Source of the DNA: Candidatus Poriferihabitaceae bacterium
Lineage (GTDB): Bacteria > Pseudomonadota > Gammaproteobacteria > Arenicellales > Poriferihabitantaceae
NCBI GenBank assembly: GCA_965204925.1
Contig: OZ242021.1
Span: 1,653,500-1,717,499, forward strand
Direction of reading: 5' to 3'
Length of the DNA stretch: 64,000 bases
Shown here piece after piece: positions 1 to 64,000 of this stretch. The notes under the pieces were generated by a model. It was not told the DNA's origin. It worked only from the letters and a program-made list of their open reading frames with translations, and did no database searches. Numbering within the stretch: position 1 is the stretch's first letter; the number at the start of each line of letters is the position of its first letter. Both the position numbers and the translations under genes were made by a program.

Positions 1-1521
1 TAGAATAAGGGCCGTTTCTTCATAGTCGGAGGATACCATGCCCAGGACCCTGTTTCGCAAGACCCTCAGCGCGCCGGGCCTCCTGCGGCTGGTGCGTGGG
101 GATTTCGATCGCATCGAAGACCCCGTAGCAAGCCGTGGCCTGGGTCTGACGGACTGCCTGATGTCGGCTTTGGCGATGTTCAGCCTGAAGTACCCGTCGC
201 TGCTGAGCTTTGAAAAGGATGCGCGCGACGAGGACCGTATCCGGTCGAACCTCAAAAACCTGTACGGGGTGGTTCGCGCGCCATCGGATACGGCCATGCG
301 TGAGCGTCTGGATCTGGTAGACCCGCGCTCGCTCCGCCGTGTTTTCAAGAGCGTGTTTGCCGCTTTGCAACGGGGCAAGGGTTTGGAGGGTTTCACCTGG
401 TTGGGTCACCATCTGCTGTCGGTAGACGGCACCGGGTATTTCTCATCGAAGAAGGTGCATTGTGAGCGCTGCTGCGAGAAGCATCACCGCGATGGCAGCA
501 CGACCTGGTACCACCAGATGCTGGCGGCGGTGCTGGTTCACCCGCAACACCGGGAGGTATTTCCGCTCGCCCCGGAGCCGCTCCTGCGGGCAGACGGGTC
601 GCGCAAGAACGATTGCGAACGCAATGCCGCCAGGCGGCTGTTGCGGGACGCGCGACGGGAGCATCGGCGCCTGAAGTTGCTGGTGGTGGAAGATGCGCTG
701 GCCTCGAACGGCCCGCACATCCGGCTGCTGGAGGAACTGGATATGCGATATGTGCTGGGGGTGAAGCCGGGAGATCATGGGGAACTGTTCCACTGGGTGG
801 GCGTCACGGCGGCGACCCGTAGCGTGGAGATGGAGAAGGACGGCGCCCGCTTCCGCTTCCGATTCCTGAACGGCGTGCCGTTGAATGACGCGAATTTCGA
901 TTTGGAGGTGAACTTCCTGGAATGCCAGGAGACCCGCGCGGACGGTCGGATACTGCATTTCTCCTGGGTCACGGACCTGGAAGTCACGGAATCCAACGCA
1001 TACGAACTGATGCGGGCGGGACGTGCTCGCTGGCGCATCGAGAATGAAACATTCAATACCCTGAAGAACCAAGGCTACGGCTTTGAACACAATTTCGGTC
1101 ACGGCCGGCAACATCTGGCGACGGTGTTCGCCCACCTGATGATGTTGGCGTTCCTCATGGATCAGGTGCAGCAACGGCGCTGCTCGCTGTTCCGCGCCGC
1201 GCGCGCCAAGGCGGGCAGTTTGAGGTCCCTGTGGGAGCGGCTGCGCGGGCTGTTCTCGGGATTCCACGTTGCGGACTGGGAGACGCTGTACCGGGGTATC
1301 GCGTTCGGGCACCGCAAGCCTGATCTGGTTCCCTTCGACACATCCTGACCCGGTGCCGTGACCGAGTGTGTGAAAGGCCGGTTCTTCAGGAAAACCCATG
1401 GCCAACCGCCGATCCGGCAATCCGCCGGAGGGGTGGCCTTGTCCGCATACCCTTAACGCCTGCGTTTGCATCCGAAAATCCCGCCGAATCCATGTGGGGA
1501 TGTCCTTAGCGGGAATTGCTG
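1..1521 (+). mobile_element. Insertion sequence (DDE transposase, IS4-like/ISNCY-type); left end outside the window
   Basis: Contains the transposase 38-1348. Putative right end GCGGGAATTGCTG at 1509-1521 (reverse complement CAGCAATTCCCGC) resembles the ends I recall for this group; the left IR cannot be checked here. Confidence 0.7.
38..1348 (+). CDS. DDE transposase
   Basis: 436 aa; VDGTG, EDAL and GRARWRIENETFNTLKNQGYGFEHNFGHG motifs; GGAGG RBS before the ATG. Confidence 0.92.
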   Translation: MPRTLFRKTLSAPGLLRLVRGDFDRIEDPVASRGLGLTDCLMSALAMFSLKYPSLLSFEKDARDEDRIRSNLKNLYGVVRAPSDTAMRERLDLVDPRSLRRVFKSVFAALQRGKGLEGFTWLGHHLLSVDGTGYFSSKKVHCERCCEKHHRDGSTTWYHQMLAAVLVHPQHREVFPLAPEPLLRADGSRKNDCERNAARRLLRDARREHRRLKLLVVEDALASNGPHIRLLEELDMRYVLGVKPGDHGELFHWVGVTAATRSVEMEKDGARFRFRFLNGVPLNDANFDLEVNFLECQETRADGRILHFSWVTDLEVTESNAYELMRAGRARWRIENETFNTLKNQGYGFEHNFGHGRQHLATVFAHLMMLAFLMDQVQQRRCSLFRAARAKAGSLRSLWERLRGLFSGFHVADWETLYRGIAFGHRKPDLVPFDTS

Positions 1522-1524
1522 AAA

Positions 1525-2712
1525 ATGAATAGAAGATCAGCGTTGATATCCGCCCTGCTGGCGGTTGTTGCATCGGTCGTTATTGGCGGCAATGCTCAGG
1601 CAGCGAACCCGCAGTTGAAGATCGGTTTTGTCGGCGTAACCAGCGGCCCCGCTGCCGCATGGGGCATCTCGAATGTCCGCTCGATGCAGACCCGCGCGGC
1701 ATGGCTCAATGAAACAGGCGGGGTAGAGATTGGTGGTACAACCTATGACATCGAGATCGTTACGTTTGATGATCAGAAAGACCCCAAGCGCGCCATTGCC
1801 GGTATGGAGAAGATGGCTCAGGCAGGCATTCACTATGTAGTCGGCCCGAATGTGGATGACGGCGCCGCCGCGGTGCGCCCGGTCGCCGAGCAGAACGGCA
1901 TCATCTACTTCCCCTACGCCTTTCCGAAGGAGCTCTACAGCCCGCCTGCGTCGAACGCTGTGCTTGGCATGGTTGCGAACTACCAGTCCGGTCCGGCTAT
2001 TTACAAGTATCTCAAGGAGAACAAAGGGGTCGAAACCATCGCCTTTATCTCGGCCAACGAATCCGATCCCCTGAGCCAGCGTGCAGGTGGCATCGAGGCC
2101 GCCACCGCTCTCGGCCTGGAGATAGTCTCCGACAACGTCACCTATCAGGTTGACACCACCGACTTCACGCCGGTGATCACGCCGGTGATCAGGACCAATC
2201 CGGATCTGCTGGTGCTCTCCGGGGTTGCTCCGGCCAACGCGCCGCAACTGATACGCTCAGCCCGTGAGCTCGGGTTCCAGGGCCTTATTTCGACAGAGAC
2301 GGCGCAGGACGCCACCGTGCTCATGGAGGGCGCCGGTGATCTGGCCAATGGCTTCATCTCGGTAGGGGGAGCCTCAACCCCGGAGATCGCTTCCGACGCC
2401 ATGAAGGAGTTCGTCACTCGCTACACCGAGATGTTCGGTGAATACAACGATGAATCCAACACCAAGGTTTACGCCCTTGAGTACATCATCGAGACGCTCA
2501 AGGCCAACCCTGCGGCGATGGACGATGTCGAGCAATTCAAAATGACCATGGACACATTCTCGGCCGCCAATCCTTACATGAAAGGCGATTCCATGATGAG
2601 ATATGTGGGAATGTCGTCTTTCGGTCAGCGGCGCCAGATCGCAGTCCCCCTTGTGGTCAACGAATTCCGCGACGGGAAGTTCGAGACGCTGTTCGTAGCC
2701 GAAGTCGACTGA
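1525..2712 (+). CDS. Branched-chain amino acid-type ABC transporter substrate-binding protein
   Basis: Signal peptide MNRRSALISALLAV..AQA; KIGFVGVTSGPAAAWG and DDQKDP motifs; first gene of a Liv-type operon. Start set at ATG 1525. Confidence 0.9.
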   Translation: MNRRSALISALLAVVASVVIGGNAQAANPQLKIGFVGVTSGPAAAWGISNVRSMQTRAAWLNETGGVEIGGTTYDIEIVTFDDQKDPKRAIAGMEKMAQAGIHYVVGPNVDDGAAAVRPVAEQNGIIYFPYAFPKELYSPPASNAVLGMVANYQSGPAIYKYLKENKGVETIAFISANESDPLSQRAGGIEAATALGLEIVSDNVTYQVDTTDFTPVITPVIRTNPDLLVLSGVAPANAPQLIRSARELGFQGLISTETAQDATVLMEGAGDLANGFISVGGASTPEIASDAMKEFVTRYTEMFGEYNDESNTKVYALEYIIETLKANPAAMDDVEQFKMTMDTFSAANPYMKGDSMMRYVGMSSFGQRRQIAVPLVVNEFRDGKFETLFVAEVD

Positions 2713-2739
2713 CGTCTCCGGCCATATTTTCTTCATGAT

Positions 2740-2774
2740 GGAACAGGCTCGCCCCGTTGTTGCGGGCCTGTTCC
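2740..2774 (+). terminator. Intergenic hairpin after the substrate-binding gene (mRNA stabiliser or partial terminator)
   Basis: GGAACAGGC (2740-2748) pairs with GCCTGTTCC (2766-2774). Confidence 0.55.
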
Positions 2775-2797
2775 TGATATTCCCCGCCTGACCGCTT

Positions 2798-3667
2798 ATG
2801 GAACAGGTCTTGGTGAACGGGTTCTATCTGGGCGCCCAGTACGCGCTGATTGCGCTCGGCCTGACTCTTATTTTCGCCCTGATGAATGTGCTCAACTTTG
2901 CGCATGGGCAGTTGTATGTCCTGGGCGGCTTCGTTACTTACACTATCTACGGGCAACTCGGCCTGCCCTATGTGGTCGCTCTGTTCGCGACCGCAGTCAG
3001 TCTGGCCATAGTCGGGGCGTTGATTGAGAAGTTTCTGTTCCGGCCAGTTATCAGGCGCTCCCTGCGCGAGGAAAGCACGATGCTGCTCGCCGCCGGCGTT
3101 GCCTTCCTGCTGGATGCCGTGATCCTTCTGCTGTTCGGCGAGAAGCAGCGGGGTGTGCCGAAGATCGTTGACGGAGTGTTCAACTGGGACTTCCGCATCA
3201 TCATGCCATACGACCGCATACTGATCTGCTTCCTGGCTGTCGGTTGCATCGCCGCCTTCATTTCCTACATGCACTACAGCAAGACCGGACGGGCATTGCG
3301 CGCTCTGGCGCAGGACCGCGTTGCAGCCCAGCTCATGGGCGTCAATGTCGATCACTACTCGATGATCGGCTTTGCAATCGGAGCCATGCTCGCCGGCATC
3401 GTCGGCGGCCTCCTGGTGACCATTACCGGTGTCAACCTCGGTATGGGCGGGCCGACGTCAATCAAGGCGTTTATCATGGTAATGATTGGAGGGGCCGGGG
3501 TGATTCCCGGCGCGATTATCGGCGGCTTTATCCTCGGCATGATGGAATCAATCGGGTTGAGCGTGCTCTCCCAGTATGGTGACCTCACCTATCTCGTCAT
3601 CTTCACGTCGCTGATGATCTTCCTTGCGATCCGCCCGCAGGGGATCATGGGGAAGCCCTGGGGCTGA
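2798..3667 (+). CDS. ABC permease, LivH-like
   Basis: YALIALGLTLIF..LNFAHG and GRALRALAQD..AAQLMGVN motifs. Confidence 0.93.
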   Translation: MEQVLVNGFYLGAQYALIALGLTLIFALMNVLNFAHGQLYVLGGFVTYTIYGQLGLPYVVALFATAVSLAIVGALIEKFLFRPVIRRSLREESTMLLAAGVAFLLDAVILLLFGEKQRGVPKIVDGVFNWDFRIIMPYDRILICFLAVGCIAAFISYMHYSKTGRALRALAQDRVAAQLMGVNVDHYSMIGFAIGAMLAGIVGGLLVTITGVNLGMGGPTSIKAFIMVMIGGAGVIPGAIIGGFILGMMESIGLSVLSQYGDLTYLVIFTSLMIFLAIRPQGIMGKPWG

Positions 3668-3671
3668 CAAT

Positions 3672-4652
3672 ATGAGCCGGACTGCGCAGATTCTGGGTAC
3701 TGCGGTATTTTTCGTTGTTCTGCTGGTTTTCGTGCCTTGGCTCATCCAGTCAACCGCACGCTGGGACCTCTATTTCACCCTGACCTCGGTGGCACTGCTG
3801 GCAATCGCGAGCGCTGGCGTGTGGCTGACTTTCTACATCGGGCGCATCAACATCGGGCAGGGCGCTTACGCGCTCGCTGGTGGATACGTATCGGCGATAC
3901 TGGTCACGCAGTACGGGGTGTCCTTCTGGTTGACCCTGCCGATCGCCGGTATCTTTTGCGCCTTGCTGAGTGTGCTGATCGGGCTGCCTATTCTCAGGCT
4001 TCGCGGCGTGTACTTTGCCATGATCACTCTCGTCCTGACCGAGGTCGCCCGCCTGACGGCGCTGGCATTGCCGATTACACAGGGCGCGAAAGGTATCGTG
4101 TCCATACCGCTGCCCGGCGAGCTTGCCATATTCGGGGTGACGATCATCCCTGATTTCGCTACGATCGGCAACGTCAAGCTGGCGTTTTATTACCTCGCGG
4201 TGATCCTCATGATCCTGTGCTATGCCGGTCTCTACCGCCTCGTGCATTCACGTCTCGGCCATCTGTGCCGCTCGCTGCAGCAGAACGAGGAACTCGCTTC
4301 CTCGATTGGCGTCAACATCGCCTCGCTGCGCATCGTCGCTTATGCCATCTCGTCGTTTCTCGGCGGTATCGGCGGGGCTGTTTTCGTAGCCATCTCGCAG
4401 TCGATCTACCCCTCGAGCTTTCAGGTGAAGGACTCGATCGACTTTATGCTCAACTGCTTTCTCGGCGGGCTCGGCTATGTGTTCGGTCCGATGCTCGGGA
4501 CTCTGGTGCTTTACTTCGGCTGGGACTTTCTCTTCCAGACCGGCAAGTTCCAGTTACTGATCTACTCATGCCTGCTCATCGCGCTGATTCTGTTGCTACC
4601 GAACGGGTTGCTGAGTATCCGTCTCCCGCGCAGAAAGAAGGCAGTGCGGTGA
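3672..4652 (+). CDS. ABC permease, LivM-like
   Basis: LRLRGVYFAMITL motif; hydrophobic; start reassigned to ATG 3672. Confidence 0.92.
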   Translation: MSRTAQILGTAVFFVVLLVFVPWLIQSTARWDLYFTLTSVALLAIASAGVWLTFYIGRINIGQGAYALAGGYVSAILVTQYGVSFWLTLPIAGIFCALLSVLIGLPILRLRGVYFAMITLVLTEVARLTALALPITQGAKGIVSIPLPGELAIFGVTIIPDFATIGNVKLAFYYLAVILMILCYAGLYRLVHSRLGHLCRSLQQNEELASSIGVNIASLRIVAYAISSFLGGIGGAVFVAISQSIYPSSFQVKDSIDFMLNCFLGGLGYVFGPMLGTLVLYFGWDFLFQTGKFQLLIYSCLLIALILLLPNGLLSIRLPRRKKAVR

Positions 4653-5428
4653 GTGCACTGCTGGAAATCAGGGGAGTAACGAAACGCTTCGGCGGCCTGA
4701 AGGCGGTCAACGACGTGTCGTTCTCGGTACAGGAGGGGGAAATCCTGTCGGTTATCGGTCCGAACGGGGCGGGCAAGTCCACACTCTTCAAACTCATCTC
4801 GTCATTCCTGCGAACTTCCGCCGGTGAGGTCCTGTTGCGGGGCGAGCGCATCTCGAATCTGGCGCCGCATATAGTGGCGCGCAGAGGGGTCGTGCGGACA
4901 TTTCAGGAGACGATGATTTTCAAGGACATGACGGTGCGCGACAATATCATTGTCGCACATCACTTGCGCTCGCAGGCGAACTTGCTGGGATACTTCCTCG
5001 GTGTCGCCGCAGCCCGTTCGGACGAGGCGCGTTTCGGTCAGTCGGCAGACGCGATTCTGGCCTTTCTGGGACTCGCGGAAATCAGCAACGAGACCGCGAG
5101 CAACCTGCCACAGGGTCATCTGCGGGCGTTGGGGATCGCGATTGGCCTCGCTACCGATCCGTCTATCCTGCTCCTTGACGAACCGTTCGCCGGCATGAAC
5201 CATGATGAGACGATGCGCACTGTGGATCTGGTATGCGGAGTACGTGATCGCGGGGTGACGGTGCTGCTTGTTGAGCACGACATGTCGGCGGTCATGAAGA
5301 TTTCCGATCGCATCGTTGTTCTCAACTTCGGTGAGAAGATCGCGGAAGGCGTTCCATCCGCGATCCAGCGCGATGAGAAGGTCGTCGAGGCTTATCTCGG
5401 CATTGAGGACGATACGATCGGGATTTAG
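4649..5428 (+). CDS. ABC ATP-binding protein, LivG-like
   Basis: GPNGAGKST, LLLDEP, LVEHDM, EAYLG; GTG start overlaps the previous stop (GTGA). Confidence 0.93.
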   Translation: MSALLEIRGVTKRFGGLKAVNDVSFSVQEGEILSVIGPNGAGKSTLFKLISSFLRTSAGEVLLRGERISNLAPHIVARRGVVRTFQETMIFKDMTVRDNIIVAHHLRSQANLLGYFLGVAAARSDEARFGQSADAILAFLGLAEISNETASNLPQGHLRALGIAIGLATDPSILLLDEPFAGMNHDETMRTVDLVCGVRDRGVTVLLVEHDMSAVMKISDRIVVLNFGEKIAEGVPSAIQRDEKVVEAYLGIEDDTIGI

Positions 5429-5431
5429 CCA

Positions 5432-6154
5432 ATGGATGAGATGCTGCAATTTTCCGGTGTGGATATGTACTATGATCATGTCTACGCCCTGAAGGGGGTA
5501 TCGATCAATCTGAAGCAGGGAGAGACGGTCGCGCTGATCGGCGCCAACGGCGCCGGCAAGTCCTCCATTCTGCGGGCGATTACCGGCCTGCACCCGATCC
5601 ATAGCGGCGAGATCCGCTTTCAGGGCGACCGCATTGATGGCGCCACGCCTGCTGCGATCGTTGAGATGGGTATCGTCATGGTGCCGGAAGGGCGGCGCGT
5701 GTTCCCCCACATGTCGGTCAGGGATAACCTGTTGATGGGCGCGTTCACCCGTTCCGGCAAGGCCGCGATCGCGCACACCCTGGAAGATGTCCTCGGGCGT
5801 TTCCCGCGCCTTGAGGAGCGTTACTCGCAGGCGGCCGGTACCCTGAGCGGAGGCGAGCAACAGCAGCTGGTTATCGGGCGGGCGCTGATGGCTTGCCCGC
5901 GCCTGTTGCTTCTTGACGAACCGTCGCTCGGTATCGCGCCCACGCTTGTACAGAACATCGCCCGTTCGATCGTCGCCATCAACCGCGACGAGAATGTCTC
6001 CGTGTTGCTGGTAGAGCAGAATTCACGCATGGCATTGCGCATCTCCAACCGCGCGTACGCGCTGGCGACCGGCTCTGTGGTGATCAGCGGTGAATCCGCG
6101 CAACTGCTGGAGGATGAGCGCATCAGGGCGGCCTATCTGGGCGGCGAAATCTGA
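5432..6154 (+). CDS. ABC ATP-binding protein, LivF-like
   Basis: GANGAGKSS, VPEGRRVF, LSGGEQQ, LDEPSLG, VEQN. Confidence 0.93.
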   Translation: MDEMLQFSGVDMYYDHVYALKGVSINLKQGETVALIGANGAGKSSILRAITGLHPIHSGEIRFQGDRIDGATPAAIVEMGIVMVPEGRRVFPHMSVRDNLLMGAFTRSGKAAIAHTLEDVLGRFPRLEERYSQAAGTLSGGEQQQLVIGRALMACPRLLLLDEPSLGIAPTLVQNIARSIVAINRDENVSVLLVEQNSRMALRISNRAYALATGSVVISGESAQLLEDERIRAAYLGGEI

Positions 6155-6161
6155 AGGAGTT

Positions 6162-6926
6162 ATGGAATCTGATACGATGCAAGTACTGCTCGTCAATCCC
6201 AACACGACCGCTTCGATGACCGCCAGGATGTACGATGCCGCGCGCGTCGTTTCGGCGCAGAGTACCGGGATTGTCGCTGTGACTGCCGGATACGGGCCGG
6301 AGAGCATTGAGGGATACTATGATGAGGTGTTTTCGGTCCCGGCTCTGCTGGAGCGGGTACGGGAGTATCCGGATGCCGCCGGTGTTGTTGTCGGATGCTT
6401 CGACGATACCGGGGTCGACGCGGCGCGGTGCGTGACTGCCGCGCCGGTGATCGGTATCTGCCAGGCAGCGATGCAGGTCGCGTCCATCGTTTCCGGCAGC
6501 TTTACGGTGGTCACCACCTTGCGGCGTTCCGTGCCGGCCCTTGAGCATCTCGCGCGGCGCTACGGGTACGCGAACCTGTGTCGCAAGGTCAGGGCGTCCG
6601 AGATTCCCGTTCTGGCGCTCGAAGACCCGGCATCGGGCGCCCGTGACCAGCTTCGCGCCGAAATCCGTCGTGCGCTTGACGAAGACGGATGCGAGTCCAT
6701 TGTGCTTGGCTGCGCCGGCATGGTGGACATGGCCCGATCGCTTTCCGATGAATTGGGGGCGCCGGTAATAGAGGGCGTTACCGCGGCGGTAAAGATTATC
6801 GAAAGTCTCGCGGCCATCGGAGTCACGACATCGAAGCGGGGCGGCTATGCTCCGCCCCGGGTCAAGAATTACACAGGAGCATTCTCACGATTCGCCCCGG
6901 GCGAAGGAGGCTCATATGCATGTTGA
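6162..6926 (+). CDS. Hydantoin/allantoin racemase (Asp/Glu racemase family)
   Basis: VNPNTTASMT, GPESIEG, GCFDDTG, VLGCAGM (two catalytic Cys); AAGGAG RBS before ATG 6162. Confidence 0.9.
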   Translation: MESDTMQVLLVNPNTTASMTARMYDAARVVSAQSTGIVAVTAGYGPESIEGYYDEVFSVPALLERVREYPDAAGVVVGCFDDTGVDAARCVTAAPVIGICQAAMQVASIVSGSFTVVTTLRRSVPALEHLARRYGYANLCRKVRASEIPVLALEDPASGARDQLRAEIRRALDEDGCESIVLGCAGMVDMARSLSDELGAPVIEGVTAAVKIIESLAAIGVTTSKRGGYAPPRVKNYTGAFSRFAPGEGGSYAC

Positions 6927-6999
6927 CCTGAAGCGGGGTAGCAGTTTTCATTTTGGCCGGTTCTTATCCTGAGCAGTCTGAAAACACAGATCGGGCGCG

Positions 7000-8217
7000 T
7001 TACCCGGCTCTTCGGTAGGCAACGTGGACGACATCAGTGGCCCCGGATGCGAAGCCGGCGGCACAGGCTGCGAGGTAGAAGTTCCACATGCGGCAGAAGC
7101 CGTCATCGAAACCCAATTTGGCAATCTGCTCCCGATTATTATTGAATCGGCAACGCCATTCACGCAGCGTGCGCGAATAACTGTCGGCGAAAGCTGCGAA
7201 CCCGATGGTTTCGAGTCCTGAAGCTGCGGATTGCTCACGCAAGATTCTGCTGGTTGGCAACATTCCGCCGGGGAAGATATGCTTGCGCATGAAGTCCATG
7301 CCGGTTCGGTATTGGGGGTATAACCAGTCTGCAATCGTGATCGCCTGAAGCGCCGCGATACCGCCAGGCCGCAGTCTGTTATAGAGCGTGGCAAAGTAGG
7401 TCGGCCAGTATTTCTCTCCGACCGCTTCGATCATTTCGATCGAGGCGATCTTGTCGTACGCGCCGCGCTCGTCGCGGTAATCGCGCAACAGTATGCTGAC
7501 CTTCTCCGACAACCCCGATTCGAATATCCTGCGCCGTGCATAGTCATGCTGTTCCCGTGAGAGGGTAAGACCGGTTACGCGGGCGCCACGTTCACGCGCC
7601 AGATACTCGGCAAAACCACCCCAGCCGCAGCCGATTTCAAGAATGCGCTCGCCGGGTATCGGCGCAAGACGATCGCAGATGGCTGCATATTTGTTTCTCT
7701 GCGCGTCGGCCAGGGTTTCCTGTGCGTTACGGAAAAGCGCTGACGAGTAAGTCATGGTCTCGTCAAGCCACAGGTCGTAAAAGGCGTTACCGAGATCATA
7801 GTGATGCGCGATATTGCGCCTTGATCCCTTGCGGCTGTTGCCATTGAGGAAATGGCGCAGGCGTGAAAAGTAGCGAAACAATCTGGCGCCGGGAAGACGC
7901 TGCACTATATTTTCGTTGTTCAGCATGATGACATCCAGCAGAGACTGCAGGTCGGGTGTCGTCCACCAGCCCTCCATGAACATCTCGCCAAATCCGAGGT
8001 CGCTTTCCCGCAGCAGGCGCGGGAAGAACTTTGCGTTATGCACTGTGATGCGGCCGCAGGGACCAGGTTTTTCACGAGTGGCCCGGAAGCGCCTGCCGTC
8101 TGGCAGTATGATCTCGATCGTTCCGCGCTCAATGCGATTGAGAATGGATTGCAGGATATGGGATTGACTCCAATGAGCCAGATCGGGAAAAGCCCTGAAC
8201 CAGCCGGGAGCAGTCAT
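7000..8217 (-). CDS. Cyclopropane-fatty-acyl-phospholipid synthase family methyltransferase (Cfa/UfaM-like)
   Basis: NIAHHYDLGNAFY.LWLD.TMTYS, LEIGCGWGG, SIEMIEAVG, IFPGGMLP. Confidence 0.92.
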   Translation of the reverse strand: MTAPGWFRAFPDLAHWSQSHILQSILNRIERGTIEIILPDGRRFRATREKPGPCGRITVHNAKFFPRLLRESDLGFGEMFMEGWWTTPDLQSLLDVIMLNNENIVQRLPGARLFRYFSRLRHFLNGNSRKGSRRNIAHHYDLGNAFYDLWLDETMTYSSALFRNAQETLADAQRNKYAAICDRLAPIPGERILEIGCGWGGFAEYLARERGARVTGLTLSREQHDYARRRIFESGLSEKVSILLRDYRDERGAYDKIASIEMIEAVGEKYWPTYFATLYNRLRPGGIAALQAITIADWLYPQYRTGMDFMRKHIFPGGMLPTSRILREQSAASGLETIGFAAFADSYSRTLREWRCRFNNNREQIAKLGFDDGFCRMWNFYLAACAAGFASGATDVVHVAYRRAG

Positions 8218-8993
8218 GAGGCGTTGTCCGATTCTTTGCCGGCGAGTCCCGACAGCCGGAAATAAAGCGGCGCGGGCAGGGCCGCAAGCAACTTCATGGC
8301 TATCGTCATTGCCAGAGGAAAGGCGATCTCGAAGCGGCCTCGCGCCATGCCACGCACAATATGTTCAGCGGCAGACTGCGGAGTCATTATGAACGGCATA
8401 TGGAAATGATTTTTGTCGGTCAGGCGTGTCGCTACGAAGCCCGGATTACAAATTTGCACAAGAATGCCGGATGTGCGCAGGTCACAGCGCAGATTCTCCG
8501 CAACATGGATCAGCGCAGCCTTGGTTGCGCCGTATCCCCAGGCGTTGGGTAGTCCACGGTAGCCTGACAGGGAACCAACCAGCAGAATATGTCCCGATCC
8601 ACGCCGGCAAAATGCCGGCACGCAGGGCGCCAGGACACGCAGGGCGCCCATCAGGTTGACATGGACCATGGTTTCAAGAGCCGCCACATCCGGTTGGCGC
8701 GCCGACATCGGTTCATAGGCGCCGGCGCAATAGATAACACCATCCACCGCGGTCATGCTATGCGCAGCCTGCATTGTGCCGGCGCTGTCGGTAACATCGA
8801 TCGGGAGTGCGCTGTGTCCTCCCCGGGAGGTCTGTACGGGCGCCATTTCGCCAAGCAATCTTGCGAGCGCCTCACCGTCTCGAGCCGATACGGTAACAGC
8901 GGTTCCCGCGCGCGCCAGACGCAGGGCGAGACAGCGGCCGATACCGGCGCTGGCGCCGATCAGCCAGAAATGTTTACCCGCCAGTCGCCTCAT
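8214..8993 (-). CDS. Short-chain dehydrogenase/reductase
   Basis: GASAGIG, YGATKAA (YxxxK), NPGFVAT; start moved to the ATG overlapping the upstream stop. Confidence 0.9.
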   Translation of the reverse strand: MRRLAGKHFWLIGASAGIGRCLALRLARAGTAVTVSARDGEALARLLGEMAPVQTSRGGHSALPIDVTDSAGTMQAAHSMTAVDGVIYCAGAYEPMSARQPDVAALETMVHVNLMGALRVLAPCVPAFCRRGSGHILLVGSLSGYRGLPNAWGYGATKAALIHVAENLRCDLRTSGILVQICNPGFVATRLTDKNHFHMPFIMTPQSAAEHIVRGMARGRFEIAFPLAMTIAMKLLAALPAPLYFRLSGLAGKESDNAS

Positions 8994-9547
8994 TCGGGAT
9001 TGACTTGCAAAGCCGCTGTATCGCCGCGAGCGCCCTTCGTGAAACATGCCACGATCTCGCCAACCTTGAATCCGAATTTGGTCATGCGGGCGCGATTGAT
9101 CAATGTGCCGTCCTGCATGAGATAGAACCAGTCTTCCATACCCACGATAATCGTACCCTTGTCCCTCGCTAGCCGTAGCCGATAACGCATGACGGCCGCG
9201 TTGCCGCTCTGTACGCCTGTTGCTGTACCTTCTACATCCTGAGCCTGTGCAGTGAAATTCCGGCTATCCGCAAAAGCCATGTTCCAGCGTCTCTCGCCCG
9301 TTTCACCATCGTCGTAACGAAAGCGCTCGTCCAGTGTACCCCGGTTTTCGGTCCAGCTTGCGCTCATTTCGACCGTGAGCCGTCGAGTCAAGCGCGCCGT
9401 GAGACCAAAGAATACGCCACAAGCCGTCAATGGGCCATTCAGATAATCCCTGAGATCAAGGACCGGTTGGTTGGCTGCATAGTCGTCAATATCCTGCGCC
9501 CCCGATTCGAATAACAGGGCGGAGGCTGGAAAATGTCTTGTTTTCAT
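8990..9547 (-). CDS. DUF3833 family protein
   Basis: DY....P.LDL..Y.NG, LDERF.YDDGE...R.W, DWFYL..DGTLINRA.MTKFG pattern; usual member of this cluster. Confidence 0.8.
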   Translation of the reverse strand: MKTRHFPASALLFESGAQDIDDYAANQPVLDLRDYLNGPLTACGVFFGLTARLTRRLTVEMSASWTENRGTLDERFRYDDGETGERRWNMAFADSRNFTAQAQDVEGTATGVQSGNAAVMRYRLRLARDKGTIIVGMEDWFYLMQDGTLINRARMTKFGFKVGEIVACFTKGARGDTAALQVNPE

Positions 9548-10794
9548 GGGCGGTTTTTGTGGTCATTGACGAACAGCAGGAGTGTGGTAATGGCTGCCAA
9601 TTTTAATGCGCAAGGCGCCAGCGCATAAGCCCCGGACAGTGCAATTTGCCCTTCATATGAAGGCGAACCGGGCTCGTATCCGGCGCAGGCGAGTATGGGT
9701 AACGCGGTACCGGCTGCTATAGCGAGAGCTGTCTTTTGCAGGAAAGTCCAGACAGAAAATACCTGTCCGCCGCCGCCGCGAATGCGAGCTGCCAATATGG
9801 CCGGCATCAGGGTTATGTCAGCGCCCAGCGCCGCGCCGGAGGCGGCGGAGATCGTATAGAAAGCGGCAATATCACCCGCTTCCAGCAACCAGGCGCCGAT
9901 AAAAGCTGGCAGCGATAGCGTCATACCGGCGGCCAGCGTCGCCCTGCGTCCAATTATACCGGCAAGTCGCGCCCAGCAAGGGGCGGCTGCGGCAGACGAT
10001 ACAAAAAAGACGAGCAACAGGGCGCCTGCATGCGCCTCCGCCTCCAGGACATCGGCAACAAAGAACAGGAACAGGGTTGAGGTCACGGCAGTTGGCAGGG
10101 CATTGACAAAACCACAGAAAAGGACGGGCGCGACTCCCGGAACGCGAATGGCATCCATAAATCCGGTGTCAGGGAAAAGTCTCCCTGATGAGATCCAGCG
10201 TCCACGCATCCTTCCCAATACAAAAAGAGCGAGGAACATGAAGACAACCGCATAGCAGGCATAGGCGAGGGAGTCGCCAAAAGCCCATACCAGAGTGGCC
10301 GGCGCGGCCGCGGCGAGGCAGATGCCGACAATCCCGCAGACCTCGCGCCACAGCGCGATCCGGGTATACCCCTCTCCGGTAGCTTCGGCCTGTGCCAGAC
10401 CATGGTCGTACAGGGCGATCTGAAGCGCGCTGAAGCCGGTAAAGGCAGCCAGCAGTCCGCACGCCAGCCGTGGCAGGGGGTTGCCCCATGCCGGCGGCGC
10501 AAACAAAAGCGCCAGACCGGTTGCAAGAAGGACGCCTGAAATCACTGCCCACTTTTCGCGATGTTTCTGCAACCGATCCGCAAGTCGACCGATGATCGGG
10601 TCCTGAATGCTGTCAAGCCCTCGCGCGGCCAGCAGCGCCACGCCGAGTACGGAAAGACTGACGCCCATCTCCTGGGCATAAAAACGCGGCATATGGATGT
10701 ATAGCGGCAAACCGGCGAAAGCAAGCATGGCGGCAACGGATCCGGGCAGGATCAGGTCACGCCGCGAGAGCCGTACGGCAACGCGCTCAGTCAT
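9544..10794 (-). CDS. MFS transporter (MelB/GPH-like)
   Basis: LPLYIHMPRFY, RGLDSIQDPIIGRLAD; many hydrophobic segments. Confidence 0.85.
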   Translation of the reverse strand: MTERVAVRLSRRDLILPGSVAAMLAFAGLPLYIHMPRFYAQEMGVSLSVLGVALLAARGLDSIQDPIIGRLADRLQKHREKWAVISGVLLATGLALLFAPPAWGNPLPRLACGLLAAFTGFSALQIALYDHGLAQAEATGEGYTRIALWREVCGIVGICLAAAAPATLVWAFGDSLAYACYAVVFMFLALFVLGRMRGRWISSGRLFPDTGFMDAIRVPGVAPVLFCGFVNALPTAVTSTLFLFFVADVLEAEAHAGALLLVFFVSSAAAAPCWARLAGIIGRRATLAAGMTLSLPAFIGAWLLEAGDIAAFYTISAASGAALGADITLMPAILAARIRGGGGQVFSVWTFLQKTALAIAAGTALPILACAGYEPGSPSYEGQIALSGAYALAPCALKLAAITTLLLFVNDHKNRP

Positions 10795-11311
10795 CGCAGC
10801 GCCCCGAGAGCAGGCGGTCCCGCTGCTGCGGTTTACGGCTTTTGGAGCCAAGCCAGATATCCAGAAACAGATCGGCGTCTTGAGTAAGGGCGCCGACTTT
10901 ATTGCCGTTATGGAAGAGCTCAAGCCGTCCCGGGCCTTGCCGGCAAGCCATGAAAGAGTCTCCTTTGGTCACACTGCGCATCGTTTTCTCCAGCTGTGCG
11001 CGAGTTGCCTCAAAACTCTCCATGGGTCTGCCGGATATGCGCGCCATCTCGGATAACGAAGTGGAAACCAGTTCGTCTCGCGTAAAGCTCCGGTGATATT
11101 GGAGGGACAGGGCGAAGTTTTCACCCGGTGGCACGGCTGTGTCCGTGTGCAACTCCGCCCGGTATAATTTTAACCGGAAGAATCGGTATTCGGCACAGCC
11201 GGTAGCGCGTACCGGCCCTGTGCACCGGGCGATCTTGCTGTCAGTAGCGGCAACGGTGTCGTCAATCCCGGCAAAAACCGCGAGCATGGCTACCGCAAGA
11301 AAAAATCTCAT
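10787..11311 (-). CDS. Chalcone isomerase-like exported protein
   Basis: Signal peptide; FRLKLYRAEL, FALSLQY.R, FLDIWLG; cluster context. Confidence 0.75.
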   Translation of the reverse strand: MRFFLAVAMLAVFAGIDDTVAATDSKIARCTGPVRATGCAEYRFFRLKLYRAELHTDTAVPPGENFALSLQYHRSFTRDELVSTSLSEMARISGRPMESFEATRAQLEKTMRSVTKGDSFMACRQGPGRLELFHNGNKVGALTQDADLFLDIWLGSKSRKPQQRDRLLSGRCDD

Positions 11312-12069
11312 GTAATGTTCCTCTTCGGCGGCGCGGGTCTGCGTCGATAGCGCAGGCCCTTGTACCAGAGACGCAGAGCTTGCCAGTGAATCAGCGTGGT
11401 TGTGCGCATGGCGCCGCACGGTCTGCGTATCAGCGCGCGGGCCAGTTCGCGATCGCTGAAGGGTCGGCGCGTTCCGGCGATTGCGGTGTCCAGACCGCCG
11501 CCAGCCCCGTCTTCATAGACAATGCGCACGGCAACCCGGGTTTCATCAAGCAGAAAACGGAAGCGGTACTCACCCTTGACATCAAAATACGGGGAGACAT
11601 GAAAACATTTTGTCGAAACAGTCCAGCAGTTGCGAGTGATATCGGCGCCATTTGCACCCACACAGAAGTAGCCGTGGCGCTCCCCGAAAGTGTTATGCAC
11701 CTCGGCCAATACCGCGCGCAGGTTCAGTGATTCGCCCAAAAAGAACCAGAAGCTGACCGGGTTGAAAGTATAGCCCCAATAGCGCGGATGGACAAGTAAC
11801 AGTATATGTCGCGTGTCGTGGATGCCGGCTCCGGTCGCCAGACGTCGCATACCGTCCGCCCCCGCGTATCCGGAAATTCCGTGATCGGACGGATAGAGTG
11901 AAATCAGATTGGGCCGGCCGAACGAGAACAGGGCCGGCCCTCCCTCTTTGCCCAGCGCAGCCTCGTCAAGCAGCAAATAGTCTGTGTCGTACACGAAGCG
12001 GTTGCTTACCGGCGCTCGCCGGGTGTGAACGACCCGGGCGCGCACTACCGAGGAACGGATCAATTCCAT
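11308..12069 (-). CDS. DUF1365 family protein (UfaO-like)
   Basis: H.R..P..NRFVY, PRYWGYTFNPVSFWF, AEVHNTFGERH, FHVSPYF, IHWQALRLWYKG. Confidence 0.9.
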   Translation of the reverse strand: MELIRSSVVRARVVHTRRAPVSNRFVYDTDYLLLDEAALGKEGGPALFSFGRPNLISLYPSDHGISGYAGADGMRRLATGAGIHDTRHILLLVHPRYWGYTFNPVSFWFFLGESLNLRAVLAEVHNTFGERHGYFCVGANGADITRNCWTVSTKCFHVSPYFDVKGEYRFRFLLDETRVAVRIVYEDGAGGGLDTAIAGTRRPFSDRELARALIRRPCGAMRTTTLIHWQALRLWYKGLRYRRRPAPPKRNIT

Positions 12070-13385
12070 GGCGGCGATACCCCAAGCCGCGCGGCGACAT
12101 TCACGGCGCTTGCCAGACCGTCTTCATGGAAACCGTAACGGGTCCAGGCTCCACAATGCCAGGTATTGCGGCAGCCCTGAATGGAGGGCAAGGCCGCCTG
12201 TGCGGTTATGGCGCTGAAATCATATTGCGGGTGGGTGAAAAAGTGTTCGTCCAGGACACGCGATTCACAGATTCGCAACGGTGGATTCAGGGTCGCGAAA
12301 ACCGGGGTATCGTGTGCAATGCCTTGCAATGAATTCAACCAGTAAGTAACGGATGCGCCTTGTTCGTTCTCCTGCGAGCTCGCCAGATACACCCAGCTTG
12401 ACCAACAGGCCCTGCGCCGCGGCATCAGTCGCGGATCGTTGTGAATCACAATTCGATTACGCCGGAACTGTATAGCGCCGAGAATTTGCCTTTCCCGGGG
12501 GCGGGCATCCTTCAGGATCGCCAGCGTTTCATCAGCATGGCAGGCAAAGATGACGTGATCGAACAGCCGCGACTCCTGCCCGGCGGCCTTGACTCTCACG
12601 CCGCTCGTTTCGCGGGTTACGGATTCTACCGCCGTACGCAGCCTGATCTGCGTGTCCATACTTTTTTCCATGCGGGAAATATAATTGCGCGAACCACCGC
12701 TGACGGTCCACCATTGATGCTGACCGTTGAAGGATAACAACCCGTGATTGGCGAAGAAGCGGGTCAGGACGCCCGCGGGGAAATCCTGCATCGCGGCGCG
12801 CGGCGTCGACCAGATGGCGCCGCTCATCGGCAGCAGATAATAGTGCATGAACCACGAACCAAAGCGTTTGCGGCGCATCAGCTCGCCCAGGGTAAGGTCC
12901 GAATTATTCCCGGTATCGACCAGAGCCGTACGGTTGAACACCGCGATATCACGGAGCATGCGCCAGAACCCCGGACTTGTAACATTTGATGGCTGTGCGA
13001 GCAGGGAACGGAGATTGCCGCCGCCGTATTCGATCGCTCCGCCGTCTACGGAGACGGCGAAAGACATATCACTCTTTTGTACAGGCACTTCCAGGAACCC
13101 GAACAGTGCGTTGAGATTCGGGTAGTTAACGCGGTTGAAAACGATGAAGCCGGTATCGACCGCTACCTTGCGGGCGCGCGACATAACCGAGATAGTGCGG
13201 GCATGGCCGCCCGCGCGGTCCGCCGCCTCGAATATTTCGACATCATGGGCGCGGGACAGCAGCCATGCCGCGCCAAGGCCGGAAATCCCTGCGCCGATCA
13301 CGGCAATTTTGTTCCTGCGCACATGCCGCTGTTCCCGTGCGTTGATCACAGGTTTCATGCAGTTTCGCTGCGGGAACTTCATCAC
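12060..13385 (-). CDS. FAD-dependent oxidoreductase (UfaD-like)
   Basis: IAVIGAGISGL, GGHART, VDTGFIVFN..NYPN, GAWTRYGFHEDGL; start could be 13385, 13382 or 13358. Confidence 0.9.
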   Translation of the reverse strand: MMKFPQRNCMKPVINAREQRHVRRNKIAVIGAGISGLGAAWLLSRAHDVEIFEAADRAGGHARTISVMSRARKVAVDTGFIVFNRVNYPNLNALFGFLEVPVQKSDMSFAVSVDGGAIEYGGGNLRSLLAQPSNVTSPGFWRMLRDIAVFNRTALVDTGNNSDLTLGELMRRKRFGSWFMHYYLLPMSGAIWSTPRAAMQDFPAGVLTRFFANHGLLSFNGQHQWWTVSGGSRNYISRMEKSMDTQIRLRTAVESVTRETSGVRVKAAGQESRLFDHVIFACHADETLAILKDARPRERQILGAIQFRRNRIVIHNDPRLMPRRRACWSSWVYLASSQENEQGASVTYWLNSLQGIAHDTPVFATLNPPLRICESRVLDEHFFTHPQYDFSAITAQAALPSIQGCRNTWHCGAWTRYGFHEDGLASAVNVAARLGVSPPWN

Positions 13386-13472
13386 GTGGAATCTTTTCCC
13401 GCTCTTTGGATCATGGTGATCGTCCCGGACATGATCAACTTTAATGTACGGAATCCCGGGTTCGGGGTTTGC

Positions 13473-13493
13473 GGGCAGGAACAGGCCCTGCCC
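13473..13493 (-). terminator. Hairpin downstream of the transglutaminase gene
   Basis: GGGCAGG-N7-CCTGCCC. Confidence 0.4.
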
Positions 13494-13517
13494 TCGCGGG
13501 AGCGGTTATTGATCAAG

Positions 13518-14483
13518 TTACTGATCAGGATCATGTCCCCGTTTCGGGGGCGAACCGGTGACGACGATCAGGTTGGCCGGTACAAAATGTGGTTTGATAA
13601 CAGGTGTCGCTTCGTCGATTGCCTTGACTGTGACCTGTACCCCAAGGCTCAATTGGCCGTTGCAAGACAGGGTTCCCGTTGTTGGCGCCGCATCTGCATA
13701 GTCGCGGCCCACGGCGATACGGATATGGCGGTGGTCAGCGAGCGAATTATTGGTCGGGTCTATGCCGATCCAGCCTGACCCCGGAAAGAAAAATTCTCCC
13801 CATGAGTGGCTTTCTCCGGCAGGGGTCTGTTCTCCTGCCGCGCCTTCCAGGTAGAGGTATCCCGATACGTATCGGGCCGGAATCCCCCAGTTCCGGGCAA
13901 TGGCGATCAGGACATGTGTATAGTCCTGGCAAACCCCGCGCCCGCTTTTCAGGATATGTTCGATCGGTGAGTGCGCATCGGTGCTGCCCGGAACGTACCG
14001 GAACGTCCGGTAGAGCGCCGACGCCGTATCAAGGAGCGCAGACAGCGGATTGTCGCCGCGCTGCAATCCGTGCGTCTGCATGAATGCCGACAGAGGCGGA
14101 CAGGAATAGATAAAACGGCTGGGATTGAGGAATTCCCAGAAGCGCGCCCGATCTACCATTTTTGTAAAGTCATGCCAGTTGTCGGGTTGTGTCCGGCGCC
14201 CGGGCGGTGGAGAGGAACGGGTTGTTACCTGCACTCTTGATTCGATGATCGTGTGTCTGTGTTGCCGGTGCAGGTTGAGCAGATGGCAGGTATTTCCGAG
14301 GGCGTCTTCAAGAGTCGCGAGCGCGGCGGCCGGGTCGGTTTTCAGGCTGAAATTCAGCATTTTTTGTCCGCCGTCTTCACGTGGATGGAGGCGCAGAAGC
14401 ATAACACTGTGATGGGCAGGGGCCGAGTAGCGAAAGTGCGATAAATGGTCAACCTGGAAAGAATGATTGCCGGAGGAAGTCAT
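13518..14483 (-). CDS. Transglutaminase-like protein
   Basis: GVCQDYTH, PARYVSGYL, SHSW.E, GWIGIDPTN, AVGRDYADAAP (Cys-His-Asp triad). Confidence 0.92.
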   Translation of the reverse strand: MTSSGNHSFQVDHLSHFRYSAPAHHSVMLLRLHPREDGGQKMLNFSLKTDPAAALATLEDALGNTCHLLNLHRQHRHTIIESRVQVTTRSSPPPGRRTQPDNWHDFTKMVDRARFWEFLNPSRFIYSCPPLSAFMQTHGLQRGDNPLSALLDTASALYRTFRYVPGSTDAHSPIEHILKSGRGVCQDYTHVLIAIARNWGIPARYVSGYLYLEGAAGEQTPAGESHSWGEFFFPGSGWIGIDPTNNSLADHRHIRIAVGRDYADAAPTTGTLSCNGQLSLGVQVTVKAIDEATPVIKPHFVPANLIVVTGSPPKRGHDPDQ

Positions 14484-15457
14484 AACCGGATACTGTCCTC
14501 AATGATGTAATTGAACCAGGTTGCTTCAACCTTGACATGAAGTCGGGAGCAAAGTCTGTGAATATTCTGCAGCGCTTTTTGCGTCGCATGATCGTCTTCG
14601 GGATCACGGACTGGCCATTCGTAATCGATATATGCAGACATGTATCCACAGTGGCGGAAGGCTTCCGTGGCAGGCTGATGAACGGAAATAGCGGCAAGCG
14701 CCTCGGAGATCTGTTGCAAGGCATATCGAATGGAATGGGCAAGCAGGGGATCGGATACGAGGAAATCAATCACCTTGTGCGGAGGATACTGAATGGAATA
14801 GAGGCGGCTATAGGTGAATTTCGATTCACAAACCCGCAGGAGGGAGCTCCAGTCGGACTCGATTTGCATCTCTCTTGTCGGAAAGATCTCCAGCTGGGCA
14901 TCAAGCAAGGCGGACAGCAGCAGCGTTCTTTCGACAAACCGGCCCAGCTGGAGGAAGTACCAGACACCGTCCCGGTACATGGTACTGTCGGCAATGCCCG
15001 AGAACGTTCGAATGGCGCTCTCGGTACGGGCATAGAACTCTCTCGGACGATTGTCCCAGATGTCTCCAATTTCCATATCGCGCAGTTCCAGGTATATGCT
15101 GTTGAGGCAATGCCACATGTCTTTCCCGATCACATTTCGAACCTGACGGGCATTGTCACGCGCCGCCAGGACGCAGCTCCTGATGGCATCCGGGTTGCTG
15201 CGCTCAAATGTCAGATCGTCGGTCAGTGTGTAGGAGTCTGCCAGCATGAAAACCTCATCATCGGGGTCGGACTGGAGGTGGCCGCAAGCGGGGTTACGAT
15301 GCAGGCTGGCATAGAGGCGCCGCCACATACGGTCGATGTCTTCTATCGGCCGGTCTTCCAGAGCAATAAGCTGATCGGCGAGTAGCCGACAGCCGTGTTC
15401 GGCCCGTTCGAGATAGCGGCCGATCCAGTATAGTCCCTGTGCGTTACTTGACAGCAT
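14480..15457 (-). CDS. Alpha-E domain protein (DUF403)
   Basis: MLS..A..LYWIGRYLERAE, ARDNARQVR, LGRFVER. Confidence 0.9.
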   Translation of the reverse strand: MLSSNAQGLYWIGRYLERAEHGCRLLADQLIALEDRPIEDIDRMWRRLYASLHRNPACGHLQSDPDDEVFMLADSYTLTDDLTFERSNPDAIRSCVLAARDNARQVRNVIGKDMWHCLNSIYLELRDMEIGDIWDNRPREFYARTESAIRTFSGIADSTMYRDGVWYFLQLGRFVERTLLLSALLDAQLEIFPTREMQIESDWSSLLRVCESKFTYSRLYSIQYPPHKVIDFLVSDPLLAHSIRYALQQISEALAAISVHQPATEAFRHCGYMSAYIDYEWPVRDPEDDHATQKALQNIHRLCSRLHVKVEATWFNYIIEDSIRL

Positions 15458-15467
15458 CTCCCGGTCG

Positions 15468-16952
15468 TCACGCAGACAGTACCCACAAATCCTTGCCTCC
15501 TCCTCCCTGGCTTGAGTTGACGACCAGGGATCCGGGAGTCAGGGCAACCCGGCAAAAAGCGCCGGGCGCCATTCGGGTGCTCTGTCCGTGCAGCACAAAT
15601 GGCCGCAGGTCGACATGTCTCGGCGCCACCCCCTGATCGGTCAGACAGGGCGAGCAGGAAAGTTCAAGAGTTGGCTGGGAGATGAAGTTGGCCGGATCGT
15701 TGCGTATTTTTTCCGCATAGGCGGCGCGTTCGACAGGCGTTGCATGCGGCCCGACCAGCATGCCGTATCCTCCCGACCCGCCGACTGTTTTGACAACAAG
15801 CTGTTCGAGATTGTCCAGCGTATACTCCAGGCCCTGCGGCTCCCGGCACAGGTAGGTGCGGACATTGGCGATTATGGGTTCCTCACCCAGATAGTACTGG
15901 ATTATACGGGGAACAAATGGATAAATACTCTTGTCATCGGCCACTCCCGTACCGGGCGCATTGGCGATGACCACATTGCCCAAACGATAAGCGTAAAAGA
16001 GTCCGGGCACACCCAACCGGGAATCGGGTCGAAATGCCAAAGGGTCCAGGAAATGATCATCGATCCTGCGGTAGATCACATCGACCCGCCTCAGCCCTTT
16101 CGTGGTGCGCATGTACACAAAACCATTGTGCACCAGCAGGTCCTGTCCCTGAACGAGCTCAACACCCATTTCGCGGGCAAGGAACATGTGTTCATAAAAT
16201 GCCGAGTTGTAGATTCCCGGGGTTAACAGCACAATGCAGGGATCCGTGATTTCGGGCGTGGCCAGCTCCATGAGGGTGCGGCGAAGCAATTGCCCGTAAT
16301 GTTCGATGCTGCGCACACGGTGCTGGCGAAAGATGTTGCGGAAACCGGTTTTCAGGGCGCTGCGATTGGCCAGCATATAGGAAACCCCTGAAGGCGTCCG
16401 CAGATTGTCTTCCAGTACCATAAAACCGTCATGGGTACGCACAAGATCCGTTCCGCACAGGGATATCCAGGAGCCGTGCAGTACCTCCACGCCGCGCATC
16501 TCGCTCAGGTACTGGGAACAGCCGTATACCATGTCCACAGGTACGACCCCATCAGCAAGAATCCTGCCGGCCCCGTAGACATCGGCGAGGAACAGGTTCA
16601 GCGCTTTCAGTCGTTGCTCAAGTCCCTTTTCGAGAAAACCCCAGGTTTCGGCATCAATGATCCGGGGCAGCAAATCGATCGGGATGATGCGTTCCTCCGC
16701 GCTTTCCTCGCCGTACACGGCAAATGTGATACCTTCCTTGAGGAACGATCTTTCGGTACGTTCCTGCATGGCCCTGATTTCCTCGCGGGACATGGTGTCC
16801 AGCGCATACCAGAGGTTGCGGCAGTGGCCGCGTGGCGTACCATTGGCATGAAACATCTCGTCGTAACAGGTTGGGTGGGGGTTGTAATTGGAAAAGAGCC
16901 CCGTATTCGCGGCGGGGGAACGGTCCGTTTCCGGAGGATTGCGATCTGGCAT
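15468..16952 (-). CDS. Circularly permuted type 2 ATP-grasp protein
   Basis: LEDNLRTPSGVSY, LLTPGIYNSAFYEH, VDVIYRRIDD, LVVNSSQGGGGKD. Confidence 0.93.
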   Translation of the reverse strand: MPDRNPPETDRSPAANTGLFSNYNPHPTCYDEMFHANGTPRGHCRNLWYALDTMSREEIRAMQERTERSFLKEGITFAVYGEESAEERIIPIDLLPRIIDAETWGFLEKGLEQRLKALNLFLADVYGAGRILADGVVPVDMVYGCSQYLSEMRGVEVLHGSWISLCGTDLVRTHDGFMVLEDNLRTPSGVSYMLANRSALKTGFRNIFRQHRVRSIEHYGQLLRRTLMELATPEITDPCIVLLTPGIYNSAFYEHMFLAREMGVELVQGQDLLVHNGFVYMRTTKGLRRVDVIYRRIDDHFLDPLAFRPDSRLGVPGLFYAYRLGNVVIANAPGTGVADDKSIYPFVPRIIQYYLGEEPIIANVRTYLCREPQGLEYTLDNLEQLVVKTVGGSGGYGMLVGPHATPVERAAYAEKIRNDPANFISQPTLELSCSPCLTDQGVAPRHVDLRPFVLHGQSTRMAPGAFCRVALTPGSLVVNSSQGGGGKDLWVLSA

Positions 16953-17063
16953 TTTTGAACTCGATGGAAATAAAACATACGGGTTGCCGCTTGTTTCGAG
17001 TGTATTCTACCAGTAATCCCCGTGAAGATGACGAGCCAGTGAACTCTCCGGTTGTTCACGGCG

Positions 17064-17084
17064 GCGCAGGAAACAGGCCTGCGC
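17064..17084 (-). terminator. Hairpin immediately after the TRAP large subunit gene
   Basis: GCGCAGG-N7-CCTGCGC, 2 bp from the stop codon. Confidence 0.45.
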
Positions 17085-17086
17085 GA

Positions 17087-19747
17087 CTAGAAGTACAGGG
17101 ATACGTCACGATGTACGGATTGGCAGGCGGCTATCTGTTTTGCCCGGGCTTTTGTGAAGCGGGGTTGCAGGCGGGCGCCTATCGTGCTTTTTATGGCATT
17201 GTCGTAGTCGCGCAGGGCGGGCAATAGTGATGAAGCCCGCTCTCTCCACTCCAGTTCTTCGGTGAACAGCGACAAGGCTTGTGCGTGATGCCGTTTTGCC
17301 GCTTCGATATCGGGATTGTCACCTTTCAGCGCGCGTCTTGATTTCGCGAGCTGCGATTTGATTTTGGAAACCCCATCGAAACCGCCAAGCTGCGATTCGA
17401 CCGATTGAATCGTCTCACCCGCTATTACCGCCGTATCGTTTTCGATCGCTGAAGCCAGATCCCTTATGGCTGTTTCCGCGCCAGCCAGTTGCGCCTTCTG
17501 ATCAAGGAGTCGCAGCAGCCTTTGCAACGGCTCATACGCCGCATCGGAGTTCCGGCGATAGTTGATCCTTGCGCTTTTTTCCACCTTTGCGAGGTCTTTA
17601 TACTTTTTGTTTTCTTCCCGCCAGTTTGCAGGCAGGCGGTTTTCCAGCGTTTCCCGCTCAAGCTCAAGATCGTCCATTTCCAGTTCAACGGATTGCAGGA
17701 GATCGGGCGCGGCATCGGCATCGCGTGACCATTGCCTGTGTTTGTCCTGCAGGATTTTCAGGCGATTATCAATACTTTTGAGTCGATTGTTGATCCGGCG
17801 GACTTCGTTGTGCAACGGCTTGTAAGCGGGTATGAAGCGATCCAGTTCAGCGTTCGCCTCCCTTATATTGTTCACCAGATCAGGCGTATTTTCTGCCAGC
17901 TTGAAGCTGTCGGTGAGAGTGTCTTGCCAGACATCGGGCAGGGAGCGTAAATCCGTCCTTGCAATGATTGACAGACTGTCCCGTATCGCTGCCCCGCGCT
18001 CGTCGTATTCCCCGAAAACCTGTTCTTCGAGACAATACTGCAATTTCGGGTTGACGGGGGGCGGCGCCGTTGCGGAGGTGAGGTAGGTTCGCGTGGGCAT
18101 ATAGTTGACGAGGTTCGGAAAATAGCCCACGATGGCAAGTCCGACCAGTTGCAACACGATGAACGCGACCACGCCTTTGTAGATAGCCGTGGTTTTGACG
18201 CTCGACGGCGCCACGCCTCTTAAGTAAAACAGGGCAAAGCCGAACGGTGGGGTAAGGAAAGAGGTTTGAATGTTCAGCCCGATCATCACGCCCAGCCACA
18301 CGGCGGTGATGTTGGCAGAGGGATCGGCCAACAGGATCGGCGCCACGATGGGGACAACGACTACGGCAATTTCAATAAAGTCGAGGAAGAACCCGAGCAG
18401 GAAGATGACCAGCATGACCACGAAGAACTGGGTCCAGAACCCTCCGGGCAAACCGGTCAGGAACTCCCGTACCAGATGTTCTCCCCCGAATGCCCGGAAT
18501 GCGGCAGTCAGCATGGCCGCTCCGATCAGGATGATGAATACCATGGAGGTGGTTTTGGCCGTATCGATCATGACGCTGACCAGCGTGTCGTTTATTTTCC
18601 AGGTCCTCCAGGCGCTCTGGACAATGGCGCCCAGGCAGACGAGTACTGCGATGGCTGCCAGAATAATTCCGATCCGGTCTCTCTGCCCGGTTATATTTTT
18701 GACATTGAGATCAAAAAATTGCAGCAAGAGCAGAATGACTGCAACGGAGCAGATGAAAATAATCAGTGGCGTATACCGGTTCGCGGAGTCGTCCTTCAGC
18801 CGGTATCCTCCCATGACAATGGCGCCGACGGCGCCGATGGCGCCAGCCTGGTTGACCGTAGCTACTCCGGTCACGATCGAACCGAGTACGGAGAAGATGA
18901 GCGCCAGGGGCGGCACAAGGGAAATGGCAATATTGCCGAAGAATTTTCGATCATATTTCCCGTCGTGGGGGATCGGCGGCGCTGTACCGGGTTTCAGCAT
19001 GGCTCTTGCCAGAATGTACAGCATGTACAGAGCAACGAGAATGAGACCGGGGATGAGTGCGCCCATGAACATGTCCCCGGCGCTGGCAGAGGCGATGTCG
19101 AGCTCGGCGGGCATGGAAAATTCACCGGTTGCCTGTTTGTATTCGCGGGCTCTTAACGTTCTCGCCTGATCTGCCGCATTAGCCAACTGATCGGCAAGGA
19201 TGATCAGTACAATGGAAGGGGGGATGATTTGTCCGAGAGTGCCTGAAGCGCAGATCGTTCCCGTGGCCAATGGCCTCGAATACCGGTTGCGCAGCATGGC
19301 CGGTAATGAGATCAATCCCATGGCAATGACGGTGGCGCCGAGAATACCCGTTGTCGCAGCCAGCAACGCTCCTACGAAAACGACGGAAATGCCCAGGCCT
19401 CCGGGCACCGGCCCGAATAATCGGGCCATGGCCACAAGCAGGTCCTCGGCGATCCTGGAGCGTTGCAGCATGATACCCATGAACACAAATAACGGAATGG
19501 CGATCAGTGTATCGCGTTCGACTTCCCAGTAGAGGCTGCGGAAATTGGTCACTCCTGCCGTCAGCCACTGCACCGGGCCGTCCTGGGCAAAATAAGCCCC
19601 CGCGTCTCCGGCGAACAAATAACCGCAAACTGCGGCCGCGACAATCGCGCCGATGGCGGACCCGGGCAAGGCAAAAGCCACCGGGAATCCTGAACTCAAT
19701 GAAATGATCATGAGGAGGATGAGAACTCCCAGGAAAATCAATTCCAC
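17087..19747 (-). CDS. TRAP transporter large permease (DctM) with a long C-terminal soluble extension
   Basis: GFPVAFAL, LIAIPLFVFMG, GTLGQIIPPS, SFLTPPFGFALFYLRGVAP; about 330 extra hydrophilic residues. Confidence 0.9.
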   Translation of the reverse strand: MELIFLGVLILLMIISLSSGFPVAFALPGSAIGAIVAAAVCGYLFAGDAGAYFAQDGPVQWLTAGVTNFRSLYWEVERDTLIAIPLFVFMGIMLQRSRIAEDLLVAMARLFGPVPGGLGISVVFVGALLAATTGILGATVIAMGLISLPAMLRNRYSRPLATGTICASGTLGQIIPPSIVLIILADQLANAADQARTLRAREYKQATGEFSMPAELDIASASAGDMFMGALIPGLILVALYMLYILARAMLKPGTAPPIPHDGKYDRKFFGNIAISLVPPLALIFSVLGSIVTGVATVNQAGAIGAVGAIVMGGYRLKDDSANRYTPLIIFICSVAVILLLLQFFDLNVKNITGQRDRIGIILAAIAVLVCLGAIVQSAWRTWKINDTLVSVMIDTAKTTSMVFIILIGAAMLTAAFRAFGGEHLVREFLTGLPGGFWTQFFVVMLVIFLLGFFLDFIEIAVVVVPIVAPILLADPSANITAVWLGVMIGLNIQTSFLTPPFGFALFYLRGVAPSSVKTTAIYKGVVAFIVLQLVGLAIVGYFPNLVNYMPTRTYLTSATAPPPVNPKLQYCLEEQVFGEYDERGAAIRDSLSIIARTDLRSLPDVWQDTLTDSFKLAENTPDLVNNIREANAELDRFIPAYKPLHNEVRRINNRLKSIDNRLKILQDKHRQWSRDADAAPDLLQSVELEMDDLELERETLENRLPANWREENKKYKDLAKVEKSARINYRRNSDAAYEPLQRLLRLLDQKAQLAGAETAIRDLASAIENDTAVIAGETIQSVESQLGGFDGVSKIKSQLAKSRRALKGDNPDIEAAKRHHAQALSLFTEELEWRERASSLLPALRDYDNAIKSTIGARLQPRFTKARAKQIAACQSVHRDVSLYF

Positions 19748-20835
19748 TATGCAGCCCTCTCCGCGATCCTGTTTTCTGCCCGCTTGCCATCCTGCAAAAC
19801 GGCAACGTTGGTCAACGCGAAACTGACGAACTGGATCGTCATACTGACGGCGAATATCAGCAGGTAAGAAGCCATCAGGTACTTCGTATACATACCGAAC
19901 CCGCTTTGCGAGATCTCGAAACTGAGCAACGGACTATTGATGCTGCTGCCTTTCCCCGACATGCCCTGGATCAGAATATTCCAGCACAGTGGCAGTCCCA
20001 GAAAGAGAGAACCCAGCGTGTTGGTCAACGCCTTGCCGCAGTCGCTGAAGTTGGTGTAGAACACGTCGACGCGAACATGCCCATCCTCGACCAGGGTGTA
20101 GGCGCTGGCGAACAGGAACAGGCCGGCATACCAGAACCGCACCAGATCTCCCATGAACGCCTGCTCATAAGAAAAGACGAAGCGGGTAATGACAATCAGG
20201 AATTCCGCCGCGACAATGAGCAAGGCAAACCAGATAAACCCCAGCGTCCGGGTAAAACCGGCGATAACAATGGCAAGCAGAATCAACGGGAAGTGAACAT
20301 AACTGCCGCGGAAAACGGGCCGCCCCAGCTGGATGGCGAGATGTTCCCCTGCGACCGCGCTTAGAAATCCTTCAACCCTGGCGAACGAAATCAGCATATC
20401 AGCCAGACCAACGAGGAAAACCGCCCAGAATGCAGCCCGCACGATGAAAGCGGAAATGCGGTTGTACAGCTCGGCGTCCTCATTCAGCCTGCGCGCCGGG
20501 GTTTTCAGGACGAGACAGATTATGCCCAGTATCGTAACAAGCGAGGCGATCAACTGTATCCAGCCTCTGGTCACGCCGGAGCCGGCCAGTTTTTTGGTGT
20601 CCTCAGCGCCGGTCAGCCAAAGGTGGGAGAGGAAAATGCGTATTCCCGGCCACTCGAACCAGTAGATCAGCGTGTTGTCGACGAGGAACAGGAATAACAG
20701 GACAACCATGGAGGCAGCCAGCGCCCGAATCCCGATGTTGCGGGAGGATACCGCAGGTGAAGAATGGGCGCTCTTCACCACTGACAGGAAGTGAGGCTGC
20801 ACACGGACACACAGGTCACGGCCTGATCCGGACAA
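19747..20835 (-). CDS. TRAP transporter small permease (DctQ), N-terminally extended
   Basis: ASAYTL..DGHVRVDVFY motif; lies between dctP and dctM; start uncertain. Confidence 0.85.
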   Translation of the reverse strand: MSGSGRDLCVRVQPHFLSVVKSAHSSPAVSSRNIGIRALAASMVVLLFLFLVDNTLIYWFEWPGIRIFLSHLWLTGAEDTKKLAGSGVTRGWIQLIASLVTILGIICLVLKTPARRLNEDAELYNRISAFIVRAAFWAVFLVGLADMLISFARVEGFLSAVAGEHLAIQLGRPVFRGSYVHFPLILLAIVIAGFTRTLGFIWFALLIVAAEFLIVITRFVFSYEQAFMGDLVRFWYAGLFLFASAYTLVEDGHVRVDVFYTNFSDCGKALTNTLGSLFLGLPLCWNILIQGMSGKGSSINSPLLSFEISQSGFGMYTKYLMASYLLIFAVSMTIQFVSFALTNVAVLQDGKRAENRIAERAA

Positions 20836-20865
20836 CTTGGTTCAGGCGCGCCCCGCATTGTAATG

Positions 20866-20893
20866 AGGAAACGGAGCATGAACCCCGTTTCCT
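20866..20893 (-). terminator. Hairpin between dctP and dctQ
   Basis: AGGAAACGG-N10-CCGTTTCCT. Confidence 0.5.
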
Positions 20894-20914
20894 GTGGTTG
20901 GAGCCGGGAGTTTC

Positions 20915-22006
20915 TTATACGCCGAGAACCCGGTTTCGTTGTCTCAGGTATTCCTGGTCGGCGATTTTTGCCCAGCCGCCGACATCGGCGCGTGCCCGCA
21001 CAAAGCTCTCGTGCACCCGTCTTGCCAGATCGCTGTGCGCTACCGTTTCCGAGAACACTTCTTCTGCCGCCTCCCCGAACGAGTCATAAATGTCATCGCT
21101 GAACCTTTCCAGCTGGACTCCCTGATCATTGATCAGGCGGGTTAGCGAAGAGCCGTTGTTGGCATTGAACTCGGCCATCATGACATCGTTTTCCATCGAC
21201 GCGGCCGACTCGATCATGACTTTGTCCGCATTGGACAAGCCTTCCCAGAAATCCTTGTTGATTCCGGCGGCCAGCATCGGGCCGGGTTCGTGCATTCCGG
21301 GATAGTAATAGTAGCGCGCGGCTTCATAGAATTTCATGGCCTCATCGTTCCACGGTCCAACCCACTCTGTGGCATCGATTGCGCCTGAAATCAGGTTCTC
21401 ATAGATCTGGCCGCCCGGCAGTGAAACAGGAGAAGCCCCCAGTTTTGCCAGTACGTCTCCGCCCAGACCCGGGATGCGCATTTTCAAGCCCTTGAAGTCA
21501 TCGGCCGAGTTCATTTCCTTGCGGAACCATCCGCCCATTTGTACGCCGGTATTGCCGCACATGAGGTTTTTCAGTCCATACTCGCCCGCAAGTTCGTCCC
21601 ACAGTTCCTGCCCTCCCCCAAAGCGGATCCAGGCATTCATCTCCGTATAGGTCAGGCCGAAAGGTACGGCGGTAAAGTAACCCCAGGCGGGGTGTTTGCC
21701 TTTCCAGTAATAGTCGGCCCCATGGTAGATCTGCGCGTTGCCGGATGCCACTTCGTCGAACGAATCAAATGCTCCGACCCGCTCGCCCGCAGCGAAATAT
21801 TCGACTGCGAAGCGGCCATTGCTCATGTCACTCAGCCTTTGCGCAAACCGTTGCGCTCCTGTACCGAGACCGGGAAAATCCCGCGGCCAGGTCGAGACCA
21901 CTGCGATTTCAATACGTTCCTGGGCGATAGCGGGCGCCGCCAGGGTCGAAACCCCTGCTGCTGTGGCCAGTCCGACTCCGCCCTTTATCAGTTCACGACG
22001 TTTCAT
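20915..22006 (-). CDS. TRAP substrate-binding protein (DctP, TakP-like), Tat-exported
   Basis: MKRRELIK twin-arginine signal; LAAPAIAQ; GNTGVQMGGWF; GLKMRIPGLGG; DATEWVGPWND. Confidence 0.92.
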   Translation of the reverse strand: MKRRELIKGGVGLATAAGVSTLAAPAIAQERIEIAVVSTWPRDFPGLGTGAQRFAQRLSDMSNGRFAVEYFAAGERVGAFDSFDEVASGNAQIYHGADYYWKGKHPAWGYFTAVPFGLTYTEMNAWIRFGGGQELWDELAGEYGLKNLMCGNTGVQMGGWFRKEMNSADDFKGLKMRIPGLGGDVLAKLGASPVSLPGGQIYENLISGAIDATEWVGPWNDEAMKFYEAARYYYYPGMHEPGPMLAAGINKDFWEGLSNADKVMIESAASMENDVMMAEFNANNGSSLTRLINDQGVQLERFSDDIYDSFGEAAEEVFSETVAHSDLARRVHESFVRARADVGGWAKIADQEYLRQRNRVLGV

Positions 22007-22164
22007 AAGAATATCCTCAGGTTATGGTTTATTTGACTTGTTCGACTCCGCTTGCAAGACGGCAACGCGTACTTGCTCAAATCGGTGATCGCTAGTATCG
22101 CCGATTTATTGAACGCGGTAAAGTGGATCAGGACAGTACACGATTATTCTGCGCGATAGCGCCG

Positions 22165-23259
22165 TTATCCTCTGGAAATGGTCATATAGGCGTGTACATA
22201 ATCCATGCCCTGGCCGGCAGGTTCTTTCATGATGCGGCGATGATAGGCGCTGTAGTAGTCCTCGATCAGTCGCTGGCGCTCTTCAACAGACCGGTTGGCG
22301 TCAAGACCCGCATGAAAGATGCTCTGATTCCAGCTTCTTATCGTTGCAACGAGACCATCGGCAAACTTTTTCACGTCCTTGTCGCGGTCGAATTGCCTGG
22401 CGAAAGGGCAGGGGACGACGCCCGTTTCAATGTTGTCCAGTCGCAGCCCCATCTTATGACAGGCGCTGCCGGCGTTAGTCAGCGGCGCGGCGAATTCCTC
22501 CACTGTGCGATAGTACTGGGGAAGGGTCATATTGCGGTATTCCTGCTCCGATATGCGCGCCTCGTCCGCCAGTTCCCTCCAGATCGCGTTCAGTGTGTCG
22601 AACATGTTGACACCGCCGGTATTGCCGAGATAGCGTCCCTGGCGGTCACGGCAAAAGTTGACGAGAACCATCTTGCCGCCGGGTCTCAGCTCTTTCGCGC
22701 GGTGTTGCAGGATGGTTTCCCAATCCTGCCGCGCCTGACAGGCAAATGCTTCCAGTTCCTTGCCACGCGCCCCGATCATATGTACATGGTCGCTGATGTT
22801 GCACGGTTTCGTCGACAACCAGTGCATGGCGGTCGCGGAAAAAACGAAATCAAGGGAGTGGTCGGGCACGGACTGTTGATAGAACGATGTGCCGCAAACG
22901 AGGGGAAAGGCGCGCTTGAACTGGCCGACCCAGGTTTCAAATTGTGTGCGCCCGTGAACGATATCGATCAATGCGTTATAGTCATTCGCAGGCTGGTCGG
23001 CATATATTACCGTGACCTGTATGTCCGGCTTCATTTCTTGTATTTTTTCAATGGCCCGGCGAATCATGTCAAGCGAGGTTCCCGCGTCAGCGCATCCGGT
23101 ATCGGCGAGCGCGAAACGTCCGGAGGAAATATCCATGTCCCCGATTGCATCAAGAACACGCGGCGTGGCGATATCAATGACATCCTTTGCGCCTGTGGTG
23201 GCCAGTGAATACAGTCCGCCTTTCGACATGGTGATGTTGTCCGACTGGAAGTTTTTCAT
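22165..23259 (-). CDS. SAM-dependent carboxyl/N-methyltransferase, SABATH (Methyltransf_7) family
   Basis: ADTGCADAGTS, DQPANDYNAL, GTSFYQQ..P..SLD..FSATAMHWLS, RAKELRPGG, PQYYRTVEE; start at ATG 23259. Confidence 0.8.
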   Translation of the reverse strand: MKNFQSDNITMSKGGLYSLATTGAKDVIDIATPRVLDAIGDMDISSGRFALADTGCADAGTSLDMIRRAIEKIQEMKPDIQVTVIYADQPANDYNALIDIVHGRTQFETWVGQFKRAFPLVCGTSFYQQSVPDHSLDFVFSATAMHWLSTKPCNISDHVHMIGARGKELEAFACQARQDWETILQHRAKELRPGGKMVLVNFCRDRQGRYLGNTGGVNMFDTLNAIWRELADEARISEQEYRNMTLPQYYRTVEEFAAPLTNAGSACHKMGLRLDNIETGVVPCPFARQFDRDKDVKKFADGLVATIRSWNQSIFHAGLDANRSVEERQRLIEDYYSAYHRRIMKEPAGQGMDYVHAYMTISRG

Positions 23260-23264
23260 CGGTA

Positions 23265-23825
23265 TCAGGCCCCGATCAGGGTAAGAAACTCGGAGCGGGT
23301 GCGATGGCTGGAGCGAAACATACCCAGCATCATTGAGGTTTTCATCGTCGAGTTCTGTTTCTCGACCCCGCGCATCATCATGCAAAGATGCCGGGCTTCT
23401 ATGATCACGCCGACCCCTCTTGCGTCGGTTACCTGTTTTATGGCGTGTGCGATTTGCTCGGTCAGGTTTTCCTGGATTTGCAGCCTGCGCGCGTACATAT
23501 CCGTGATTCGCGCCATCTTCGATAATCCAATCACCTTGCCGTCAGGCACATAGGCAATGTGGCATTTGCCGATAAAAGGCAGCAGGTGATGCTCACATAG
23601 AGAATACAACTCAATATCCTTGATGATCACCATCTGGTCGTTGTCGGACTCAAAAATTGCATTGTTCACGATTTCGTCGAGATTCTGTTGATAACCGTGG
23701 GTCAGGTATTGCAACGCCTTTGCCGCCCGCGCCGGAGTATCGTGAAGCCCCCGGCGCTGCGGGTCCTCTCCGATCAACGTGAGAAGAGAATGGTAGTGCG
23801 TGGATATTTTTTCACGATTGTTCAT
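23265..23825 (-). CDS. folE: GTP cyclohydrolase I
   Basis: [41 protein letters not shown]. Confidence 0.97.
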
Positions 23826-23974
23826 GTTTTGCCCGATCAGTATTGCAACGTTTGCAGCCTGTATTGTATATCACATCGGATCATCCGACAGGGAGTAACG
23901 CCGATCTGTTCGGCAATTCCCGCCAGCGTGTCGGCTTGGCATATACTGCGGACAATATTGGCAGGGATTAAGAC

Positions 23975-24805
23975 ATGGTTGATGAAGTGACCGGGAGTCT
24001 GCGCAAGATGAGGGTTGAGGCAACCTGTCCCGTGAATTACCGGATGCCGGTGGGGGATGTCCTGCTGGCAATGAATGAACGGCTTGGGCATACCCTGGCG
24101 TTGCGCCATACCGGAAATATTCACTGTATTGAATGCGGTAGAAAAACCGGCAAGAGTTTTTCGCAAGGGTACTGCTACCCATGCTTCCGGTCTCTGGCTG
24201 AATGCGACCTGTGTATCATGAGGCCGGAAACCTGTCATTTTGCTCGTGGAACCTGCCGCGATGAAGAGTGGGCAGAAGATCATTGCATGCAGGACCACTA
24301 TGTCTATCTCGCAAACTCTTCAGGACTGAAGGTCGGTATTACCCGCGGGACTCAGATACCCGTGCGCTGGATCGATCAGGGAGCATCCCAGGCGATTACC
24401 ATGTTCAGGGTCGCGAGCCGCTTCCATTCCGGACTGCTCGAGGTGACGCTGAAGAAGCGGGTCAGCGACCGTACCGACTGGCGCAGGCTTCTTGTGGGGC
24501 CGCCGCAAGAGCGGGATATGGCGCTGGCGCGCGACCGGCTGTTTGATGCGACCCGCTTCGATCTCAGGATCCTGAAGCAATTGCACAGCGGACTTGAATG
24601 GGAGCGGCTGAATGACGCTCCCGTTCAACTGGCCTATCCGGTAGTACAGTATCCCGCGCGGCCGGTCAGCCTGAACCTTGATAAAACTCCGTGCATTTCC
24701 GGAACATTGACAGGAATAAAGGGTCAGTACCTGATGCTCGACTGCGGCGTGATCAACATCCGCAAGTTTGCGGGCTACGAGGTTACAGTCAGTTTCACGC
24801 ATTGA
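23975..24805 (+). CDS. DUF2797 family protein (Cys-rich)
   Basis: CIECGRKT.KSFSQGYCYPCF, CDLCIMRPETCH, YLANSSGLKVGITR, RWIDQGA, GIKGQYL. Confidence 0.85.
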   Translation: MVDEVTGSLRKMRVEATCPVNYRMPVGDVLLAMNERLGHTLALRHTGNIHCIECGRKTGKSFSQGYCYPCFRSLAECDLCIMRPETCHFARGTCRDEEWAEDHCMQDHYVYLANSSGLKVGITRGTQIPVRWIDQGASQAITMFRVASRFHSGLLEVTLKKRVSDRTDWRRLLVGPPQERDMALARDRLFDATRFDLRILKQLHSGLEWERLNDAPVQLAYPVVQYPARPVSLNLDKTPCISGTLTGIKGQYLMLDCGVINIRKFAGYEVTVSFTH

Positions 24806-26066
24806 CCGGACATGGATTGACCGTACCCGGATAACCCTGGCGTTATATGAACTTGTCGACCTGTTTATCAGAAAAAACCGGATTTTCCGTTTCCCTGACA
24901 CGGGATGTCGTGTGGTGAAGATCGGGGACATGCGGGAAATCAGGGTCGACGATCTCCTCGGCAGAGAATCCGTCTCCCCCGATGAAACATTGATGCGCAG
25001 GAATATTGATAACCGTGTCGTCATGGTAACCGGCGCTGGCGGCTCTATCGGCGCCGAATTGTGCCGCCAGATCTCCCGCCTCAATCCCGCGCAGATCGTG
25101 CTGTTCGAGCAAAGCGAATTCAATTTGTACAAAATCGACCGTGAGCTGAAGAAGCGTCAGATCGAATTTGTTCCGGTGCTGGGTTCAGTTTCGGATATCG
25201 AGCATATTGCCGAGCGTTGCCGGGCGTTGCAGGTGGATACGATTTTCCATGCCGCGGCTTACAAGCATGTCCCCCTGGTGGAAATGAATCCTGCCATTGG
25301 CGTCAAAAACAATGTATTTGGAACGTACGCCACAGCCATGGCGGCGATTCGCGCCAATGCGAAAAATTTTGTGCTGATTTCTACCGACAAGGCGGTCCGC
25401 CCCACCAATGTGATGGGCGCCACCAAACGTTTTTCCGAACTGGCGCTCCAGGCCATGGATGCCCATGTGATCGCCGGACAGACCCGATTCATTATCGTAC
25501 GGTTCGGTAATGTCATCGACTCGTCGGGGTCCGTGATTCCGTTGTTCCGCGATCAGATCAACATGGGTGGGCCGGTGACGGTGACCCATGAGGAAGTCAC
25601 ACGTTACTTTATGACGATCCCCGAAGCCGCCCAACTGGTCATTCAGGCCGGGGCCATGGGCAATGGCGGGGAAGTATTCGTTCTTGACATGGGAGAATCG
25701 GTCAGAATCTATGATCTTGCGGTCAAAATGATCGAACTGAGCGGGTTTGGTCTCAAGGATGCCCGACATCCTGACGGAGATATCGAAATACAATTTTCCG
25801 GCCTGAGGGCGGGCGAGAAGCTGCATGAAGAGCTGTTGATCGGTGACAATGTGGTTTCAACGCAACACGACCGCATCATGAGCGCCAATGAAAAATTCCT
25901 GCCTTGGCAAGAGATACGGGAAAGGCTTGATCAGCTGGAGGTCGAGGTGCGCAAAGGCAACACCGCACAAATCAGGCGAATACTGGCAAGCGTTGTCGAA
26001 GGATATTCCGCCGCCTGTAATGAATTGCGCCCGCCCGCGACATCCTGCGTCTCCCGGTCATCGTAG
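24768..26066 (+). CDS. Nucleoside-diphosphate sugar 4,6-dehydratase (CapD/PglF/WbpM family), catalytic part only
   Basis: DDLLGR, VTGAGGSIGAEL, HAAAYKHVP, STDKAVRPTNVMGATK, RFGNV, TRYFMTIPEA, GEKLHEEL; no N-terminal membrane domain; likely start near ATG 24930. Confidence 0.8.
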   Translation: MRATRLQSVSRIDRTWIDRTRITLALYELVDLFIRKNRIFRFPDTGCRVVKIGDMREIRVDDLLGRESVSPDETLMRRNIDNRVVMVTGAGGSIGAELCRQISRLNPAQIVLFEQSEFNLYKIDRELKKRQIEFVPVLGSVSDIEHIAERCRALQVDTIFHAAAYKHVPLVEMNPAIGVKNNVFGTYATAMAAIRANAKNFVLISTDKAVRPTNVMGATKRFSELALQAMDAHVIAGQTRFIIVRFGNVIDSSGSVIPLFRDQINMGGPVTVTHEEVTRYFMTIPEAAQLVIQAGAMGNGGEVFVLDMGESVRIYDLAVKMIELSGFGLKDARHPDGDIEIQFSGLRAGEKLHEELLIGDNVVSTQHDRIMSANEKFLPWQEIRERLDQLEVEVRKGNTAQIRRILASVVEGYSAACNELRPPATSCVSRSS

Positions 26067-26182
26067 GGGCAGCCTCCTGTGCCTGCCCGCAGACCAATAG
26101 CAATCGTATATGGACGCTATGTACTGCGCCCCGTTCGGCAATTCGAACGCGCCAGGGGCATAACTCCGGACCACGCTGACTC

Positions 26183-26226
26183 TTGATTCTTTCTCGCATC
26201 CTGCCTATTATCAGGCTCCGATAATA
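26183..26226 (+). promoter_or_regulatory. Sigma70-like promoter with overlapping palindrome
   Basis: TTGATT (26183-88)-N17-TATTAT (26206-11); inverted repeat TATTATC-N7-GATAATA (26206-26226). Confidence 0.55.
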
Positions 26227-26238
26227 CAGAGTAAAATT

Positions 26239-26454
26239 ATGTCGCGAAAGACCTACAAGTATCACTTCAAACAGGGTCACAGAATCGTTCACACGGGCAT
26301 CACAAACGACCTTGAGCGCCGCGAATCCGAGCACAAACGGACTTTTGGCAAGGACGGGCATATCTTGCAGGTCGGTAGTCCGACGACCATGGATGCCGCT
26401 CTGGCATGGGAGCGGGAACAGGCCGAGAAAGGTCGTCCTACCCGGCGTCGGTGA
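26239..26454 (+). CDS. Minimal GIY-YIG-like protein (71 aa)
   Basis: YKY..VHTGITNDLERRESEH..ALAWE resembles the GIY-YIG core (G.T.DL.RR..EH, A...E). Confidence 0.6.
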   Translation: MSRKTYKYHFKQGHRIVHTGITNDLERRESEHKRTFGKDGHILQVGSPTTMDAALAWEREQAEKGRPTRRR

Positions 26455-26485
26455 ACAGGAGAGGTGTGAGGGTGTACCGGTTGCG

Positions 26486-26683
26486 TTGTATCTTCAGGTT
26501 CTGTCACTACTGATTGGTCTGGTTGCCGTCGTTATTCCGGTTGTGATAGCGCTGGTCGGATTTTATGTTTCGAGACGATTTTCCAATCGAATAGATAGTC
26601 TCGGCATAGATCTGAACGATGCTCTTGATCGGATTCATGTTCTGGAAAATACCGATCGAAATATTACGGGTGACCGCAACTAG
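26486..26683 (+). CDS. Small membrane protein, one TM helix plus a short coiled coil
   Basis: VLSLLIGLVAVVIPVVIALVGFYV followed by RIDSL..DLNDALDRIHVLE; start (TTG 26486) uncertain. Confidence 0.45.
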   Translation: MYLQVLSLLIGLVAVVIPVVIALVGFYVSRRFSNRIDSLGIDLNDALDRIHVLENTDRNITGDRN

Positions 26684-26688
26684 CGTGG

Positions 26689-27568
26689 GTAAATGAGCGC
26701 TTACCCAGTCTTCCCCGAATCAAGGCCAAGCGATCGAACCCGGTGCTATTTAGCGGTTGTGCGCCGTGCCAGCCCCTCACCAGACAGAATACGACCCGAC
26801 CGAGGCCCGATCGGGATGAGCGCATCCCGCTTTGCAAGCATGGTGGAAAGTTGCCGGCCGGATCTCGTGTTTGTAGAGAATGTTCCGGGGTTACAAAAGC
26901 TGTCTGCAGACAGTCAGCCCTTCGGCGATTTTCTGCGGCGACTGGACCGGGCGGGGTATGAGATGGACTATCGGCCGAGCATGCTGGCCAAATACGGGAT
27001 ACCCCAAAGCCGCCGCCGGCTCGTCCTGGTGGGCAGTCGCCACGGTACGATCCGCCTGCCAGAAGCAACGCACGGACCGGGAACATCGAACGAACGATAC
27101 GCAACGGTCAGGTGGATCGCTCATCTTCCACCGATTCGGGCGGGTGAGGAGCATGAGGAGGTTCCCAATCATAAGGCGGCGAATCTGTCGCTCCGTAACC
27201 TGGAGCGTATTGAAGCAACGCCTGAAGGCGGTGGCAATCGGGATTGGCCGCCACATCTGATGCTCAATTGCCACAAGGGGGTATCGGGTTATAGTGATGT
27301 TTATGGTCGGATGTCATGGGACGCGCCTGCATCGGGACTTACCACGCGGTGCACGAGCTACTCGAACGGACGCTTCGGCCATCCTGAACAAAACAGAACT
27401 ATCAGTATTCGGGAGTATGCCGACCGCGTCGAGATCGACTACTGCGGAACGCACTTTATGATCAAGCCGGCTCACCGCTGCTGGCGGACGATATGGACGG
27501 AGACCGCGACCTTGAGTCGTGTAGCGATTGATGAATCGGAGTGGATCAGAAGAATCGCAAAAAAGTGA
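26689..27568 (+). pseudogene. C5 DNA cytosine methyltransferase remnant
   Basis: Motif IV GCAPCQP in one frame; motifs VI (ENV), VIII (PQSRRR) and IX (RTISIRE) in another; frameshift near 26830; motifs I and X absent. Confidence 0.85.
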
Positions 27569-27638
27569 CCATATTCGAATTTTACCTTTCCGCAGACCCG
27601 GTTCAGGTCCGGAAGTGTAGCGCACTATTTCATGTACC

Positions 27639-28328
27639 TTACACCCTCCGGTAAACACAGAACCAGCCTTCAAGCTGGTCGCCCTCGTAGTAGCGGTCCG
27701 TTTCCAGGCTCAGGCAGCGCAGCAGGGATTGCTTTTCCAGTCGTTTGAACTGGTCGGCAAATCCCATGCTTTCCCACAGGTCCTTGTGAACCGTGCAGGC
27801 AAGGATGCCGGCGGGTTTCAGTATCCTGCAAACTTCATTGAGCGGCTCGGGTCCGACGTGGCCATGGGTGAACGTCCCCGCCGAGATGACGCCGTCAAAG
27901 CTGGCGCTTGCATATTCCAGCGGCAGGTTGATGTCGCCGACTTTCAGTTCCTTGTACAATCCCTTGCGATTCGCCACCCCTGCCATTTCCGGGGATAAAT
28001 CAATGCCGTGCAGGTCGGTGAATCCCTGTTCCGCCAACGTACATACGGCAAGACCGGCGCCGCACCCGAGATCCAGTATTTTCGCGTTCCTGTCATGCAG
28101 GCGCTCCATCAGTTTCTCCGCGATCAATGCGGGTGAGATATAGTTCAGTCCTGCGACCATTTGCTGATCGTATTCCCGCGCCCGCTGTGCGTAGAAAAGT
28201 TTCGCGCTTTCGCTGTCTTTCAGGTTATAGGCCTCGGTAACGAAATCCCCGGGACCCTGTGGGGTCTCTCCGGCTGTTTTCGTAACCGGCGGGATTTTTG
28301 CGGGGGCGGGAGGGTCTTTTCCTGTCAT
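27639..28328 (-). CDS. Class I SAM-dependent methyltransferase
   Basis: ILDLGCGAGL, GIDLSPEM, GTFTHGHVGP. Confidence 0.85.
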   Translation of the reverse strand: MTGKDPPAPAKIPPVTKTAGETPQGPGDFVTEAYNLKDSESAKLFYAQRAREYDQQMVAGLNYISPALIAEKLMERLHDRNAKILDLGCGAGLAVCTLAEQGFTDLHGIDLSPEMAGVANRKGLYKELKVGDINLPLEYASASFDGVISAGTFTHGHVGPEPLNEVCRILKPAGILACTVHKDLWESMGFADQFKRLEKQSLLRCLSLETDRYYEGDQLEGWFCVYRRV

Positions 28329-28339
28329 CGGATGTCTGT

Positions 28340-29242
28340 TCAGGACAGTCTGGTCAGTGCATTGTTGCCGGATTTCAGTACCATCGCGACACCGGTTACG
28401 CAGGCAATAATTCCGGCAATCGCAACCGGCCCGAATGTTTCATCAAAAAATATCCAGGCCTGAACCACTACGAAAGGCGGCACCAGATAAAACAGACCCG
28501 CGACCTTGCCCGCTTCGCCGGTGCGAATCAGCCACAGCAGGAGCATGGAGGCGCCTGCCGACAAGACCAGCACCAGCCAGGCCAGAGCCAGCATGAATGC
28601 CGGTGTCCAGTCGACTTCGCGGGATTCGAGAGAAAATGCCAGAATGCCCATGACCACGGTATTGATCAGGAACTGGAAGCAGACGCTCGGTAGCAGATCG
28701 TAAGCCCCGCAGAATCTTTTCTGGTAAACCGTGCCGAAGGAGATTGCAATCAGGCTGGCCGTCGAGAAAATCAGTCCGCGGTAATTGATCGCTCCGGTGT
28801 CCACGCCCTGCTGGCCGATGACAATGATGACCCCGAAAAAGCCCACGATCAATCCGGCAATTTTCAGGCGGGTAATGGACTCACCCAGCCAGCGGGCTGC
28901 GATAAACACGGTTACCAGGGGTTGCAGGCCAATGACAATGGCGGTCATTGAGGAAGGCAGCCCGGTCTTGATGGCGCTAAAAACACCTCCGAGGTAAACA
29001 CAGTGGATCAGAAGGGCGACGATTGCCATGTGACCGTAGTCAGCCATCCGTCCGGGCCAGGTCACATCGAAAAACGGGACCAGTGAGAACAATATCAGGG
29101 TCGCCAGCAGCATTCTGATAGCGAGAAAAGTGAACGGTTCAACGCTCGGCAGTCCGAATTTTGCGCTGATAAAGCCGGTACTCCACAGGAATACGAATAA
29201 CAGCGGAAGTCCTGTCCTTATTGCATGAATTCGAAATGACAT
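28340..29242 (-). CDS. DMT/EamA family transporter
   Basis: FVFLWSTGFISAKFGL..EPFTFL..R, LQPLVT, LFYLVPP; start at ATG 29242. Confidence 0.9.
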   Translation of the reverse strand: MSFRIHAIRTGLPLLFVFLWSTGFISAKFGLPSVEPFTFLAIRMLLATLILFSLVPFFDVTWPGRMADYGHMAIVALLIHCVYLGGVFSAIKTGLPSSMTAIVIGLQPLVTVFIAARWLGESITRLKIAGLIVGFFGVIIVIGQQGVDTGAINYRGLIFSTASLIAISFGTVYQKRFCGAYDLLPSVCFQFLINTVVMGILAFSLESREVDWTPAFMLALAWLVLVLSAGASMLLLWLIRTGEAGKVAGLFYLVPPFVVVQAWIFFDETFGPVAIAGIIACVTGVAMVLKSGNNALTRLS

Positions 29243-29318
29243 GTTGCGGGGCGGGTTGTGGTCGAGCGCATTGTTTCTGTGTTTCTGTGTTTCTGTGGCT
29301 GGAAGTCCGGTTATCTGC

Positions 29319-30533
29319 TCACTTGCCGCGCCGGAGCAATTTGCCGATCGTGAATGAGGTGCGGGGGATATAGGCATAGCGAGTGCGTTTTGCGCTGGTT
29401 GGACGGGCGCGCATTCGCAACAGGCCGAACAGGATCAGTGAAAGGTGGGCAAGCGCGATGAACGTGAATAGCGCGGACGGCCCGAATCCTTCGATCAGGC
29501 TGGACGTAACCAGCGGGCTGAAAATGGCTCCGATACCGTATACGAACATCAGCGAGGCATTCACCTCAAGGGCGCTTGCAGGATCAACGAAATCATTGGT
29601 ATGGGCGGCAGATACCGAGAAAATAGGGAAGGTCGCAATTCCGAACAGGCTTGCGCTCAGGAAAATGAACCACAATTCCAGCGAATGGATTACCGCGATC
29701 ATTGCACAGACGATGACACTGGCGATGGACAGGCCAATCAGTATCCACCTGCGATCGAATTTATCGGCCAACAAACCAACGGGAAACTGTGCGAGGGCGC
29801 CGCCCATCAGCACCGTTGCGAGAAAATACCCGATTTGCCGGGCGTTCAACCCCACTTCCTGTCCATAGATCGGGCCGACCATACGGAAGGACGATGAAGT
29901 GACGCCGGCGACAATAACCCCGGCCACTCCAAGAGGGGAAATCAGCGCCGTCCTGAGCGGCCTCAAGCGGGGGGCGGGCGGGATGCGCGGTTGATCGAGC
30001 CGGGTCAATGTCAATGGAAACAGGCAGGCACAACAAAGGATCGCCAGCAGGTTGTAGGAAATATAGGACGCCGGTTCCAGGACCGCGATCATCAACTGGG
30101 CGCCGGATGACGCGATGATGTCTACGATCCGGTATACGCCCATCACCCGCCCGCGTGACTGGTTGGTCACTTTCGACTGCATCCACGCTTCAATGATCGT
30201 GTAACATCCGGCGATACATAGCCCGGTCATGATACGCAGCGCTGCCCATACCCATGGTTCGGGATACAGCGGATGGGCGACAGCCCCGATCGCCCCGCAA
30301 GCGGCGAACGCGGCAAATCCCCTTGAATGGCCGACCGTGCCCAAAAGTCTCGGCGCCCACCAGCAGCCGGCGAAGAATCCGAGAAAATGAGCAGAGCCGA
30401 GAATCCCGATCTCGGTTTTGGAAAAGCCGAGCTCAAATCCCGACAACACATCCAGGGGGGCGATCGACCCGGAACTCAGTTGCAGGAACGTAATCGAGAG
30501 GAAAAGGGCAGTGAACGAAATGAGCAGGCGCAT
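29319..30533 (-). CDS. MFS transporter (YcaD-like)
   Basis: VGHSRGFAAFA, IEAWMQ....N..RGR.MGVY, QFPVGLLADKFDRR. Confidence 0.88.
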   Translation of the reverse strand: MRLLISFTALFLSITFLQLSSGSIAPLDVLSGFELGFSKTEIGILGSAHFLGFFAGCWWAPRLLGTVGHSRGFAAFAACGAIGAVAHPLYPEPWVWAALRIMTGLCIAGCYTIIEAWMQSKVTNQSRGRVMGVYRIVDIIASSGAQLMIAVLEPASYISYNLLAILCCACLFPLTLTRLDQPRIPPAPRLRPLRTALISPLGVAGVIVAGVTSSSFRMVGPIYGQEVGLNARQIGYFLATVLMGGALAQFPVGLLADKFDRRWILIGLSIASVIVCAMIAVIHSLELWFIFLSASLFGIATFPIFSVSAAHTNDFVDPASALEVNASLMFVYGIGAIFSPLVTSSLIEGFGPSALFTFIALAHLSLILFGLLRMRARPTSAKRTRYAYIPRTSFTIGKLLRRGK

Positions 30534-30612
30534 ATTGACCGATCGGGACAATTTGTAGCGGACTATACACAGATGTAGTCAGGGGTAAAGTAAAAACTGT
30601 AAAATCCCTGCC

Positions 30613-32274
30613 ATGAAAAAACAGATCGCCGGCAGTGCCTATAAATACCCCTTACTGATCAGGCATTTGCTGGACGCGGCGCTGGTTGCCGCCGCGGACC
30701 GGGAAATTGTCAGCGGTGACTTGTGCAGATATGGTTACCGTACCTTCCGTGATCGCGTTGCACGGTTGGCAGGCGGGCTTGCGTCCCTCGGTATTGAACC
30801 CGGCAATACGGTTGCAGTCATGGCGTGGGACTGCCATCGATACCTGGAATGCTTTTTCGGCGTTCCGATCATGGGCGCGACGCTGCATACGATCAATATC
30901 CGGCTCTCGCCGGAGCAGATCCTGTATACAATCAACGATGCCGGAGACGACGCCATCCTCGTTCACGTGGATTTTGTCCCGATCATCAACCTCATTCACG
31001 ACCGCATCGAACGCCCTGTGCGACTGGTTCTGTTAACGGATGAAACGCCGCCCTGCAGGACGTTGCCTGACCGCTTCGACGGGGAATACGAAGCGTTGCT
31101 TGCCGGCGCCGACCCGGATTTCGGGTTCGCGGATTTTGACGAGGATACGGTCGCCACCACTTTCTATACAACCGGAACCACCGGCAGACCGAAAGGGGTG
31201 TTTTACAGTCATCGCCAGCTGGTTCTGCATACGATGGGCGTCGTGCTTGCCCTTTCGCCGCTTGATCATGCGGTGCGTCTGGGCAAGAATGACGTCTATA
31301 TGCCGATGACCCCGATGTTCCATGTTCACGGATGGGGTTTGCCGTACGCGGCTACGATGCTCGGGCTCAAACAGGTTTATCCCGGCCGATACGAAGCGGC
31401 CGGACTGATCCGCTATCTGATCCGCGAGGGCGTTACCTTTTCCCACTGCGTCCCCACGATCATGCACATGCTGCTGTGCGCTCCGGAAGCCCGGGATACG
31501 GATTTTTCCGGCCTGAAAGTGGTTATCGGCGGCTCTGCATTACCCCGCGGGTTGTCACAGACCGCCGTACGAAAAGGGATCCAGGTTTTCGCCGCTTACG
31601 GCCTGTCGGAGACCTGTCCTTTCCTGACCGTTGCCGATACCCGGGATATTGATTATGCCAGCCTTGGGCCTGATCATCTGGCGCTGCGAGGCAAGACTGG
31701 AAAGCCCGTACCCCTGGTGGATTTGCGGGTGGTTGATGAGAACATGAATGACGTGCCGACAGACGGCGAGACAGTCGGAGAGATAGTCGTTCGCGCGCCC
31801 TGGCTGACCCAGGGTTACAGCGGGGACGCTGAACGTTCCGAGCGGCTTTGGCAAGGTGGATACCTGCATACCGGAGACGCCGGTTATATCGACGATAGTG
31901 GATCGCTGCTGATTACCGACCGCATGAAAGATATGATCAAATCCGGCGGGGAGTGGATTTCTTCGCTTCAGCTTGAGGATATTGTGTCACAATGCGCCGG
32001 GGTGGCCGAGGTGGCGGCAATCGGCATCCCCGATCAAACGTGGGGGGAGCGCCCCCTTGTGGTCGTTGCGCGCTCCCCCGAATGTGCCCGTCCGGTCAGC
32101 GCCGGGGATATCAAGAGTGCGATTCGCGCCTGTGTTTCCAGCGGAAAACTGCCGCGCTGGGCTGTGCCCGAGCGAATCGAATTTGTCGATGCCATTTGCA
32201 AAACCGGGGTCGGCAAGCTGGACAAAAAGACCTTGCGGGCGCATTATTCCTGTACGCCCGGAAACAGCCCGTAA
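30613..32274 (+). CDS. Acyl-CoA synthetase (fatty acid-CoA ligase, AlkK/DmdB-like)
   Basis: YTTGTTGRPKG, PMFHVHGWG, YGLSET, LHTGD, DRMKDMIKSGGEWISS. Confidence 0.92.
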   Translation: MKKQIAGSAYKYPLLIRHLLDAALVAAADREIVSGDLCRYGYRTFRDRVARLAGGLASLGIEPGNTVAVMAWDCHRYLECFFGVPIMGATLHTINIRLSPEQILYTINDAGDDAILVHVDFVPIINLIHDRIERPVRLVLLTDETPPCRTLPDRFDGEYEALLAGADPDFGFADFDEDTVATTFYTTGTTGRPKGVFYSHRQLVLHTMGVVLALSPLDHAVRLGKNDVYMPMTPMFHVHGWGLPYAATMLGLKQVYPGRYEAAGLIRYLIREGVTFSHCVPTIMHMLLCAPEARDTDFSGLKVVIGGSALPRGLSQTAVRKGIQVFAAYGLSETCPFLTVADTRDIDYASLGPDHLALRGKTGKPVPLVDLRVVDENMNDVPTDGETVGEIVVRAPWLTQGYSGDAERSERLWQGGYLHTGDAGYIDDSGSLLITDRMKDMIKSGGEWISSLQLEDIVSQCAGVAEVAAIGIPDQTWGERPLVVVARSPECARPVSAGDIKSAIRACVSSGKLPRWAVPERIEFVDAICKTGVGKLDKKTLRAHYSCTPGNSP

Positions 32275-32498
32275 TCTGAAAATACGATCGCGCCCATCTG
32301 CTGATATGTCCAGCCGCCAACCGCGCGGGGTGATTGCCCCGATATTGACTCCTTCGAGAGAACCTCGAATTTGATAGCTGATCTGGCAGATATTCTGTCC
32401 GACGCGGGGAAATAGCAAAATGACTCTGGCATTTCGATCCTCTTCAGGGTATAGTTTAACCTTATCATGACACAAGCAGCGGAAAACGGAAAATCTGT

Positions 32499-33026
32499 AT
32501 GACTGTCGCCACATTTGATACACACACTGCCACGAAGACCCTGTTGGAATCCGGTTTTACGGAAGATCAGGCAGTTGCCGCTGTTTTCATGGTCCGTGAC
32601 GCAATGAATGAAAGCGTTATCACGAAGTCTGACATTGCTCAGCTTGAAGGCGGCGTGAAGTCTGATATTGCTCAGCTTGAGAGCAGTGTGAAGTCTGACG
32701 TGGCGCAGCTTGAGAGTAGCATGAATACACGCATGTCGCAGTTTGAAGGCGGCGTGAAGTCTGATATTGCTCAGCTTGAGAGCAGTGTGAAGTCTGACGT
32801 GGCGCAGCTTGAGAGCAGCATGAATACACGCATGTCGCAGTTTGAAGGCGGCGTGAAGTCTGATATTGCTCAGCTTGAGAGCAGTGTGAAGTCCGACATG
32901 GTTCAGCTCGAGAGCAATATGAATTCTGGCATGTTCCAGCTTGAGAGCCGCGTGACCACCCGGCTCTATATGGTCTCGTTTGGTGTCGTCGCCACTACCG
33001 TTGGATTGTTGAAGTTGCTTGAGTGA
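32499..33026 (+). CDS. DUF1640/CCDC90-like coiled-coil membrane protein with tandem repeats
   Basis: FDTH...K.L..SGFTEDQA head, TKSD neck, ten 11-aa repeats, C-terminal TM helix. Confidence 0.8.
   Translation: MTVATFDTHTATKTLLESGFTEDQAVAAVFMVRDAMNESVITKSDIAQLEGGVKSDIAQLESSVKSDVAQLESSMNTRMSQFEGGVKSDIAQLESSVKSDVAQLESSMNTRMSQFEGGVKSDIAQLESSVKSDMVQLESNMNSGMFQLESRVTTRLYMVSFGVVATTVGLLKLLE
32625..32954 (+). repeat. Coding tandem repeat: 10 x 33 bp with a 99 bp higher-order unit
   Basis: Units KSDIAQLESSV / KSDVAQLESSM / NTRMSQFEGGV recur almost identically at the DNA level. Confidence 0.92.
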
Positions 33027-33084
33027 CCGCCCGCGGCCTGTCCGGCAAGCTGCGCGGCGCCTCTGTTCCGCGACGCCCGGCAGT

Positions 33085-34671
33085 TTATTCGCCGTAGGGA
33101 GGGATGGCGCGCCAGTTGAACATCGGGTGAGCCGCTTTTATCAGTCGGTTCTGTTGGTGAAACTTTGTTTTCAGCTCTTCAGGTGATCTTTCAACGCCGC
33201 CGAATGCCGGGAATATCTTGCACTCGGAAGCCGCGCTTTTTTCACCTCCGATGAAACGGGCGCCATACTGCTCGCAGATAGTCCGGACGTCTCGGAAGTA
33301 CTGGTTGCGCTGGACAGTCAGGAATTCAACCGCGCGGTCGAATGACGGTTTGTCATCGCAGGACAGGGTGATTCGGTTGTGCGGGTCGATTCCCACCGGA
33401 TTGAGATGTCCGTAGATAATGATTTCGCCTTGCAGGTTGCCGGTCGAGCGGAAATAATCTTCGATTGCCCGCACGTATTCCAGATTCCACTGCCAGAACC
33501 GGGTCATTGATGTGCGTACCCGGTTCGGGTCAAGCGCGAAATTGGCGTCGGTATGGTTTTTGTAAATATATCGACTGCGGGGTAGTTGGGTGCGCGCGGC
33601 AAACGGGATCGCTTCCCTCAATATACGCATTTGCTCCGGGTCCCTGAACATTTCCGCGTGATGCAGTTGAATACCGGCGATCGTGGGGATTTCCGCATCC
33701 CGATCATCGACGAGGTCGAACAGGAAATCCTCACCGCTGCGTTGACTGTAGCCGTTCACAAAAATGAGGCCGTCGGCATGCGCCTGCCGGCATTTGTCGG
33801 CCAGACTCCGGCCGCGCCGCATGGTCTCGTTGCTTATCCCCTGATTCAATAGCGGTTGCATTGATGAAACAGTGACATGCTCCAGACCAAGAACGATATT
33901 CTCCCCCGTGACCGTGGACGATACTGTTTCGTTGTCGAGGTCCAGGTAGCAGAAAGGCGACAGATGGGACAGCAAGGCGGCCAGACTTTCGGGGGCGTTG
34001 CCGACAGGCAGGGCAAAGGCGATTTCATTTTCCGGCAAGCGGTGAAACCGGCAGCGGACGGCAGATACCAGCCCGCTCCAGCCCAGTGTGCCGGCATAGC
34101 CCCTGAGCTCGGCGCCGCCCACACATTTGCGGACGCGGCCATCAAGGAGTGCAATTTCAAGGACGCTGTCACTGAAGTAGCGACGCTGGGGACCCATGCC
34201 TCCGGTCATGAACGTTGCGCCCGCCTGGGCATAACTGTAGCTGGTCAGATCCGCGCCGAGTACCCGGTACGCGCTGCCCGCCTGTTGTATCAGGGACTGG
34301 TTCAGTTGTTGCAACGTAATCGCGGCGCCGGCCACCACCTCCATGGACTCCGTGTCGATAAAAATCTGGCCGGGGGCGACCTCGTCGATTTGCGGGCGGC
34401 CGAAACGCACGTCGGGGTTCACGGCCGGTTCAATCTTCAGGCCGATTACCGGTTTTCCGTTATCGGGTCTTGCCTGGAACAGACTCTCTCCGGAAGATCC
34501 ACCGGAAATCGGCAACAGGCAGGCCTCTTCACCGTGAATGCGCCGGATCGCGGACAGCGCCTTCGGCAGTTCTCCGGCAGAGGCGTTGGCGCGCAGCGCA
34601 TAGGCGGTATCGAAGAGGATCGGCGCGTTTTCCCCGTCCACCATAGCGGTTTCGATCGGCTGCAATGTCAT
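33085..34671 (-). CDS. Divergent FAD-binding (PCMH-type) oxidoreductase
   Basis: PISGGSS, VVAGAAITLQQLN, AQAGATFMTGGMG, GTLGWSGLVS, YGHL, GGEK resemble FAD-linked oxidases. Confidence 0.6.
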   Translation of the reverse strand: MTLQPIETAMVDGENAPILFDTAYALRANASAGELPKALSAIRRIHGEEACLLPISGGSSGESLFQARPDNGKPVIGLKIEPAVNPDVRFGRPQIDEVAPGQIFIDTESMEVVAGAAITLQQLNQSLIQQAGSAYRVLGADLTSYSYAQAGATFMTGGMGPQRRYFSDSVLEIALLDGRVRKCVGGAELRGYAGTLGWSGLVSAVRCRFHRLPENEIAFALPVGNAPESLAALLSHLSPFCYLDLDNETVSSTVTGENIVLGLEHVTVSSMQPLLNQGISNETMRRGRSLADKCRQAHADGLIFVNGYSQRSGEDFLFDLVDDRDAEIPTIAGIQLHHAEMFRDPEQMRILREAIPFAARTQLPRSRYIYKNHTDANFALDPNRVRTSMTRFWQWNLEYVRAIEDYFRSTGNLQGEIIIYGHLNPVGIDPHNRITLSCDDKPSFDRAVEFLTVQRNQYFRDVRTICEQYGARFIGGEKSAASECKIFPAFGGVERSPEELKTKFHQQNRLIKAAHPMFNWRAIPPYGE

Positions 34672-34754
34672 CAGTCATCCGTCACAGGAAATGTTGTATT
34701 ATCAGTCGTTCAATGAAACATCGCAACGACACATCCCAACGCCAGACTATCGTG

Positions 34755-35267
34755 ATGCACCCGATTATCGTCCATTATGTCAAATGGATCGATTTCGTTT
34801 CGGTGCGCTTCGGGCGCCTGGCAATGTACGGCATTTTCCTGATGATCGGTACATTGCTGCTCGGCGCGATAACCCGCAACATTATCAATATACCGCTTTC
34901 GTGGACGGTGGAAATGGCCCAATTCACGATGACCGCTTACTATATTCTCGGCGGCGCTTATTCGGTCCATATGAACAGCCATGTGCGCATGGATCTTCTT
35001 TATGATCGCTGTTCCGACAGGACAAAGGCAAAAATAGATACGTGGACGAATTTTTTCCTGGTCTTCTATCTCGTTTGTCTGCTGATCGGGTCCGTTTCCA
35101 GCACGATCTATGCAATTGAATACGATCAGAGAAAGTTCTCCCAGTGGAACCCGTCCATGGTTCCGATCAAGATCATCATGGTATTCGGCATTATCCTGAT
35201 GTTGCTGCAAGCGGTTTCCACGTTGTTCAAGGATATCGCCAGGTCCCGCGGAATCGAGATTTCATGA
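34755..35267 (+). CDS. TRAP small permease (DctQ)
   Basis: EMAQF...AYYILGGAY...SHVRMDLLY; start at ATG 34755. Confidence 0.9.
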   Translation: MHPIIVHYVKWIDFVSVRFGRLAMYGIFLMIGTLLLGAITRNIINIPLSWTVEMAQFTMTAYYILGGAYSVHMNSHVRMDLLYDRCSDRTKAKIDTWTNFFLVFYLVCLLIGSVSSTIYAIEYDQRKFSQWNPSMVPIKIIMVFGIILMLLQAVSTLFKDIARSRGIEIS

Positions 35268-36589
35268 GTCACGAAGCGATTGCCATTTTCATGTTCGCAT
35301 CCATGTTGCTGATGCTGCTGACCGGCCAGCGTGTTTTTGCTGCGATCGGATTTGTCTCGTCCGCGGTCGCCTTGGCGCTGTACGGAGACGGCGCTATCGA
35401 GATGCCGTTCAATGCCGCGTTCAAACTGTTCAACTGGTACCCGTTGCTGACCCTGCCGTTGTTCGTATATATGGGCTATATCCTGTCCGAATCAGGCATC
35501 GCGGACGACCTCTACAGGATGTTTCATGTCTGGTGCGGCGGCCTCAGGGGAGGGCTTGCGGTCGGTACCATCGCCCTCATGATCGTCATTTCGGCGATGA
35601 ATGGTCTGAGTGTTGCCGGAATGGCAATCGGCGCCACCATTGCCTTGCCGGAAATGCTGCGCCGCGGTTACGACAAGATCATGATCACCGGGGTTGTTCA
35701 GGCCGGCAGTTCCCTCGGGATTCTTGTTCCCCCCAGCGTGGTGCTGGTGCTGTACGGCATGATCGCGCGCCAGCCGGTTGGCAAGCTGTGGCTGGCCGGG
35801 GTTCTCCCGGGACTGATGATGGCCACGATGTTTGTCATATACATTGTTGTCCGTTGCCGGCTCCAGCCGCATCTGGGGCCCGCTCTTGACAGACAGGGAC
35901 GGGATATGCCGCTGCCGGAAAAGCTCAAGCTGCTGAAGGCCGGTATCATTCCGTTTCTGATTTTCTTCTTCATGACCGGATTGTTTGTCATGGGAATTAC
36001 CAGCCTCGTGGAAAGCTCGGCGGTCGGCGCCACCTCGGCGACTCTCGCCGCGCTGTTCAGGCGACGGCTGAATCGGGCGGTAATGGAAGAAACGGTGCGC
36101 AAAACCCTGGGCGTTTCCTGCATGTTCATGTGGATTATCCTGGCGGCGCTGTGTTTCGGCGCGGTATTTGACGGCATTGGCGCGGTGCGGGCGATCGAAT
36201 CGCTATTCATCACCAAGTGGGATCTTTCGCCCTGGGAAGTATTGATCATGATGCAGTTGTCCTACCTGCTCATGGGCATGTTTCTCGACGACACGGCCAT
36301 GCTGGTGATTGTTGCCCCGCTCTATGTTCCTCTCGTCATCGCCCTCGGTTTCGATCCCATCTGGTATGGCGTGCTCTATACCATTACCTGTCAGATCGCC
36401 TATATGACACCGCCATTCGGTTACAACCTTTTCCTCATGCGGGCCATGGCGCCCAGGGAGATCACGCTTTCCGACATCTACCGCTCAATCACTCCGTTTG
36501 TGCTGGTCATGACTTTTGCGTTAATATTGGTCATCCTGTTCCCGCAAATAGCCTTGTGGTTGCCGGAGCGGGTATACTTGAGAGGCTAG
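35264..36589 (+). CDS. TRAP large permease (DctM)
   Basis: LLTLPLFVYMG, SLGILVPPS, MTPPFGYNLF; ATG overlaps the previous stop. Confidence 0.92.
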   Translation: MSHEAIAIFMFASMLLMLLTGQRVFAAIGFVSSAVALALYGDGAIEMPFNAAFKLFNWYPLLTLPLFVYMGYILSESGIADDLYRMFHVWCGGLRGGLAVGTIALMIVISAMNGLSVAGMAIGATIALPEMLRRGYDKIMITGVVQAGSSLGILVPPSVVLVLYGMIARQPVGKLWLAGVLPGLMMATMFVIYIVVRCRLQPHLGPALDRQGRDMPLPEKLKLLKAGIIPFLIFFFMTGLFVMGITSLVESSAVGATSATLAALFRRRLNRAVMEETVRKTLGVSCMFMWIILAALCFGAVFDGIGAVRAIESLFITKWDLSPWEVLIMMQLSYLLMGMFLDDTAMLVIVAPLYVPLVIALGFDPIWYGVLYTITCQIAYMTPPFGYNLFLMRAMAPREITLSDIYRSITPFVLVMTFALILVILFPQIALWLPERVYLRG

Positions 36590-36660
36590 TTGTCACATTT
36601 GCAGGTGAATTGACCGATATAATCAACGATCAGACTGTTAATGATCAAGAGGTGAGCAAA

Positions 36661-37848
36661 ATGAAAGATACTGAAATGAAAGAGCCGCTGGCGGAACCGT
36701 CCCGGCGTTCGTTTATGAAAACCGCGGGAGTGGCAACAGCAGGAGCGCTGGCTGTGGGCGTAACGGCTTGTACGCAGGAAGATTCAGATACGGCGGAGAC
36801 CGGCAAGGCTCTCGAAGAAGCAAAGGAGAAAATCTCCGAACTGGAGAAAATGCTGGCCGAGAAAGAGGCGCCCGCAACGTATAGCCCGACCGATCCGATC
36901 AAATGGCGGTTGCAGACGTATTCCGGCGCTCCTCTCGGCGCCCATGTCATCAAACCCCAGATCGATGCGTTCAACATCGCCGCTCACGGGCAGATGGAGA
37001 TCGAATTGTATTACGCCGATCAGCTGGTCGCTACCGATGAACTGTTCCGCGCCATGCAGAACGGCACGATAGACGCGGTACAGAGCGATGACGCGACCAT
37101 GGCTTCGCCGGTCGATATCAGCGTGTTCGGCGGTTATTTTCCGTTTTCGACCCGCTACAGCCTGGATATGCCGGTGCTGTTCAAATATTACGGCCTCAAT
37201 GAAATCTGGGCGGAAGCCTATGGTGAGATCGAAGGCGTCGAGTGGATCAGCGCAGGGGCCTGGGACCCTTGTCATATCTTTACCAAGGAGCCGATCCGCA
37301 GCGTTGCCGATATGAGGGGCAAGCGTGTATTCGGGGTGCCTACCGCGGGCAGGTTCCTGTCGCGTTACGGGCTGGTTCCGGTGACCCTTCCCTGGGATGA
37401 TATCGAGGTTGCCATCCAGACCGGTGAGCTGGACGGCGTGGCGTGGTGCGGATTTACCGAGGCGTACGAGGTAGGCTGGGCGGATGTATGCAATTATGCG
37501 TTGCTGAACAACATCACCGGCGCCTGGTGCGGTTCTTATTTCGCCAACACAGATAGCTGGAACAAGGTGCCCGCTCATCTTCAGGAACTGTTCAAACTGT
37601 CGATCGACAGCTCCCACTATTACCGTCAGGTCTGGTACTGGGGCGGTGAGGCCGACCTTCGGGTCAACGGCGACAAGATGGAATTGACCACGATTCCGGC
37701 GGAAGAATGGGATCAGGTGGTCAAGGACTCCGAAGAGTTCTGGGATGAACTGGCATCGATCAGCCCGCGCACCGCAAAGGTGGTGCAGGCATACAAGGAT
37801 TATTCCGCCGTGATGCAAAAGGCGGGCGTTCCTTATCGTTACAGCTGA
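36661..37848 (+). CDS. TRAP substrate-binding protein (DctP), putative Tat lipoprotein
   Basis: SRRSFMK Tat motif, VTAC lipobox-like, IKWRLQTY, QTGELDG. Confidence 0.88.
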   Translation: MKDTEMKEPLAEPSRRSFMKTAGVATAGALAVGVTACTQEDSDTAETGKALEEAKEKISELEKMLAEKEAPATYSPTDPIKWRLQTYSGAPLGAHVIKPQIDAFNIAAHGQMEIELYYADQLVATDELFRAMQNGTIDAVQSDDATMASPVDISVFGGYFPFSTRYSLDMPVLFKYYGLNEIWAEAYGEIEGVEWISAGAWDPCHIFTKEPIRSVADMRGKRVFGVPTAGRFLSRYGLVPVTLPWDDIEVAIQTGELDGVAWCGFTEAYEVGWADVCNYALLNNITGAWCGSYFANTDSWNKVPAHLQELFKLSIDSSHYYRQVWYWGGEADLRVNGDKMELTTIPAEEWDQVVKDSEEFWDELASISPRTAKVVQAYKDYSAVMQKAGVPYRYS

Positions 37849-37918
37849 TTCAGGCTGAACCGGCCAGGGTCGTCCGTCATCGGTGGCGAATTTATGTAAT
37901 CCTCAAGAGGCAAAATAC

Positions 37919-38182
37919 ATGAGTATCTATGCCGTCTTTCTCAACGAGCCGAATGAGGAGGCTTGGAAATCCGTCAAGGAGAAATGGCCGGGTCGGCATT
38001 TTATCCTGACCGGGAATCTGGCGTTTGTGGCGCCGGAAGGGATAACTACAACTTCGGACATCGCCGGGATTGTCGGTATAGGAGGGGAATCCGAGCTATT
38101 GGGAATCGTCTTCGACTGGGCGGCCCATAATGGATTCAACCGTGGCGATCTTTGGGAGTGGCTGGGCAAGGTACAGCCGTGA
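37919..38182 (+). CDS. Small hypothetical protein (87 aa)
   Basis: GAGG RBS; globular-looking sequence ending LWEWL; stop overlaps the next GTG. Confidence 0.6.
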   Translation: MSIYAVFLNEPNEEAWKSVKEKWPGRHFILTGNLAFVAPEGITTTSDIAGIVGIGGESELLGIVFDWAAHNGFNRGDLWEWLGKVQP

Positions 38183-38436
38183 CCGAGAATATTCATCATC
38201 TGCCCAGCCCACCGGCGCAGTCGGCTTCCGGTGGAAATGGGGGCGGGAGCAATTTACACGGGCGGCTCTCCGCTTTGGAAGCGGAGTTGAAACATCTGGC
38301 AACCAAAGAGGATATTCGGCGCATTGAAGCGCTGATCGCCCAACGGGAAGCCTCCTTGCAGCGGTGGCTGATTGGCGTAATTACCACCGCCGCCGTGGCG
38401 TTGGGGTTGACGCTGGTACGAGTTTTCATCAGCTAG
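38179..38436 (+). CDS. Small coiled-coil protein with C-terminal TM helix (CCDC90/XhlA-like)
   Basis: GGNGGG, RLSALEAEL..LATKEDI, WLIGVITTAAVALGLTLV. Confidence 0.7.
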   Translation: MTENIHHLPSPPAQSASGGNGGGSNLHGRLSALEAELKHLATKEDIRRIEALIAQREASLQRWLIGVITTAAVALGLTLVRVFIS

Positions 38437-38476
38437 TGGCCAGTTGGACGTGTAAGCCCCATTTTCGGCGATTATC

Positions 38477-38827
38477 ATGAGTGGCAAGCAAAGGGATATG
38501 TTTGTCGGGAAGCGAAAAGACCCTGAAGATACGAGACGGAGCAGGATTCCAGGGCTGCTGGATGCGGTTCCAGCGGTAAACTCAACGGGAACCGGCCGAC
38601 GCATAGCTTCTCGAAAGTCAAAAAAGCTCATCGCTTTTGGATGGTATGGCGGCAAATACTCTCATCTTGATTTTTTGATCCCGCTGCTACCTGGCGATGC
38701 CACGCACTTCTGTGACGTGTTCGGTGGGTCGGCGGCAGTCCTGATGAATGCCGGCCCTTATCCAGTCGAGACTTACAACGCACGACTTGCTTCTGGAACA
38801 GAATTTTTGATATTTCCCGGAACATGA
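38477..38827 (+). pseudogene. DNA adenine methylase (Dam/D12 class) N-terminal fragment
   Basis: FGWYGGK, DVFGGSAAV, VETYN; similarity ends near 38780; no DPPY motif. Confidence 0.85.
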
Positions 38828-39570
38828 CGGATTTGTGGGATCAGTTTTGTTCGGACATCGCTCCTTTCACCGCTTGTGTTTCCACCGAAGAGTTTGATTA
38901 CAGTATCAATATTTCTCTCAGATACCGCTATATCTACGTAGAAAACGCGAAGGTTGCCTGTTCCACGATCAAGTTGATCCTGCAACGCATGGAACTGGAT
39001 GATCCCGATTATCGTCCCGCAGAGTTGCTCGATCTGCACACACGGCTCTTCTCGCCGTTGATCCGCCCTGCCCAGGTCAAGTCTTTCCGGCGCTACGTCA
39101 GACGTCCGGATGTGGTCAAATTCTGCTTTGTCCGCAATCCGTACACCCGATTGTTGTCCGCCTGGCTTGATAAAATCGAAAACAACATGCCGGCAAAAAA
39201 GGAGATACTAAGGCAACTGGGTTGCGACCCGCAAGATTCGGGCCGCGCGGTGTCGTTCGGGGAATTTGTCCGTGTCGTGGCCGGACAATCGGTTGGCGCC
39301 ATGGATCCGCATTGGCGGGTGCAGTATTACCAAACCTTCCAGGACACGATCGATTATGATTTTATCGGGCGCTTCGAGTCGCTGGAACGAGACCTTGAAG
39401 CGGCGCTGGGCGCGATCAATCCGGGATTCCGGGCATTCTGGGGGAGGGAGGACCGCCACGCGACCCACTCACAACGAAAACTGGAGGCCTGCTATACAGA
39501 TCAGCTCGAGGACCTCGTTTACCGGACATACCGCAAGGATTTCCGGCAATTCAACTATGAGCGGATGTAG
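38824..39570 (+). CDS. Sulfotransferase family 2 (carbohydrate sulfotransferase-like)
   Basis: AKVACSTIK (5'-PSB), FVRNPYTRLLSAW (3'-PB), HWRVQ, YDFIGRFE. Confidence 0.88.
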   Translation: MTDLWDQFCSDIAPFTACVSTEEFDYSINISLRYRYIYVENAKVACSTIKLILQRMELDDPDYRPAELLDLHTRLFSPLIRPAQVKSFRRYVRRPDVVKFCFVRNPYTRLLSAWLDKIENNMPAKKEILRQLGCDPQDSGRAVSFGEFVRVVAGQSVGAMDPHWRVQYYQTFQDTIDYDFIGRFESLERDLEAALGAINPGFRAFWGREDRHATHSQRKLEACYTDQLEDLVYRTYRKDFRQFNYERM

Positions 39571-39638
39571 GTCGATGGGATTTTTGCCTTGCCCCGGCTG
39601 ACGAACGGTTGCATGCCCGAAATAAATGCGAGGTAAAT

Positions 39639-40913
39639 GTGAGCGGAAACCCGGAGAAACCGGCTGCCGTTTCAGTCATCATTCCTGCCCTTGACGAGCA
39701 GGATACCGTTGCTGACGTCGTGCGGGCCGCGGCTTTGTCCCCTCTGGTCAACGAAGTGATCGTGGTTGATAACGGTTCCAGCGATGACACGGCTGTGGCA
39801 GCCAGGGCCGCCGGCGCCAGCGTCCTCGTTGAACCGGCCGCCGGGCAGGGTAATGCGTTGCGAACAGGTTACGCCGCGGCGCGCAATGACTGGATCGTGA
39901 AACTCGACGCCGACCTGTCCGCATTCAGCCCAATCCTCGTGGAGACGCTGCAGGGCGCTGTCAGTACGGGGGTGGGGCTGGTAAAAGGGTTGTGGTTCGA
40001 CGCCAACGACAATATGCCGATGACCCGCCTGATGGTCAGCCCGGCGATTGCCATCCTGTTTCCCGGTCTGTCGCATATTCGCGCCGTCAATTCCGGCCTG
40101 TTCCTGTTTGATCGCTCACGCATCGCGGTCGGCGAGTTGACCGGCGGTTATGGCGCGGACCTGGATGTGATGCTGCGCATGCACACGGCAGGATGGGAAA
40201 CGGTTGAAGTGGAAATCGGGTCGATCCGTCACAACACACGCAGCCTCGAACATTACAACAAAATGTCGGAAGCCCTGCTTCGCTTCCTGATCGACCGTTA
40301 TGAACAGGCGCCCGGCAACGATCTGTTCATCGTCGCCAATACCGCCGAAGACCTGATCGGCTGTTGTTTCGGTCTCGCTGCGAAGAAACTGAAAAGCGGC
40401 AGCCGCGTTACGGCATTCCTCGGACATGAGCGGGGATACGGGGCGGCTATCCTGCGAGAGGCGCTTGCCGGCTATCCCACATTTTCTATTGAGCCGGTAT
40501 GCGCTGTCGGTGACGTTGACCCGCTGCCGCCGCGGCGCAAGACAACGATCATTACCCATTGTTTTTCCCCGGCCATTGGCGCGGGCGCCCCGGTAGTCGG
40601 CGCGGCCTTGCGGCTACAGGGAAAGCTCAACCGGACCGGCGGGCATGGAACCCTGCTGAGCATGCCGGTTCATGAAGACGGCCGCCCCCCGAACGACTTC
40701 CATGCCGATGTGCGGGTCGATATCAGTCCGGTCGCGCGCCTGAAAAAACAGGCGCGGGAGGCGTTGGGCGAACGCAGCCAGGCGGGTCGGGAGCGGACCG
40801 GCGAACGCGGCATGGACCGGCTTGTGTGGAACGGGTCATTCAACCCGCAAGCCGTCGAGTCTTTCCGAGCCTTCGACTCCAGGGACATGCCGCCGCCGTT
40901 CACCATCCTGTAG
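39639..40913 (+). CDS. GT2 glycosyltransferase (GpgS-like) fused to a degenerate PIG-L/LmbE-like domain
   Basis: SVIIPALDE, VVDNGSSDDT, LDADL; C-terminal half resembles a PIG-L scaffold lacking the HxDD motif. Confidence 0.75.
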   Translation: MSGNPEKPAAVSVIIPALDEQDTVADVVRAAALSPLVNEVIVVDNGSSDDTAVAARAAGASVLVEPAAGQGNALRTGYAAARNDWIVKLDADLSAFSPILVETLQGAVSTGVGLVKGLWFDANDNMPMTRLMVSPAIAILFPGLSHIRAVNSGLFLFDRSRIAVGELTGGYGADLDVMLRMHTAGWETVEVEIGSIRHNTRSLEHYNKMSEALLRFLIDRYEQAPGNDLFIVANTAEDLIGCCFGLAAKKLKSGSRVTAFLGHERGYGAAILREALAGYPTFSIEPVCAVGDVDPLPPRRKTTIITHCFSPAIGAGAPVVGAALRLQGKLNRTGGHGTLLSMPVHEDGRPPNDFHADVRVDISPVARLKKQAREALGERSQAGRERTGERGMDRLVWNGSFNPQAVESFRAFDSRDMPPPFTIL

Positions 40914-40990
40914 CGGTTATGGTATGCTCCGACCGCCCCTTTCCGAAAGTTACCCCTTAAGAGAGAAAGCAACCGGAGCGTGACTGAAAA

Positions 40991-43900
40991 ATGACCATTC
41001 CGACCATTTTCGAGACCTGCCGACCCCGTTCCGACATACTGCAAGGGGCGGTGAAGGATGAAGATTTCGCGGCTGACCTGGCGCAGGTAATCCGTGGCGC
41101 GGGGTCTGCCGAGTATCTGGACGCCACCCGCTTCTTTGCCAACACATACCCGACCAGGGGATTGCAGAACCTTCTTGCCAATGTCTGCGCGCGGTTGAGT
41201 GGTTCAGGCAATGCCGTCGCTTCCATTTTCCGGCTCGACACTTCTTACGGAGGCGGCAAGTCACATGGACTGATCGCGCTTTGCCACGCCGCGAGACGCG
41301 GGCATGAGACGCCAGACATGGAAGAATTTGTCGACCCCGGGCTGATTCCCCGAGGGCCGGTACGGATTGCCGCTTTTGACGGCGAGAACGCGGACCCGTC
41401 CAATGGGCGTAAAATGGAAGAGGGGTGTCTGGCGTACACTCCATGGGGGGAAATCGCCTGGGCGCTGGGTGGCAAGGATGGCTACGAGCGGGTGCGGGCC
41501 AGTGACGAGAATCGCATTGCGCCGGGCGCCGAAACCCTGCGCGAGCTGTTCGGCGGTGAACCGGTTCTCATCCTTCTGGATGAACTGTCGGTCTATCTTC
41601 GCAAAGTGCGGGGTATGGAGCACGCGCGGGAGCAGCTGACCGCGTTTCTGACCGCCCTGTTCAAGGCGGTCGAAAGCGCGCCCGATGCTGTTCTCGTCTA
41701 TACCCTTGCGGTCGGCAAGGATGGAACGTCTGCCGACGCCTACAGGGAAGAAAATCTGTTCATCGCGGACAAGATGGCCGAGGCAGAAAGCGTTTCGGCG
41801 CGCAAGGCGACGCTTCTGAACCCTACGGAAGAGGACGAAACGGTACAGGTGCTGCGGCGGCGATTGTTCGGGAGCATTGATGAGTCCGCCGCAAGGGACG
41901 CAGCCGATGCCTATCGAAAACTCTGGAATGACCATCGTGACAGTCTTCCCGCGAATGCCGCCGGATCTGAAACCGGCGAGGAGTTTGTGGCCAGCTACCC
42001 CCTGCATCCGGAGGTTCTGGCGACCCTGACCGCCAAGACATCCACCCTGGGAAATTTTCAGCGGGTGAGAGGTATGCTGCGCCTTTTGGCGCGTACCGTC
42101 TCACAGCTTTGGCGGGAGCGACCGGATGACGCCACCGCCATTCATCTGCATCACATTAACCCCGGATTCGAACCGGTTCGACAGGAGATACTGACACGCC
42201 TCGGTCAATCCGCCTTTGCGCCGGCTATTTCCAATGACATCTCCGCGGCGGCCAGGGACAGGCCTTCACTGGCAGAGAGTATCGACGCACAACTTCATCG
42301 TGGATTGCCGCCGTTTACCGCATATGTCGCTCGTACCATATTCATACATACACTCGCCTTCAATGAGCGTCTGAAGGGAATATCCCCCGAGCAACTGCGT
42401 TATTCGATATTGGGACCGCGGGTCGATATCAGCTTCATCGAGGATGCGCGCAAAAAATTCATCGAAGAGTCGGCCTATCTGGATGATCGCCCCGGTGTGT
42501 TGCTGAGCTTCCGGGCCGAGGCCAACCTGAGCCAAATGATCAAGCGCGTGGAAGATCGTGTCGATGCCGAGGAGACGCGCACCGAGCTGCGCGACCGCAT
42601 CGGCCGTATATTTGACGGCAAGGAGTTCCGTGAAGCGCTGTTTCCGGGCGGTCCGTATGAGGCGCCGGACGACATCGGCGATGCTCGTCCGCAGCTGGTT
42701 ATCATGGGCTACGATGCCACGAATGTCGGTGAGTTCGTGGATTCCGTACCGGAATTGGTGGCGCGTATTTTTACGAGAACGGGGGCCGAGGGCGGCGCGT
42801 TAAGAAAATTCCGCAATAATCTGGTATTCGTGGTCGCCGATGAGGGACGCAAGCAGGCAATGCAACGCAGGATAGTGCGGCGGTTCGCGTTGCGGGAGAT
42901 GAAGCAACCGGAAACCTTAAGCGGGCTGGCAGAGTACCAGCAGGACAAGGTGCGCGAACTGGACGCGCGCTCGGAACAGGAGCTCGCGCTGGCTATTCAG
43001 CAATGCTACCGGCATGTATTTTACCCGTCCCGCAACCGTATCGGTACAAGCAATGTCGATCTGGCGCATACGGCGATTGATCTTGATTCCGGTTCCGCGC
43101 AGCCGGGCAAGGGACAAACGCACATCGTGCGCGTATTGCGCAGTCTGAGCAAACTGCGCTTGCCCGAAGATGAGCCGGATTCCCCCGCATATGTGCGTGA
43201 CCGCACGCCGCTGAAAAAACATGGACAGATTTCGGTAAGGTCGTTGCGCGACGAGTTTCGCGCCGACCCGGCCTTGCCGATGCTGGTCGGGGATGAGGTA
43301 TTCGTTCGCGGGATAAGAACAGGCATTGAGCAGGGCGAGTATGTGTATCGGCGCGGAGACTTGATTTATGGGCCGGGCGACCCCGGTGTCGGCATTGACA
43401 TTGACGAACAGTCGATGATTTTCACGATGGCTTTCGCGAAGGAGAAGGGTCTGTGGCCGCGCCCGCCGGCCGTTGCGCCCGCGCCCGAGCCGGCTGCGGC
43501 CGATCAGGTTGCAGACGCGGCGGCAGGCGGATGGGCAGCAGCCCCTCGCCCATGCGGGCCTGATGACCCGCAAACTCCCGCAGAGACTGCAACTTCGCTG
43601 GATTGCGAAGGGCCGCTTCGTGAAGCGCTGGTGCGTCTTTGGGAAAAGGTTCGCGCGTACAAGGTGGATGCCATTGCGGGTTTGAATATTCGTATGTTCG
43701 ATGCTCTTGACGCCTTTCCTCTGATTAGCGTGGTGGGCGCCATCTCCGGGGCGGACAAGACTGTCACCATAAATGGCGGCTACGAGACCCCTGCGGGCGG
43801 GGAGTTGCGGCTGGATTTCCGGGGCTGTGCAGCCGACGCGCAACCGTTGCGGGAATTTCTTGAGCCGCAACTGCGGGCCGCCGGCGCCGGTTCTGCGCAA

Positions 43901-44038
43901 TTCGAGGTCGGTTTCGAGCTGGTGTTCGCGGGCGGATTGTCAATGAAGGGGCAGGATGCAGAGAAACTGACTGAACGACTGAGTCGGTATGCCAGCGGCG
44001 CCGCCCATGTTTCCAGTACTGTGGACACCGCAAAGTAG
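40991..44038 (+). CDS. DUF499 family ATPase
   Basis: FAADL, FFANTYPT.GL, Walker A YGGGKSH, Walker B LILLDE, YPLHPE, FQRVRGMLR. Confidence 0.9.
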   Translation: MTIPTIFETCRPRSDILQGAVKDEDFAADLAQVIRGAGSAEYLDATRFFANTYPTRGLQNLLANVCARLSGSGNAVASIFRLDTSYGGGKSHGLIALCHAARRGHETPDMEEFVDPGLIPRGPVRIAAFDGENADPSNGRKMEEGCLAYTPWGEIAWALGGKDGYERVRASDENRIAPGAETLRELFGGEPVLILLDELSVYLRKVRGMEHAREQLTAFLTALFKAVESAPDAVLVYTLAVGKDGTSADAYREENLFIADKMAEAESVSARKATLLNPTEEDETVQVLRRRLFGSIDESAARDAADAYRKLWNDHRDSLPANAAGSETGEEFVASYPLHPEVLATLTAKTSTLGNFQRVRGMLRLLARTVSQLWRERPDDATAIHLHHINPGFEPVRQEILTRLGQSAFAPAISNDISAAARDRPSLAESIDAQLHRGLPPFTAYVARTIFIHTLAFNERLKGISPEQLRYSILGPRVDISFIEDARKKFIEESAYLDDRPGVLLSFRAEANLSQMIKRVEDRVDAEETRTELRDRIGRIFDGKEFREALFPGGPYEAPDDIGDARPQLVIMGYDATNVGEFVDSVPELVARIFTRTGAEGGALRKFRNNLVFVVADEGRKQAMQRRIVRRFALREMKQPETLSGLAEYQQDKVRELDARSEQELALAIQQCYRHVFYPSRNRIGTSNVDLAHTAIDLDSGSAQPGKGQTHIVRVLRSLSKLRLPEDEPDSPAYVRDRTPLKKHGQISVRSLRDEFRADPALPMLVGDEVFVRGIRTGIEQGEYVYRRGDLIYGPGDPGVGIDIDEQSMIFTMAFAKEKGLWPRPPAVAPAPEPAAADQVADAAAGGWAAAPRPCGPDDPQTPAETATSLDCEGPLREALVRLWEKVRAYKVDAIAGLNIRMFDALDAFPLISVVGAISGADKTVTINGGYETPAGGELRLDFRGCAADAQPLREFLEPQLRAAGAGSAQFEVGFELVFAGGLSMKGQDAEKLTERLSRYASGAAHVSSTVDTAK

Positions 44039-44041
44039 GCC

Positions 44042-44518
44042 ATGCGTATGCGACTCATGGACGGCGTGACGACCGCAAGCGCCACCCCCCGCTATGAACT
44101 GCGGGTGCGGCGGCATGGGCCGGCGGATAGCGCGTACGAGATTTGGCAGTTGCCGGCTCCCGCCTCGCCGCATGTGAAAAGCGCGCAACGGGTGGCGGGC
44201 CTGAGAGGACGCAATCTGGATATGGTGGAGCGCCGTGTGCTCAAAAGGCTTGCGCAAGGAGGTGTCAAACCGGGCATGAAGGCTGGTTGCGGGGAATCGG
44301 GTTACGCATTGGGTGAGGACATGGCGCTTGTACTGGGACTGCTTTTTCGTACCCTGGCGCCGATGCGAAGTCGTGATAACATGCGCGCGGTTACGCAAGG
44401 GATCGAAGCGATGGAGCATGAGGAAGCGGCGTACTGGTTGGGCATGGCCATGCACCGCAAGCATCCGCGCCGGGCGCTGGCGGCGCTGCGTTGTCTGTTG
44501 ACGGAACCGGGGCGGTAG
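44042..44518 (+). CDS. Small accessory protein of the DUF499 system (occupies the DUF3780 position)
   Basis: 3 bp after the ATPase stop; LGLLF..LAP, EEAAYWL..A, AALR.LL pattern; family inferred from position. Confidence 0.7.
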   Translation: MRMRLMDGVTTASATPRYELRVRRHGPADSAYEIWQLPAPASPHVKSAQRVAGLRGRNLDMVERRVLKRLAQGGVKPGMKAGCGESGYALGEDMALVLGLLFRTLAPMRSRDNMRAVTQGIEAMEHEEAAYWLGMAMHRKHPRRALAALRCLLTEPGR

Positions 44519-44588
44519 GAGCGCATTATGTGCATTACCGAATGTCCATATCATGTCATTGGCAAAAGACAAATAAGGCGAAAACACC

Positions 44589-45214
44589 ATGAGAGAGCCA
44601 AGAAATATTGCAGTGGACAGAAGTCTCAACGAGGAGTCCGGTGAGAATGTAACCTCGGTTGGAGAATCACAAGGAGGGCCACAACATGTCCCGTACTTGC
44701 CGACAGCCCGGCAGTATGAGGCTTTGATCAACCGGGCATTGATCACGGACAGGCAGACGACAGAGCACAATACGCCCGACAAGACGGCATATCAGCAAAC
44801 AATTTCTCTTGATTCCACCAGAAAATATGACCAGATTGTCCCTGTACCGGATTTCCGCCAGCGGTGAGAGCCAAACCTTGTATGAGCACGTTTCGTGCAT
44901 TACAGGAATGGGAAGGGTATGTCGTTGAAATTAGAGAGGATGAGTTTGTTGCCAGATTGGTCGATTTGACGGCGGGAAAAAAATATGAAAGCGAAGAAGC
45001 GGTTATTCCTATGGTCGAAATCTCTGATCATGACGCATCCCGTATAGCCATCGGCAGCATTTTTCGGTGGGTGATCGGCTATGAACGCTCTCCCGAAGGA
45101 ACCCGGAAGCGAGTATCGCAGATCGTTTTTCGGGATCTGCCCAGAATGACCGAAAAGGATTTTGCGGATGGAAGAGAGTGGGCCAAAGGAATTCTGGCAG
45201 CTTTCGATATGTGA
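44589..45214 (+). pseudogene. Hypothetical protein with LQEWEGYV..FRWVIGY beta-rich domain, probably one frameshifted gene
   Basis: ORFs 44589-44867 and 44864-45214 join as VPDF-PPAVRAKP if one T is added to the T run at 44852-44854; the downstream ORF could also be expressed alone. Confidence 0.6.
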
Positions 45215-46298
45215 AAACCATGGAGGAGCCGCCGCGAGACTGCGAAATCGAATTGACACTTCTTGGTCCCGGCTATGGTGAAAGTATCCTGATTCATATC
45301 GGTGATGGTAAATGGGTCATCGTCGACTCTTTTCCTGATTCTGACGAACGGCCGGTAGCCTTGGGGTATCTGGAAGAGATTGGTGTTGATCCTGCACAAG
45401 CCGTTGTGTTGATTGTGGCAACGCACTGGCATGACGATCACATTCGTGGTATCTCGCAGTTAGTCGAACGATGCTCTGTGGCAGAATTTTGCTGTGCAAG
45501 CGCTCTGTGCCGAAAGGAGTTCCTGACTCTGGCGGGGGCGCTGGAAGGCCGGCATTTTTCCGCTTCGGGTTCCGGGCTGCGTGAATTGTACAGTGTGTTC
45601 TCCTACCTGAAATCAGCGAGGAGAAAGCCGGCATACGCAATCGCCAATCGTATGATCTACCAAACTCAGGCTTGCTCTGTTTGGTCACTTTCCCCGAGTG
45701 ATGAGATTTTTCAGTCCTTTTTGCAGTCTGTGCAGTCCCTGATTCCTGGCGCAGGTGACGGAAAAACAATAATTCCGTCCCTTTCTCCCAATAAGGCTGC
45801 GGTTGTGTTGTGGGTGAGTTTTCAGCGCTTCTCGCTTCTGCTTGGGGCGGATTTGGAAAGAAGGGGGTGGCAACTGATCTCAATAACGGGATGTGTCCCG
45901 CGGGTAAGGCATCGGTATTCAAAATCCCTCATCATGGCTCAGGCAATGCCGACGAACAGGGTATATGGAACCGGCTGCTGGAGCCAGCGCCATATGCGGT
46001 TTTGGCTCCCTGGCATCGGGGCGGCCATGTTTTGCCAACAGCACAGGATATTCATCGTATTTGTATTTCCACTCCCAACGCTTACGCATCCGCCAGGACA
46101 ACACAACAAGCCCGTTCCGGTTCCGGTCGCACAACAGGGATGGTGGCAAAGACTCTGCGGGAAACGGATGCCCGGGTCTATTCGCTGCCTGCTAAAGTCG
46201 GTTCTGTGCAATTACGGCATCCTCTGGCTTCCACAACAACCCGGTGGTCGGTCGCATTGTCCGGAGATGCGCATCGTCTCAAGCAAACTGCAGATTAG
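45211..46298 (+). pseudogene. ComEC/Rec2-like MBL-fold hydrolase, frameshifted
   Basis: GYGES, VDS, THWHDDH, LGADLE in one frame; KIPHHGS and the C-terminus in another; 1-nt loss near 45880. Confidence 0.85.
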
Positions 46299-46350
46299 TG
46301 TCGCCGAAAGATACTCGACTGATTGAAGCTGGCTGCCGGTCGCGGAGGGT
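46298..46350 (+). repeat. Degenerate copy of the DUF1156 gene 5' end
   Basis: GAAAGATACTCGACTGATTGAA at 46306-46327 is identical to 47478-47499; GCTGGCTGCCG follows in both, with one C missing in this copy. Confidence 0.92.
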
Positions 46351-46354
46351 GTAG

Positions 46355-46573
46355 GGAGAGCGTGCGTGGTTTTCCGATTCCTCGACAACCGAAAAGCACA
46401 AATTCCACGATAAACTTACTTTCGGGCGCCCGGATGGTTCAACGAATCCGTTGTTTTGCCCCTGGCGCGGGAAGATATCTCATCAGACTTTACGGTTGCA
46501 TTTTTCATGGCCTGTTGGTGTCGGGGAGGAGATTTATATCGTTTATGCCGGACCCAAAATCACAAGGCGGTAA
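46355..46573 (+). pseudogene. Start-less 3' remnant of a gene with a RelE-like C-terminal domain
   Basis: Manual translation GERAWFSDSSTTEKHKFHDKLTFGRPDGSTNPLFCPWRGKISHQTLRLHFSWPVGVGEEIYIVYAGPKITRR*; not in the ORF track. Confidence 0.6.
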
Positions 46574-46576
46574 GAG

Positions 46577-46619
46577 ATTGTCAGGTATTGCTTGACAATA
46601 TCTCCGGGTATGGTAGCTT
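46577..46619 (+). promoter_or_regulatory. higBA promoter and operator
   Basis: TTGACA (46592-97)-N16-TAGCTT with TG extension; inverted repeat ATTGTCA-N9-TGACAAT (46577-46599) over the -35. Confidence 0.7.
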
Positions 46620-46626
46620 TGCGGTC

Positions 46627-46906
46627 GTGATCAGCAGTATTCGGCATAAGGCGTTACGGGTTTACTGGAGCAAGGGGCAAAGGCGAGGATTGAATAGCGA
46701 ATGGATACAAAAACTTCGGCGGATTCTGTCAGCTCTGGAAGCTGCCGAGCGGCCTGATCACATGAACTATCCCGGATCGTAACTTTCACTTACTGAAGGG
46801 GGGCGGGGCGGGGCGCTATGCCGTTCGTTTGACCGCCAACTATCGCGTGACCTTCGGGTGGGATGGAGACAGCGCCGTGGATGTGGACATAGAGGACTAC
46901 CACTAA
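46627..46906 (+). pseudogene. higB: HigB (RelE/ParE family) toxin, disrupted
   Basis: ISSIRHKALR..RRILSALEAA..PGS then TAA at 46780; continues in the +1 frame as FHLLKG..GRYAVRLTANYRVTF..VDIEDYH*. Confidence 0.9.
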
Positions 46907-47214
46907 TGATCGAAAGACATCCTTCCGTAGAACCTGTGCACCCCGGGGAGGTCTTGCGCGAGGATATTATGCCGGTACTTTCCCTGAACAAGACAGCCGT
47001 AGCCGATGCTCTCGGGATATCCCGACAAACGTTGTACGGTATCCTGAACGAGAAGCAGCCGGTTACCGCCGGCATGGCGGTGCGGTTTGGCAAGCTGTTC
47101 GGCAATGGTGGTATTTTTTGGATGAATCTGCAACGCAACCATGACCTCGCGGTCGCAGAGCGCACGGTAGATGTGTCGAGAATACAGACTGTTGAGGCAC
47201 AGGTCGGGAAATGA
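46906..47214 (+). CDS. higA: HigA antitoxin (XRE HTH)
   Basis: PVHPGEVLRED, ADALGISRQTL..ILNE, FWMNLQ..HDL; TAATG coupling to higB. Confidence 0.93.
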   Translation: MIERHPSVEPVHPGEVLREDIMPVLSLNKTAVADALGISRQTLYGILNEKQPVTAGMAVRFGKLFGNGGIFWMNLQRNHDLAVAERTVDVSRIQTVEAQVGK

Positions 47215-47261
47215 AGAATACAGTTACCGGGATTTACGTTCCTGGTGGCGCCTGCCAACGA

Positions 47262-47395
47262 CCACTCCCCTCTTGACGGGGAGTCAGGAAGCCAGAGGCT
47301 ACAGCCCGCCGACCGGCGGGGATACGTACCTGCTTATCCTGCCGCCGAATCATCCTGCGAACCGGCTTCTTCGACTCCCCCGGCAAGGGGAGTGG
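47262..47395. repeat. REP/MITE-like palindromic element
   Basis: CCACTCCCCTCTTGACGGGGAGTCAGGAAGCC ... GGCTTCTTCGACTCCCCCGGCAAGGGGAGTGG: imperfect terminal inverted repeats of about 32 bp, each itself a hairpin. Confidence 0.75.
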
Positions 47396-47472
47396 CGGGT
47401 ATATGCAGAATATAATGCGGACGCGCAGGGGCGCCCCTGCGGGATCATTAAACCATGGTACATGGTATTGTC

Positions 47473-50466
47473 ATGAGGAAAGATACTCGACTGATTGAAC
47501 GCTGGCTGCCGATTGCGGAACTGGGCATAGAGAGCACGCGCGAGCGCACCCCCATGACGCCTTATCCCGCTCCCAACCGCCTGCATGTCTGGTGGGCGCG
47601 GCGGCCGCTGGTGGCGTCGCGCGCCGCTATTCTGGCGTCGCTGCTGCCGGCGGACGCGGACCGTGATCGGTTTCTGCATGTGTTGGGCATTCATGGGGAT
47701 CCGGTGGCAGCGCGTAGAAGACTTGATGCTGCCAAAAAAACCGGGGAGAACCTTGGCCCTGACCCCTATGGTTACAAACGCACATTTTCCTATTCGCCGA
47801 CCGGATGCGATATTGAGTGGGTCGAAGATGTATCCAGCAACAAGGCATCAAGCATCTCGGTTCTGGACCCGACTGCCGGTGGAGGCAGTATTCCAATAGA
47901 AGCGAGTCGTCTCGGGGTCACAGCCTTTGCAAACGACCTGAATCCAGTGGCCGCCTTGATTCTCAGAGCCACAATTGAATGGCCCGCTCGGCATGGTTCT
48001 CAACTGCTATCCGAATTTAACGAACTGGCCGCCGAATTTTTACATCGGGCTGAACCAAAATATCAGGAAATTTTCCCAATGGAGCCGGAAGACAGTCGGG
48101 TTGACGGCTACCTCTGGGCCCGCACAATCACCTGTCCGTACTGTTCCGGTCTGGTGCCGTTGTCGCCGAACTGGCGTCTGGCGCCGGGCGGTATCGGGGT
48201 GCGGTTGAAGCCGGACCCGGGCGCGGGGCCGGGGTCGCAGGGTCGGGTCTGTGCGTTTGAAATTGTGGGAAATGCCGGGGAGCAGTCGGAGGGGACAGTG
48301 GCGCGCGGGGATGGCGCCTGTCCCTGGCCCGATTGCGGCCGCGTCATCGACGGAGATGAAATCAAGCGGCAGGCCCAATCGGGCCGGATGGGTGAGCAGT
48401 TGTATGCCATTGTCTATAAAAAACGGATCAGGACAACCCTGAAGTCGGGCAACCGGGGCAAGGACAAGTGGGCGCGCGGCTATCGGGCTCCCGCGCCTGA
48501 AGACGACAACAGCGCGGACATCGCGGCGCGGCTGGCCGGGAAACTGCCGGAATGGGAGGCGCTGGACAGGGCGCCGAGTGAGAAAATTCCGGATGGCAAC
48601 AAGACCACGGAACCCCAGCGGTACGGCATGCCATACTGGCGCGATTTGTTTTCAGCGCGTCAGCTTCTCTGCCACGGTACCAGCGTCGAAGTCTTTCAGG
48701 AGATGCTGGAGGCCGACCGCAAGGACGGCAAGCTGACCGATGCGCGGCGGGCGGCGTATGGGTATTTGGCATTCGTTATTGATACGTTGCTTGACTACAA
48801 CAATAGATGCAGCGTGTGGGACAACACAATCGGTCGCGTGCGGCACATATTTGCTCGTCATGATTTTGCTTTCATATGGTCCTACGCCGAGATGTCGCCT
48901 CTGGTGACCGGCGTTGGGTATGACTGGGCCATCGAAAAGACCGCCAAGTGCATCCGGGAACTCATATCGCTGTTGCGACCGGACGCGGGCGGCAAGGGCG
49001 GCAGCCGCGACCGGCCCCTGCTCGAAAACGAATATACACCGCCTCCGATTACCATCTCCTGCAAGTCCGGCGACAGCCTCGACCATATCGAAGACGGCAG
49101 TATGGATGCCGTGGTCATGGACCCGCCCTATTACGACAACGTCATGTATGCCGAGCTTTCCGACTTCTTCTATGTCTGGCTCAAGCGCACGGCGGGACAT
49201 GTCTTCCCGGAACTCTTCCGCAGAAATCTCACCGACAAGGAAAGCGAGGCGGTCGCCAACCCGGCGCGGTTTCGGGGGATAAGGGGCGCGAAAGCCCTGG
49301 CCGGCCTCGACTACCGGGAACGCATGGCGTCAATCTTTGCGGAATGCCGCCGGGTCTTGAAAAAAGATGGCATCCTGACGCTGATGTTCACACACAAGGC
49401 GGCCGGCGCCTGGGATGCCCTGGCCAAGGGCCTGATGGAAGCCGGATTCATCGTTACGGCATCGTGGCCGATCAATACCGAGGCGGAGGGCAGCCTGCAT
49501 ATCCGCAACAAGGCGGCGGCCAACAGTACGATTTTCCTGGTATGCCGGCCACGCCCCGTCAAGTCCGCTGACGGTCAAAACCGCTATTGGGAGGATGTCG
49601 AGCCGCAGGTCGCCGCGCAGGTGCGGTCAAGGATTGCGGGATTCCAGGAGGCGGGAATTTCCGGGGTTGACCTCTATCTCGCGTCCTTCGGCCCGGCCCT
49701 TGAGGAATTTTCGCGCCATTGGCCGCTCAGGCGCGGGACGCCGGGCAAGAAGCCGGAGGTATCGCGCGGACGTCAAGCCGGAACGGTTGCCGATGAAGAG
49801 TGGGATCCGTATGCCGTTACCCCGGAAGACGCCCTGAATGTCGCGCGCCGCGAAGTCAAGTCGCAGCGGCTTGAGTCATTGACGCGCAGCGAGGCGAACG
49901 AGGATATGGACCCGGCGACAGCCTTCTTCGTTCTGGCATGGGATGCCTTCCGGGCGCCGGAATTTCCCTATGATGAGGCGCTCAAGCTGGCCCGGGCAAT
50001 CGGCGCCGACCTTGATCGGGACATCCTGGGCAGGTTGGCGCACAAGAAAAACAAGGACATTGTACTGTTAAGCAGTGTGCAGCGGGCGGCCATGGGAACG
50101 CTGGGCCCGGTTGACGGCGCGCGCGGGGTCATTGACAGCATCCATCATGGGGCGCGCCTGGCGCGCACGCGCTCTCTGGCTGCAGCCAGGGATTTCCTCG
50201 GGGAAGCGCAAATACATCGGGGCGACAAGCGGTTCACCACGGCCATGAAGGCGGTACTGGAAGTGTTGCCGGTCGGCAGAACCCTGGCGGTCGGTCCGCG
50301 ATCGGATAGCGACAGGGTCAGCGCCGACGGTGGCGCGCAGCCTGGCGGCCGGATGGAGGAATTCGGCAGTGACTTCGAGGCGCTGTATCACCTGTCGCGC
50401 CTGATTTCCGGGGAGCGGTTCGAGGAGCCGAAACAATTCGATTTTCTGCAGGACGGAATTTCCTGA
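47473..50466 (+). CDS. DUF1156 family DNA adenine methylase
   Basis: LHVWWARRPL, DPTAGGGSIP (SAM binding), NDLNPVA, CPYC..CPWPDC Zn ribbon, DPPYYDN. Confidence 0.92.
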   Translation: MRKDTRLIERWLPIAELGIESTRERTPMTPYPAPNRLHVWWARRPLVASRAAILASLLPADADRDRFLHVLGIHGDPVAARRRLDAAKKTGENLGPDPYGYKRTFSYSPTGCDIEWVEDVSSNKASSISVLDPTAGGGSIPIEASRLGVTAFANDLNPVAALILRATIEWPARHGSQLLSEFNELAAEFLHRAEPKYQEIFPMEPEDSRVDGYLWARTITCPYCSGLVPLSPNWRLAPGGIGVRLKPDPGAGPGSQGRVCAFEIVGNAGEQSEGTVARGDGACPWPDCGRVIDGDEIKRQAQSGRMGEQLYAIVYKKRIRTTLKSGNRGKDKWARGYRAPAPEDDNSADIAARLAGKLPEWEALDRAPSEKIPDGNKTTEPQRYGMPYWRDLFSARQLLCHGTSVEVFQEMLEADRKDGKLTDARRAAYGYLAFVIDTLLDYNNRCSVWDNTIGRVRHIFARHDFAFIWSYAEMSPLVTGVGYDWAIEKTAKCIRELISLLRPDAGGKGGSRDRPLLENEYTPPPITISCKSGDSLDHIEDGSMDAVVMDPPYYDNVMYAELSDFFYVWLKRTAGHVFPELFRRNLTDKESEAVANPARFRGIRGAKALAGLDYRERMASIFAECRRVLKKDGILTLMFTHKAAGAWDALAKGLMEAGFIVTASWPINTEAEGSLHIRNKAAANSTIFLVCRPRPVKSADGQNRYWEDVEPQVAAQVRSRIAGFQEAGISGVDLYLASFGPALEEFSRHWPLRRGTPGKKPEVSRGRQAGTVADEEWDPYAVTPEDALNVARREVKSQRLESLTRSEANEDMDPATAFFVLAWDAFRAPEFPYDEALKLARAIGADLDRDILGRLAHKKNKDIVLLSSVQRAAMGTLGPVDGARGVIDSIHHGARLARTRSLAAARDFLGEAQIHRGDKRFTTAMKAVLEVLPVGRTLAVGPRSDSDRVSADGGAQPGGRMEEFGSDFEALYHLSRLISGERFEEPKQFDFLQDGIS

Positions 50467-50468
50467 GC

Positions 50469-53400
50469 ATGCTTGTCGAGCATAAATGGCGGGTGAAGTA
50501 TACCTCCAGTCATGGCGACCTCGTGCGCCTGTTTTACCTGCCCGCCCTCAGGCAAGCGCGGCGCTATGACCGGCTGACGGGTTACTTCAATGCCGGCGCC
50601 CTGACCCTCGCGGCGCGCGGGATTGAACACCTGGCGCGCAACGACGGACGCATGCGGCTTGTGACAGGGTGCACGCTGGCTCAGCCGGAAATCGACGCGA
50701 TCGAAAAGGGCGAGCGCCTGCGCAGCCAGATCGAACGGCATCTGGGCGCGGCGCCCCTTGTTCCACCGGACGCCGCGTCCAGGGACGCCCTGGAATTGCT
50801 GGCGTGGATGGTGCAATACGGGTTTCTCGAGGTGCGGGTTGCGGTGCCCTGCGGCGCGGATGGCAAGCCAATCCCCGAGGATGGCATCTTCCATGAGAAA
50901 GCGGGGATCATTGAAGATCGGGCGGGGCATAAAATTGCCTGGACCGGAAGCCTGAATGAGACCAGCGCCGGCTGGCGCCACAACTGGGAGAGTTTCAGCG
51001 TGTTTACCAGCTGGGCGGACAGGGAAAGAGTGGATGAGGAGGAAGCCAATTTTCTGCGCATATGGGGCGGCGGTTCTGCAAATTTTATCGTGGTGGATGT
51101 GCCGCAAGCCGTACGGGACGATTTATTGCGGTTTATGCCGGCCGCGGACCCGGTTCGTCTTGCGCATGCAGAAATTGAGCGGCCGCCGCCTGCCTCCCGG
51201 GCGGCGGAGTCGCCGGCGATAACAGATACGGCGCCGCAAGCGCCCCGGTCGGAATGGAAGAGGCGTCGGGTCTGGACCTTGATCCGCGAGGCGCCGGCAT
51301 GGGCGGACAGCGGCGAACAAATCGGCGAGGCAACCTGTGCGGTCAATCCCTGGCCGCATCAGGTGAAGGCCCTGCAACGCCTGTACCGCAGCTGGCCGCC
51401 CAGACTGCTGATTGCCGATGAGGTCGGGCTGGGCAAGACTATTCAGGCCGGCTTGCTGTTGCGCCGGGCGTGGCTGGCGGGACATGCCAGACGGATTTTG
51501 ATTCTGGCGCCGAAGGCGCTGCTCGGACAGTGGCAAATCGAACTGCGCGAGAAGTTTAATCTCAACTGGCCAATTTATGATGGCAATGAGCTGGTATGGT
51601 ATGAATCGCCGGCGCTGCGCGGGCGCAATACACGCAGGGTTGACCGCGACGCCTGGCATCACGAGCCGGTCGTGCTCGCTTCCAGCCAGCTGATGCGCCG
51701 CCGCGAACGAACGGCGGCGTTGCTTGAGCGGGCGGAGCCCTGGGATCTGGTGATTCTGGATGAAGCGCACCATGCCCGTCGGCGGGGCGCCGGCAGTGAT
51801 GTGGAAGGAGGCCCCAACCACCTGCTCAGGCTGATGCAGGGTTTGCAGAAAAAGACACAGGGGCTGGTTCTGTTGACGGCGACTCCGATGCAGGTGCACC
51901 CGATAGAGGTCTGGGATTTGCTGAATCTTCTCGGCTTGCCGCCGCAATGGAGTGAAAGCGGATTTCTGGACTTTGTCAAAACTGTCGCGATACCCGCTCC
52001 AGAGCCGCAGGCGTTTGAGCAAATGGCCCGGCTGTTCCTTTCGGCAGAACAGGCCTACGGCGCAACCGGCGTCGAAAGCGCGGTAAGCATCACCAAGTTA
52101 TCCGGAATCATAACCGGCCATATACTCGCAGCGCTGCGCGACCCCAGCACGATACCGCGCCGGCAATTGCCGCCGCAGCAGCGCCGCGCCGCCGTCAAAA
52201 TCATGCAGGCCAACACGCCGATGCGGCGGTTGGTATCGCGCCATACGCGCCAACTGTTACGCCGGTACTTGCGCGTGGGGATGTTGTCGACGCGGATTGC
52301 CGAGCGCAAGGTCAAGGATCGATTCCTGAAAATGTCACGACCGGAACGGGCGCTGTACGATGCGGTCGAGGATTACATTTGCGAGACTTGGAAGCGGGCC
52401 AGCCAGGAGAAAAAAACCGCTGTGGGATTCGTCATGACGATCTATCACCGGCGGCTGGCGAGCAGTTTCACCGCGTTGCGCAAGACCCTGGAGAAAAGGC
52501 GGGCGGCGCTCGCGGCCGGCCGGTGCGAGGAGCCATTGATCCACGCGGATGACATCGAGGAGGACAGCCTGGAGGAGGAGTTCAGCGACCCTGACGATAC
52601 CGGCAAACTGGCAAGCATGGCGCTGGCCAGTGAAGAGCAGGCTGAAATTGATTACCTGCTGGCGCGCATCGAACAACTGCCGCCCGATACCAAACTGGAG
52701 GCGCTGCGGAAGGTTCTGCGGTCATTGTTTGCCGACGGGTATCGGCGGGTGATGGTGTTCACGCAATATGCGGACAGCATGGATTTTCTGCGCGAGGAAT
52801 TGGGTCGGCATGGAGCATGGCGGATAATGTGCTTTTCCGGCCGCGGCGGAGAGGTGGACGCAAGTGATGGTTCGTGGAAACAGATTAGCCGGGACGATGT
52901 CAAACGGCGGTTTCGGGATGCTGAAGCGGATATCCTGTTATGCACGGACGCCGCGGCGGAGGGCTTGAATTTCCAGTTCTGCGGCGCCCTGGTAAATTAT
53001 GATATGCCGTGGAACCCGATGCGGGTAGAACAGCGTATCGGGCGTATTGACCGCTTGGGGCAGGAAAGTGAAACCATCCGTATCGTCAACCTGCACTATG
53101 AGGATACGGTCGAAACCGATGTGTATCAGGCGCTGGAAAATCGTATTGATCTGTTTCAGTCCGTGGTCGGCAGATTGCAACCCATACTGGCCCGTGTGCC
53201 GCAAGCCATCAAGCAGTCTGTGCTTTCCGGGGCGAGCCGTGAACCCGGCGAGCGTAAGAAGATAGTGGATGTACTGGAGCGCGCAGTGAGCGATTCCGGG
53301 GGCGGGGAGATTAATTGGGATGAGGTGACGGAAAGCGATATCGACATGCCGGCGCGCCCCGATTCACCGATCAAGATGAAGGACCTGGATCGGGTGATCA

Positions 53401-53648
53401 ATAGCGCTGAACTGAGGCCGCAAGGCGTCTGCGTCCAGCCGCTCGGGAAACGGGAATACAGCCTGCTGGCGCCGGGCATGGACGAGCCGTTACGGGTGAC
53501 GACGGACCCGTCCTATTACGAGAAACATGCCGAACATGTGGAACTGTGGTCACCCGGCAATCCCCTGTTCGTAGCGCCTGAATTTGACGGGGTACCCGCA
53601 GAGTCCATCCGGGGCAAGACGTTGCGGGATATTCTGGATGGAGGATGA
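50469..53648 (+). CDS. PLD-nuclease / SNF2 helicase fusion
   Basis: GYF, HEK.G..ED..GSLNET (PLD); ADEVGLGKT, DEAH, LTATP, PWNPMRVEQRIGRIDRLGQ. Confidence 0.92.
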   Translation: MLVEHKWRVKYTSSHGDLVRLFYLPALRQARRYDRLTGYFNAGALTLAARGIEHLARNDGRMRLVTGCTLAQPEIDAIEKGERLRSQIERHLGAAPLVPPDAASRDALELLAWMVQYGFLEVRVAVPCGADGKPIPEDGIFHEKAGIIEDRAGHKIAWTGSLNETSAGWRHNWESFSVFTSWADRERVDEEEANFLRIWGGGSANFIVVDVPQAVRDDLLRFMPAADPVRLAHAEIERPPPASRAAESPAITDTAPQAPRSEWKRRRVWTLIREAPAWADSGEQIGEATCAVNPWPHQVKALQRLYRSWPPRLLIADEVGLGKTIQAGLLLRRAWLAGHARRILILAPKALLGQWQIELREKFNLNWPIYDGNELVWYESPALRGRNTRRVDRDAWHHEPVVLASSQLMRRRERTAALLERAEPWDLVILDEAHHARRRGAGSDVEGGPNHLLRLMQGLQKKTQGLVLLTATPMQVHPIEVWDLLNLLGLPPQWSESGFLDFVKTVAIPAPEPQAFEQMARLFLSAEQAYGATGVESAVSITKLSGIITGHILAALRDPSTIPRRQLPPQQRRAAVKIMQANTPMRRLVSRHTRQLLRRYLRVGMLSTRIAERKVKDRFLKMSRPERALYDAVEDYICETWKRASQEKKTAVGFVMTIYHRRLASSFTALRKTLEKRRAALAAGRCEEPLIHADDIEEDSLEEEFSDPDDTGKLASMALASEEQAEIDYLLARIEQLPPDTKLEALRKVLRSLFADGYRRVMVFTQYADSMDFLREELGRHGAWRIMCFSGRGGEVDASDGSWKQISRDDVKRRFRDAEADILLCTDAAAEGLNFQFCGALVNYDMPWNPMRVEQRIGRIDRLGQESETIRIVNLHYEDTVETDVYQALENRIDLFQSVVGRLQPILARVPQAIKQSVLSGASREPGERKKIVDVLERAVSDSGGGEINWDEVTESDIDMPARPDSPIKMKDLDRVINSAELRPQGVCVQPLGKREYSLLAPGMDEPLRVTTDPSYYEKHAEHVELWSPGNPLFVAPEFDGVPAESIRGKTLRDILDGG

Positions 53649-53756
53649 GGCGCCAAATCCCCCGGCGCCGGGAAGCGTCGCATCCGGTTCGCCGGGCATC
53701 GCCGGCTCTTGCGCCTGTTCGCTCAGATCTCCGCTTCCCGGTCGCGGGTATGCGGG

Positions 53757-54761
53757 CTATCCGATTTTCGCCAGCGCCTTGTCCGGGGTCAGTCGGGTCA
53801 TGCAGTGGTGGTGTCGCAGCGGGCATTGTCGTTGAAAACACGGGCTGCATTCGAGAGCGAGATTCAACAGGTCGGCGCGGGCGGTCAACGGCGGGGTAAA
53901 GCCCGCGCTGGTCGCTCCGTACAGGGCGATTACGTGCCTGCCTGTAGCGGCGGCGACATGCATCAGCCCGGAGTCATTGGTCACGACAGAACGGGCGCAG
54001 GAAATCAGGTCCACGACTTCTTCAAGGCGGGTCTGTCCGCTCAGATCGATGCAAGCGTCTGCGCTCAAGTGATTGATCTGGCGGGCGACCGGCTGATCGT
54101 TTTTAGCGCCAAAAATCCAGACCTGCCAGCCTGCCCTGATTTTGCTGCGGGCGACTTCGGCAAAATACTCGGCAGGCCAGCGCTTGGCAGGGCCGAACTC
54201 CGCTCCCGGGCAAAACGCCAGCACCGGTTTTTCGAGTGTCAATCCCAGCCGCGAGCGGGTTGCCTGTAGCTGCTCGCGGTCGATCTGCAATGCCGGATAC
54301 GGCGGCGCCCCGGAAATCGTCTGTCCCCTGTCGATGCCAAGCGCCGCGTAACGCTGCACATGCAAGGGCATTGCGCGGGCATCCAGGCGCCGGATATCGT
54401 TCAGTAATCCCCAGCGTTGTTCGCCGACATACCCGGTGCGTTTGACAATGCCGGCAAACCAGGGGATCAGCGCCGACTTGAAAGACCCCGGCAATACGAT
54501 GGCCTGGTCGAAGCGATACTGGCGGATGTCTCGCGCCAGCCTCCTGCGGACGCCGAGTTGAAGCCTGCCGTGTCCGACCGGCATTTCGATGGTTGCATGG
54601 ACTTCGGGCATTCTTTGCAGAATCGGCTGACTCCATGCGGGCGCCAGTACCGTGATGCGGGTTTTTGCGGAAGCGGCCTTGATGATCTTGAACAGGCTCT
54701 GCGCCATCACCATATCTCCGACCCAGGAAGGGCCAACCACAAGCAGCCGCCGCTCAGCCAT
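53757..54761 (-). CDS. waaF: LPS heptosyltransferase II
   Basis: VGPSWVGDMVMAQ, PGAEFGPAKRW, NDSGLMHVAAA; start at ATG 54761. Confidence 0.93.
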   Translation of the reverse strand: MAERRLLVVGPSWVGDMVMAQSLFKIIKAASAKTRITVLAPAWSQPILQRMPEVHATIEMPVGHGRLQLGVRRRLARDIRQYRFDQAIVLPGSFKSALIPWFAGIVKRTGYVGEQRWGLLNDIRRLDARAMPLHVQRYAALGIDRGQTISGAPPYPALQIDREQLQATRSRLGLTLEKPVLAFCPGAEFGPAKRWPAEYFAEVARSKIRAGWQVWIFGAKNDQPVARQINHLSADACIDLSGQTRLEEVVDLISCARSVVTNDSGLMHVAAATGRHVIALYGATSAGFTPPLTARADLLNLALECSPCFQRQCPLRHHHCMTRLTPDKALAKIG

Positions 54762-54835
54762 TGCCGCTCGATTCGTGCGGTTGCCGCTGTCGATAGCCGG
54801 CCAGTCCGGAATCGGGCAGGGAGGCCTGCTCCCGG

Positions 54836-55084
54836 TTACGGATGAGCGGCCGCCGCCGGGTCCACAAGCACATACAGTGTGCCGCAATACGGGCAAAGCT
54901 CCTGTCCGCTGTCGGCAATCGGCAAATAAACTTTCGGGTGGGAGTCCCACAGGCGCTTGCCGGGCATGGGGCAATGCAATGGCAGATCCGCTACGGTGAC
55001 CTCAACCCGGTTACGATCATTCGGTACATCGTTGCCGGCGGCCGACGGCGCGGCGGCGCTGTCGGTTCGACAGGGTTCAGACAT
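54836..55084 (-). CDS. zf-CHCC zinc-finger protein
   Basis: LPLHCP..WDSHPKVYL..CPYCGT; usual neighbour of ilvE. Confidence 0.88.
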   Translation of the reverse strand: MSEPCRTDSAAAPSAAGNDVPNDRNRVEVTVADLPLHCPMPGKRLWDSHPKVYLPIADSGQELCPYCGTLYVLVDPAAAAHP

Positions 55085-55997
55085 AGGTCAGCCAATCCCT
55101 GTATTCGGGGATACGGCCATGCGCGGCATCGAAAAAGCGGGACTGGATTCTTGCGGTGATCGGACCTCGGGAACCGTTGCCGATACGGCGATTGTCCAGT
55201 TCGCGAATCGGCGTAACTTCCGCCGCCGTGCCGGTGAAGAAGGCTTCATCGCAAATATAGACTTCATCGCGGGTAATACGTTTTTCAACCAGTTGCAGGC
55301 CTTCGTCAGCGATGAGCCGGATCACCGTATTGCGCGTAATGCCGTCGAGAGCCGAAGTCAGATCCGGAGTGTATATGACGTTGTCGCGCACAATGAACAG
55401 GTTCTCGCCGCTGCCTTCCATTACAAAACCATTGGTATCCAGCAATAACGCTTCGTCGTAGCCCGTGTCGATCGCTTCCTGCAGAGCCAGCATCGAGTTG
55501 ATATAGTGTCCATTGGCTTTTGCCCGGCACATCGCGACATTGACATGATGGCGGGTATAGGACGATACACGCACACGGATGCCGGAGCGCAGGCTTTCTT
55601 CACCCAGGTATGTTCCCCATTGCCAGGCGGCGACGATGACATGCACCTTCAGATTGTCTGCCCGAATGCCCATTCCTTCCGAGCCATAGAAAGCCATGGG
55701 CCGCAAATATCCGGTTTCCAGTTTGTTCTGTCTGAGCGACTCGACCTGCGCTTCAATCAGTGTCTGTTGGTCGAAGGGGATTTCCATGCGGAGGATATGA
55801 GCGGACTGGAACAATCGCCGGGTATGCTCGCGCAGACGGAAAATCGCGGGCCCCTGGGCCGTCCTGTAGGCGCGCACTCCTTCGAATACGCCCATGCCGT
55901 AGTGCAGGGTATGGGTCAGCACATGGATCGTTGCGTCGCGCCACGGGACCATCTCACCGTCCATCCATATTACGCCGTCGCGGTCACTGAACGACAT
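55077..55997 (-). CDS. ilvE: Branched-chain amino acid aminotransferase
   Basis: LHYGMGVFEGVRAY, AKANGHY, EGSGENLF, GITR, FTGTAAEVTP. Confidence 0.96.
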   Translation of the reverse strand: MSFSDRDGVIWMDGEMVPWRDATIHVLTHTLHYGMGVFEGVRAYRTAQGPAIFRLREHTRRLFQSAHILRMEIPFDQQTLIEAQVESLRQNKLETGYLRPMAFYGSEGMGIRADNLKVHVIVAAWQWGTYLGEESLRSGIRVRVSSYTRHHVNVAMCRAKANGHYINSMLALQEAIDTGYDEALLLDTNGFVMEGSGENLFIVRDNVIYTPDLTSALDGITRNTVIRLIADEGLQLVEKRITRDEVYICDEAFFTGTAAEVTPIRELDNRRIGNGSRGPITARIQSRFFDAAHGRIPEYRDWLTYV

Positions 55998-56119
55998 GAT
56001 ACCTTCCGCTAGCCGGCTTTCCCGTCAATGTCTTTTGCACAGGCGTCATTTCCACATTTGTATTTTGCATCAGGTTCTGGCAATCCGGGCTGTAAAATAA
56101 ACCACCGGCCTTCATTCTG

Positions 56120-58981
56120 TCAACCAAATGTCTGTTGCCAGATCTCTTTCACCGCCTGCCTCTCGACCCGCAAGGCCTCCCGTTCAACGAGAACCGGCCG
56201 GTCCATCAGTTTCAGGTCCAGCGAATGGCGCAGACAGGCGCGATAGCTGGACAGCAGCCTCTTGCCGACCGCTGCGTCAATAATGCCGTGGGCAATGAGC
56301 GCTTCGATCGAATCCGTCGTCGTCCGCGGTTCAGTCAGCTGCGGGCAGGCGTGGGCATGGCGCAGAATCCAGTACTGAATCAGGAACTCTATGTCGACGA
56401 TGCCGCCTTCATCAAGCTTGATATCGATCATCCGCTCCGTTGACTTGCAGTTTTCACGAATCATCCTGCGGCGCATGCCGGTAATGTCATCGGCCAGTTG
56501 ACGCGGGTTGCGTTCCATCTCCAGAATCTTTCTGCGCGCCTGCTCGAAACGTTTGATCAGACGCGCGTTGCCAACTACGATGCGGGCGCGCACCAGGGCC
56601 TGATGCTCCCATGTCCAGGCATCATGGATCTGATAGTCGAGGAATCCCGAAAGAGAAACGGCGAGGGCGCCGCTGCGCCCGCCCGGACGCAACCGCATGT
56701 CTGTTTCGTAAAGGAGTCCGGCCTGGGTTCTGGCGCCAAGCAGATGTCCCAGCCTTTGCCCCACACGACTGTAGAAATACTCGGCATGACCCCTGGGGAC
56801 GGGGTTGTCCGCCAGCGCCGGATCATGACAGACCACGATATCGAGGTCCGAATGATAGCCGAGCTCGCCGCTGGCGAACTTGCCATAGGCGATCACCCCG
56901 CCAGTGCAGGGGGGCGCCCCCTGCTTGCCTTCGACAAACCGCACGGCATCACCAAATACATGGTTCAGCAATACTTCCGCCAACTGCGTAAGCGCCCGGT
57001 GGACATCCTCCACGCCCAGCGCCTTCGATACGTCTGCCGCCGCAATTCGCAGCGTCTGGGCATGTTGAAACTCACGCAACGCATCGCTGCGGCTTTCTGC
57101 ATCATTTGCGTCCAGCTGGGACAGTCGATGATCGAGTTCACTTTCCAGCGCCCGCTCATCCCGGTTACGGATATCAATGATCGGATGAAGCAATTCATCA
57201 AGGACTACCGGGTGAAGACCGATATGCCTTGAGATCCATGGACTGGCAGCGCATAAATGCAGCAGTTGTCTGAGGGCGATCGGATTCTCGATGAGCAGGC
57301 TGAGATACGCCGAACGCCGTCCTATCGATTCGATCACACGGATAAACGCCGCCATTGTGCGTCCGGCATCGTTATGGACGCTGGCTTCCTTTAACGCCAG
57401 TGGTATCAGGCGGTCTATGCGGTCGCGCTCGATTCCGGAGAAGGCCTGATAAAGCCTGCCTTCCCGGAACGCCTTCAATAACTGCGGGGTTGGGCTTGAG
57501 GGCCCGAACCCGGTGCGCGCCAGAGCCTCAAGGGACTGCGCCTCGTCCAGTTTTCCCTGCCACAGGGCTGCCAGTTGGCTTTGTCCGTTATTACTGCCCG
57601 GTGAATCCGCCGCTTCATCCAGAATCATGCGGAACTGGTTGTGTACCAGATTGCGGTGCGCATCCAGTCGTTCGACATAATGTTCCCAGCGGTCAAAGCC
57701 CATGCTCCATGCCAGCCGTATGCGGTCGTCCGCTGATTGCGGCAGCATTTGGGTTTGCTGGTCGCGAAACATCTGTAAACGGTGCTCGCTGTTGCGAAGA
57801 AAACGGTAGGCTTCGATCAAACCGCTGCGCGCCTCATGATCGATCACTCCCAGTTTTTCAAGGGCCGCGGCGGCCGCATACAGGGACGGGGTTTGCAGGA
57901 CATGTTCACGACCACCCCGGATCAATTGATGACTTTGAATGAGGAATTCCACTTCCCGGATACCGCCGCGGCCGAGTTTGATATTCCGATCGGAGCCGGT
58001 CTGTTCAAGCTCGCGTTCGATCAGGCCTTTCATCTCGCGGATAGAATCGAATGCGCCGAAATCAAGGTACTTGCGGTAGATGAACGGCCTCAGGATAGCG
58101 AAAATTTCCCGTCCGGCATTGTTGTCACCGGCTATCTGGCGGGCCTTGATCAATGCGTAGCGCTCCCAGTCGCGGCCGTGGGTCTGGTAGTAGTGTTCCA
58201 GCGCGGGAGCGGACAATACCAGGGGGCCGTGACTGCCATTCGGGCGCAAGCGCATATCAGTGCGGAACACGAAGCCGTCCGTTGTCACCCGGGCCATCGC
58301 CGAGATTATTTTCTGTCCCAGTTTCGTGAAGTAGACCTGGTTGTCCGTGCTGTCCTGCCCCGCTTTCGGGGCCGTATGTCCCGGATGATCATAGGCAAGG
58401 ATCAAATCCACGTCGGAGGAGTAGTTGAGTTCTGAACCGCCCAGTTTACCCACTCCCAGCGCCACCATTGAAGCCGGTTCTCCATTGACTCCGAATGGCT
58501 TGCCAAGCCTTTCCGACAACCACCGGCAATGGCGCTCAAGAGCGGCGCCGATAGCCTGTTCCGCAAGCGTGGACAGGTCACTCATCGTTTCTTCAAGGCT
58601 GGAAAACCCTGCCAGATCCCGCCAGGCAATCCTCACCATCTCGCGGCGCCGTATCTGGCGCAATTTTCGGTGCAGCGTTTCCTCATCGGTACAGGATGCG
58701 GCGTCCTCTGCGATCATGCTGCGGTAGCTGTCGGCAGAGTACGACCTGTCGAGGTCTCCGCTTTCCAGCAGGTCAATCAACAGCGCGGGATCGGAAATAC
58801 AGGTCTGGCTGATGAAATCACTGCAAGCCCACACTTCTTCCAACTCCGTTCGGGACTGGCAGCGACGGAACGATTCAGCCCTGCTTTTGACCAGACCGCT
58901 GCGGGTCATCGCTTCTGTGAATCGTTGCCATTTTCGTCCGGCATCCTGTGCCAGCGTTCGCGGCAGGGCGGGCAGGGTCAC
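56120..58981 (-). CDS. glnE: Glutamine synthetase adenylyltransferase
   Basis: Two NT domains GKLGGSELNYSSDVD and GKFASGELGYHSDLD; DMRLRP twice; KLGRGGIREVEF. Confidence 0.96.
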   Translation of the reverse strand: MTLPALPRTLAQDAGRKWQRFTEAMTRSGLVKSRAESFRRCQSRTELEEVWACSDFISQTCISDPALLIDLLESGDLDRSYSADSYRSMIAEDAASCTDEETLHRKLRQIRRREMVRIAWRDLAGFSSLEETMSDLSTLAEQAIGAALERHCRWLSERLGKPFGVNGEPASMVALGVGKLGGSELNYSSDVDLILAYDHPGHTAPKAGQDSTDNQVYFTKLGQKIISAMARVTTDGFVFRTDMRLRPNGSHGPLVLSAPALEHYYQTHGRDWERYALIKARQIAGDNNAGREIFAILRPFIYRKYLDFGAFDSIREMKGLIERELEQTGSDRNIKLGRGGIREVEFLIQSHQLIRGGREHVLQTPSLYAAAAALEKLGVIDHEARSGLIEAYRFLRNSEHRLQMFRDQQTQMLPQSADDRIRLAWSMGFDRWEHYVERLDAHRNLVHNQFRMILDEAADSPGSNNGQSQLAALWQGKLDEAQSLEALARTGFGPSSPTPQLLKAFREGRLYQAFSGIERDRIDRLIPLALKEASVHNDAGRTMAAFIRVIESIGRRSAYLSLLIENPIALRQLLHLCAASPWISRHIGLHPVVLDELLHPIIDIRNRDERALESELDHRLSQLDANDAESRSDALREFQHAQTLRIAAADVSKALGVEDVHRALTQLAEVLLNHVFGDAVRFVEGKQGAPPCTGGVIAYGKFASGELGYHSDLDIVVCHDPALADNPVPRGHAEYFYSRVGQRLGHLLGARTQAGLLYETDMRLRPGGRSGALAVSLSGFLDYQIHDAWTWEHQALVRARIVVGNARLIKRFEQARRKILEMERNPRQLADDITGMRRRMIRENCKSTERMIDIKLDEGGIVDIEFLIQYWILRHAHACPQLTEPRTTTDSIEALIAHGIIDAAVGKRLLSSYRACLRHSLDLKLMDRPVLVEREALRVERQAVKEIWQQTFG

Positions 58982-59252
58982 GCCGGGATCACTGTGGTGA
59001 CTTCAATTTGCATGACCCGTTCGGGGCGGCCAGAGCGTTTACGACCAGTCCGGTAAAGACTGGATATACATCCTGCAACTATTTTCCGATAGCGCTCGTG
59101 TGTCGGGGGCATGCTTTGGACTCCTGATTTTTTCCCTGGCAAGTGCGCGAGATCTGTTCTCCCAAGCATATCACGCCGGGCGTTCGTTTGCTCGCTGCAC
59201 AGCATCAAATTACCGCTTGCAAATCGTGCAATCTGTTTATACAGTGATTGCC

Positions 59253-59930
59253 ATGATTGAGGCAGACGATTTTCCGGATATTGTCGAGGCATCCGGTCTG
59301 CTGGCGGCCGGCGGGGATCTGGCCCCGCGGCGCCTGTTGTTCGCATACAGCAAGGGAATCTTTCCCTGGTATAACGAGAATCAGCCGATTCTGTGGTGGT
59401 CTCCCGACCCCCGCTGTGTGCTTGTGCCTGAGCGCTTCCATCGTTCCAGGAGCCTGCTCAGGTCAATCCGGTCTCAGGGCTTCCGTTTCACTCTTGATAC
59501 AGCGTTCGATCGGGTCATCCGGGCTTGCGCGCAGCCATCCGGGAGACGTCCGCAAACATGGATCAACGAGGACATGATCGCGGCCTATACTCGCCTGTAC
59601 CGCCTCGGCTTTGCCCATTCGGTGGAGACCTGGAAAGGGGAGCGTCTGGCAGGCGGCCTGTATGGCGTTGCCATTGGCAGGATATTTTTCGGAGAGAGTA
59701 TGTTCAGTTCGGTCAGCGATTCGTCCAAGGCGGCCTTGAGCTTTCTGGCGGCGAGGCTGGATGAGACGGGCTACGATCTGATCGACTGTCAGGTCACTTC
59801 CGACCATCTGCTCAGCCTCGGAGCCGAAGAAATTCCGCGCGACGAGTTCATCGCAAGGCTGGGGCGGGCATGCGGCCGCCGCATCCGTCCGGGGAAGTGG
59901 CCGACCAACTGGATTTGCAAACATGAATGA
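59253..59930 (+). CDS. aat: Leucyl/phenylalanyl-tRNA--protein transferase
   Basis: GLLAAGGDL, GIFPWY, WWSPDPR, AHSVETW, FFGESMFS, IDCQ. Confidence 0.95.
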   Translation: MIEADDFPDIVEASGLLAAGGDLAPRRLLFAYSKGIFPWYNENQPILWWSPDPRCVLVPERFHRSRSLLRSIRSQGFRFTLDTAFDRVIRACAQPSGRRPQTWINEDMIAAYTRLYRLGFAHSVETWKGERLAGGLYGVAIGRIFFGESMFSSVSDSSKAALSFLAARLDETGYDLIDCQVTSDHLLSLGAEEIPRDEFIARLGRACGRRIRPGKWPTNWICKHE

Positions 59931-59971
59931 GGTATGTTGTGCAAACTCAATAACCAATAGAGGAAATACCA

Positions 59972-60811
59972 ATGAATATCAAAAATTATCTGGTTGCCGC
60001 ATCGACTGCGGCCGTGTTGTCATCATCGGCGGCCGCGCACGCCGAACAATGCACCAATGATACCTGGAACAAAATCATGTCTCGCGGCAAGGTCGTGGTC
60101 GGGGTAAAAGCGGATTACAAGCCCTGGGGGTTCCGTAATGCCGATGGCGAGATTGTCGGCATGGAGGTGGATATCGCCAGGTTGGCAGCAGAAAAAATGG
60201 GCGTGGAGCTTGAATTGGTCGCGGTGCAGTCGTCCAATCGTATGCAGTTTCTGGAGCAGGGCAAGACTGACCTGTCGATCGCAACGATGTCGGACCGCCC
60301 CGATCGCCGCAAAATTGTTGGCATCATTCATCCGAACCACTATACCTCCGGCACCAATATCATGTCGCCCAGGGCGCTGGGATTCAAAAGCTGGGAAGAC
60401 TTGCGCGGGAAAAATGTCTGCGGCAAACAGGGCGCTTTCTACAATAAGGTCGTGACCGAGCGTTACGGTGTCAATGTGATTGCCTTTACCGGAAACGCCG
60501 AAGCCAAACAGGCTCTGCGTGATAAAAAATGCGTCGCCTGGGTTTATGATGACTCATCGATCGGTTCCGATCTGGCGTCCGGAAACTTTGATGATTTCGA
60601 AATGCCTCTCAACTCGGAAGATGACAATCCCTGGGGAATTGCTGTACCGCTGGCCGAACGTGACTGCATATTCGGCAACTTCATGTCGGGTCTTGTCTTC
60701 AATATGCACCAGACCGGCCAACTGATTGAACTGGAAAAAGCCTGGGGTATTCAGGCGACCCAATATCTGGTTGACAAAAAAGATCAATATGCCGACTGGC
60801 TTGCTGAATAA
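59972..60811 (+). CDS. Polar amino acid ABC substrate-binding protein
   Basis: Signal peptide; VGVKADYKPWGF, NRMQFLEQGK.D..IATM. Confidence 0.9.
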   Translation: MNIKNYLVAASTAAVLSSSAAAHAEQCTNDTWNKIMSRGKVVVGVKADYKPWGFRNADGEIVGMEVDIARLAAEKMGVELELVAVQSSNRMQFLEQGKTDLSIATMSDRPDRRKIVGIIHPNHYTSGTNIMSPRALGFKSWEDLRGKNVCGKQGAFYNKVVTERYGVNVIAFTGNAEAKQALRDKKCVAWVYDDSSIGSDLASGNFDDFEMPLNSEDDNPWGIAVPLAERDCIFGNFMSGLVFNMHQTGQLIELEKAWGIQATQYLVDKKDQYADWLAE

Positions 60812-60829
60812 CCCCCGGTAAACGGGCAG

Positions 60830-60860
60830 AACGGGGCGCGGGCAAACGGCGCCCCGTTTT
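60830..60860 (+). terminator. Hairpin with short T tract after the substrate-binding gene
   Basis: AACGGGGCGC-N9-GCGCCCCGTT followed by TT. Confidence 0.65.
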
Positions 60861-60863
60861 CGC

Positions 60864-61640
60864 TTGTGCGAGGTGAGTGGATTGCTTGAGGTCATCACAG
60901 AGTTCTTTATCCGGTTCGCCGAACAACATCCGCGCTGGAATTTCATATTCTTCTATGACCCCCGCCAGTGGAACCGCATCGTCAGCGGTTTCCAGTATAC
61001 CGTATGGTTATCGGCTGCCTGTCTGGTCTTTTCGGTCGCTATCGGCGTGATCGGGGCGTGGTTGCAAGGCGCCCGTAACTTCCTGGTGCGGAGTCTTGTG
61101 CAGGGCTATATCCAGTTTTTCCGTAATACCCCGCCCTTCATTCAGCTTCTGTTCTTCTATTTTGCGCTGGGTCAATTCACTCCAACGGTTACGGGCGCCG
61201 ACGGCTGGACTGAAACTCCACTGATATCCAGTGTTGGCTGGGCCATTATTTCGCTGTCTTTCTTTGCCGGAGCATTCAATGTGGAAATATTCCGCGCCGG
61301 AATCGAGGCGGTGCCGGAATCCACCGTTGAAGCGGCGGAATCCCTGGGGTTTTCGAGATTACAGACGTATTCGAATGTGGTTCTGCCTTTGGCGTTCCGG
61401 GTTTCCTTGCCGGCGCTTGGCAATAATCTCGTCAACCTCGTGAAAACGACAACCCAGGCGATTGGAATCGCGGTGCCGGAACTGCTATACCAGTGTGTCG
61501 GCATCTGGAACGATTTTCCCAGCGCCCTTTATCCGACCATGCTGGTTTTGTTCGTCTCGTTCGTATGTCTGGTAGGCTTGCTGGTATTTGCCATGGGCAG
61601 ATGGGAGCGGGCCATGAAAATACCCGGTTATGGGGTATGA
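60864..61640 (+). CDS. Amino acid ABC permease
   Basis: FRNTP..IQL, EIFRAGIEAVP, EAAESLG; start uncertain. Confidence 0.9.
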   Translation: MCEVSGLLEVITEFFIRFAEQHPRWNFIFFYDPRQWNRIVSGFQYTVWLSAACLVFSVAIGVIGAWLQGARNFLVRSLVQGYIQFFRNTPPFIQLLFFYFALGQFTPTVTGADGWTETPLISSVGWAIISLSFFAGAFNVEIFRAGIEAVPESTVEAAESLGFSRLQTYSNVVLPLAFRVSLPALGNNLVNLVKTTTQAIGIAVPELLYQCVGIWNDFPSALYPTMLVLFVSFVCLVGLLVFAMGRWERAMKIPGYGV

Positions 61641-62532
61641 CGTGCTGAATCACAGCATTCCCGGCGTCCATTCCCGGGGCGGCACGGACCTGCCGGTGTT
61701 GAAGGCGGTGGACTGGTCCCGAGTTCATGACCCGCTGGGTTTTTCGCGCTGGCTTGCCTCCATGCCCTTTTATTTCTGGCTGATCCTCGTCCTGATCGTA
61801 TTGCTCTGGCCATGGGTAGCGCTGGCGCAGTCCCGATATACCTACGGAGAAGCCTTCGATGCGCTGTTGAAGTGGCTGCCATTTCTCGTTACCAGGGGAT
61901 TTTTGTTCAACGTCCTGATTTCGCTGATTACGATGACGATTGCCACGGTTGCCGGAGTGGTTTTGGGTCTTGCCCAGATTTCTCCGCGGCGCCTGATCAG
62001 ATGGCCGGCGAAGTTCATTACCCAGACATTCCGTAACTCTCCCTGGCTGGTGATTTTGTTTATTGTGTTGCTGGTTCTGCCATTCGAGGTCGTCATTGGC
62101 GGCGTCGTCATTCGTATCCCGGACTGGATGAAGGCGATATTCGGACTCTCGTTGCCGGTAATGGCAAATATTTCCGAGATTGTACGCGGTGGTGTCCTGT
62201 CTGTGCCAGGCGGTCAATGGGAGGCGGCGGAGTCGCTCGCCTGCACGCGCCATCAAACATTATGGAAAATCATCCTGCCACAGTGTTTCAAGCGCATGAT
62301 CCCGCCCTGGATGAACTGGTATGCGATACTGACCATGGCCACCCCGCTGGTGTCATTGCTTGGCGTGGAAGAACTGATTACGCTTTCACGCCAGGCCATG
62401 GAAGCGGAAAACAATCACCCGGAGTTGCTGGCGCCGTTTTACACTTTTGCATTGCTCATATTTTTCGCTTACTGTTACCCGATTGCCCGAGCAACGATCG
62501 CGCTGGAACGCAAGTATGCCGTCAGGTTCTGA
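61630..62532 (+). CDS. Amino acid ABC permease
   Basis: FRNSPWLV, EIVRGGVLSVP.GQWEAAESL, IILPQ; start uncertain. Confidence 0.9.
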   Translation: MGYDVLNHSIPGVHSRGGTDLPVLKAVDWSRVHDPLGFSRWLASMPFYFWLILVLIVLLWPWVALAQSRYTYGEAFDALLKWLPFLVTRGFLFNVLISLITMTIATVAGVVLGLAQISPRRLIRWPAKFITQTFRNSPWLVILFIVLLVLPFEVVIGGVVIRIPDWMKAIFGLSLPVMANISEIVRGGVLSVPGGQWEAAESLACTRHQTLWKIILPQCFKRMIPPWMNWYAILTMATPLVSLLGVEELITLSRQAMEAENNHPELLAPFYTFALLIFFAYCYPIARATIALERKYAVRF

Positions 62533-62541
62533 TATTCGACT

Positions 62542-63300
62542 ATGACCGAAGCTGGTAAATGGACTCCTGATCAGCCGATTGTTTCAATTCGCGATGTACA
62601 CAAGTCCTTTGGCGCCCTTGAGGTGCTGAAGGGGATCAGCATGGATGTCATGAAAGGAGAGGTGGTCTGCATTATCGGCCCGTCAGGGTCGGGCAAATCG
62701 ACCCTGATTCGCTGTATCAATGCACTGAATACGATACAGAGCGGCTCCATTTTAGTCGAAGGGCAGGAGGTGCATGCCCCTGATCTTGACAAACTGGAGT
62801 TGCGAAAAAAAGTGGGCATGGTTTTCCAGCAGTACAACCTGTTTCCCCACAAGACCGCTCTGGAAAATGTCATGATGGCGCCGTTGATGGTGCTCAAACA
62901 GGACAGAAAAGAGGTGGAAATCCGGGCCAGGGATCTGGTCAGGAAAGTGCGGCTGGAAGGCAAGGAAGACAGCTATCCCGGAGAATTGTCAGGAGGGCAG
63001 CAACAGCGGGTAGCGATCGCCCGGTCATTGGCCATGAATCCCGATGTGATGTTGTTTGATGAGGTTACAGCTGCGCTGGATCCCGAAACGGTGAAAGAAG
63101 TGCTGGTAACAATCAAGGATCTCGCCGCCGAAGGTATGACCTGTATCCTCGTCACCCATGAGATGGGATTCGCCCGTGAAGTCGCCGACCATATCTACTT
63201 TACCGACCGCGGCGTCATCGTGGAACACGGGACGCCGTCCACTTTTTTCAGCGATGCCAACGATCCCCGCACGCGGGAGTTCCTGAGCCAGATTCTGTGA
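62542..63300 (+). CDS. Amino acid ABC ATP-binding protein (GlnQ-like)
   Basis: GPSGSGKST, LSGGQQQRVAIAR, FDEVTAALDPE, VTHEMGFA. Confidence 0.95.
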   Translation: MTEAGKWTPDQPIVSIRDVHKSFGALEVLKGISMDVMKGEVVCIIGPSGSGKSTLIRCINALNTIQSGSILVEGQEVHAPDLDKLELRKKVGMVFQQYNLFPHKTALENVMMAPLMVLKQDRKEVEIRARDLVRKVRLEGKEDSYPGELSGGQQQRVAIARSLAMNPDVMLFDEVTAALDPETVKEVLVTIKDLAAEGMTCILVTHEMGFAREVADHIYFTDRGVIVEHGTPSTFFSDANDPRTREFLSQIL

Positions 63301-63305
63301 CCGCG

Positions 63306-63509
63306 TCAGTCGTCTCCGCCAATGAAGTCCTGGCCGACTGTAAAGTCGAATATACGGTCAAGCTGAAACTCGCCGATCAAGCGGTCTACGGCTTTCTGGC
63401 CATGTTCCCTGGCCACTTCGGTCAATATCAGTTGCGCCGAATGACGATTGTAGGAGCCGCCAAAGTCGGCCTGTACCTTGAGCAGTTGGCGCGCCTTGTC
63501 GAGGGTCAT
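63306..63509 (-). CDS. Small hypothetical protein
   Basis: 67 aa MTLDKARQLL..GG.YN...LIL.EV.REHGQ; 11 bp downstream of pfk on the same strand. Confidence 0.65.
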   Translation of the reverse strand: MTLDKARQLLKVQADFGGSYNRHSAQLILTEVAREHGQKAVDRLIGEFQLDRIFDFTVGQDFIGGDD

Positions 63510-63520
63510 CTTCAGGCCGG

Positions 63521-64000
63521 CTACAGATTGAAGTCCGCTTTCAGTTTTTTCGCGACCGGACGGTTCCGCAAGCGCACGTAATCGGGCAGACCGTTTCTAT
63601 AGGGCGGGTAGTCTTCCCCCTGTATGAGCGGCAGCAGATAATCGCGGCATTCGCGGGTGATGCCGAAGCCGTCTGCGCTGATAAAGTTTTGCGGCATCTT
63701 TTTCTCCACATTGGCAACTTGCCCAAGGTCCGTTTTCCCGATTTCCCAGCGATAGGGGTGGTTGCTCACGCGAACGATTGTCGGCATAACCGCATTTTCT
63801 CCGTTGAGCGCCAGTTCGACCGCAGCCTTGCCCAACTCGCAGGCCTGGTCAACATCGGTTTTCGAAGCGATGTGGCGGGCAGAGCGTTGCAGATAATCTG
63901 CAACAGCCCAGTGGCATTTGTAGCCCAGACGCTGTTTCACCCTGTCCGCGATCACCGGAGCGACGCCGCCGAGCTGGGCGTGGCCGAAAGCGTCAACCCG
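63521..64000 (-). CDS. 6-phosphofructokinase (PPi-dependent type), C-terminal part; runs off the window
   Basis: DAFGHAQLGG, DYLQRSARH.AS.TD, VANVEK, YL.PLIQGE. Confidence 0.9.
   Translation of the reverse strand, partial: RVDAFGHAQLGGVAPVIADRVKQRLGYKCHWAVADYLQRSARHIASKTDVDQACELGKAAVELALNGENAVMPTIVRVSNHPYRWEIGKTDLGQVANVEKKMPQNFISADGFGITRECRDYLLPLIQGEDYPPYRNGLPDYVRLRNRPVAKKLKADFNL

Follow-up and report, generated by a model that had tools for sequence, protein, structure and literature searches.

A predicted MANTIS-like DUF499 operon with a decayed cassette slot, probably refilled by recombination in the flanking core genes

The operon and its cargo

The window, i.e., the whole stretch of 64,000 nucleotides that was analysed, contains an operon with four core genes and a cargo-filled slot (Table 1). 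A preliminary description had recognised four co-oriented intact genes in tight pairs, which is borne out by the open reading frames, Pfam matches, motifs and gaps of 3 bp (ATPase-DUF7680) and 2 bp (methylase-PLD-SNF2). The motifs found are GGGKSH, LLDE, DPPY, CPYC..CPWPDC, HEKAG..GSLNET, DEVGLGKT, DEAH and QRIGRIDR. The Walker, DPPY and helicase motifs vary little or not at all across intact homologues: Walker A GGGK[ST]H plus LLDE is present in 71/71 ATPases, DPPY in 45/45 methylases, and the helicase motifs of the PLD-SNF2 protein, which has its PLDc_2 domain at aa 137-199, in 30/30. Homologues favour the methylase start at 47473 over that at 47455. That the core stays under selection, as had been supposed, agrees with the dN/dS values of its genes (0.08-0.20, purifying selection). 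Its GC content is 0.58-0.64 versus 0.52-0.56 in the slot.

Table 1. Genes, gene remnants and the recombination scar at the locus
Feature	Position	Strand	State and evidence
DUF499 AAA+ ATPase, MtsA/HmaC-like	40991..44038	+	1015 aa, intact; PF04465 E 4e-37
DUF7680 accessory protein, MtsB position	44042..44518	+	158 aa, intact; PF24728 E 3e-42
c1 (first gene, three-gene MBL cassette), probable last codons	44547..44576	+	remainder absent
c2 (second gene, MBL cassette)	44589..45214	+	frameshift near 44850
MBL-fold (ComEC-like) putative nuclease, third cassette gene	45178..46298	+	frameshift near 45880; Lactamase_B E 3.5e-10
Orphan methylase 5'-end stub (recombination scar)	46306..46368	+	first 22 nt identical to resident methylase start, divergence after
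Third gene of Menshen-like cassette (NsnC position), last 72 codons	46355..46573	+	tblastn
HigB-like toxin	46627..46906	+	frameshift near 46780; HigB-like Pfam E 0.006
HigA antitoxin	46906..47214	+	intact; TIGR02607 E 3e-24, above cut-off
DUF1156 N6-adenine methyltransferase with Zn ribbon, MtsC/HmaB-like	47473..50466	+	intact, ~1000 aa; PF06634 E 5e-16
HKD/PLD nuclease-SNF2 helicase fusion, MtsD-like	50469..53648	+	1059 aa, intact; PLDc_2, SNF2, Helicase_C

The core is predicted to belong to a known family of phage-defence systems that rely on methylation. Most likely, it works like MANTIS and the Type-2 BREX-related systems. By analogy, the DUF499 ATPase would load the methylase with the assistance of the small protein, the methylase would hemimethylate a short asymmetric site, and the PLD-helicase would be triggered by unmethylated inverted site pairs. 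A consensus scan for a promoter of the right half of the operon found none on the + strand, sites being no commoner than chance.

The slot comprises 2954 bp (44519-47472) between the DUF7680 and methylase genes; its left anchor is the 3' end of the DUF7680 gene. Its content had been described as about 2.9 kb of unrelated, mostly broken genes. Broken they are, since c2, MBL and HigB are frameshifted; unrelated they are not, as they belong to two recurrent cassettes plus HigBA. The c1 remnant corresponds to positions 224-230 of the c1 profile and lies at the expected place; its score alone is not significant. By tblastn, c2 matches in one frame with aa 11-112 and in another with aa 80-205 (50-70% identity in the C-terminal half). 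The MBL gene gives a two-frame match to homologues of ~371 aa, and the motif THWHDDH is found in 19/19 of the intact ones. The Menshen system is incomplete: the 72 codons left of its third gene match homologues of 319 aa over aa 248-319 (49-64% identity, E down to 1e-28). HigB reading resumes in another frame and reaches the HigA start. The preliminary description had seen in the gap a slot for auxiliary or backup defence modules; because HigA is the only intact cargo gene, the cargo cannot act as a working backup in this genome.

Absent from that description was the duplicated methylase start, which separates the MBL cassette from the Menshen-like tail and HigBA. The similarity of this stub is 93% over 42 nt, and 85% to the resident methylase head over 62 nt; nhmmer aligns it to methylase positions 4-67 (E 6e-5). 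The perfect 22-nt repeat occurs at 46306 and 47478 and nowhere else in the genome. Typing of the stub's methylase allele failed, as the stub ends ahead of the diagnostic residues.

Are the breaks real? Contig X1, possibly from the source sample, is identical to the window over 37500-47616, and contig X3, from a different sample, over 45385-47127 (0 differences in each). The MBL and HigB breaks are thus identical in two samples, and assembly error is rejected for both; the break near 44850 is seen in X1 and X2 only. An excision joint across the 22-nt repeat was not found among the 15 contig matches listed, which is no evidence, since contigs drop rare variants. With its mostly dead cargo, the window shows a published type of arrangement in a state of decay.

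The slot in related operons

The earlier reading of the gap as a variable slot holds for one clade. The accessory-methylase gap exceeds 300 bp in 52/57 of the closest loci, the ATPase-accessory spacing is at most 100 bp in 77/80 loci, and the methylase-helicase junction is mostly closed (36/47), though inserts are tolerated. As a family-wide feature the slot had to be rejected, since it is empty in 39/56 loci of a broader metagenome set. The clade (73 loci, FastTree support 0.95) comprises 54 loci with cargo, 4 empty ones, 14 without a methylase in range and 1 unknown; of 36 more distant loci, 26 are empty, 5 have cargo and 5 are unclassed. On the core tree, the state cargo versus empty changes 7 times, compared with 21.0±1.5 changes when shuffled. 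The identity of the first cassette behaves randomly (23 changes versus 24.3±1.5), and different cassettes are found on cores with 96-99% identity (L015/L022, L023/L044, L039/L046). Tabulation of homologous operons, which the preliminary description had proposed as a check, thus revealed variable content at this junction. The slot is a real swap site for a small library of cassettes, the order of which changes on near-identical cores, and it is clade-specific. The insertion site of the operon is not supported as a defence hotspot in the genus; congeners have transport or metabolic genes there, or nothing (21/37 ORFs called at the congener sites were scanned).

The cassettes

Seven cassette families are shuffled across six phyla without regard to the core tree. 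Slot ORFs are co-oriented (188/225 on the + strand), and the recurrent cargo consists mostly of known defences: Menshen, Septu, Thoeris-like TIR-SLOG, PDC-M38 and STAND-TPR. In sister loci, the Menshen-like cassettes match NsnA (E 5e-111) and NsnB (E 3e-101); their third gene gave no match in Pfam and NCBIfam.

The commonest cassette, c1-c2-MBL, occupies 25/55 closed slots, fragments counted. It is composed of a TIGR04255-like c1, a small c2 and a ComEC-type MBL nuclease. Two of the three genes lack Pfam, NCBIfam or PADLOC annotation, and PADLOC matches of the cassette are weak (E 1e-5 to 1e-10). Foldseek relates c1 to TBP-like and AdoMetDC sheets (E ~1e-4, TM <=0.32), which is a weak lead. 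The cassette is seen without a core-gene match nearby in 4/401 genomes of the phylum, and the same triplet resides on 2 plasmids. Its intact genes have dN/dS values of 0.15-0.41. We consider this unannotated three-gene cassette a candidate defence system. Outside subscription journals and bioRxiv supplements, no paper on TIGR04255 was found and none was listed as describing the MBL triplet; the supplements of PMC12839542 may list these loci or cassettes.

Core-gene stubs and refilling of the slot

Stubs of core genes are found at 14/35 junctions between cassettes and at 1/123 junctions within cassettes; 21/35 cassette junctions have none. The orphan copies derive nearly all from the two slot-facing gene ends and are all co-oriented, while the other six gene ends account for ~4 of them versus 34. 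Methylase stubs begin at positions 1-5 in 16/17 cases, and accessory-tail stubs are equally common. The breakpoints range between 40 and 240 nt. Many stubs are 57-90% identical to the resident gene, and their lengths vary widely. One of them (L070) belongs to a methylase allele other than that of the resident gene, hence did not arise by local duplication. The concentration of stubs at junctions between cassettes points to recombinational stacking without integrase.

In close pairs of operons, identity per 300 nt lies mostly at 91-100% in the left half; within the methylase's first 1.5 kb it drops to 54-62% in the most divergent intervals, and over the rest it is ~87-100%. Synonymous divergence amounts to 0.30-0.54 in the methylase versus 0.04-0.09 in the ATPase. 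Exchange extends to the N-terminal half of the methylase. This half differs, too, where two operons hold identical cargo types (L016/L022), so swaps of cargo and N-half are not obligately coupled.

The reading that we prefer, with a probability of roughly 70%, is that of a DUF499 operon, predicted to be MANTIS-like, in one clade of which the accessory-methylase junction is a swap site for defence cassettes, likely refilled via recombination in the flanking core, not by an integrase. An incoming piece made of accessory tail, cassette and methylase start would displace the resident cassette by double crossover, which would often carry the N-terminal half of the methylase along. In a rarer route, one end would pair by homology and the other be joined illegitimately; such a one-sided event would keep the old cassette and leave a core-gene stub at the seam. 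In the window, the MBL cassette and the old methylase start would have been followed by a later piece (Menshen-like tail, HigBA and the current methylase start), and most of the cargo would then have decayed while the core remained intact. Of the papers on hotspots and partial duplication listed in a search outside subscription journals and bioRxiv supplements, none dealt with this arrangement.

Of course, the same system and slot could have gained their arrays by tandem integration of whole operons, superfluous core genes being lost later through deletions that would halt before cargo still under selection and spare only slot-facing ends. We regard this as unlikely. Cassettes bounded by stubs and lying upstream of the ATPase (L038, L090; stubs also in L020 and L049) are just as compatible with tandem operons cut back by deletion, methylase-head stubs in L057 are fused to ATPase-tail pieces, several genomes have two operon copies (L015/L016, L028/L043), and the spread of breakpoints is in line with trimming. 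However, two adjacent whole operons within 20 kb, a span short for this test, were seen in 0/80 loci, and slow trimming should have left the remaining six gene ends as orphans more often.

Very improbable is a passive sink, in which the gap, as the sole junction where insertions spare coupled translation, collects cargo that decays without flank exchange or benefit to the host. The nearly complete ruin of the cargo in the window, the fragments in many slots and the transposases in some would suit it; the recurrence of the same seven co-oriented families, the dN/dS of the intact MBL-cassette genes and the location of stubs specifically at cassette seams do not, nor does the methylase-helicase junction, which tolerates inserts too and yet is predominantly closed. 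The perfect direct repeat in the window and perfect matches of 21-24 nt at the methylase starts of L080 and L090 might suggest an integron-like site-specific recombinase that inserts cassettes at the 22-nt methylase-start repeat. The variable breakpoints go most of the way towards refuting it, and stub lengths and identities, the equally common accessory-tail stubs, the lack of an integrase among 17 ORFs scanned and of a tRNA gene in the window, and seams made of variable-length core-gene stubs instead of conserved att repeats leave it next to no credit.

DUF7680 and MtsB

The accessory protein does not match PF12635, NF042961 or the DUF3780 model of PADLOC. Profile comparison of DUF7680 with DUF3780 by hhalign yielded a probability of at most 0.3%, and the pairwise comparison a z of -0.4, the same as controls. 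A detectable homology was thus found neither with profiles, which are shallow (Neff 2-3), nor in pairwise tests; the top-scoring local alignments run collinear and have EExxWxxGMA in common. The AF2 model of DUF7680 (pLDDT 84) has four core strands and five helices and found no Foldseek match in the PDB at E<=0.001. The DUF3780 fold consists of four antiparallel strands backed by five helices; in MANTIS, the MtsB family is essential and its role listed as unclear by the authors. No paper on DUF7680 was found outside subscription journals and bioRxiv supplements. DUF7680 is a natural comparison partner for MtsB.

Implications

More tentatively, and with less confidence than in the swap site itself, one may see here a clade of DUF7680-type operons that would serve at least six phyla as a community-wide, integrase-free exchanger of cassettes. 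A single swap through the conserved flanks could then replace both the backup defence and the N-half of the methylase, likely its target specificity, and stubs would register the sequence of arrivals; the c1-c2-MBL cassette would be an undescribed stand-alone anti-phage system, and DUF7680 a second, sequence-unrelated MtsB solution. New are the scar counts, the restriction of the slot to a clade and the unannotated three-gene candidate cassette. How one defence comes to sit inside the operon of another is left open by the guilt-by-embedding preprint; the stubs, together with the mosaic methylase halves, offer a testable route and a means of telling in which order cassettes were acquired. Defence candidates can readily be drawn from the slot as well.

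Comparison with known systems

The order ATPase, small protein, N6-methylase and HKD/PLD-SNF2 is shared with MANTIS (Gao_RL/Gao_29, Type-2 BREX-related; PMC12839542), and so are the catalytic motifs (Walker A/B, DPPY, PLD histidine, helicase Walker A). The operon has further features of this type: a DUF499 ORC/Cdc6-type ATPase with intact Walker A/B and PF04465 above cut-off, a DUF1156 N6-adenine methylase with DPPY and a Zn-finger insert, and an N-terminal HKD/PLD domain with a Swi2/Snf2 helicase (HxK and GSxN motifs). The architecture had been called BREX-related and its mechanism poorly understood; the first part stands, the second is superseded, as a 2026 preprint on MANTIS worked out the mechanism for the DUF3780 form (bioRxiv 10.64898/2026.09.23.753747). 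Characteristic of MANTIS are hemimethylation at a 6-bp asymmetric site, restriction with a preference for inverted site pairs and a need for all four genes. In contrast to MANTIS, the small protein here is DUF7680 instead of DUF3780, the 77 bp upstream have no room for mtsR, and the operon is split by a cargo slot, which the accessible part of that preprint does not describe. The three large proteins remain far below the cut-offs of the Gao/MANTIS NCBIfam models (205/1200, 230/1000 and 379/1100); the ATPase, at 205 bits against 1200 for NF042962, therefore represents a distant lineage, and the PLD-SNF2 protein matches NF042964 with E 4e-113, yet below cut-off.

ATPase and methylase score better with Hma models, HmaC (306 bits in PADLOC versus 131 for Gao DUF499) and HmaB (248 bits versus 155 for DUF1156_MTase). 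With Hma/Type-1 BR (10.1101/2024.01.29.577857; PMC11232893), the DUF499, DUF1156 and SNF2 core is shared, as is embedded co-oriented cargo, e.g., Septu and GmrSD-like genes. Embedded genes occur in 62.7% of Hma systems; embedding of defences in such operons is thus already published (see also PMC12839542), and stubs or an insertion mechanism are not described in the accessible parts of the Hma reports. Unlike Hma, defined by a three-gene core with a C-terminal PD-(D/E)xK nuclease, the present operon has an N-terminal PLD on its helicase, no C-terminal DUF3883/REase by Pfam, one more small gene and a single dominant slot.

The MBL cassette resembles protease-MBL modules, Lamassu LmuA-MBL and Avs1a (10.1101/2025.11.14.688446) in using a ComEC-like MBL fold as a presumed defence nuclease; it differs from them by its two unannotated genes and the lack of a protease match.

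A parallel to the proposed refilling comes from the T6SS effector-immunity arrays of Vibrio cholerae and from Rhs/CDI orphan arrays (PMC5361080). There, homologous replacement with occasional homology-facilitated illegitimate recombination is the model proposed for array building, likewise with orphan gene ends and no integrase. In contrast to these arrays, the units here are whole anti-phage cassettes between two restriction-system core genes, anchored at either end and common to several phyla.

The core operon and its insertion site

The four core genes lie where the preliminary description had placed them, with spacings of 3 bp and 2 bp within the pairs, and Pfam names their products DUF499, DUF7680, DUF1156 and PLD-SNF2. 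That this core is under selection is borne out: dN/dS against the closest relative, L012, is 0.14 for DUF499, 0.08 for DUF7680, 0.20 for DUF1156 and 0.16 for PLD-SNF2 (rough values, with dS >1), and no frameshift interrupts the genes. With the window counted and broken or truncated copies excluded, Walker A/B is kept in all 71 full-length intact ATPases, DPPY in 45/45 methylases and the helicase motifs in 30/30.

The operon is a lineage-specific insertion. Its flanking glycosyltransferase and heptosyltransferase-like genes are common to all seven congeners; between them lie about 75 bp in one congener and 1.7–11.4 kb of other DNA in six, mainly transport and metabolic genes among the ORFs scanned. 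An ATPase match occurs in only one of the seven, at a distant 27%. A second small insertion is listed in the table. The genome of the window also holds a second, distant DUF499/DUF1156-like locus (G000:C1:2306973-2309487, minus strand; 37% to the methylase in part), which is probably degraded, its open frames reaching only 659 and 580 aa.

Positions and state of the features in the window, the gap elements being given in their order
Feature	Position	Remark
Second small insertion	37851-38803	unmatched at the same site in seven congeners
Two short ORFs (99 and 94 aa)		unannotated; within the second small insertion
Dam/D12-type adenine methylase fragment	38477-38827	truncated; part of the second small insertion
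Core operon	40991-53648 (+)	
Gap between accessory and methylase genes	44519-47472	2954 bp
c1 end		possible; 10 codons; first element of gap
c2		frameshift near 44850
MBL-fold gene		frameshift near 45880
Methylase-start copy	46306-46368	63 nt
Menshen-type third gene		last 72 codons; after methylase-start copy
HigB		frameshift near 46780
HigA		intact
Unassigned DNA, HigA to methylase start	47215-47472	~260 bp; no match in any other locus

The gap had been described as filled with unrelated, mostly broken genes. Mostly broken they are, as three frameshifts and several fragments attest; unrelated they are not, the pieces including the recurrent cassette families A and B (see below). X1, a contig possibly from the source sample, is identical to the window across the whole slot (0 differences), and X3, from another sample, spans the MBL and HigB breaks, also with 0 differences. 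Three frameshifts in ~2.2 kb of cargo versus none in 9.7 kb of core fit selection on the core only. Of the unassigned DNA, 47333-47390 recurs once more in the genome, at 83% (G000:C1:109773-109829). A homologue (32%) of the PDC-M38A cassette ATPase is encoded outside the window, at G000:C1:967363-968439.

A slot confined to one clade

The proposal of a variable slot upstream of the methylase holds in one clade and mostly fails beyond it. Among the best 80 of 393 GTDB matches (first set), 57 loci have a closed accessory-methylase gap, the other 23 having no methylase start in range; it exceeds 300 bp in 52/57 and 1 kb in 47/57, with a median of 3.2 kb. The ATPase-accessory spacing is ≤100 bp in 77/80 loci of this set and the methylase-helicase spacing in 36/47. 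The best 80 of 405 metagenome matches (second set) show the opposite pattern, i.e., a gap ≤100 bp in 39/56 and a median of 23 bp; where at least 5 kb lie downstream, 24/34 loci are empty versus 5/75 in the first set. In a FastTree phylogeny of 122 loci, a 73-member clade with support 0.95 comprises 54 with cargo and 4 empty, and the 36 more distant loci 26 empty and 5 with cargo; the remaining 13 mostly lack a downstream methylase. Because cargo is mostly confined to this clade, with 7 changes between cargo and empty on the 80-locus tree versus 21.0±1.5 with shuffled labels, the slot is a clade trait. Tabulated over the homologous operons, its content is indeed variable: 20 distinct arrays among 55 closed slots. 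By record title, the loci of the set come from at least six phyla, many of them sponge-symbiont lineages.

Other arrangements occur. In a sister lineage (L036, L054, L060, L065, L067, L086), mostly Acidobacteriota by record title, the methylase lies upstream of, and divergent from, the ATPase-accessory pair; the helicase accompanies it in five of the six, at a distance of ~790 bp. Inserts between methylase and helicase are instead found in L153, L159, L164, L166 (1.9 kb), L185 (2.5 kb), L083 and L088 (1 kb), mostly outside the cargo clade, and possibly represent a second slot.

The cassettes

The 225 ORFs from 53 slots, 188 of them co-oriented, fall into few recurrent families; annotation was scanned in one representative of each of 18 recurrent clusters, 68 singletons being excluded. 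Over the 55 closed slots, window and fragments counted, c1-c2-MBL (family A) occurs in 25, Menshen-like (B) in 19, Septu (C) in 12, AAA + STAND-TPR (D) in 7, PDC-M38 (F) in 4, TIR-SLOG-TIR Thoeris-like (E) in 3 and IrrE-DUF4411 (G) in 2. Two or three cassettes are present in 18 slots. Relative to the core tree, the cassette that comes first is distributed at random (23 changes vs 24.3±1.5 with shuffled labels), and different cassettes sit on cores that are 96–99% identical.

Neither c1 nor c2 of the most frequent cassette, family A, gave a Pfam, NCBIfam or PADLOC match. One c1 homologue falls closest to a cluster named TIGR04255 (0.98); c1 has 592 homologues, and its predicted model is confident (pLDDT 89) and weakly TBP-like. 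THWHDDH is present in 19/19 MBL proteins. In 401 genomes of the phylum c1 matched four times, each time with c2 and MBL matches directly downstream and with no core-gene match in the 9–16 kb around. The triplet is found on both plasmid matches, and its dN/dS is 0.15–0.41 in five pairs. This module is conserved and mobile and, judged by its embedding, a good candidate for a defence system.

A cassette of AAA (~424 aa) and STAND-HTH-TPR (980–1240 aa), which abuts or lies near the methylase start in L032, L048, L053, L058, L063, L064, L070 and L074, has no good PADLOC match and is a second defence candidate.

Stubs and the building of arrays

The 81 loci of the first set were searched with profiles of the eight core-gene ends; five methylase matches were excluded as resident genes cut at an edge or frameshifted. 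Orphan ends (stubs) are of two kinds: 17 methylase starts in 13 loci, 16 beginning at positions 1–5, and 17 accessory tails in 13 loci, 12 reaching the gene end; every one is co-oriented. True orphans of the remaining six ends number ~4, and in the second set no such orphan end lay clear of a contig edge. At a threshold of 12 bits, stubs mark 14/35 between-cassette versus 1/123 within-cassette junctions, and the lone exception, in L070, is in fact also a seam, lying ahead of another c1 fragment. In L031, L057 and L080 a methylase start is followed, directly or nearly so, by an accessory tail.

The usual event would be replacement of a cassette via double crossover, and arrays would result from one-sided, homology-facilitated illegitimate recombination, a model also proposed for T6SS arrays (PMC5361080). 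Conservation within the left half peaks in the 100 nt of the accessory tail (80–81% vs 69%), and at both slot-facing ends contigs from other organisms accumulate (four contig runs), as would be expected of recombination anchors. A real rival is that arrays are tandem operons trimmed by deletion, and some stub-bounded cassettes are indeed positioned upstream of the ATPase. Stubs vary in length and in identity to the resident gene (57–92%), and the L070 stub represents the methylase allele other than that of its resident gene; this disfavours both a fixed att site and simple local duplication.

Recombination also reaches into the methylase. Per 300 nt, close pairs mostly share 91–100% identity over the left half, fall to 54–62% in places over the methylase's initial 1.5 kb and return to ~87–100% beyond it. 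Since synonymous divergence jumps there too, this divergence reflects recombination. In MtsC of MANTIS (10.64898/2026.09.23.753747) the target-recognition segment (aa 444–527) lies in the N-terminal half, and swapping it alters specificity; the exchange seen here may do likewise. Between L016 and L022 this half changes without a change of cargo.

At methylase residues ~25–35, loci L012-L090 display two discrete loop alleles across the clade, TPMTPFPAPNRL-type and RSMTALPPTYYL-type, preceding the DUF1156 HVWWARRP motif; near-identical cores can differ in them (L015 vs L022). In MANTIS, an MtsC loop before Motif X enters the DNA minor groove; the two-allele loop may correspond to it.

Relation to known systems

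The BREX-related four-gene architecture of the preliminary description is that of Type-2 BR / MANTIS. Because the small protein fails the DUF3780 test by sequence and the proteins miss the NCBIfam cut-offs, we file the operon as one that would work like MANTIS, not as a member. Septu and similar systems embedded in DUF499 operons have been described before (10.1101/2024.01.29.577857; PMC11232893; PMC12839542). The operon and its embedding are real and mostly of a known kind; the new layers are the clade-restricted exchange slot, the core-gene stubs, which suggest a route by which arrays form, and an unannotated three-gene cassette.

What the first reader, a model, noticed from the sequence alone, without database searches (positions are those of the whole stretch)
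46298..47511. Dead duplicate of the methylase 5' end brackets the higBA segment: trace of stacked cassette acquisition
Seen: the 22-mer GAAAGATACTCGACTGATTGAA occurs at 46306 and 47478, followed by GCTGGCTGCCG in both. The upstream copy starts with a GTG overlapping the MBL stop (TAGTG), reads SPKDTRLIE-WLPVAE versus RKDTRLIERWLPIAE, has lost one C and breaks off after about 50 bp. Inference: the MBL module was once directly coupled to a DUF1156 gene. A second segment ending in a fresh DUF1156 start then came in by recombination at the gene's 5' end, or a tandem copy collapsed by deletion. Either route would let the operon accumulate cargo with no integrase in view.
Basis: partly seen in the sequence, partly recalled or inferred. 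Interest (0 to 1): 0.7.

Follow-up and report, generated by a model that had tools for sequence, protein, structure and literature searches.

The report
Gene-stub scars of stacked defence cassettes
A broken copy of the first 60 or so bases of a DNA-methylase gene sits between the remains of two different gene cassettes inside a predicted anti-phage operon, and the same kind of leftover recurs in related operons of other bacteria, likely marking how these operons add cassettes by recombination without a dedicated enzyme.

Summary
The repeat is real (22 of 22 bases; 93% over 42) and not an assembly error: contigs from two samples cover the stub without differences, one across both copies. It lies in the cargo slot of an intact MANTIS-like operon (DUF499, DUF7680, DUF1156 methylase, PLD-SNF2). 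higBA and a dispersed repeat are probably later additions. Such scars recur: 12 of 60 related closed slots carry a DUF1156 5' or DUF7680 3' stub. 14 of 34 junctions between cassettes carry one, against 0 of 118 junctions within cassettes. Several joints show 8-10 nt microhomology. Best reading: additive recombination between two alleles, then erosion by deletion; the exact route is not resolved. A short-contig metagenome set showed no stubs (0 of 61). Embedded defence systems and displacement arrays are published; I found no paper on these scars. This scan noted similar stubs before in Hma loci on other DNA.

The parts
40991..44038 (+). DUF499 AAA+ ATPase (MtsA-like), intact, 1015 aa
   Evidence: PF04465 E 4e-37; PADLOC HmaC and DUF499; GGGKS at 87 and LLDE at 195
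44042..44518 (+). DUF7680 small subunit in the MtsB position; left wall of the cargo slot
   Evidence: PF24728 E 3e-42; model with 4 strands and 5 helices, pLDDT 85.5
44547..44576 (+). 3' remnant of the first gene (TIGR04255-like, about 235 aa in relatives) of cassette 1; the rest is deleted
   Evidence: aligns with the end of that gene in L030; family name is an automatic Atlas cluster name, score 0.96 with low recognition
44589..45214 (+). Two small ORFs (92 aa and about 110-116 aa) of cassette 1, no family hit
   Evidence: the second is about 50-75% identical in many related slots
45220..46298 (+). MBL-fold gene of cassette 1, frameshifted near 45,860-45,895; ancestral stop TAG at 46296-46298
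   Evidence: PF00753 E 4e-10; two HSPs to the intact 356-aa L058 protein
46298..46367 (+). Dead DUF1156 5' stub (the scar); clear match 46306-46347; joint to nsnC lies within about 46347-46367
   Evidence: (profile positions 1-61, E 3e-4)
46355..46573 (+). 3' tail (about 70 codons) of Menshen nsnC: remnant of cassette 2
   Evidence: PADLOC NsnC 250-319 of 319, E 4e-28; 69-84% nucleotide identity to six relatives
46627..46906 (+). higB-like toxin gene broken by one extra base near 46780
   Evidence: alignment with the G003 copy; 71% to the G005 N-terminus; higB label rests on position before higA and on recall, no family hit
46906..47214 (+). higA antitoxin, intact
   Evidence: TIGR02607, 85.5 bits over cut-off 47.7
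47247..47394 (.). Dispersed intergenic repeat with inverted hairpin ends (MITE-like), with relatives elsewhere in the genome
   Evidence: 15 further BLAST pieces at 77-93%; terminal word found 13 times on both strands
47473..50466 (+). DUF1156 adenine methylase (MtsC-like), intact; second repeat copy at 47478-47511; right wall of the slot
   Evidence: PF06634; DPTAGGG at 132 and DPPY at 550
50469..53648 (+). PLD nuclease-SNF2 helicase (MtsD-like), intact
   Evidence: PLDc_2, SNF2 and Helicase_C; NF042964 379 bits, under its cut-off of 1100

Best explanation
The stub is a dead copy of the DUF1156 start lying at the seam between two decayed cargo cassettes, and it is likely the scar left when a second allele of the operon recombined in additively. 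Shown: the DUF7680-DUF1156 slot holds one of a few recurrent cassettes, each of which also occurs alone between the two genes, and stacked loci carry DUF1156 5' and/or DUF7680 3' pieces at the seams. Inferred: incoming DNA carrying the other cassette pairs by homology on one side (in DUF1156/SNF2 or DUF499/DUF7680). Its other end is joined at a short microhomology near the slot wall, so the old cassette is kept instead of replaced. Long duplicated pieces would collapse or erode, leaving 20-300 nt stubs. In this window later deletions would have removed most of Menshen and the first gene of cassette 1, and higBA and the repeat probably inserted afterwards. The stub itself is predicted to have no function.
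For: Slot variability: 57 of 60 closed slots exceed 150 nt (median 3.1 kb), whereas 4 of 81 DUF499-DUF7680 gaps and 6 of 44 DUF1156-SNF2 gaps exceed 40 nt. Scars: 14 of 34 short between-cassette junctions (13 of 32 without the window) against 0 of 118 within-cassette junctions, and 0 of 34 by matrix on the reverse strand. 12 of 60 other closed slots carry one. DUF1156 pieces in 411,935 slot bases fall off from the start: 14, 10, 6, 5, 3, 2, 2, 1, 0 at offsets 0-192, all on the coding strand. Chimeric seams join a DUF1156 start to a DUF7680 or DUF499 end (L042, L068, L091). L068 is a four-part stack with a scar at each seam and intact DUF1156 and SNF2. Overlaps of 8-10 nt at 3 of 8 joints displayed (L068, L042, L081). 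In L081 the stub carries a different allele motif from the intact gene. No tyrosine or serine recombinase among 32 window ORFs or 83 of 99 unassigned slot ORFs (one per cluster). Analogy: T6SS immunity arrays (PMC5361080 passages).
Against: 20 of 34 between-cassette junctions show no scar at the strict threshold (a few show 15-20 nt traces by eye). The metagenome set gave 0 stubs in 61 closed slots, 45 of them empty; its contigs are short and its loci more distant. 5 of 8 displayed joints show no clean overlap or were out of register, and the window's own joint is off register by 2 nt. The first 36 nt of the stub match the locus's own gene best in 5 of 7 valid cases, which a distant anchor does not predict and a crossover or conversion at the start does. 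The test for flanks travelling with their cassette was weak: only the last 200 nt of DUF7680 beat the shuffle for the first cassette (0.44 against 0.30), and no gradient appeared on the DUF1156 side. PMC5361080 notes that this kind of recombination is far rarer than plain replacement. Interior DUF1156 windows were not all zero (5 hits at offset 2304, 3 at 1008). No precursor allele was found.
Confidence: 0.55

Rival explanations
1. A whole second operon allele landed in tandem (cointegrate, or ectopic crossover between two copies in one genome) and a later deletion between microhomologies removed DUF1156-SNF2 of the first copy and DUF499-DUF7680 of the second. The product is the same as in the best reading.
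For: DUF1156 stubs sit 80-330 nt before a DUF499 start in L049 and L101, and L101 reads DUF499, deleted DUF7680, cassette, DUF499 3' stub, DUF7680. Some genomes hold two operons with different cassettes (L026 and L027 on one chromosome). Internal deletions are common in these slots.
Against: No locus among the 160 fetched shows two complete operons in tandem within the 10-kb flanks; L049 has no DUF499 in 15 kb upstream of its DUF7680 stub.
Confidence: 0.2
2. A small circle carrying a cassette and a DUF1156 start integrated by one crossover inside the shared 22-33 bases, giving two att-like copies and rebuilding the gene with a new start.
For: The window's 18-mer is matched 18 of 18 only by its own gene; the 58 others reach at most 17, median 14. 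The own gene is the unique best match over the first 36 nt in 5 of 7 valid stubs, and in L081 the sequence then switches allele type.
Against: Does not explain seams with only a DUF7680 3' stub (L029, L030, L045, L059). L042 and L082 stubs are not closest to their own genes. Kinship of donor and host or later gene conversion gives the same signal. No circle junction was seen in 3 runs.
Confidence: 0.17
3. One-off local event: an in-place duplication, a target-site duplication of a mobile element, or an assembly error.
For: Stub and intact gene share rare codons; a MITE-like repeat lies inside the unit.
Against: Contigs confirm the sequence. The two segments hold different cassettes, each known as a single filling elsewhere. 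Scars recur in hosts of several phyla by record title. No transposase in the unit.
Confidence: 0.05
4. A dedicated site-specific recombinase acting in trans uses the DUF1156 start as an attachment site, as in integrons.
For: Cassettes are discrete, co-oriented and recur in one slot. Two joints from different hosts (L042, L091) fall near the same codons.
Against: Joints are scattered from about base 20 to 300 of DUF1156. The DUF1156 start and DUF7680 end share 8-mers in 34 of 59 loci (58%), inside the 13-78% range of 24 interior control windows. No integrase nearby; the whole genome was not screened for recombinases.
Confidence: 0.03

Closest known systems
MANTIS / Gao_RL / Type-2 DUF499-centred BREX-related system (bioRxiv 10.64898/2026.09.23.753747; PMC12839542)
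   Same: Four genes in the order ATPase, small subunit, N6-methylase, PLD-SF2 helicase, with the catalytic motifs present.
   Different: Small subunit is DUF7680, not DUF3780; NCBIfam equivalog scores are under cut-off. Term searches in the MANTIS text found no 'recombination', 'hotspot' or 'DUF7680'.
[quoted passage not shown]
   Same: Septu, Menshen-type and other cassettes lodged between core genes on the same strand.
   Different: That study allowed at most three embedded genes, excluded systems with pseudogenes or repeated core genes, and gives no route of insertion ('recombination' 0 hits). Here several cassettes stack with core-gene stubs at the seams.
Displacement arrays of T6SS effector-immunity and Rhs modules (PMC5361080)
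   Same: Arrays grow without an integrase, proposed to be by homology-facilitated illegitimate recombination, leaving orphan gene pieces.
   Different: There the variable 3' part of a toxin gene is displaced and immunity genes are kept. Here whole multi-gene defence cassettes stack between two different core genes and both walls leave stubs.
Minimal mobile elements of Neisseria (as described in PMC3787668)
   Same: Variable gene content between conserved flanking genes, exchanged by homologous recombination.
   Different: The passages read describe replacement; here exchange is at times additive and scarred, and the same cassettes occur across phyla.
Integrons (recalled; also discussed in PMC5361080)
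   Same: Ordered array of interchangeable co-oriented cassettes in one slot.
   Different: No integrase, no fixed joint; seams are variable pieces of the flanking genes.

Membership tests
MANTIS / Type-2 BR | DUF499 AAA+ ATPase | tested here: met
   PF04465; Walker motifs; NF042962 hit but 205 bits against cut-off 1200
MANTIS / Type-2 BR | N6-adenine methylase with motif I and DPPY | tested here: met
   PF06634; DPTAGGG and DPPY
MANTIS / Type-2 BR | HKD/PLD nuclease fused N-terminally to an SF2 helicase | tested here: met
   PLDc_2 at 137-199, SNF2, Helicase_C; HEK...GSLN and DEAH
MANTIS / Type-2 BR | Standalone DUF3780 gene (by family model) | tested here: not met
   No PF12635 match in G000; the gene is PF24728 DUF7680. 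Filed as MANTIS-like, not as a member.
MANTIS / Type-2 BR | Small subunit homologous to DUF3780 by fold | tested here: inconclusive
   hhalign probability 0.2 against a 2-sequence alignment; model has 4 strands and 5 helices as PMC12839542 describes for DUF3780; no PDB match at E 0.001
MANTIS / Type-2 BR | Hemimethylation of a short site and phage restriction needing all four genes | not testable with these tools
   Needs methylome data and phage assays
Embedded defence cassettes (Payne 2024) | Known defence systems between core genes, same strand | tested here: met
   NsnA/B/C, PtuA/B, ThsB and AbiLi hits in related slots; window holds the nsnC tail
Menshen | NsnA, NsnB and NsnC together | tested here: not met
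   Complete in L026; only the last 70 codons of nsnC remain in the window, so it is a remnant
Displacement array by homology-facilitated illegitimate recombination | Additive array with orphan pieces of the conserved gene at seams | tested here: met
   14 of 34 against 0 of 118 junctions; L068 stack
Displacement array by homology-facilitated illegitimate recombination | Short microhomology at the non-homologous joint | tested here: inconclusive
   8-10 nt at 3 of 8 displayed joints; window joint off register
Displacement array by homology-facilitated illegitimate recombination | One homologous anchor, RecA dependence | not testable with these tools
   Needs experiments; the indirect flank test was weak
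Integron | IntI tyrosine recombinase next to the array | tested here: not met
   None among 32 window ORFs from 30.6 to 63.3 kb or 83 slot ORFs
Integron | attC sites between cassettes | not tested
   No attC model was run; seams were identified as gene pieces instead

The most novel reading that the evidence does not exclude
The DUF7680-DUF1156 slot is an integrase-free cassette array shared across phyla in one habitat: a small common pool of defence cassettes (Menshen, Septu, TIR-SLOG, STAND, AbiL-like and an uncharacterised TIGR04255-like/MBL system) is stacked by ordinary recombination at the gene walls, and the stubs are reusable homology handles that let cassettes be added, dropped or re-ordered. 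The scars would then give cassette boundaries and order of arrival directly from sequence.
Probability: 0.25. Interest if true: 0.7.

Novelty: new variant of a known kind. Interest (0 to 1): 0.48.

Why it matters
Defence systems embedded in other defence operons are common, and the study that named them leaves their origin open. The scars turn that into a testable question: they predict additive recombinants at the slot walls, short microhomology joints and no integrase. They also mark cassette boundaries, which points to an untested candidate system (the TIGR04255-like/MBL cassette). Screens that drop loci with pseudogenes or repeated core genes would miss these stacks. In this window all cargo except higA and two small ORFs is dead, so the locus itself is a record of the process, not an active device.

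Tried and rejected
Assembly artefact: rejected. Precursor allele joining 46327 to 47500: no such joint in 3 runs; 0 matches of the 21-mer in JGI metagenomes; five congeners lack the operon at this site, and the site is empty in G002. This shows only that it was not found. Built-in recombination site shared by the DUF1156 start and DUF7680 end: not above controls. Flanks travelling with their cassette: weak or absent. Metagenome replicate: 0 stubs in 61 closed slots. DUF7680 = DUF3780: not shown. Promoter and terminator scan of 46200-47600: nothing above shuffles. higBA as a regular slot cassette: no higB hit in the other 80 slots, and higA hits there were 34-37% on the opposite strand. Rows set aside: 21 of 81 loci had no DUF1156 downstream within the flank (L068 was later closed); 4 of 38 junctions longer than 1.5 kb were left out of the junction count; the L031 stub belongs to a different DUF1156 subfamily; L049up was out of register and one L091 comparison, and were not counted as evidence. 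My global alignment to place the MBL frameshift was too fuzzy for a single base. Literature searches without a description of such scars; most subscription journals are not covered.
Full report
Observation. The 22-mer is exact at 46306-46327 and 47478-47499, followed by the 11-mer directly in the upstream copy and after one extra C in the downstream one. The match spans 42 columns at 92.9%, E 1.5e-8 against the genome, with no third copy. Contigs of runs X1 and X2 (one sample, possibly the source) cover both copies up to 47616 with no differences. A contig from a second sample of the same study covers 45385-47127, also with none. So the stub and the frameshifts in MBL and higB are real.

Setting. 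The repeat lies in an operon of DUF499 ATPase, DUF7680, DUF1156 methylase and PLD-SNF2 helicase, all with open frames and catalytic motifs. This is the layout of MANTIS / Type-2 BR, except that the small gene is DUF7680. Its link to DUF3780 is not shown, though the predicted element count fits the published description. I call it MANTIS-like. Five congeners searched lack the operon at this site; the two flanking genes are adjacent in G002 and 1.7-11.4 kb apart in the other four.

Anatomy of the slot. Between DUF7680 and DUF1156 lie, in order: a 30-nt remnant of a TIGR04255-like gene, two small ORFs, a frameshifted MBL gene, the stub, the last 70 codons of Menshen nsnC, a higB-like gene with one extra base, intact higA and a dispersed repeat. 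The joint of stub and nsnC lies in about 46347-46367. The bases there can be read as either gene, but the register is off by 2 nt, so the exact breakpoint is not fixed.

Relatives. One search found 393 loci with a DUF7680 relative and returned the best 80; record titles span several phyla, some of which I recall as sponge-associated. Of 81 loci with the window, 60 have DUF1156 within the flank; 57 of these slots exceed 150 nt, median 3.1 kb, while the other two junctions are nearly always under 40 nt. A few cassettes recur, alone or stacked: the MBL cassette, Menshen, Septu, ATPase-STAND, TIR-SLOG-ThsB and an AbiL-like pair. The MBL cassette is last before DUF1156 in 17 of 80 loci and nsnC in 7 of 80. 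L030 is collinear with the window into its intact DUF1156. So the window holds two cassettes that each normally end at a DUF1156 start.

Scars recur. Profile tiles of the four core genes, cut at E 0.005 (best reversed-sequence control 0.016), found DUF1156 5' stubs with a full-length copy downstream in L042, L048, L068, L081, L082, L091 and L101 (the last copy broken). DUF7680 3' stubs add L029, L030, L045, L059 and L075: 12 of 60 other closed slots. A 24-nt matrix scan gave 14, 10, 6, 5, 3, 2, 2, 1, 0 hits for offsets 0-192 of DUF1156, all on the coding strand. Three of the 14 are in open slots and may be the decayed main gene; the window's stub is not among them; most interior windows gave 0 and the highest gave 5. 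Scars stood at 14 of 34 short junctions between cassettes and at 0 of 118 junctions within cassettes. L068 reads Menshen, scar, MBL cassette, scar, helicase gene, scar, Septu, then intact DUF1156 and SNF2. Against this: 20 of 34 seams have no strict scar, and 80 metagenome loci (best 80 of 369) gave 0 stubs in 61 closed slots, 45 of them empty. Short contigs and greater distance may explain part of that. Related loci are not fully independent, but the joints differ in position and cassette pair.

Mechanism. Shown: seams of the form cassette 1, DUF1156 start, DUF7680 or DUF499 end or cassette-2 sequence, with 8-10 nt overlaps at 3 of 8 displayed joints, scattered breakpoints and no recombinase among the ORFs scanned, though IS transposases occur in four slots and an IS-type HTH in a fifth. 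Inferred: a second allele joins by homology on one side and by microhomology on the other, keeping both cassettes, and deletion then trims the duplicated walls (0.55). A tandem operon collapsed by deletion gives the same product (0.2; L049 and L101 fit). A single crossover inside the shared start is favoured by the own-gene best match in 5 of 7 stubs and the unique 18-mer in the window (0.17). These three are all additive recombination between two alleles (about 0.9 together). A built-in site was not supported and the flank test was weak.

Comparison with print. Payne et al. (bioRxiv 10.1101/2024.01.29.577857; term search and parts 1-4 of 5 read) describe embedding, exclude pseudogene-bearing systems and give no insertion route. 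PMC12839542 (abstract, passages, part 1 of 2 of section 35) lists embedded effectors. The MANTIS preprint (abstract, introduction, section 12, term search) covers mechanism of the core only in what I read. PMC5361080 (passages) proposes the same kind of recombination for T6SS arrays; PMC3787668 (passages) covers replacement between conserved flanks. Eight searches found no account of such scars. I opened no supplements; those of PMC12839542 and the two preprints could show such loci. Earlier notes of this scan report similar stubs in Hma loci of other genomes and the same operon family; I did not check their loci, and they are not independent proof.

Verdict. A real, dead scar of cassette stacking in a known kind of operon. 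The locus is ordinary decay; the recurrent pattern is a modest new variant that makes the origin of embedded defence systems testable. Interest 0.48.

Noticed in passing
L058:10456-12862; L027, L033, L046, L084 and others; L185:4114-6523: A recurrent cassette (TIGR04255-like gene, one or two small ORFs, MBL-fold gene) has no system-level PADLOC match, only weak MBL hits. Congener G004 holds it intact outside any DUF499 operon, with no scar detected. Candidate defence system.
   Followed up: partly
window 40914-53760: The site between the GT2 glycosyltransferase and heptosyltransferase genes is itself variable: empty in G002, 1.7-11.4 kb of other DNA in G001, G003, G004, G005. The other fillings were not annotated.
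   Followed up: partly
window 47247-47394: MITE-like repeat with hairpin ends, about a dozen terminal words in the genome and relatives in congeners; an 18-nt perfect palindrome lies at 47424-47441.
   Followed up: partly
DUF1156 codons 15-30 across 59 loci: The N-terminus comes in two types (GIESTRERTPMTP and GEESVRERRSMTA) with mosaics between them, suggesting frequent recombination just inside the gene start.
   Followed up: partly
L047, L065, L071, L076, L078, L097, L109, L115: A second layout: DUF1156-SNF2 lies inverted upstream of DUF499-DUF7680, as two divergent units.
   Followed up: no
L043, L044, L059, L075, L081, L085 upstream of the ATPase-STAND cassette: This cassette carries its own conserved TTGAC-type promoter region with repeated CAAC boxes, and is in some loci preceded by a divergent HTH gene.
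   Followed up: no
window 38477-38827: Short fragment of a D12-class adenine methylase gene (PF02086 positions 1-38) upstream of the sulfotransferase.
   Followed up: no
window 32624-32955: 99-bp tandem repeats inside a 175-aa coiled-coil ORF.
   Followed up: no
G000:C1:2307781-2312755 (L019): A second, distant SNF2 plus methylase locus (28% to DUF1156) in the same genome.
   Followed up: no
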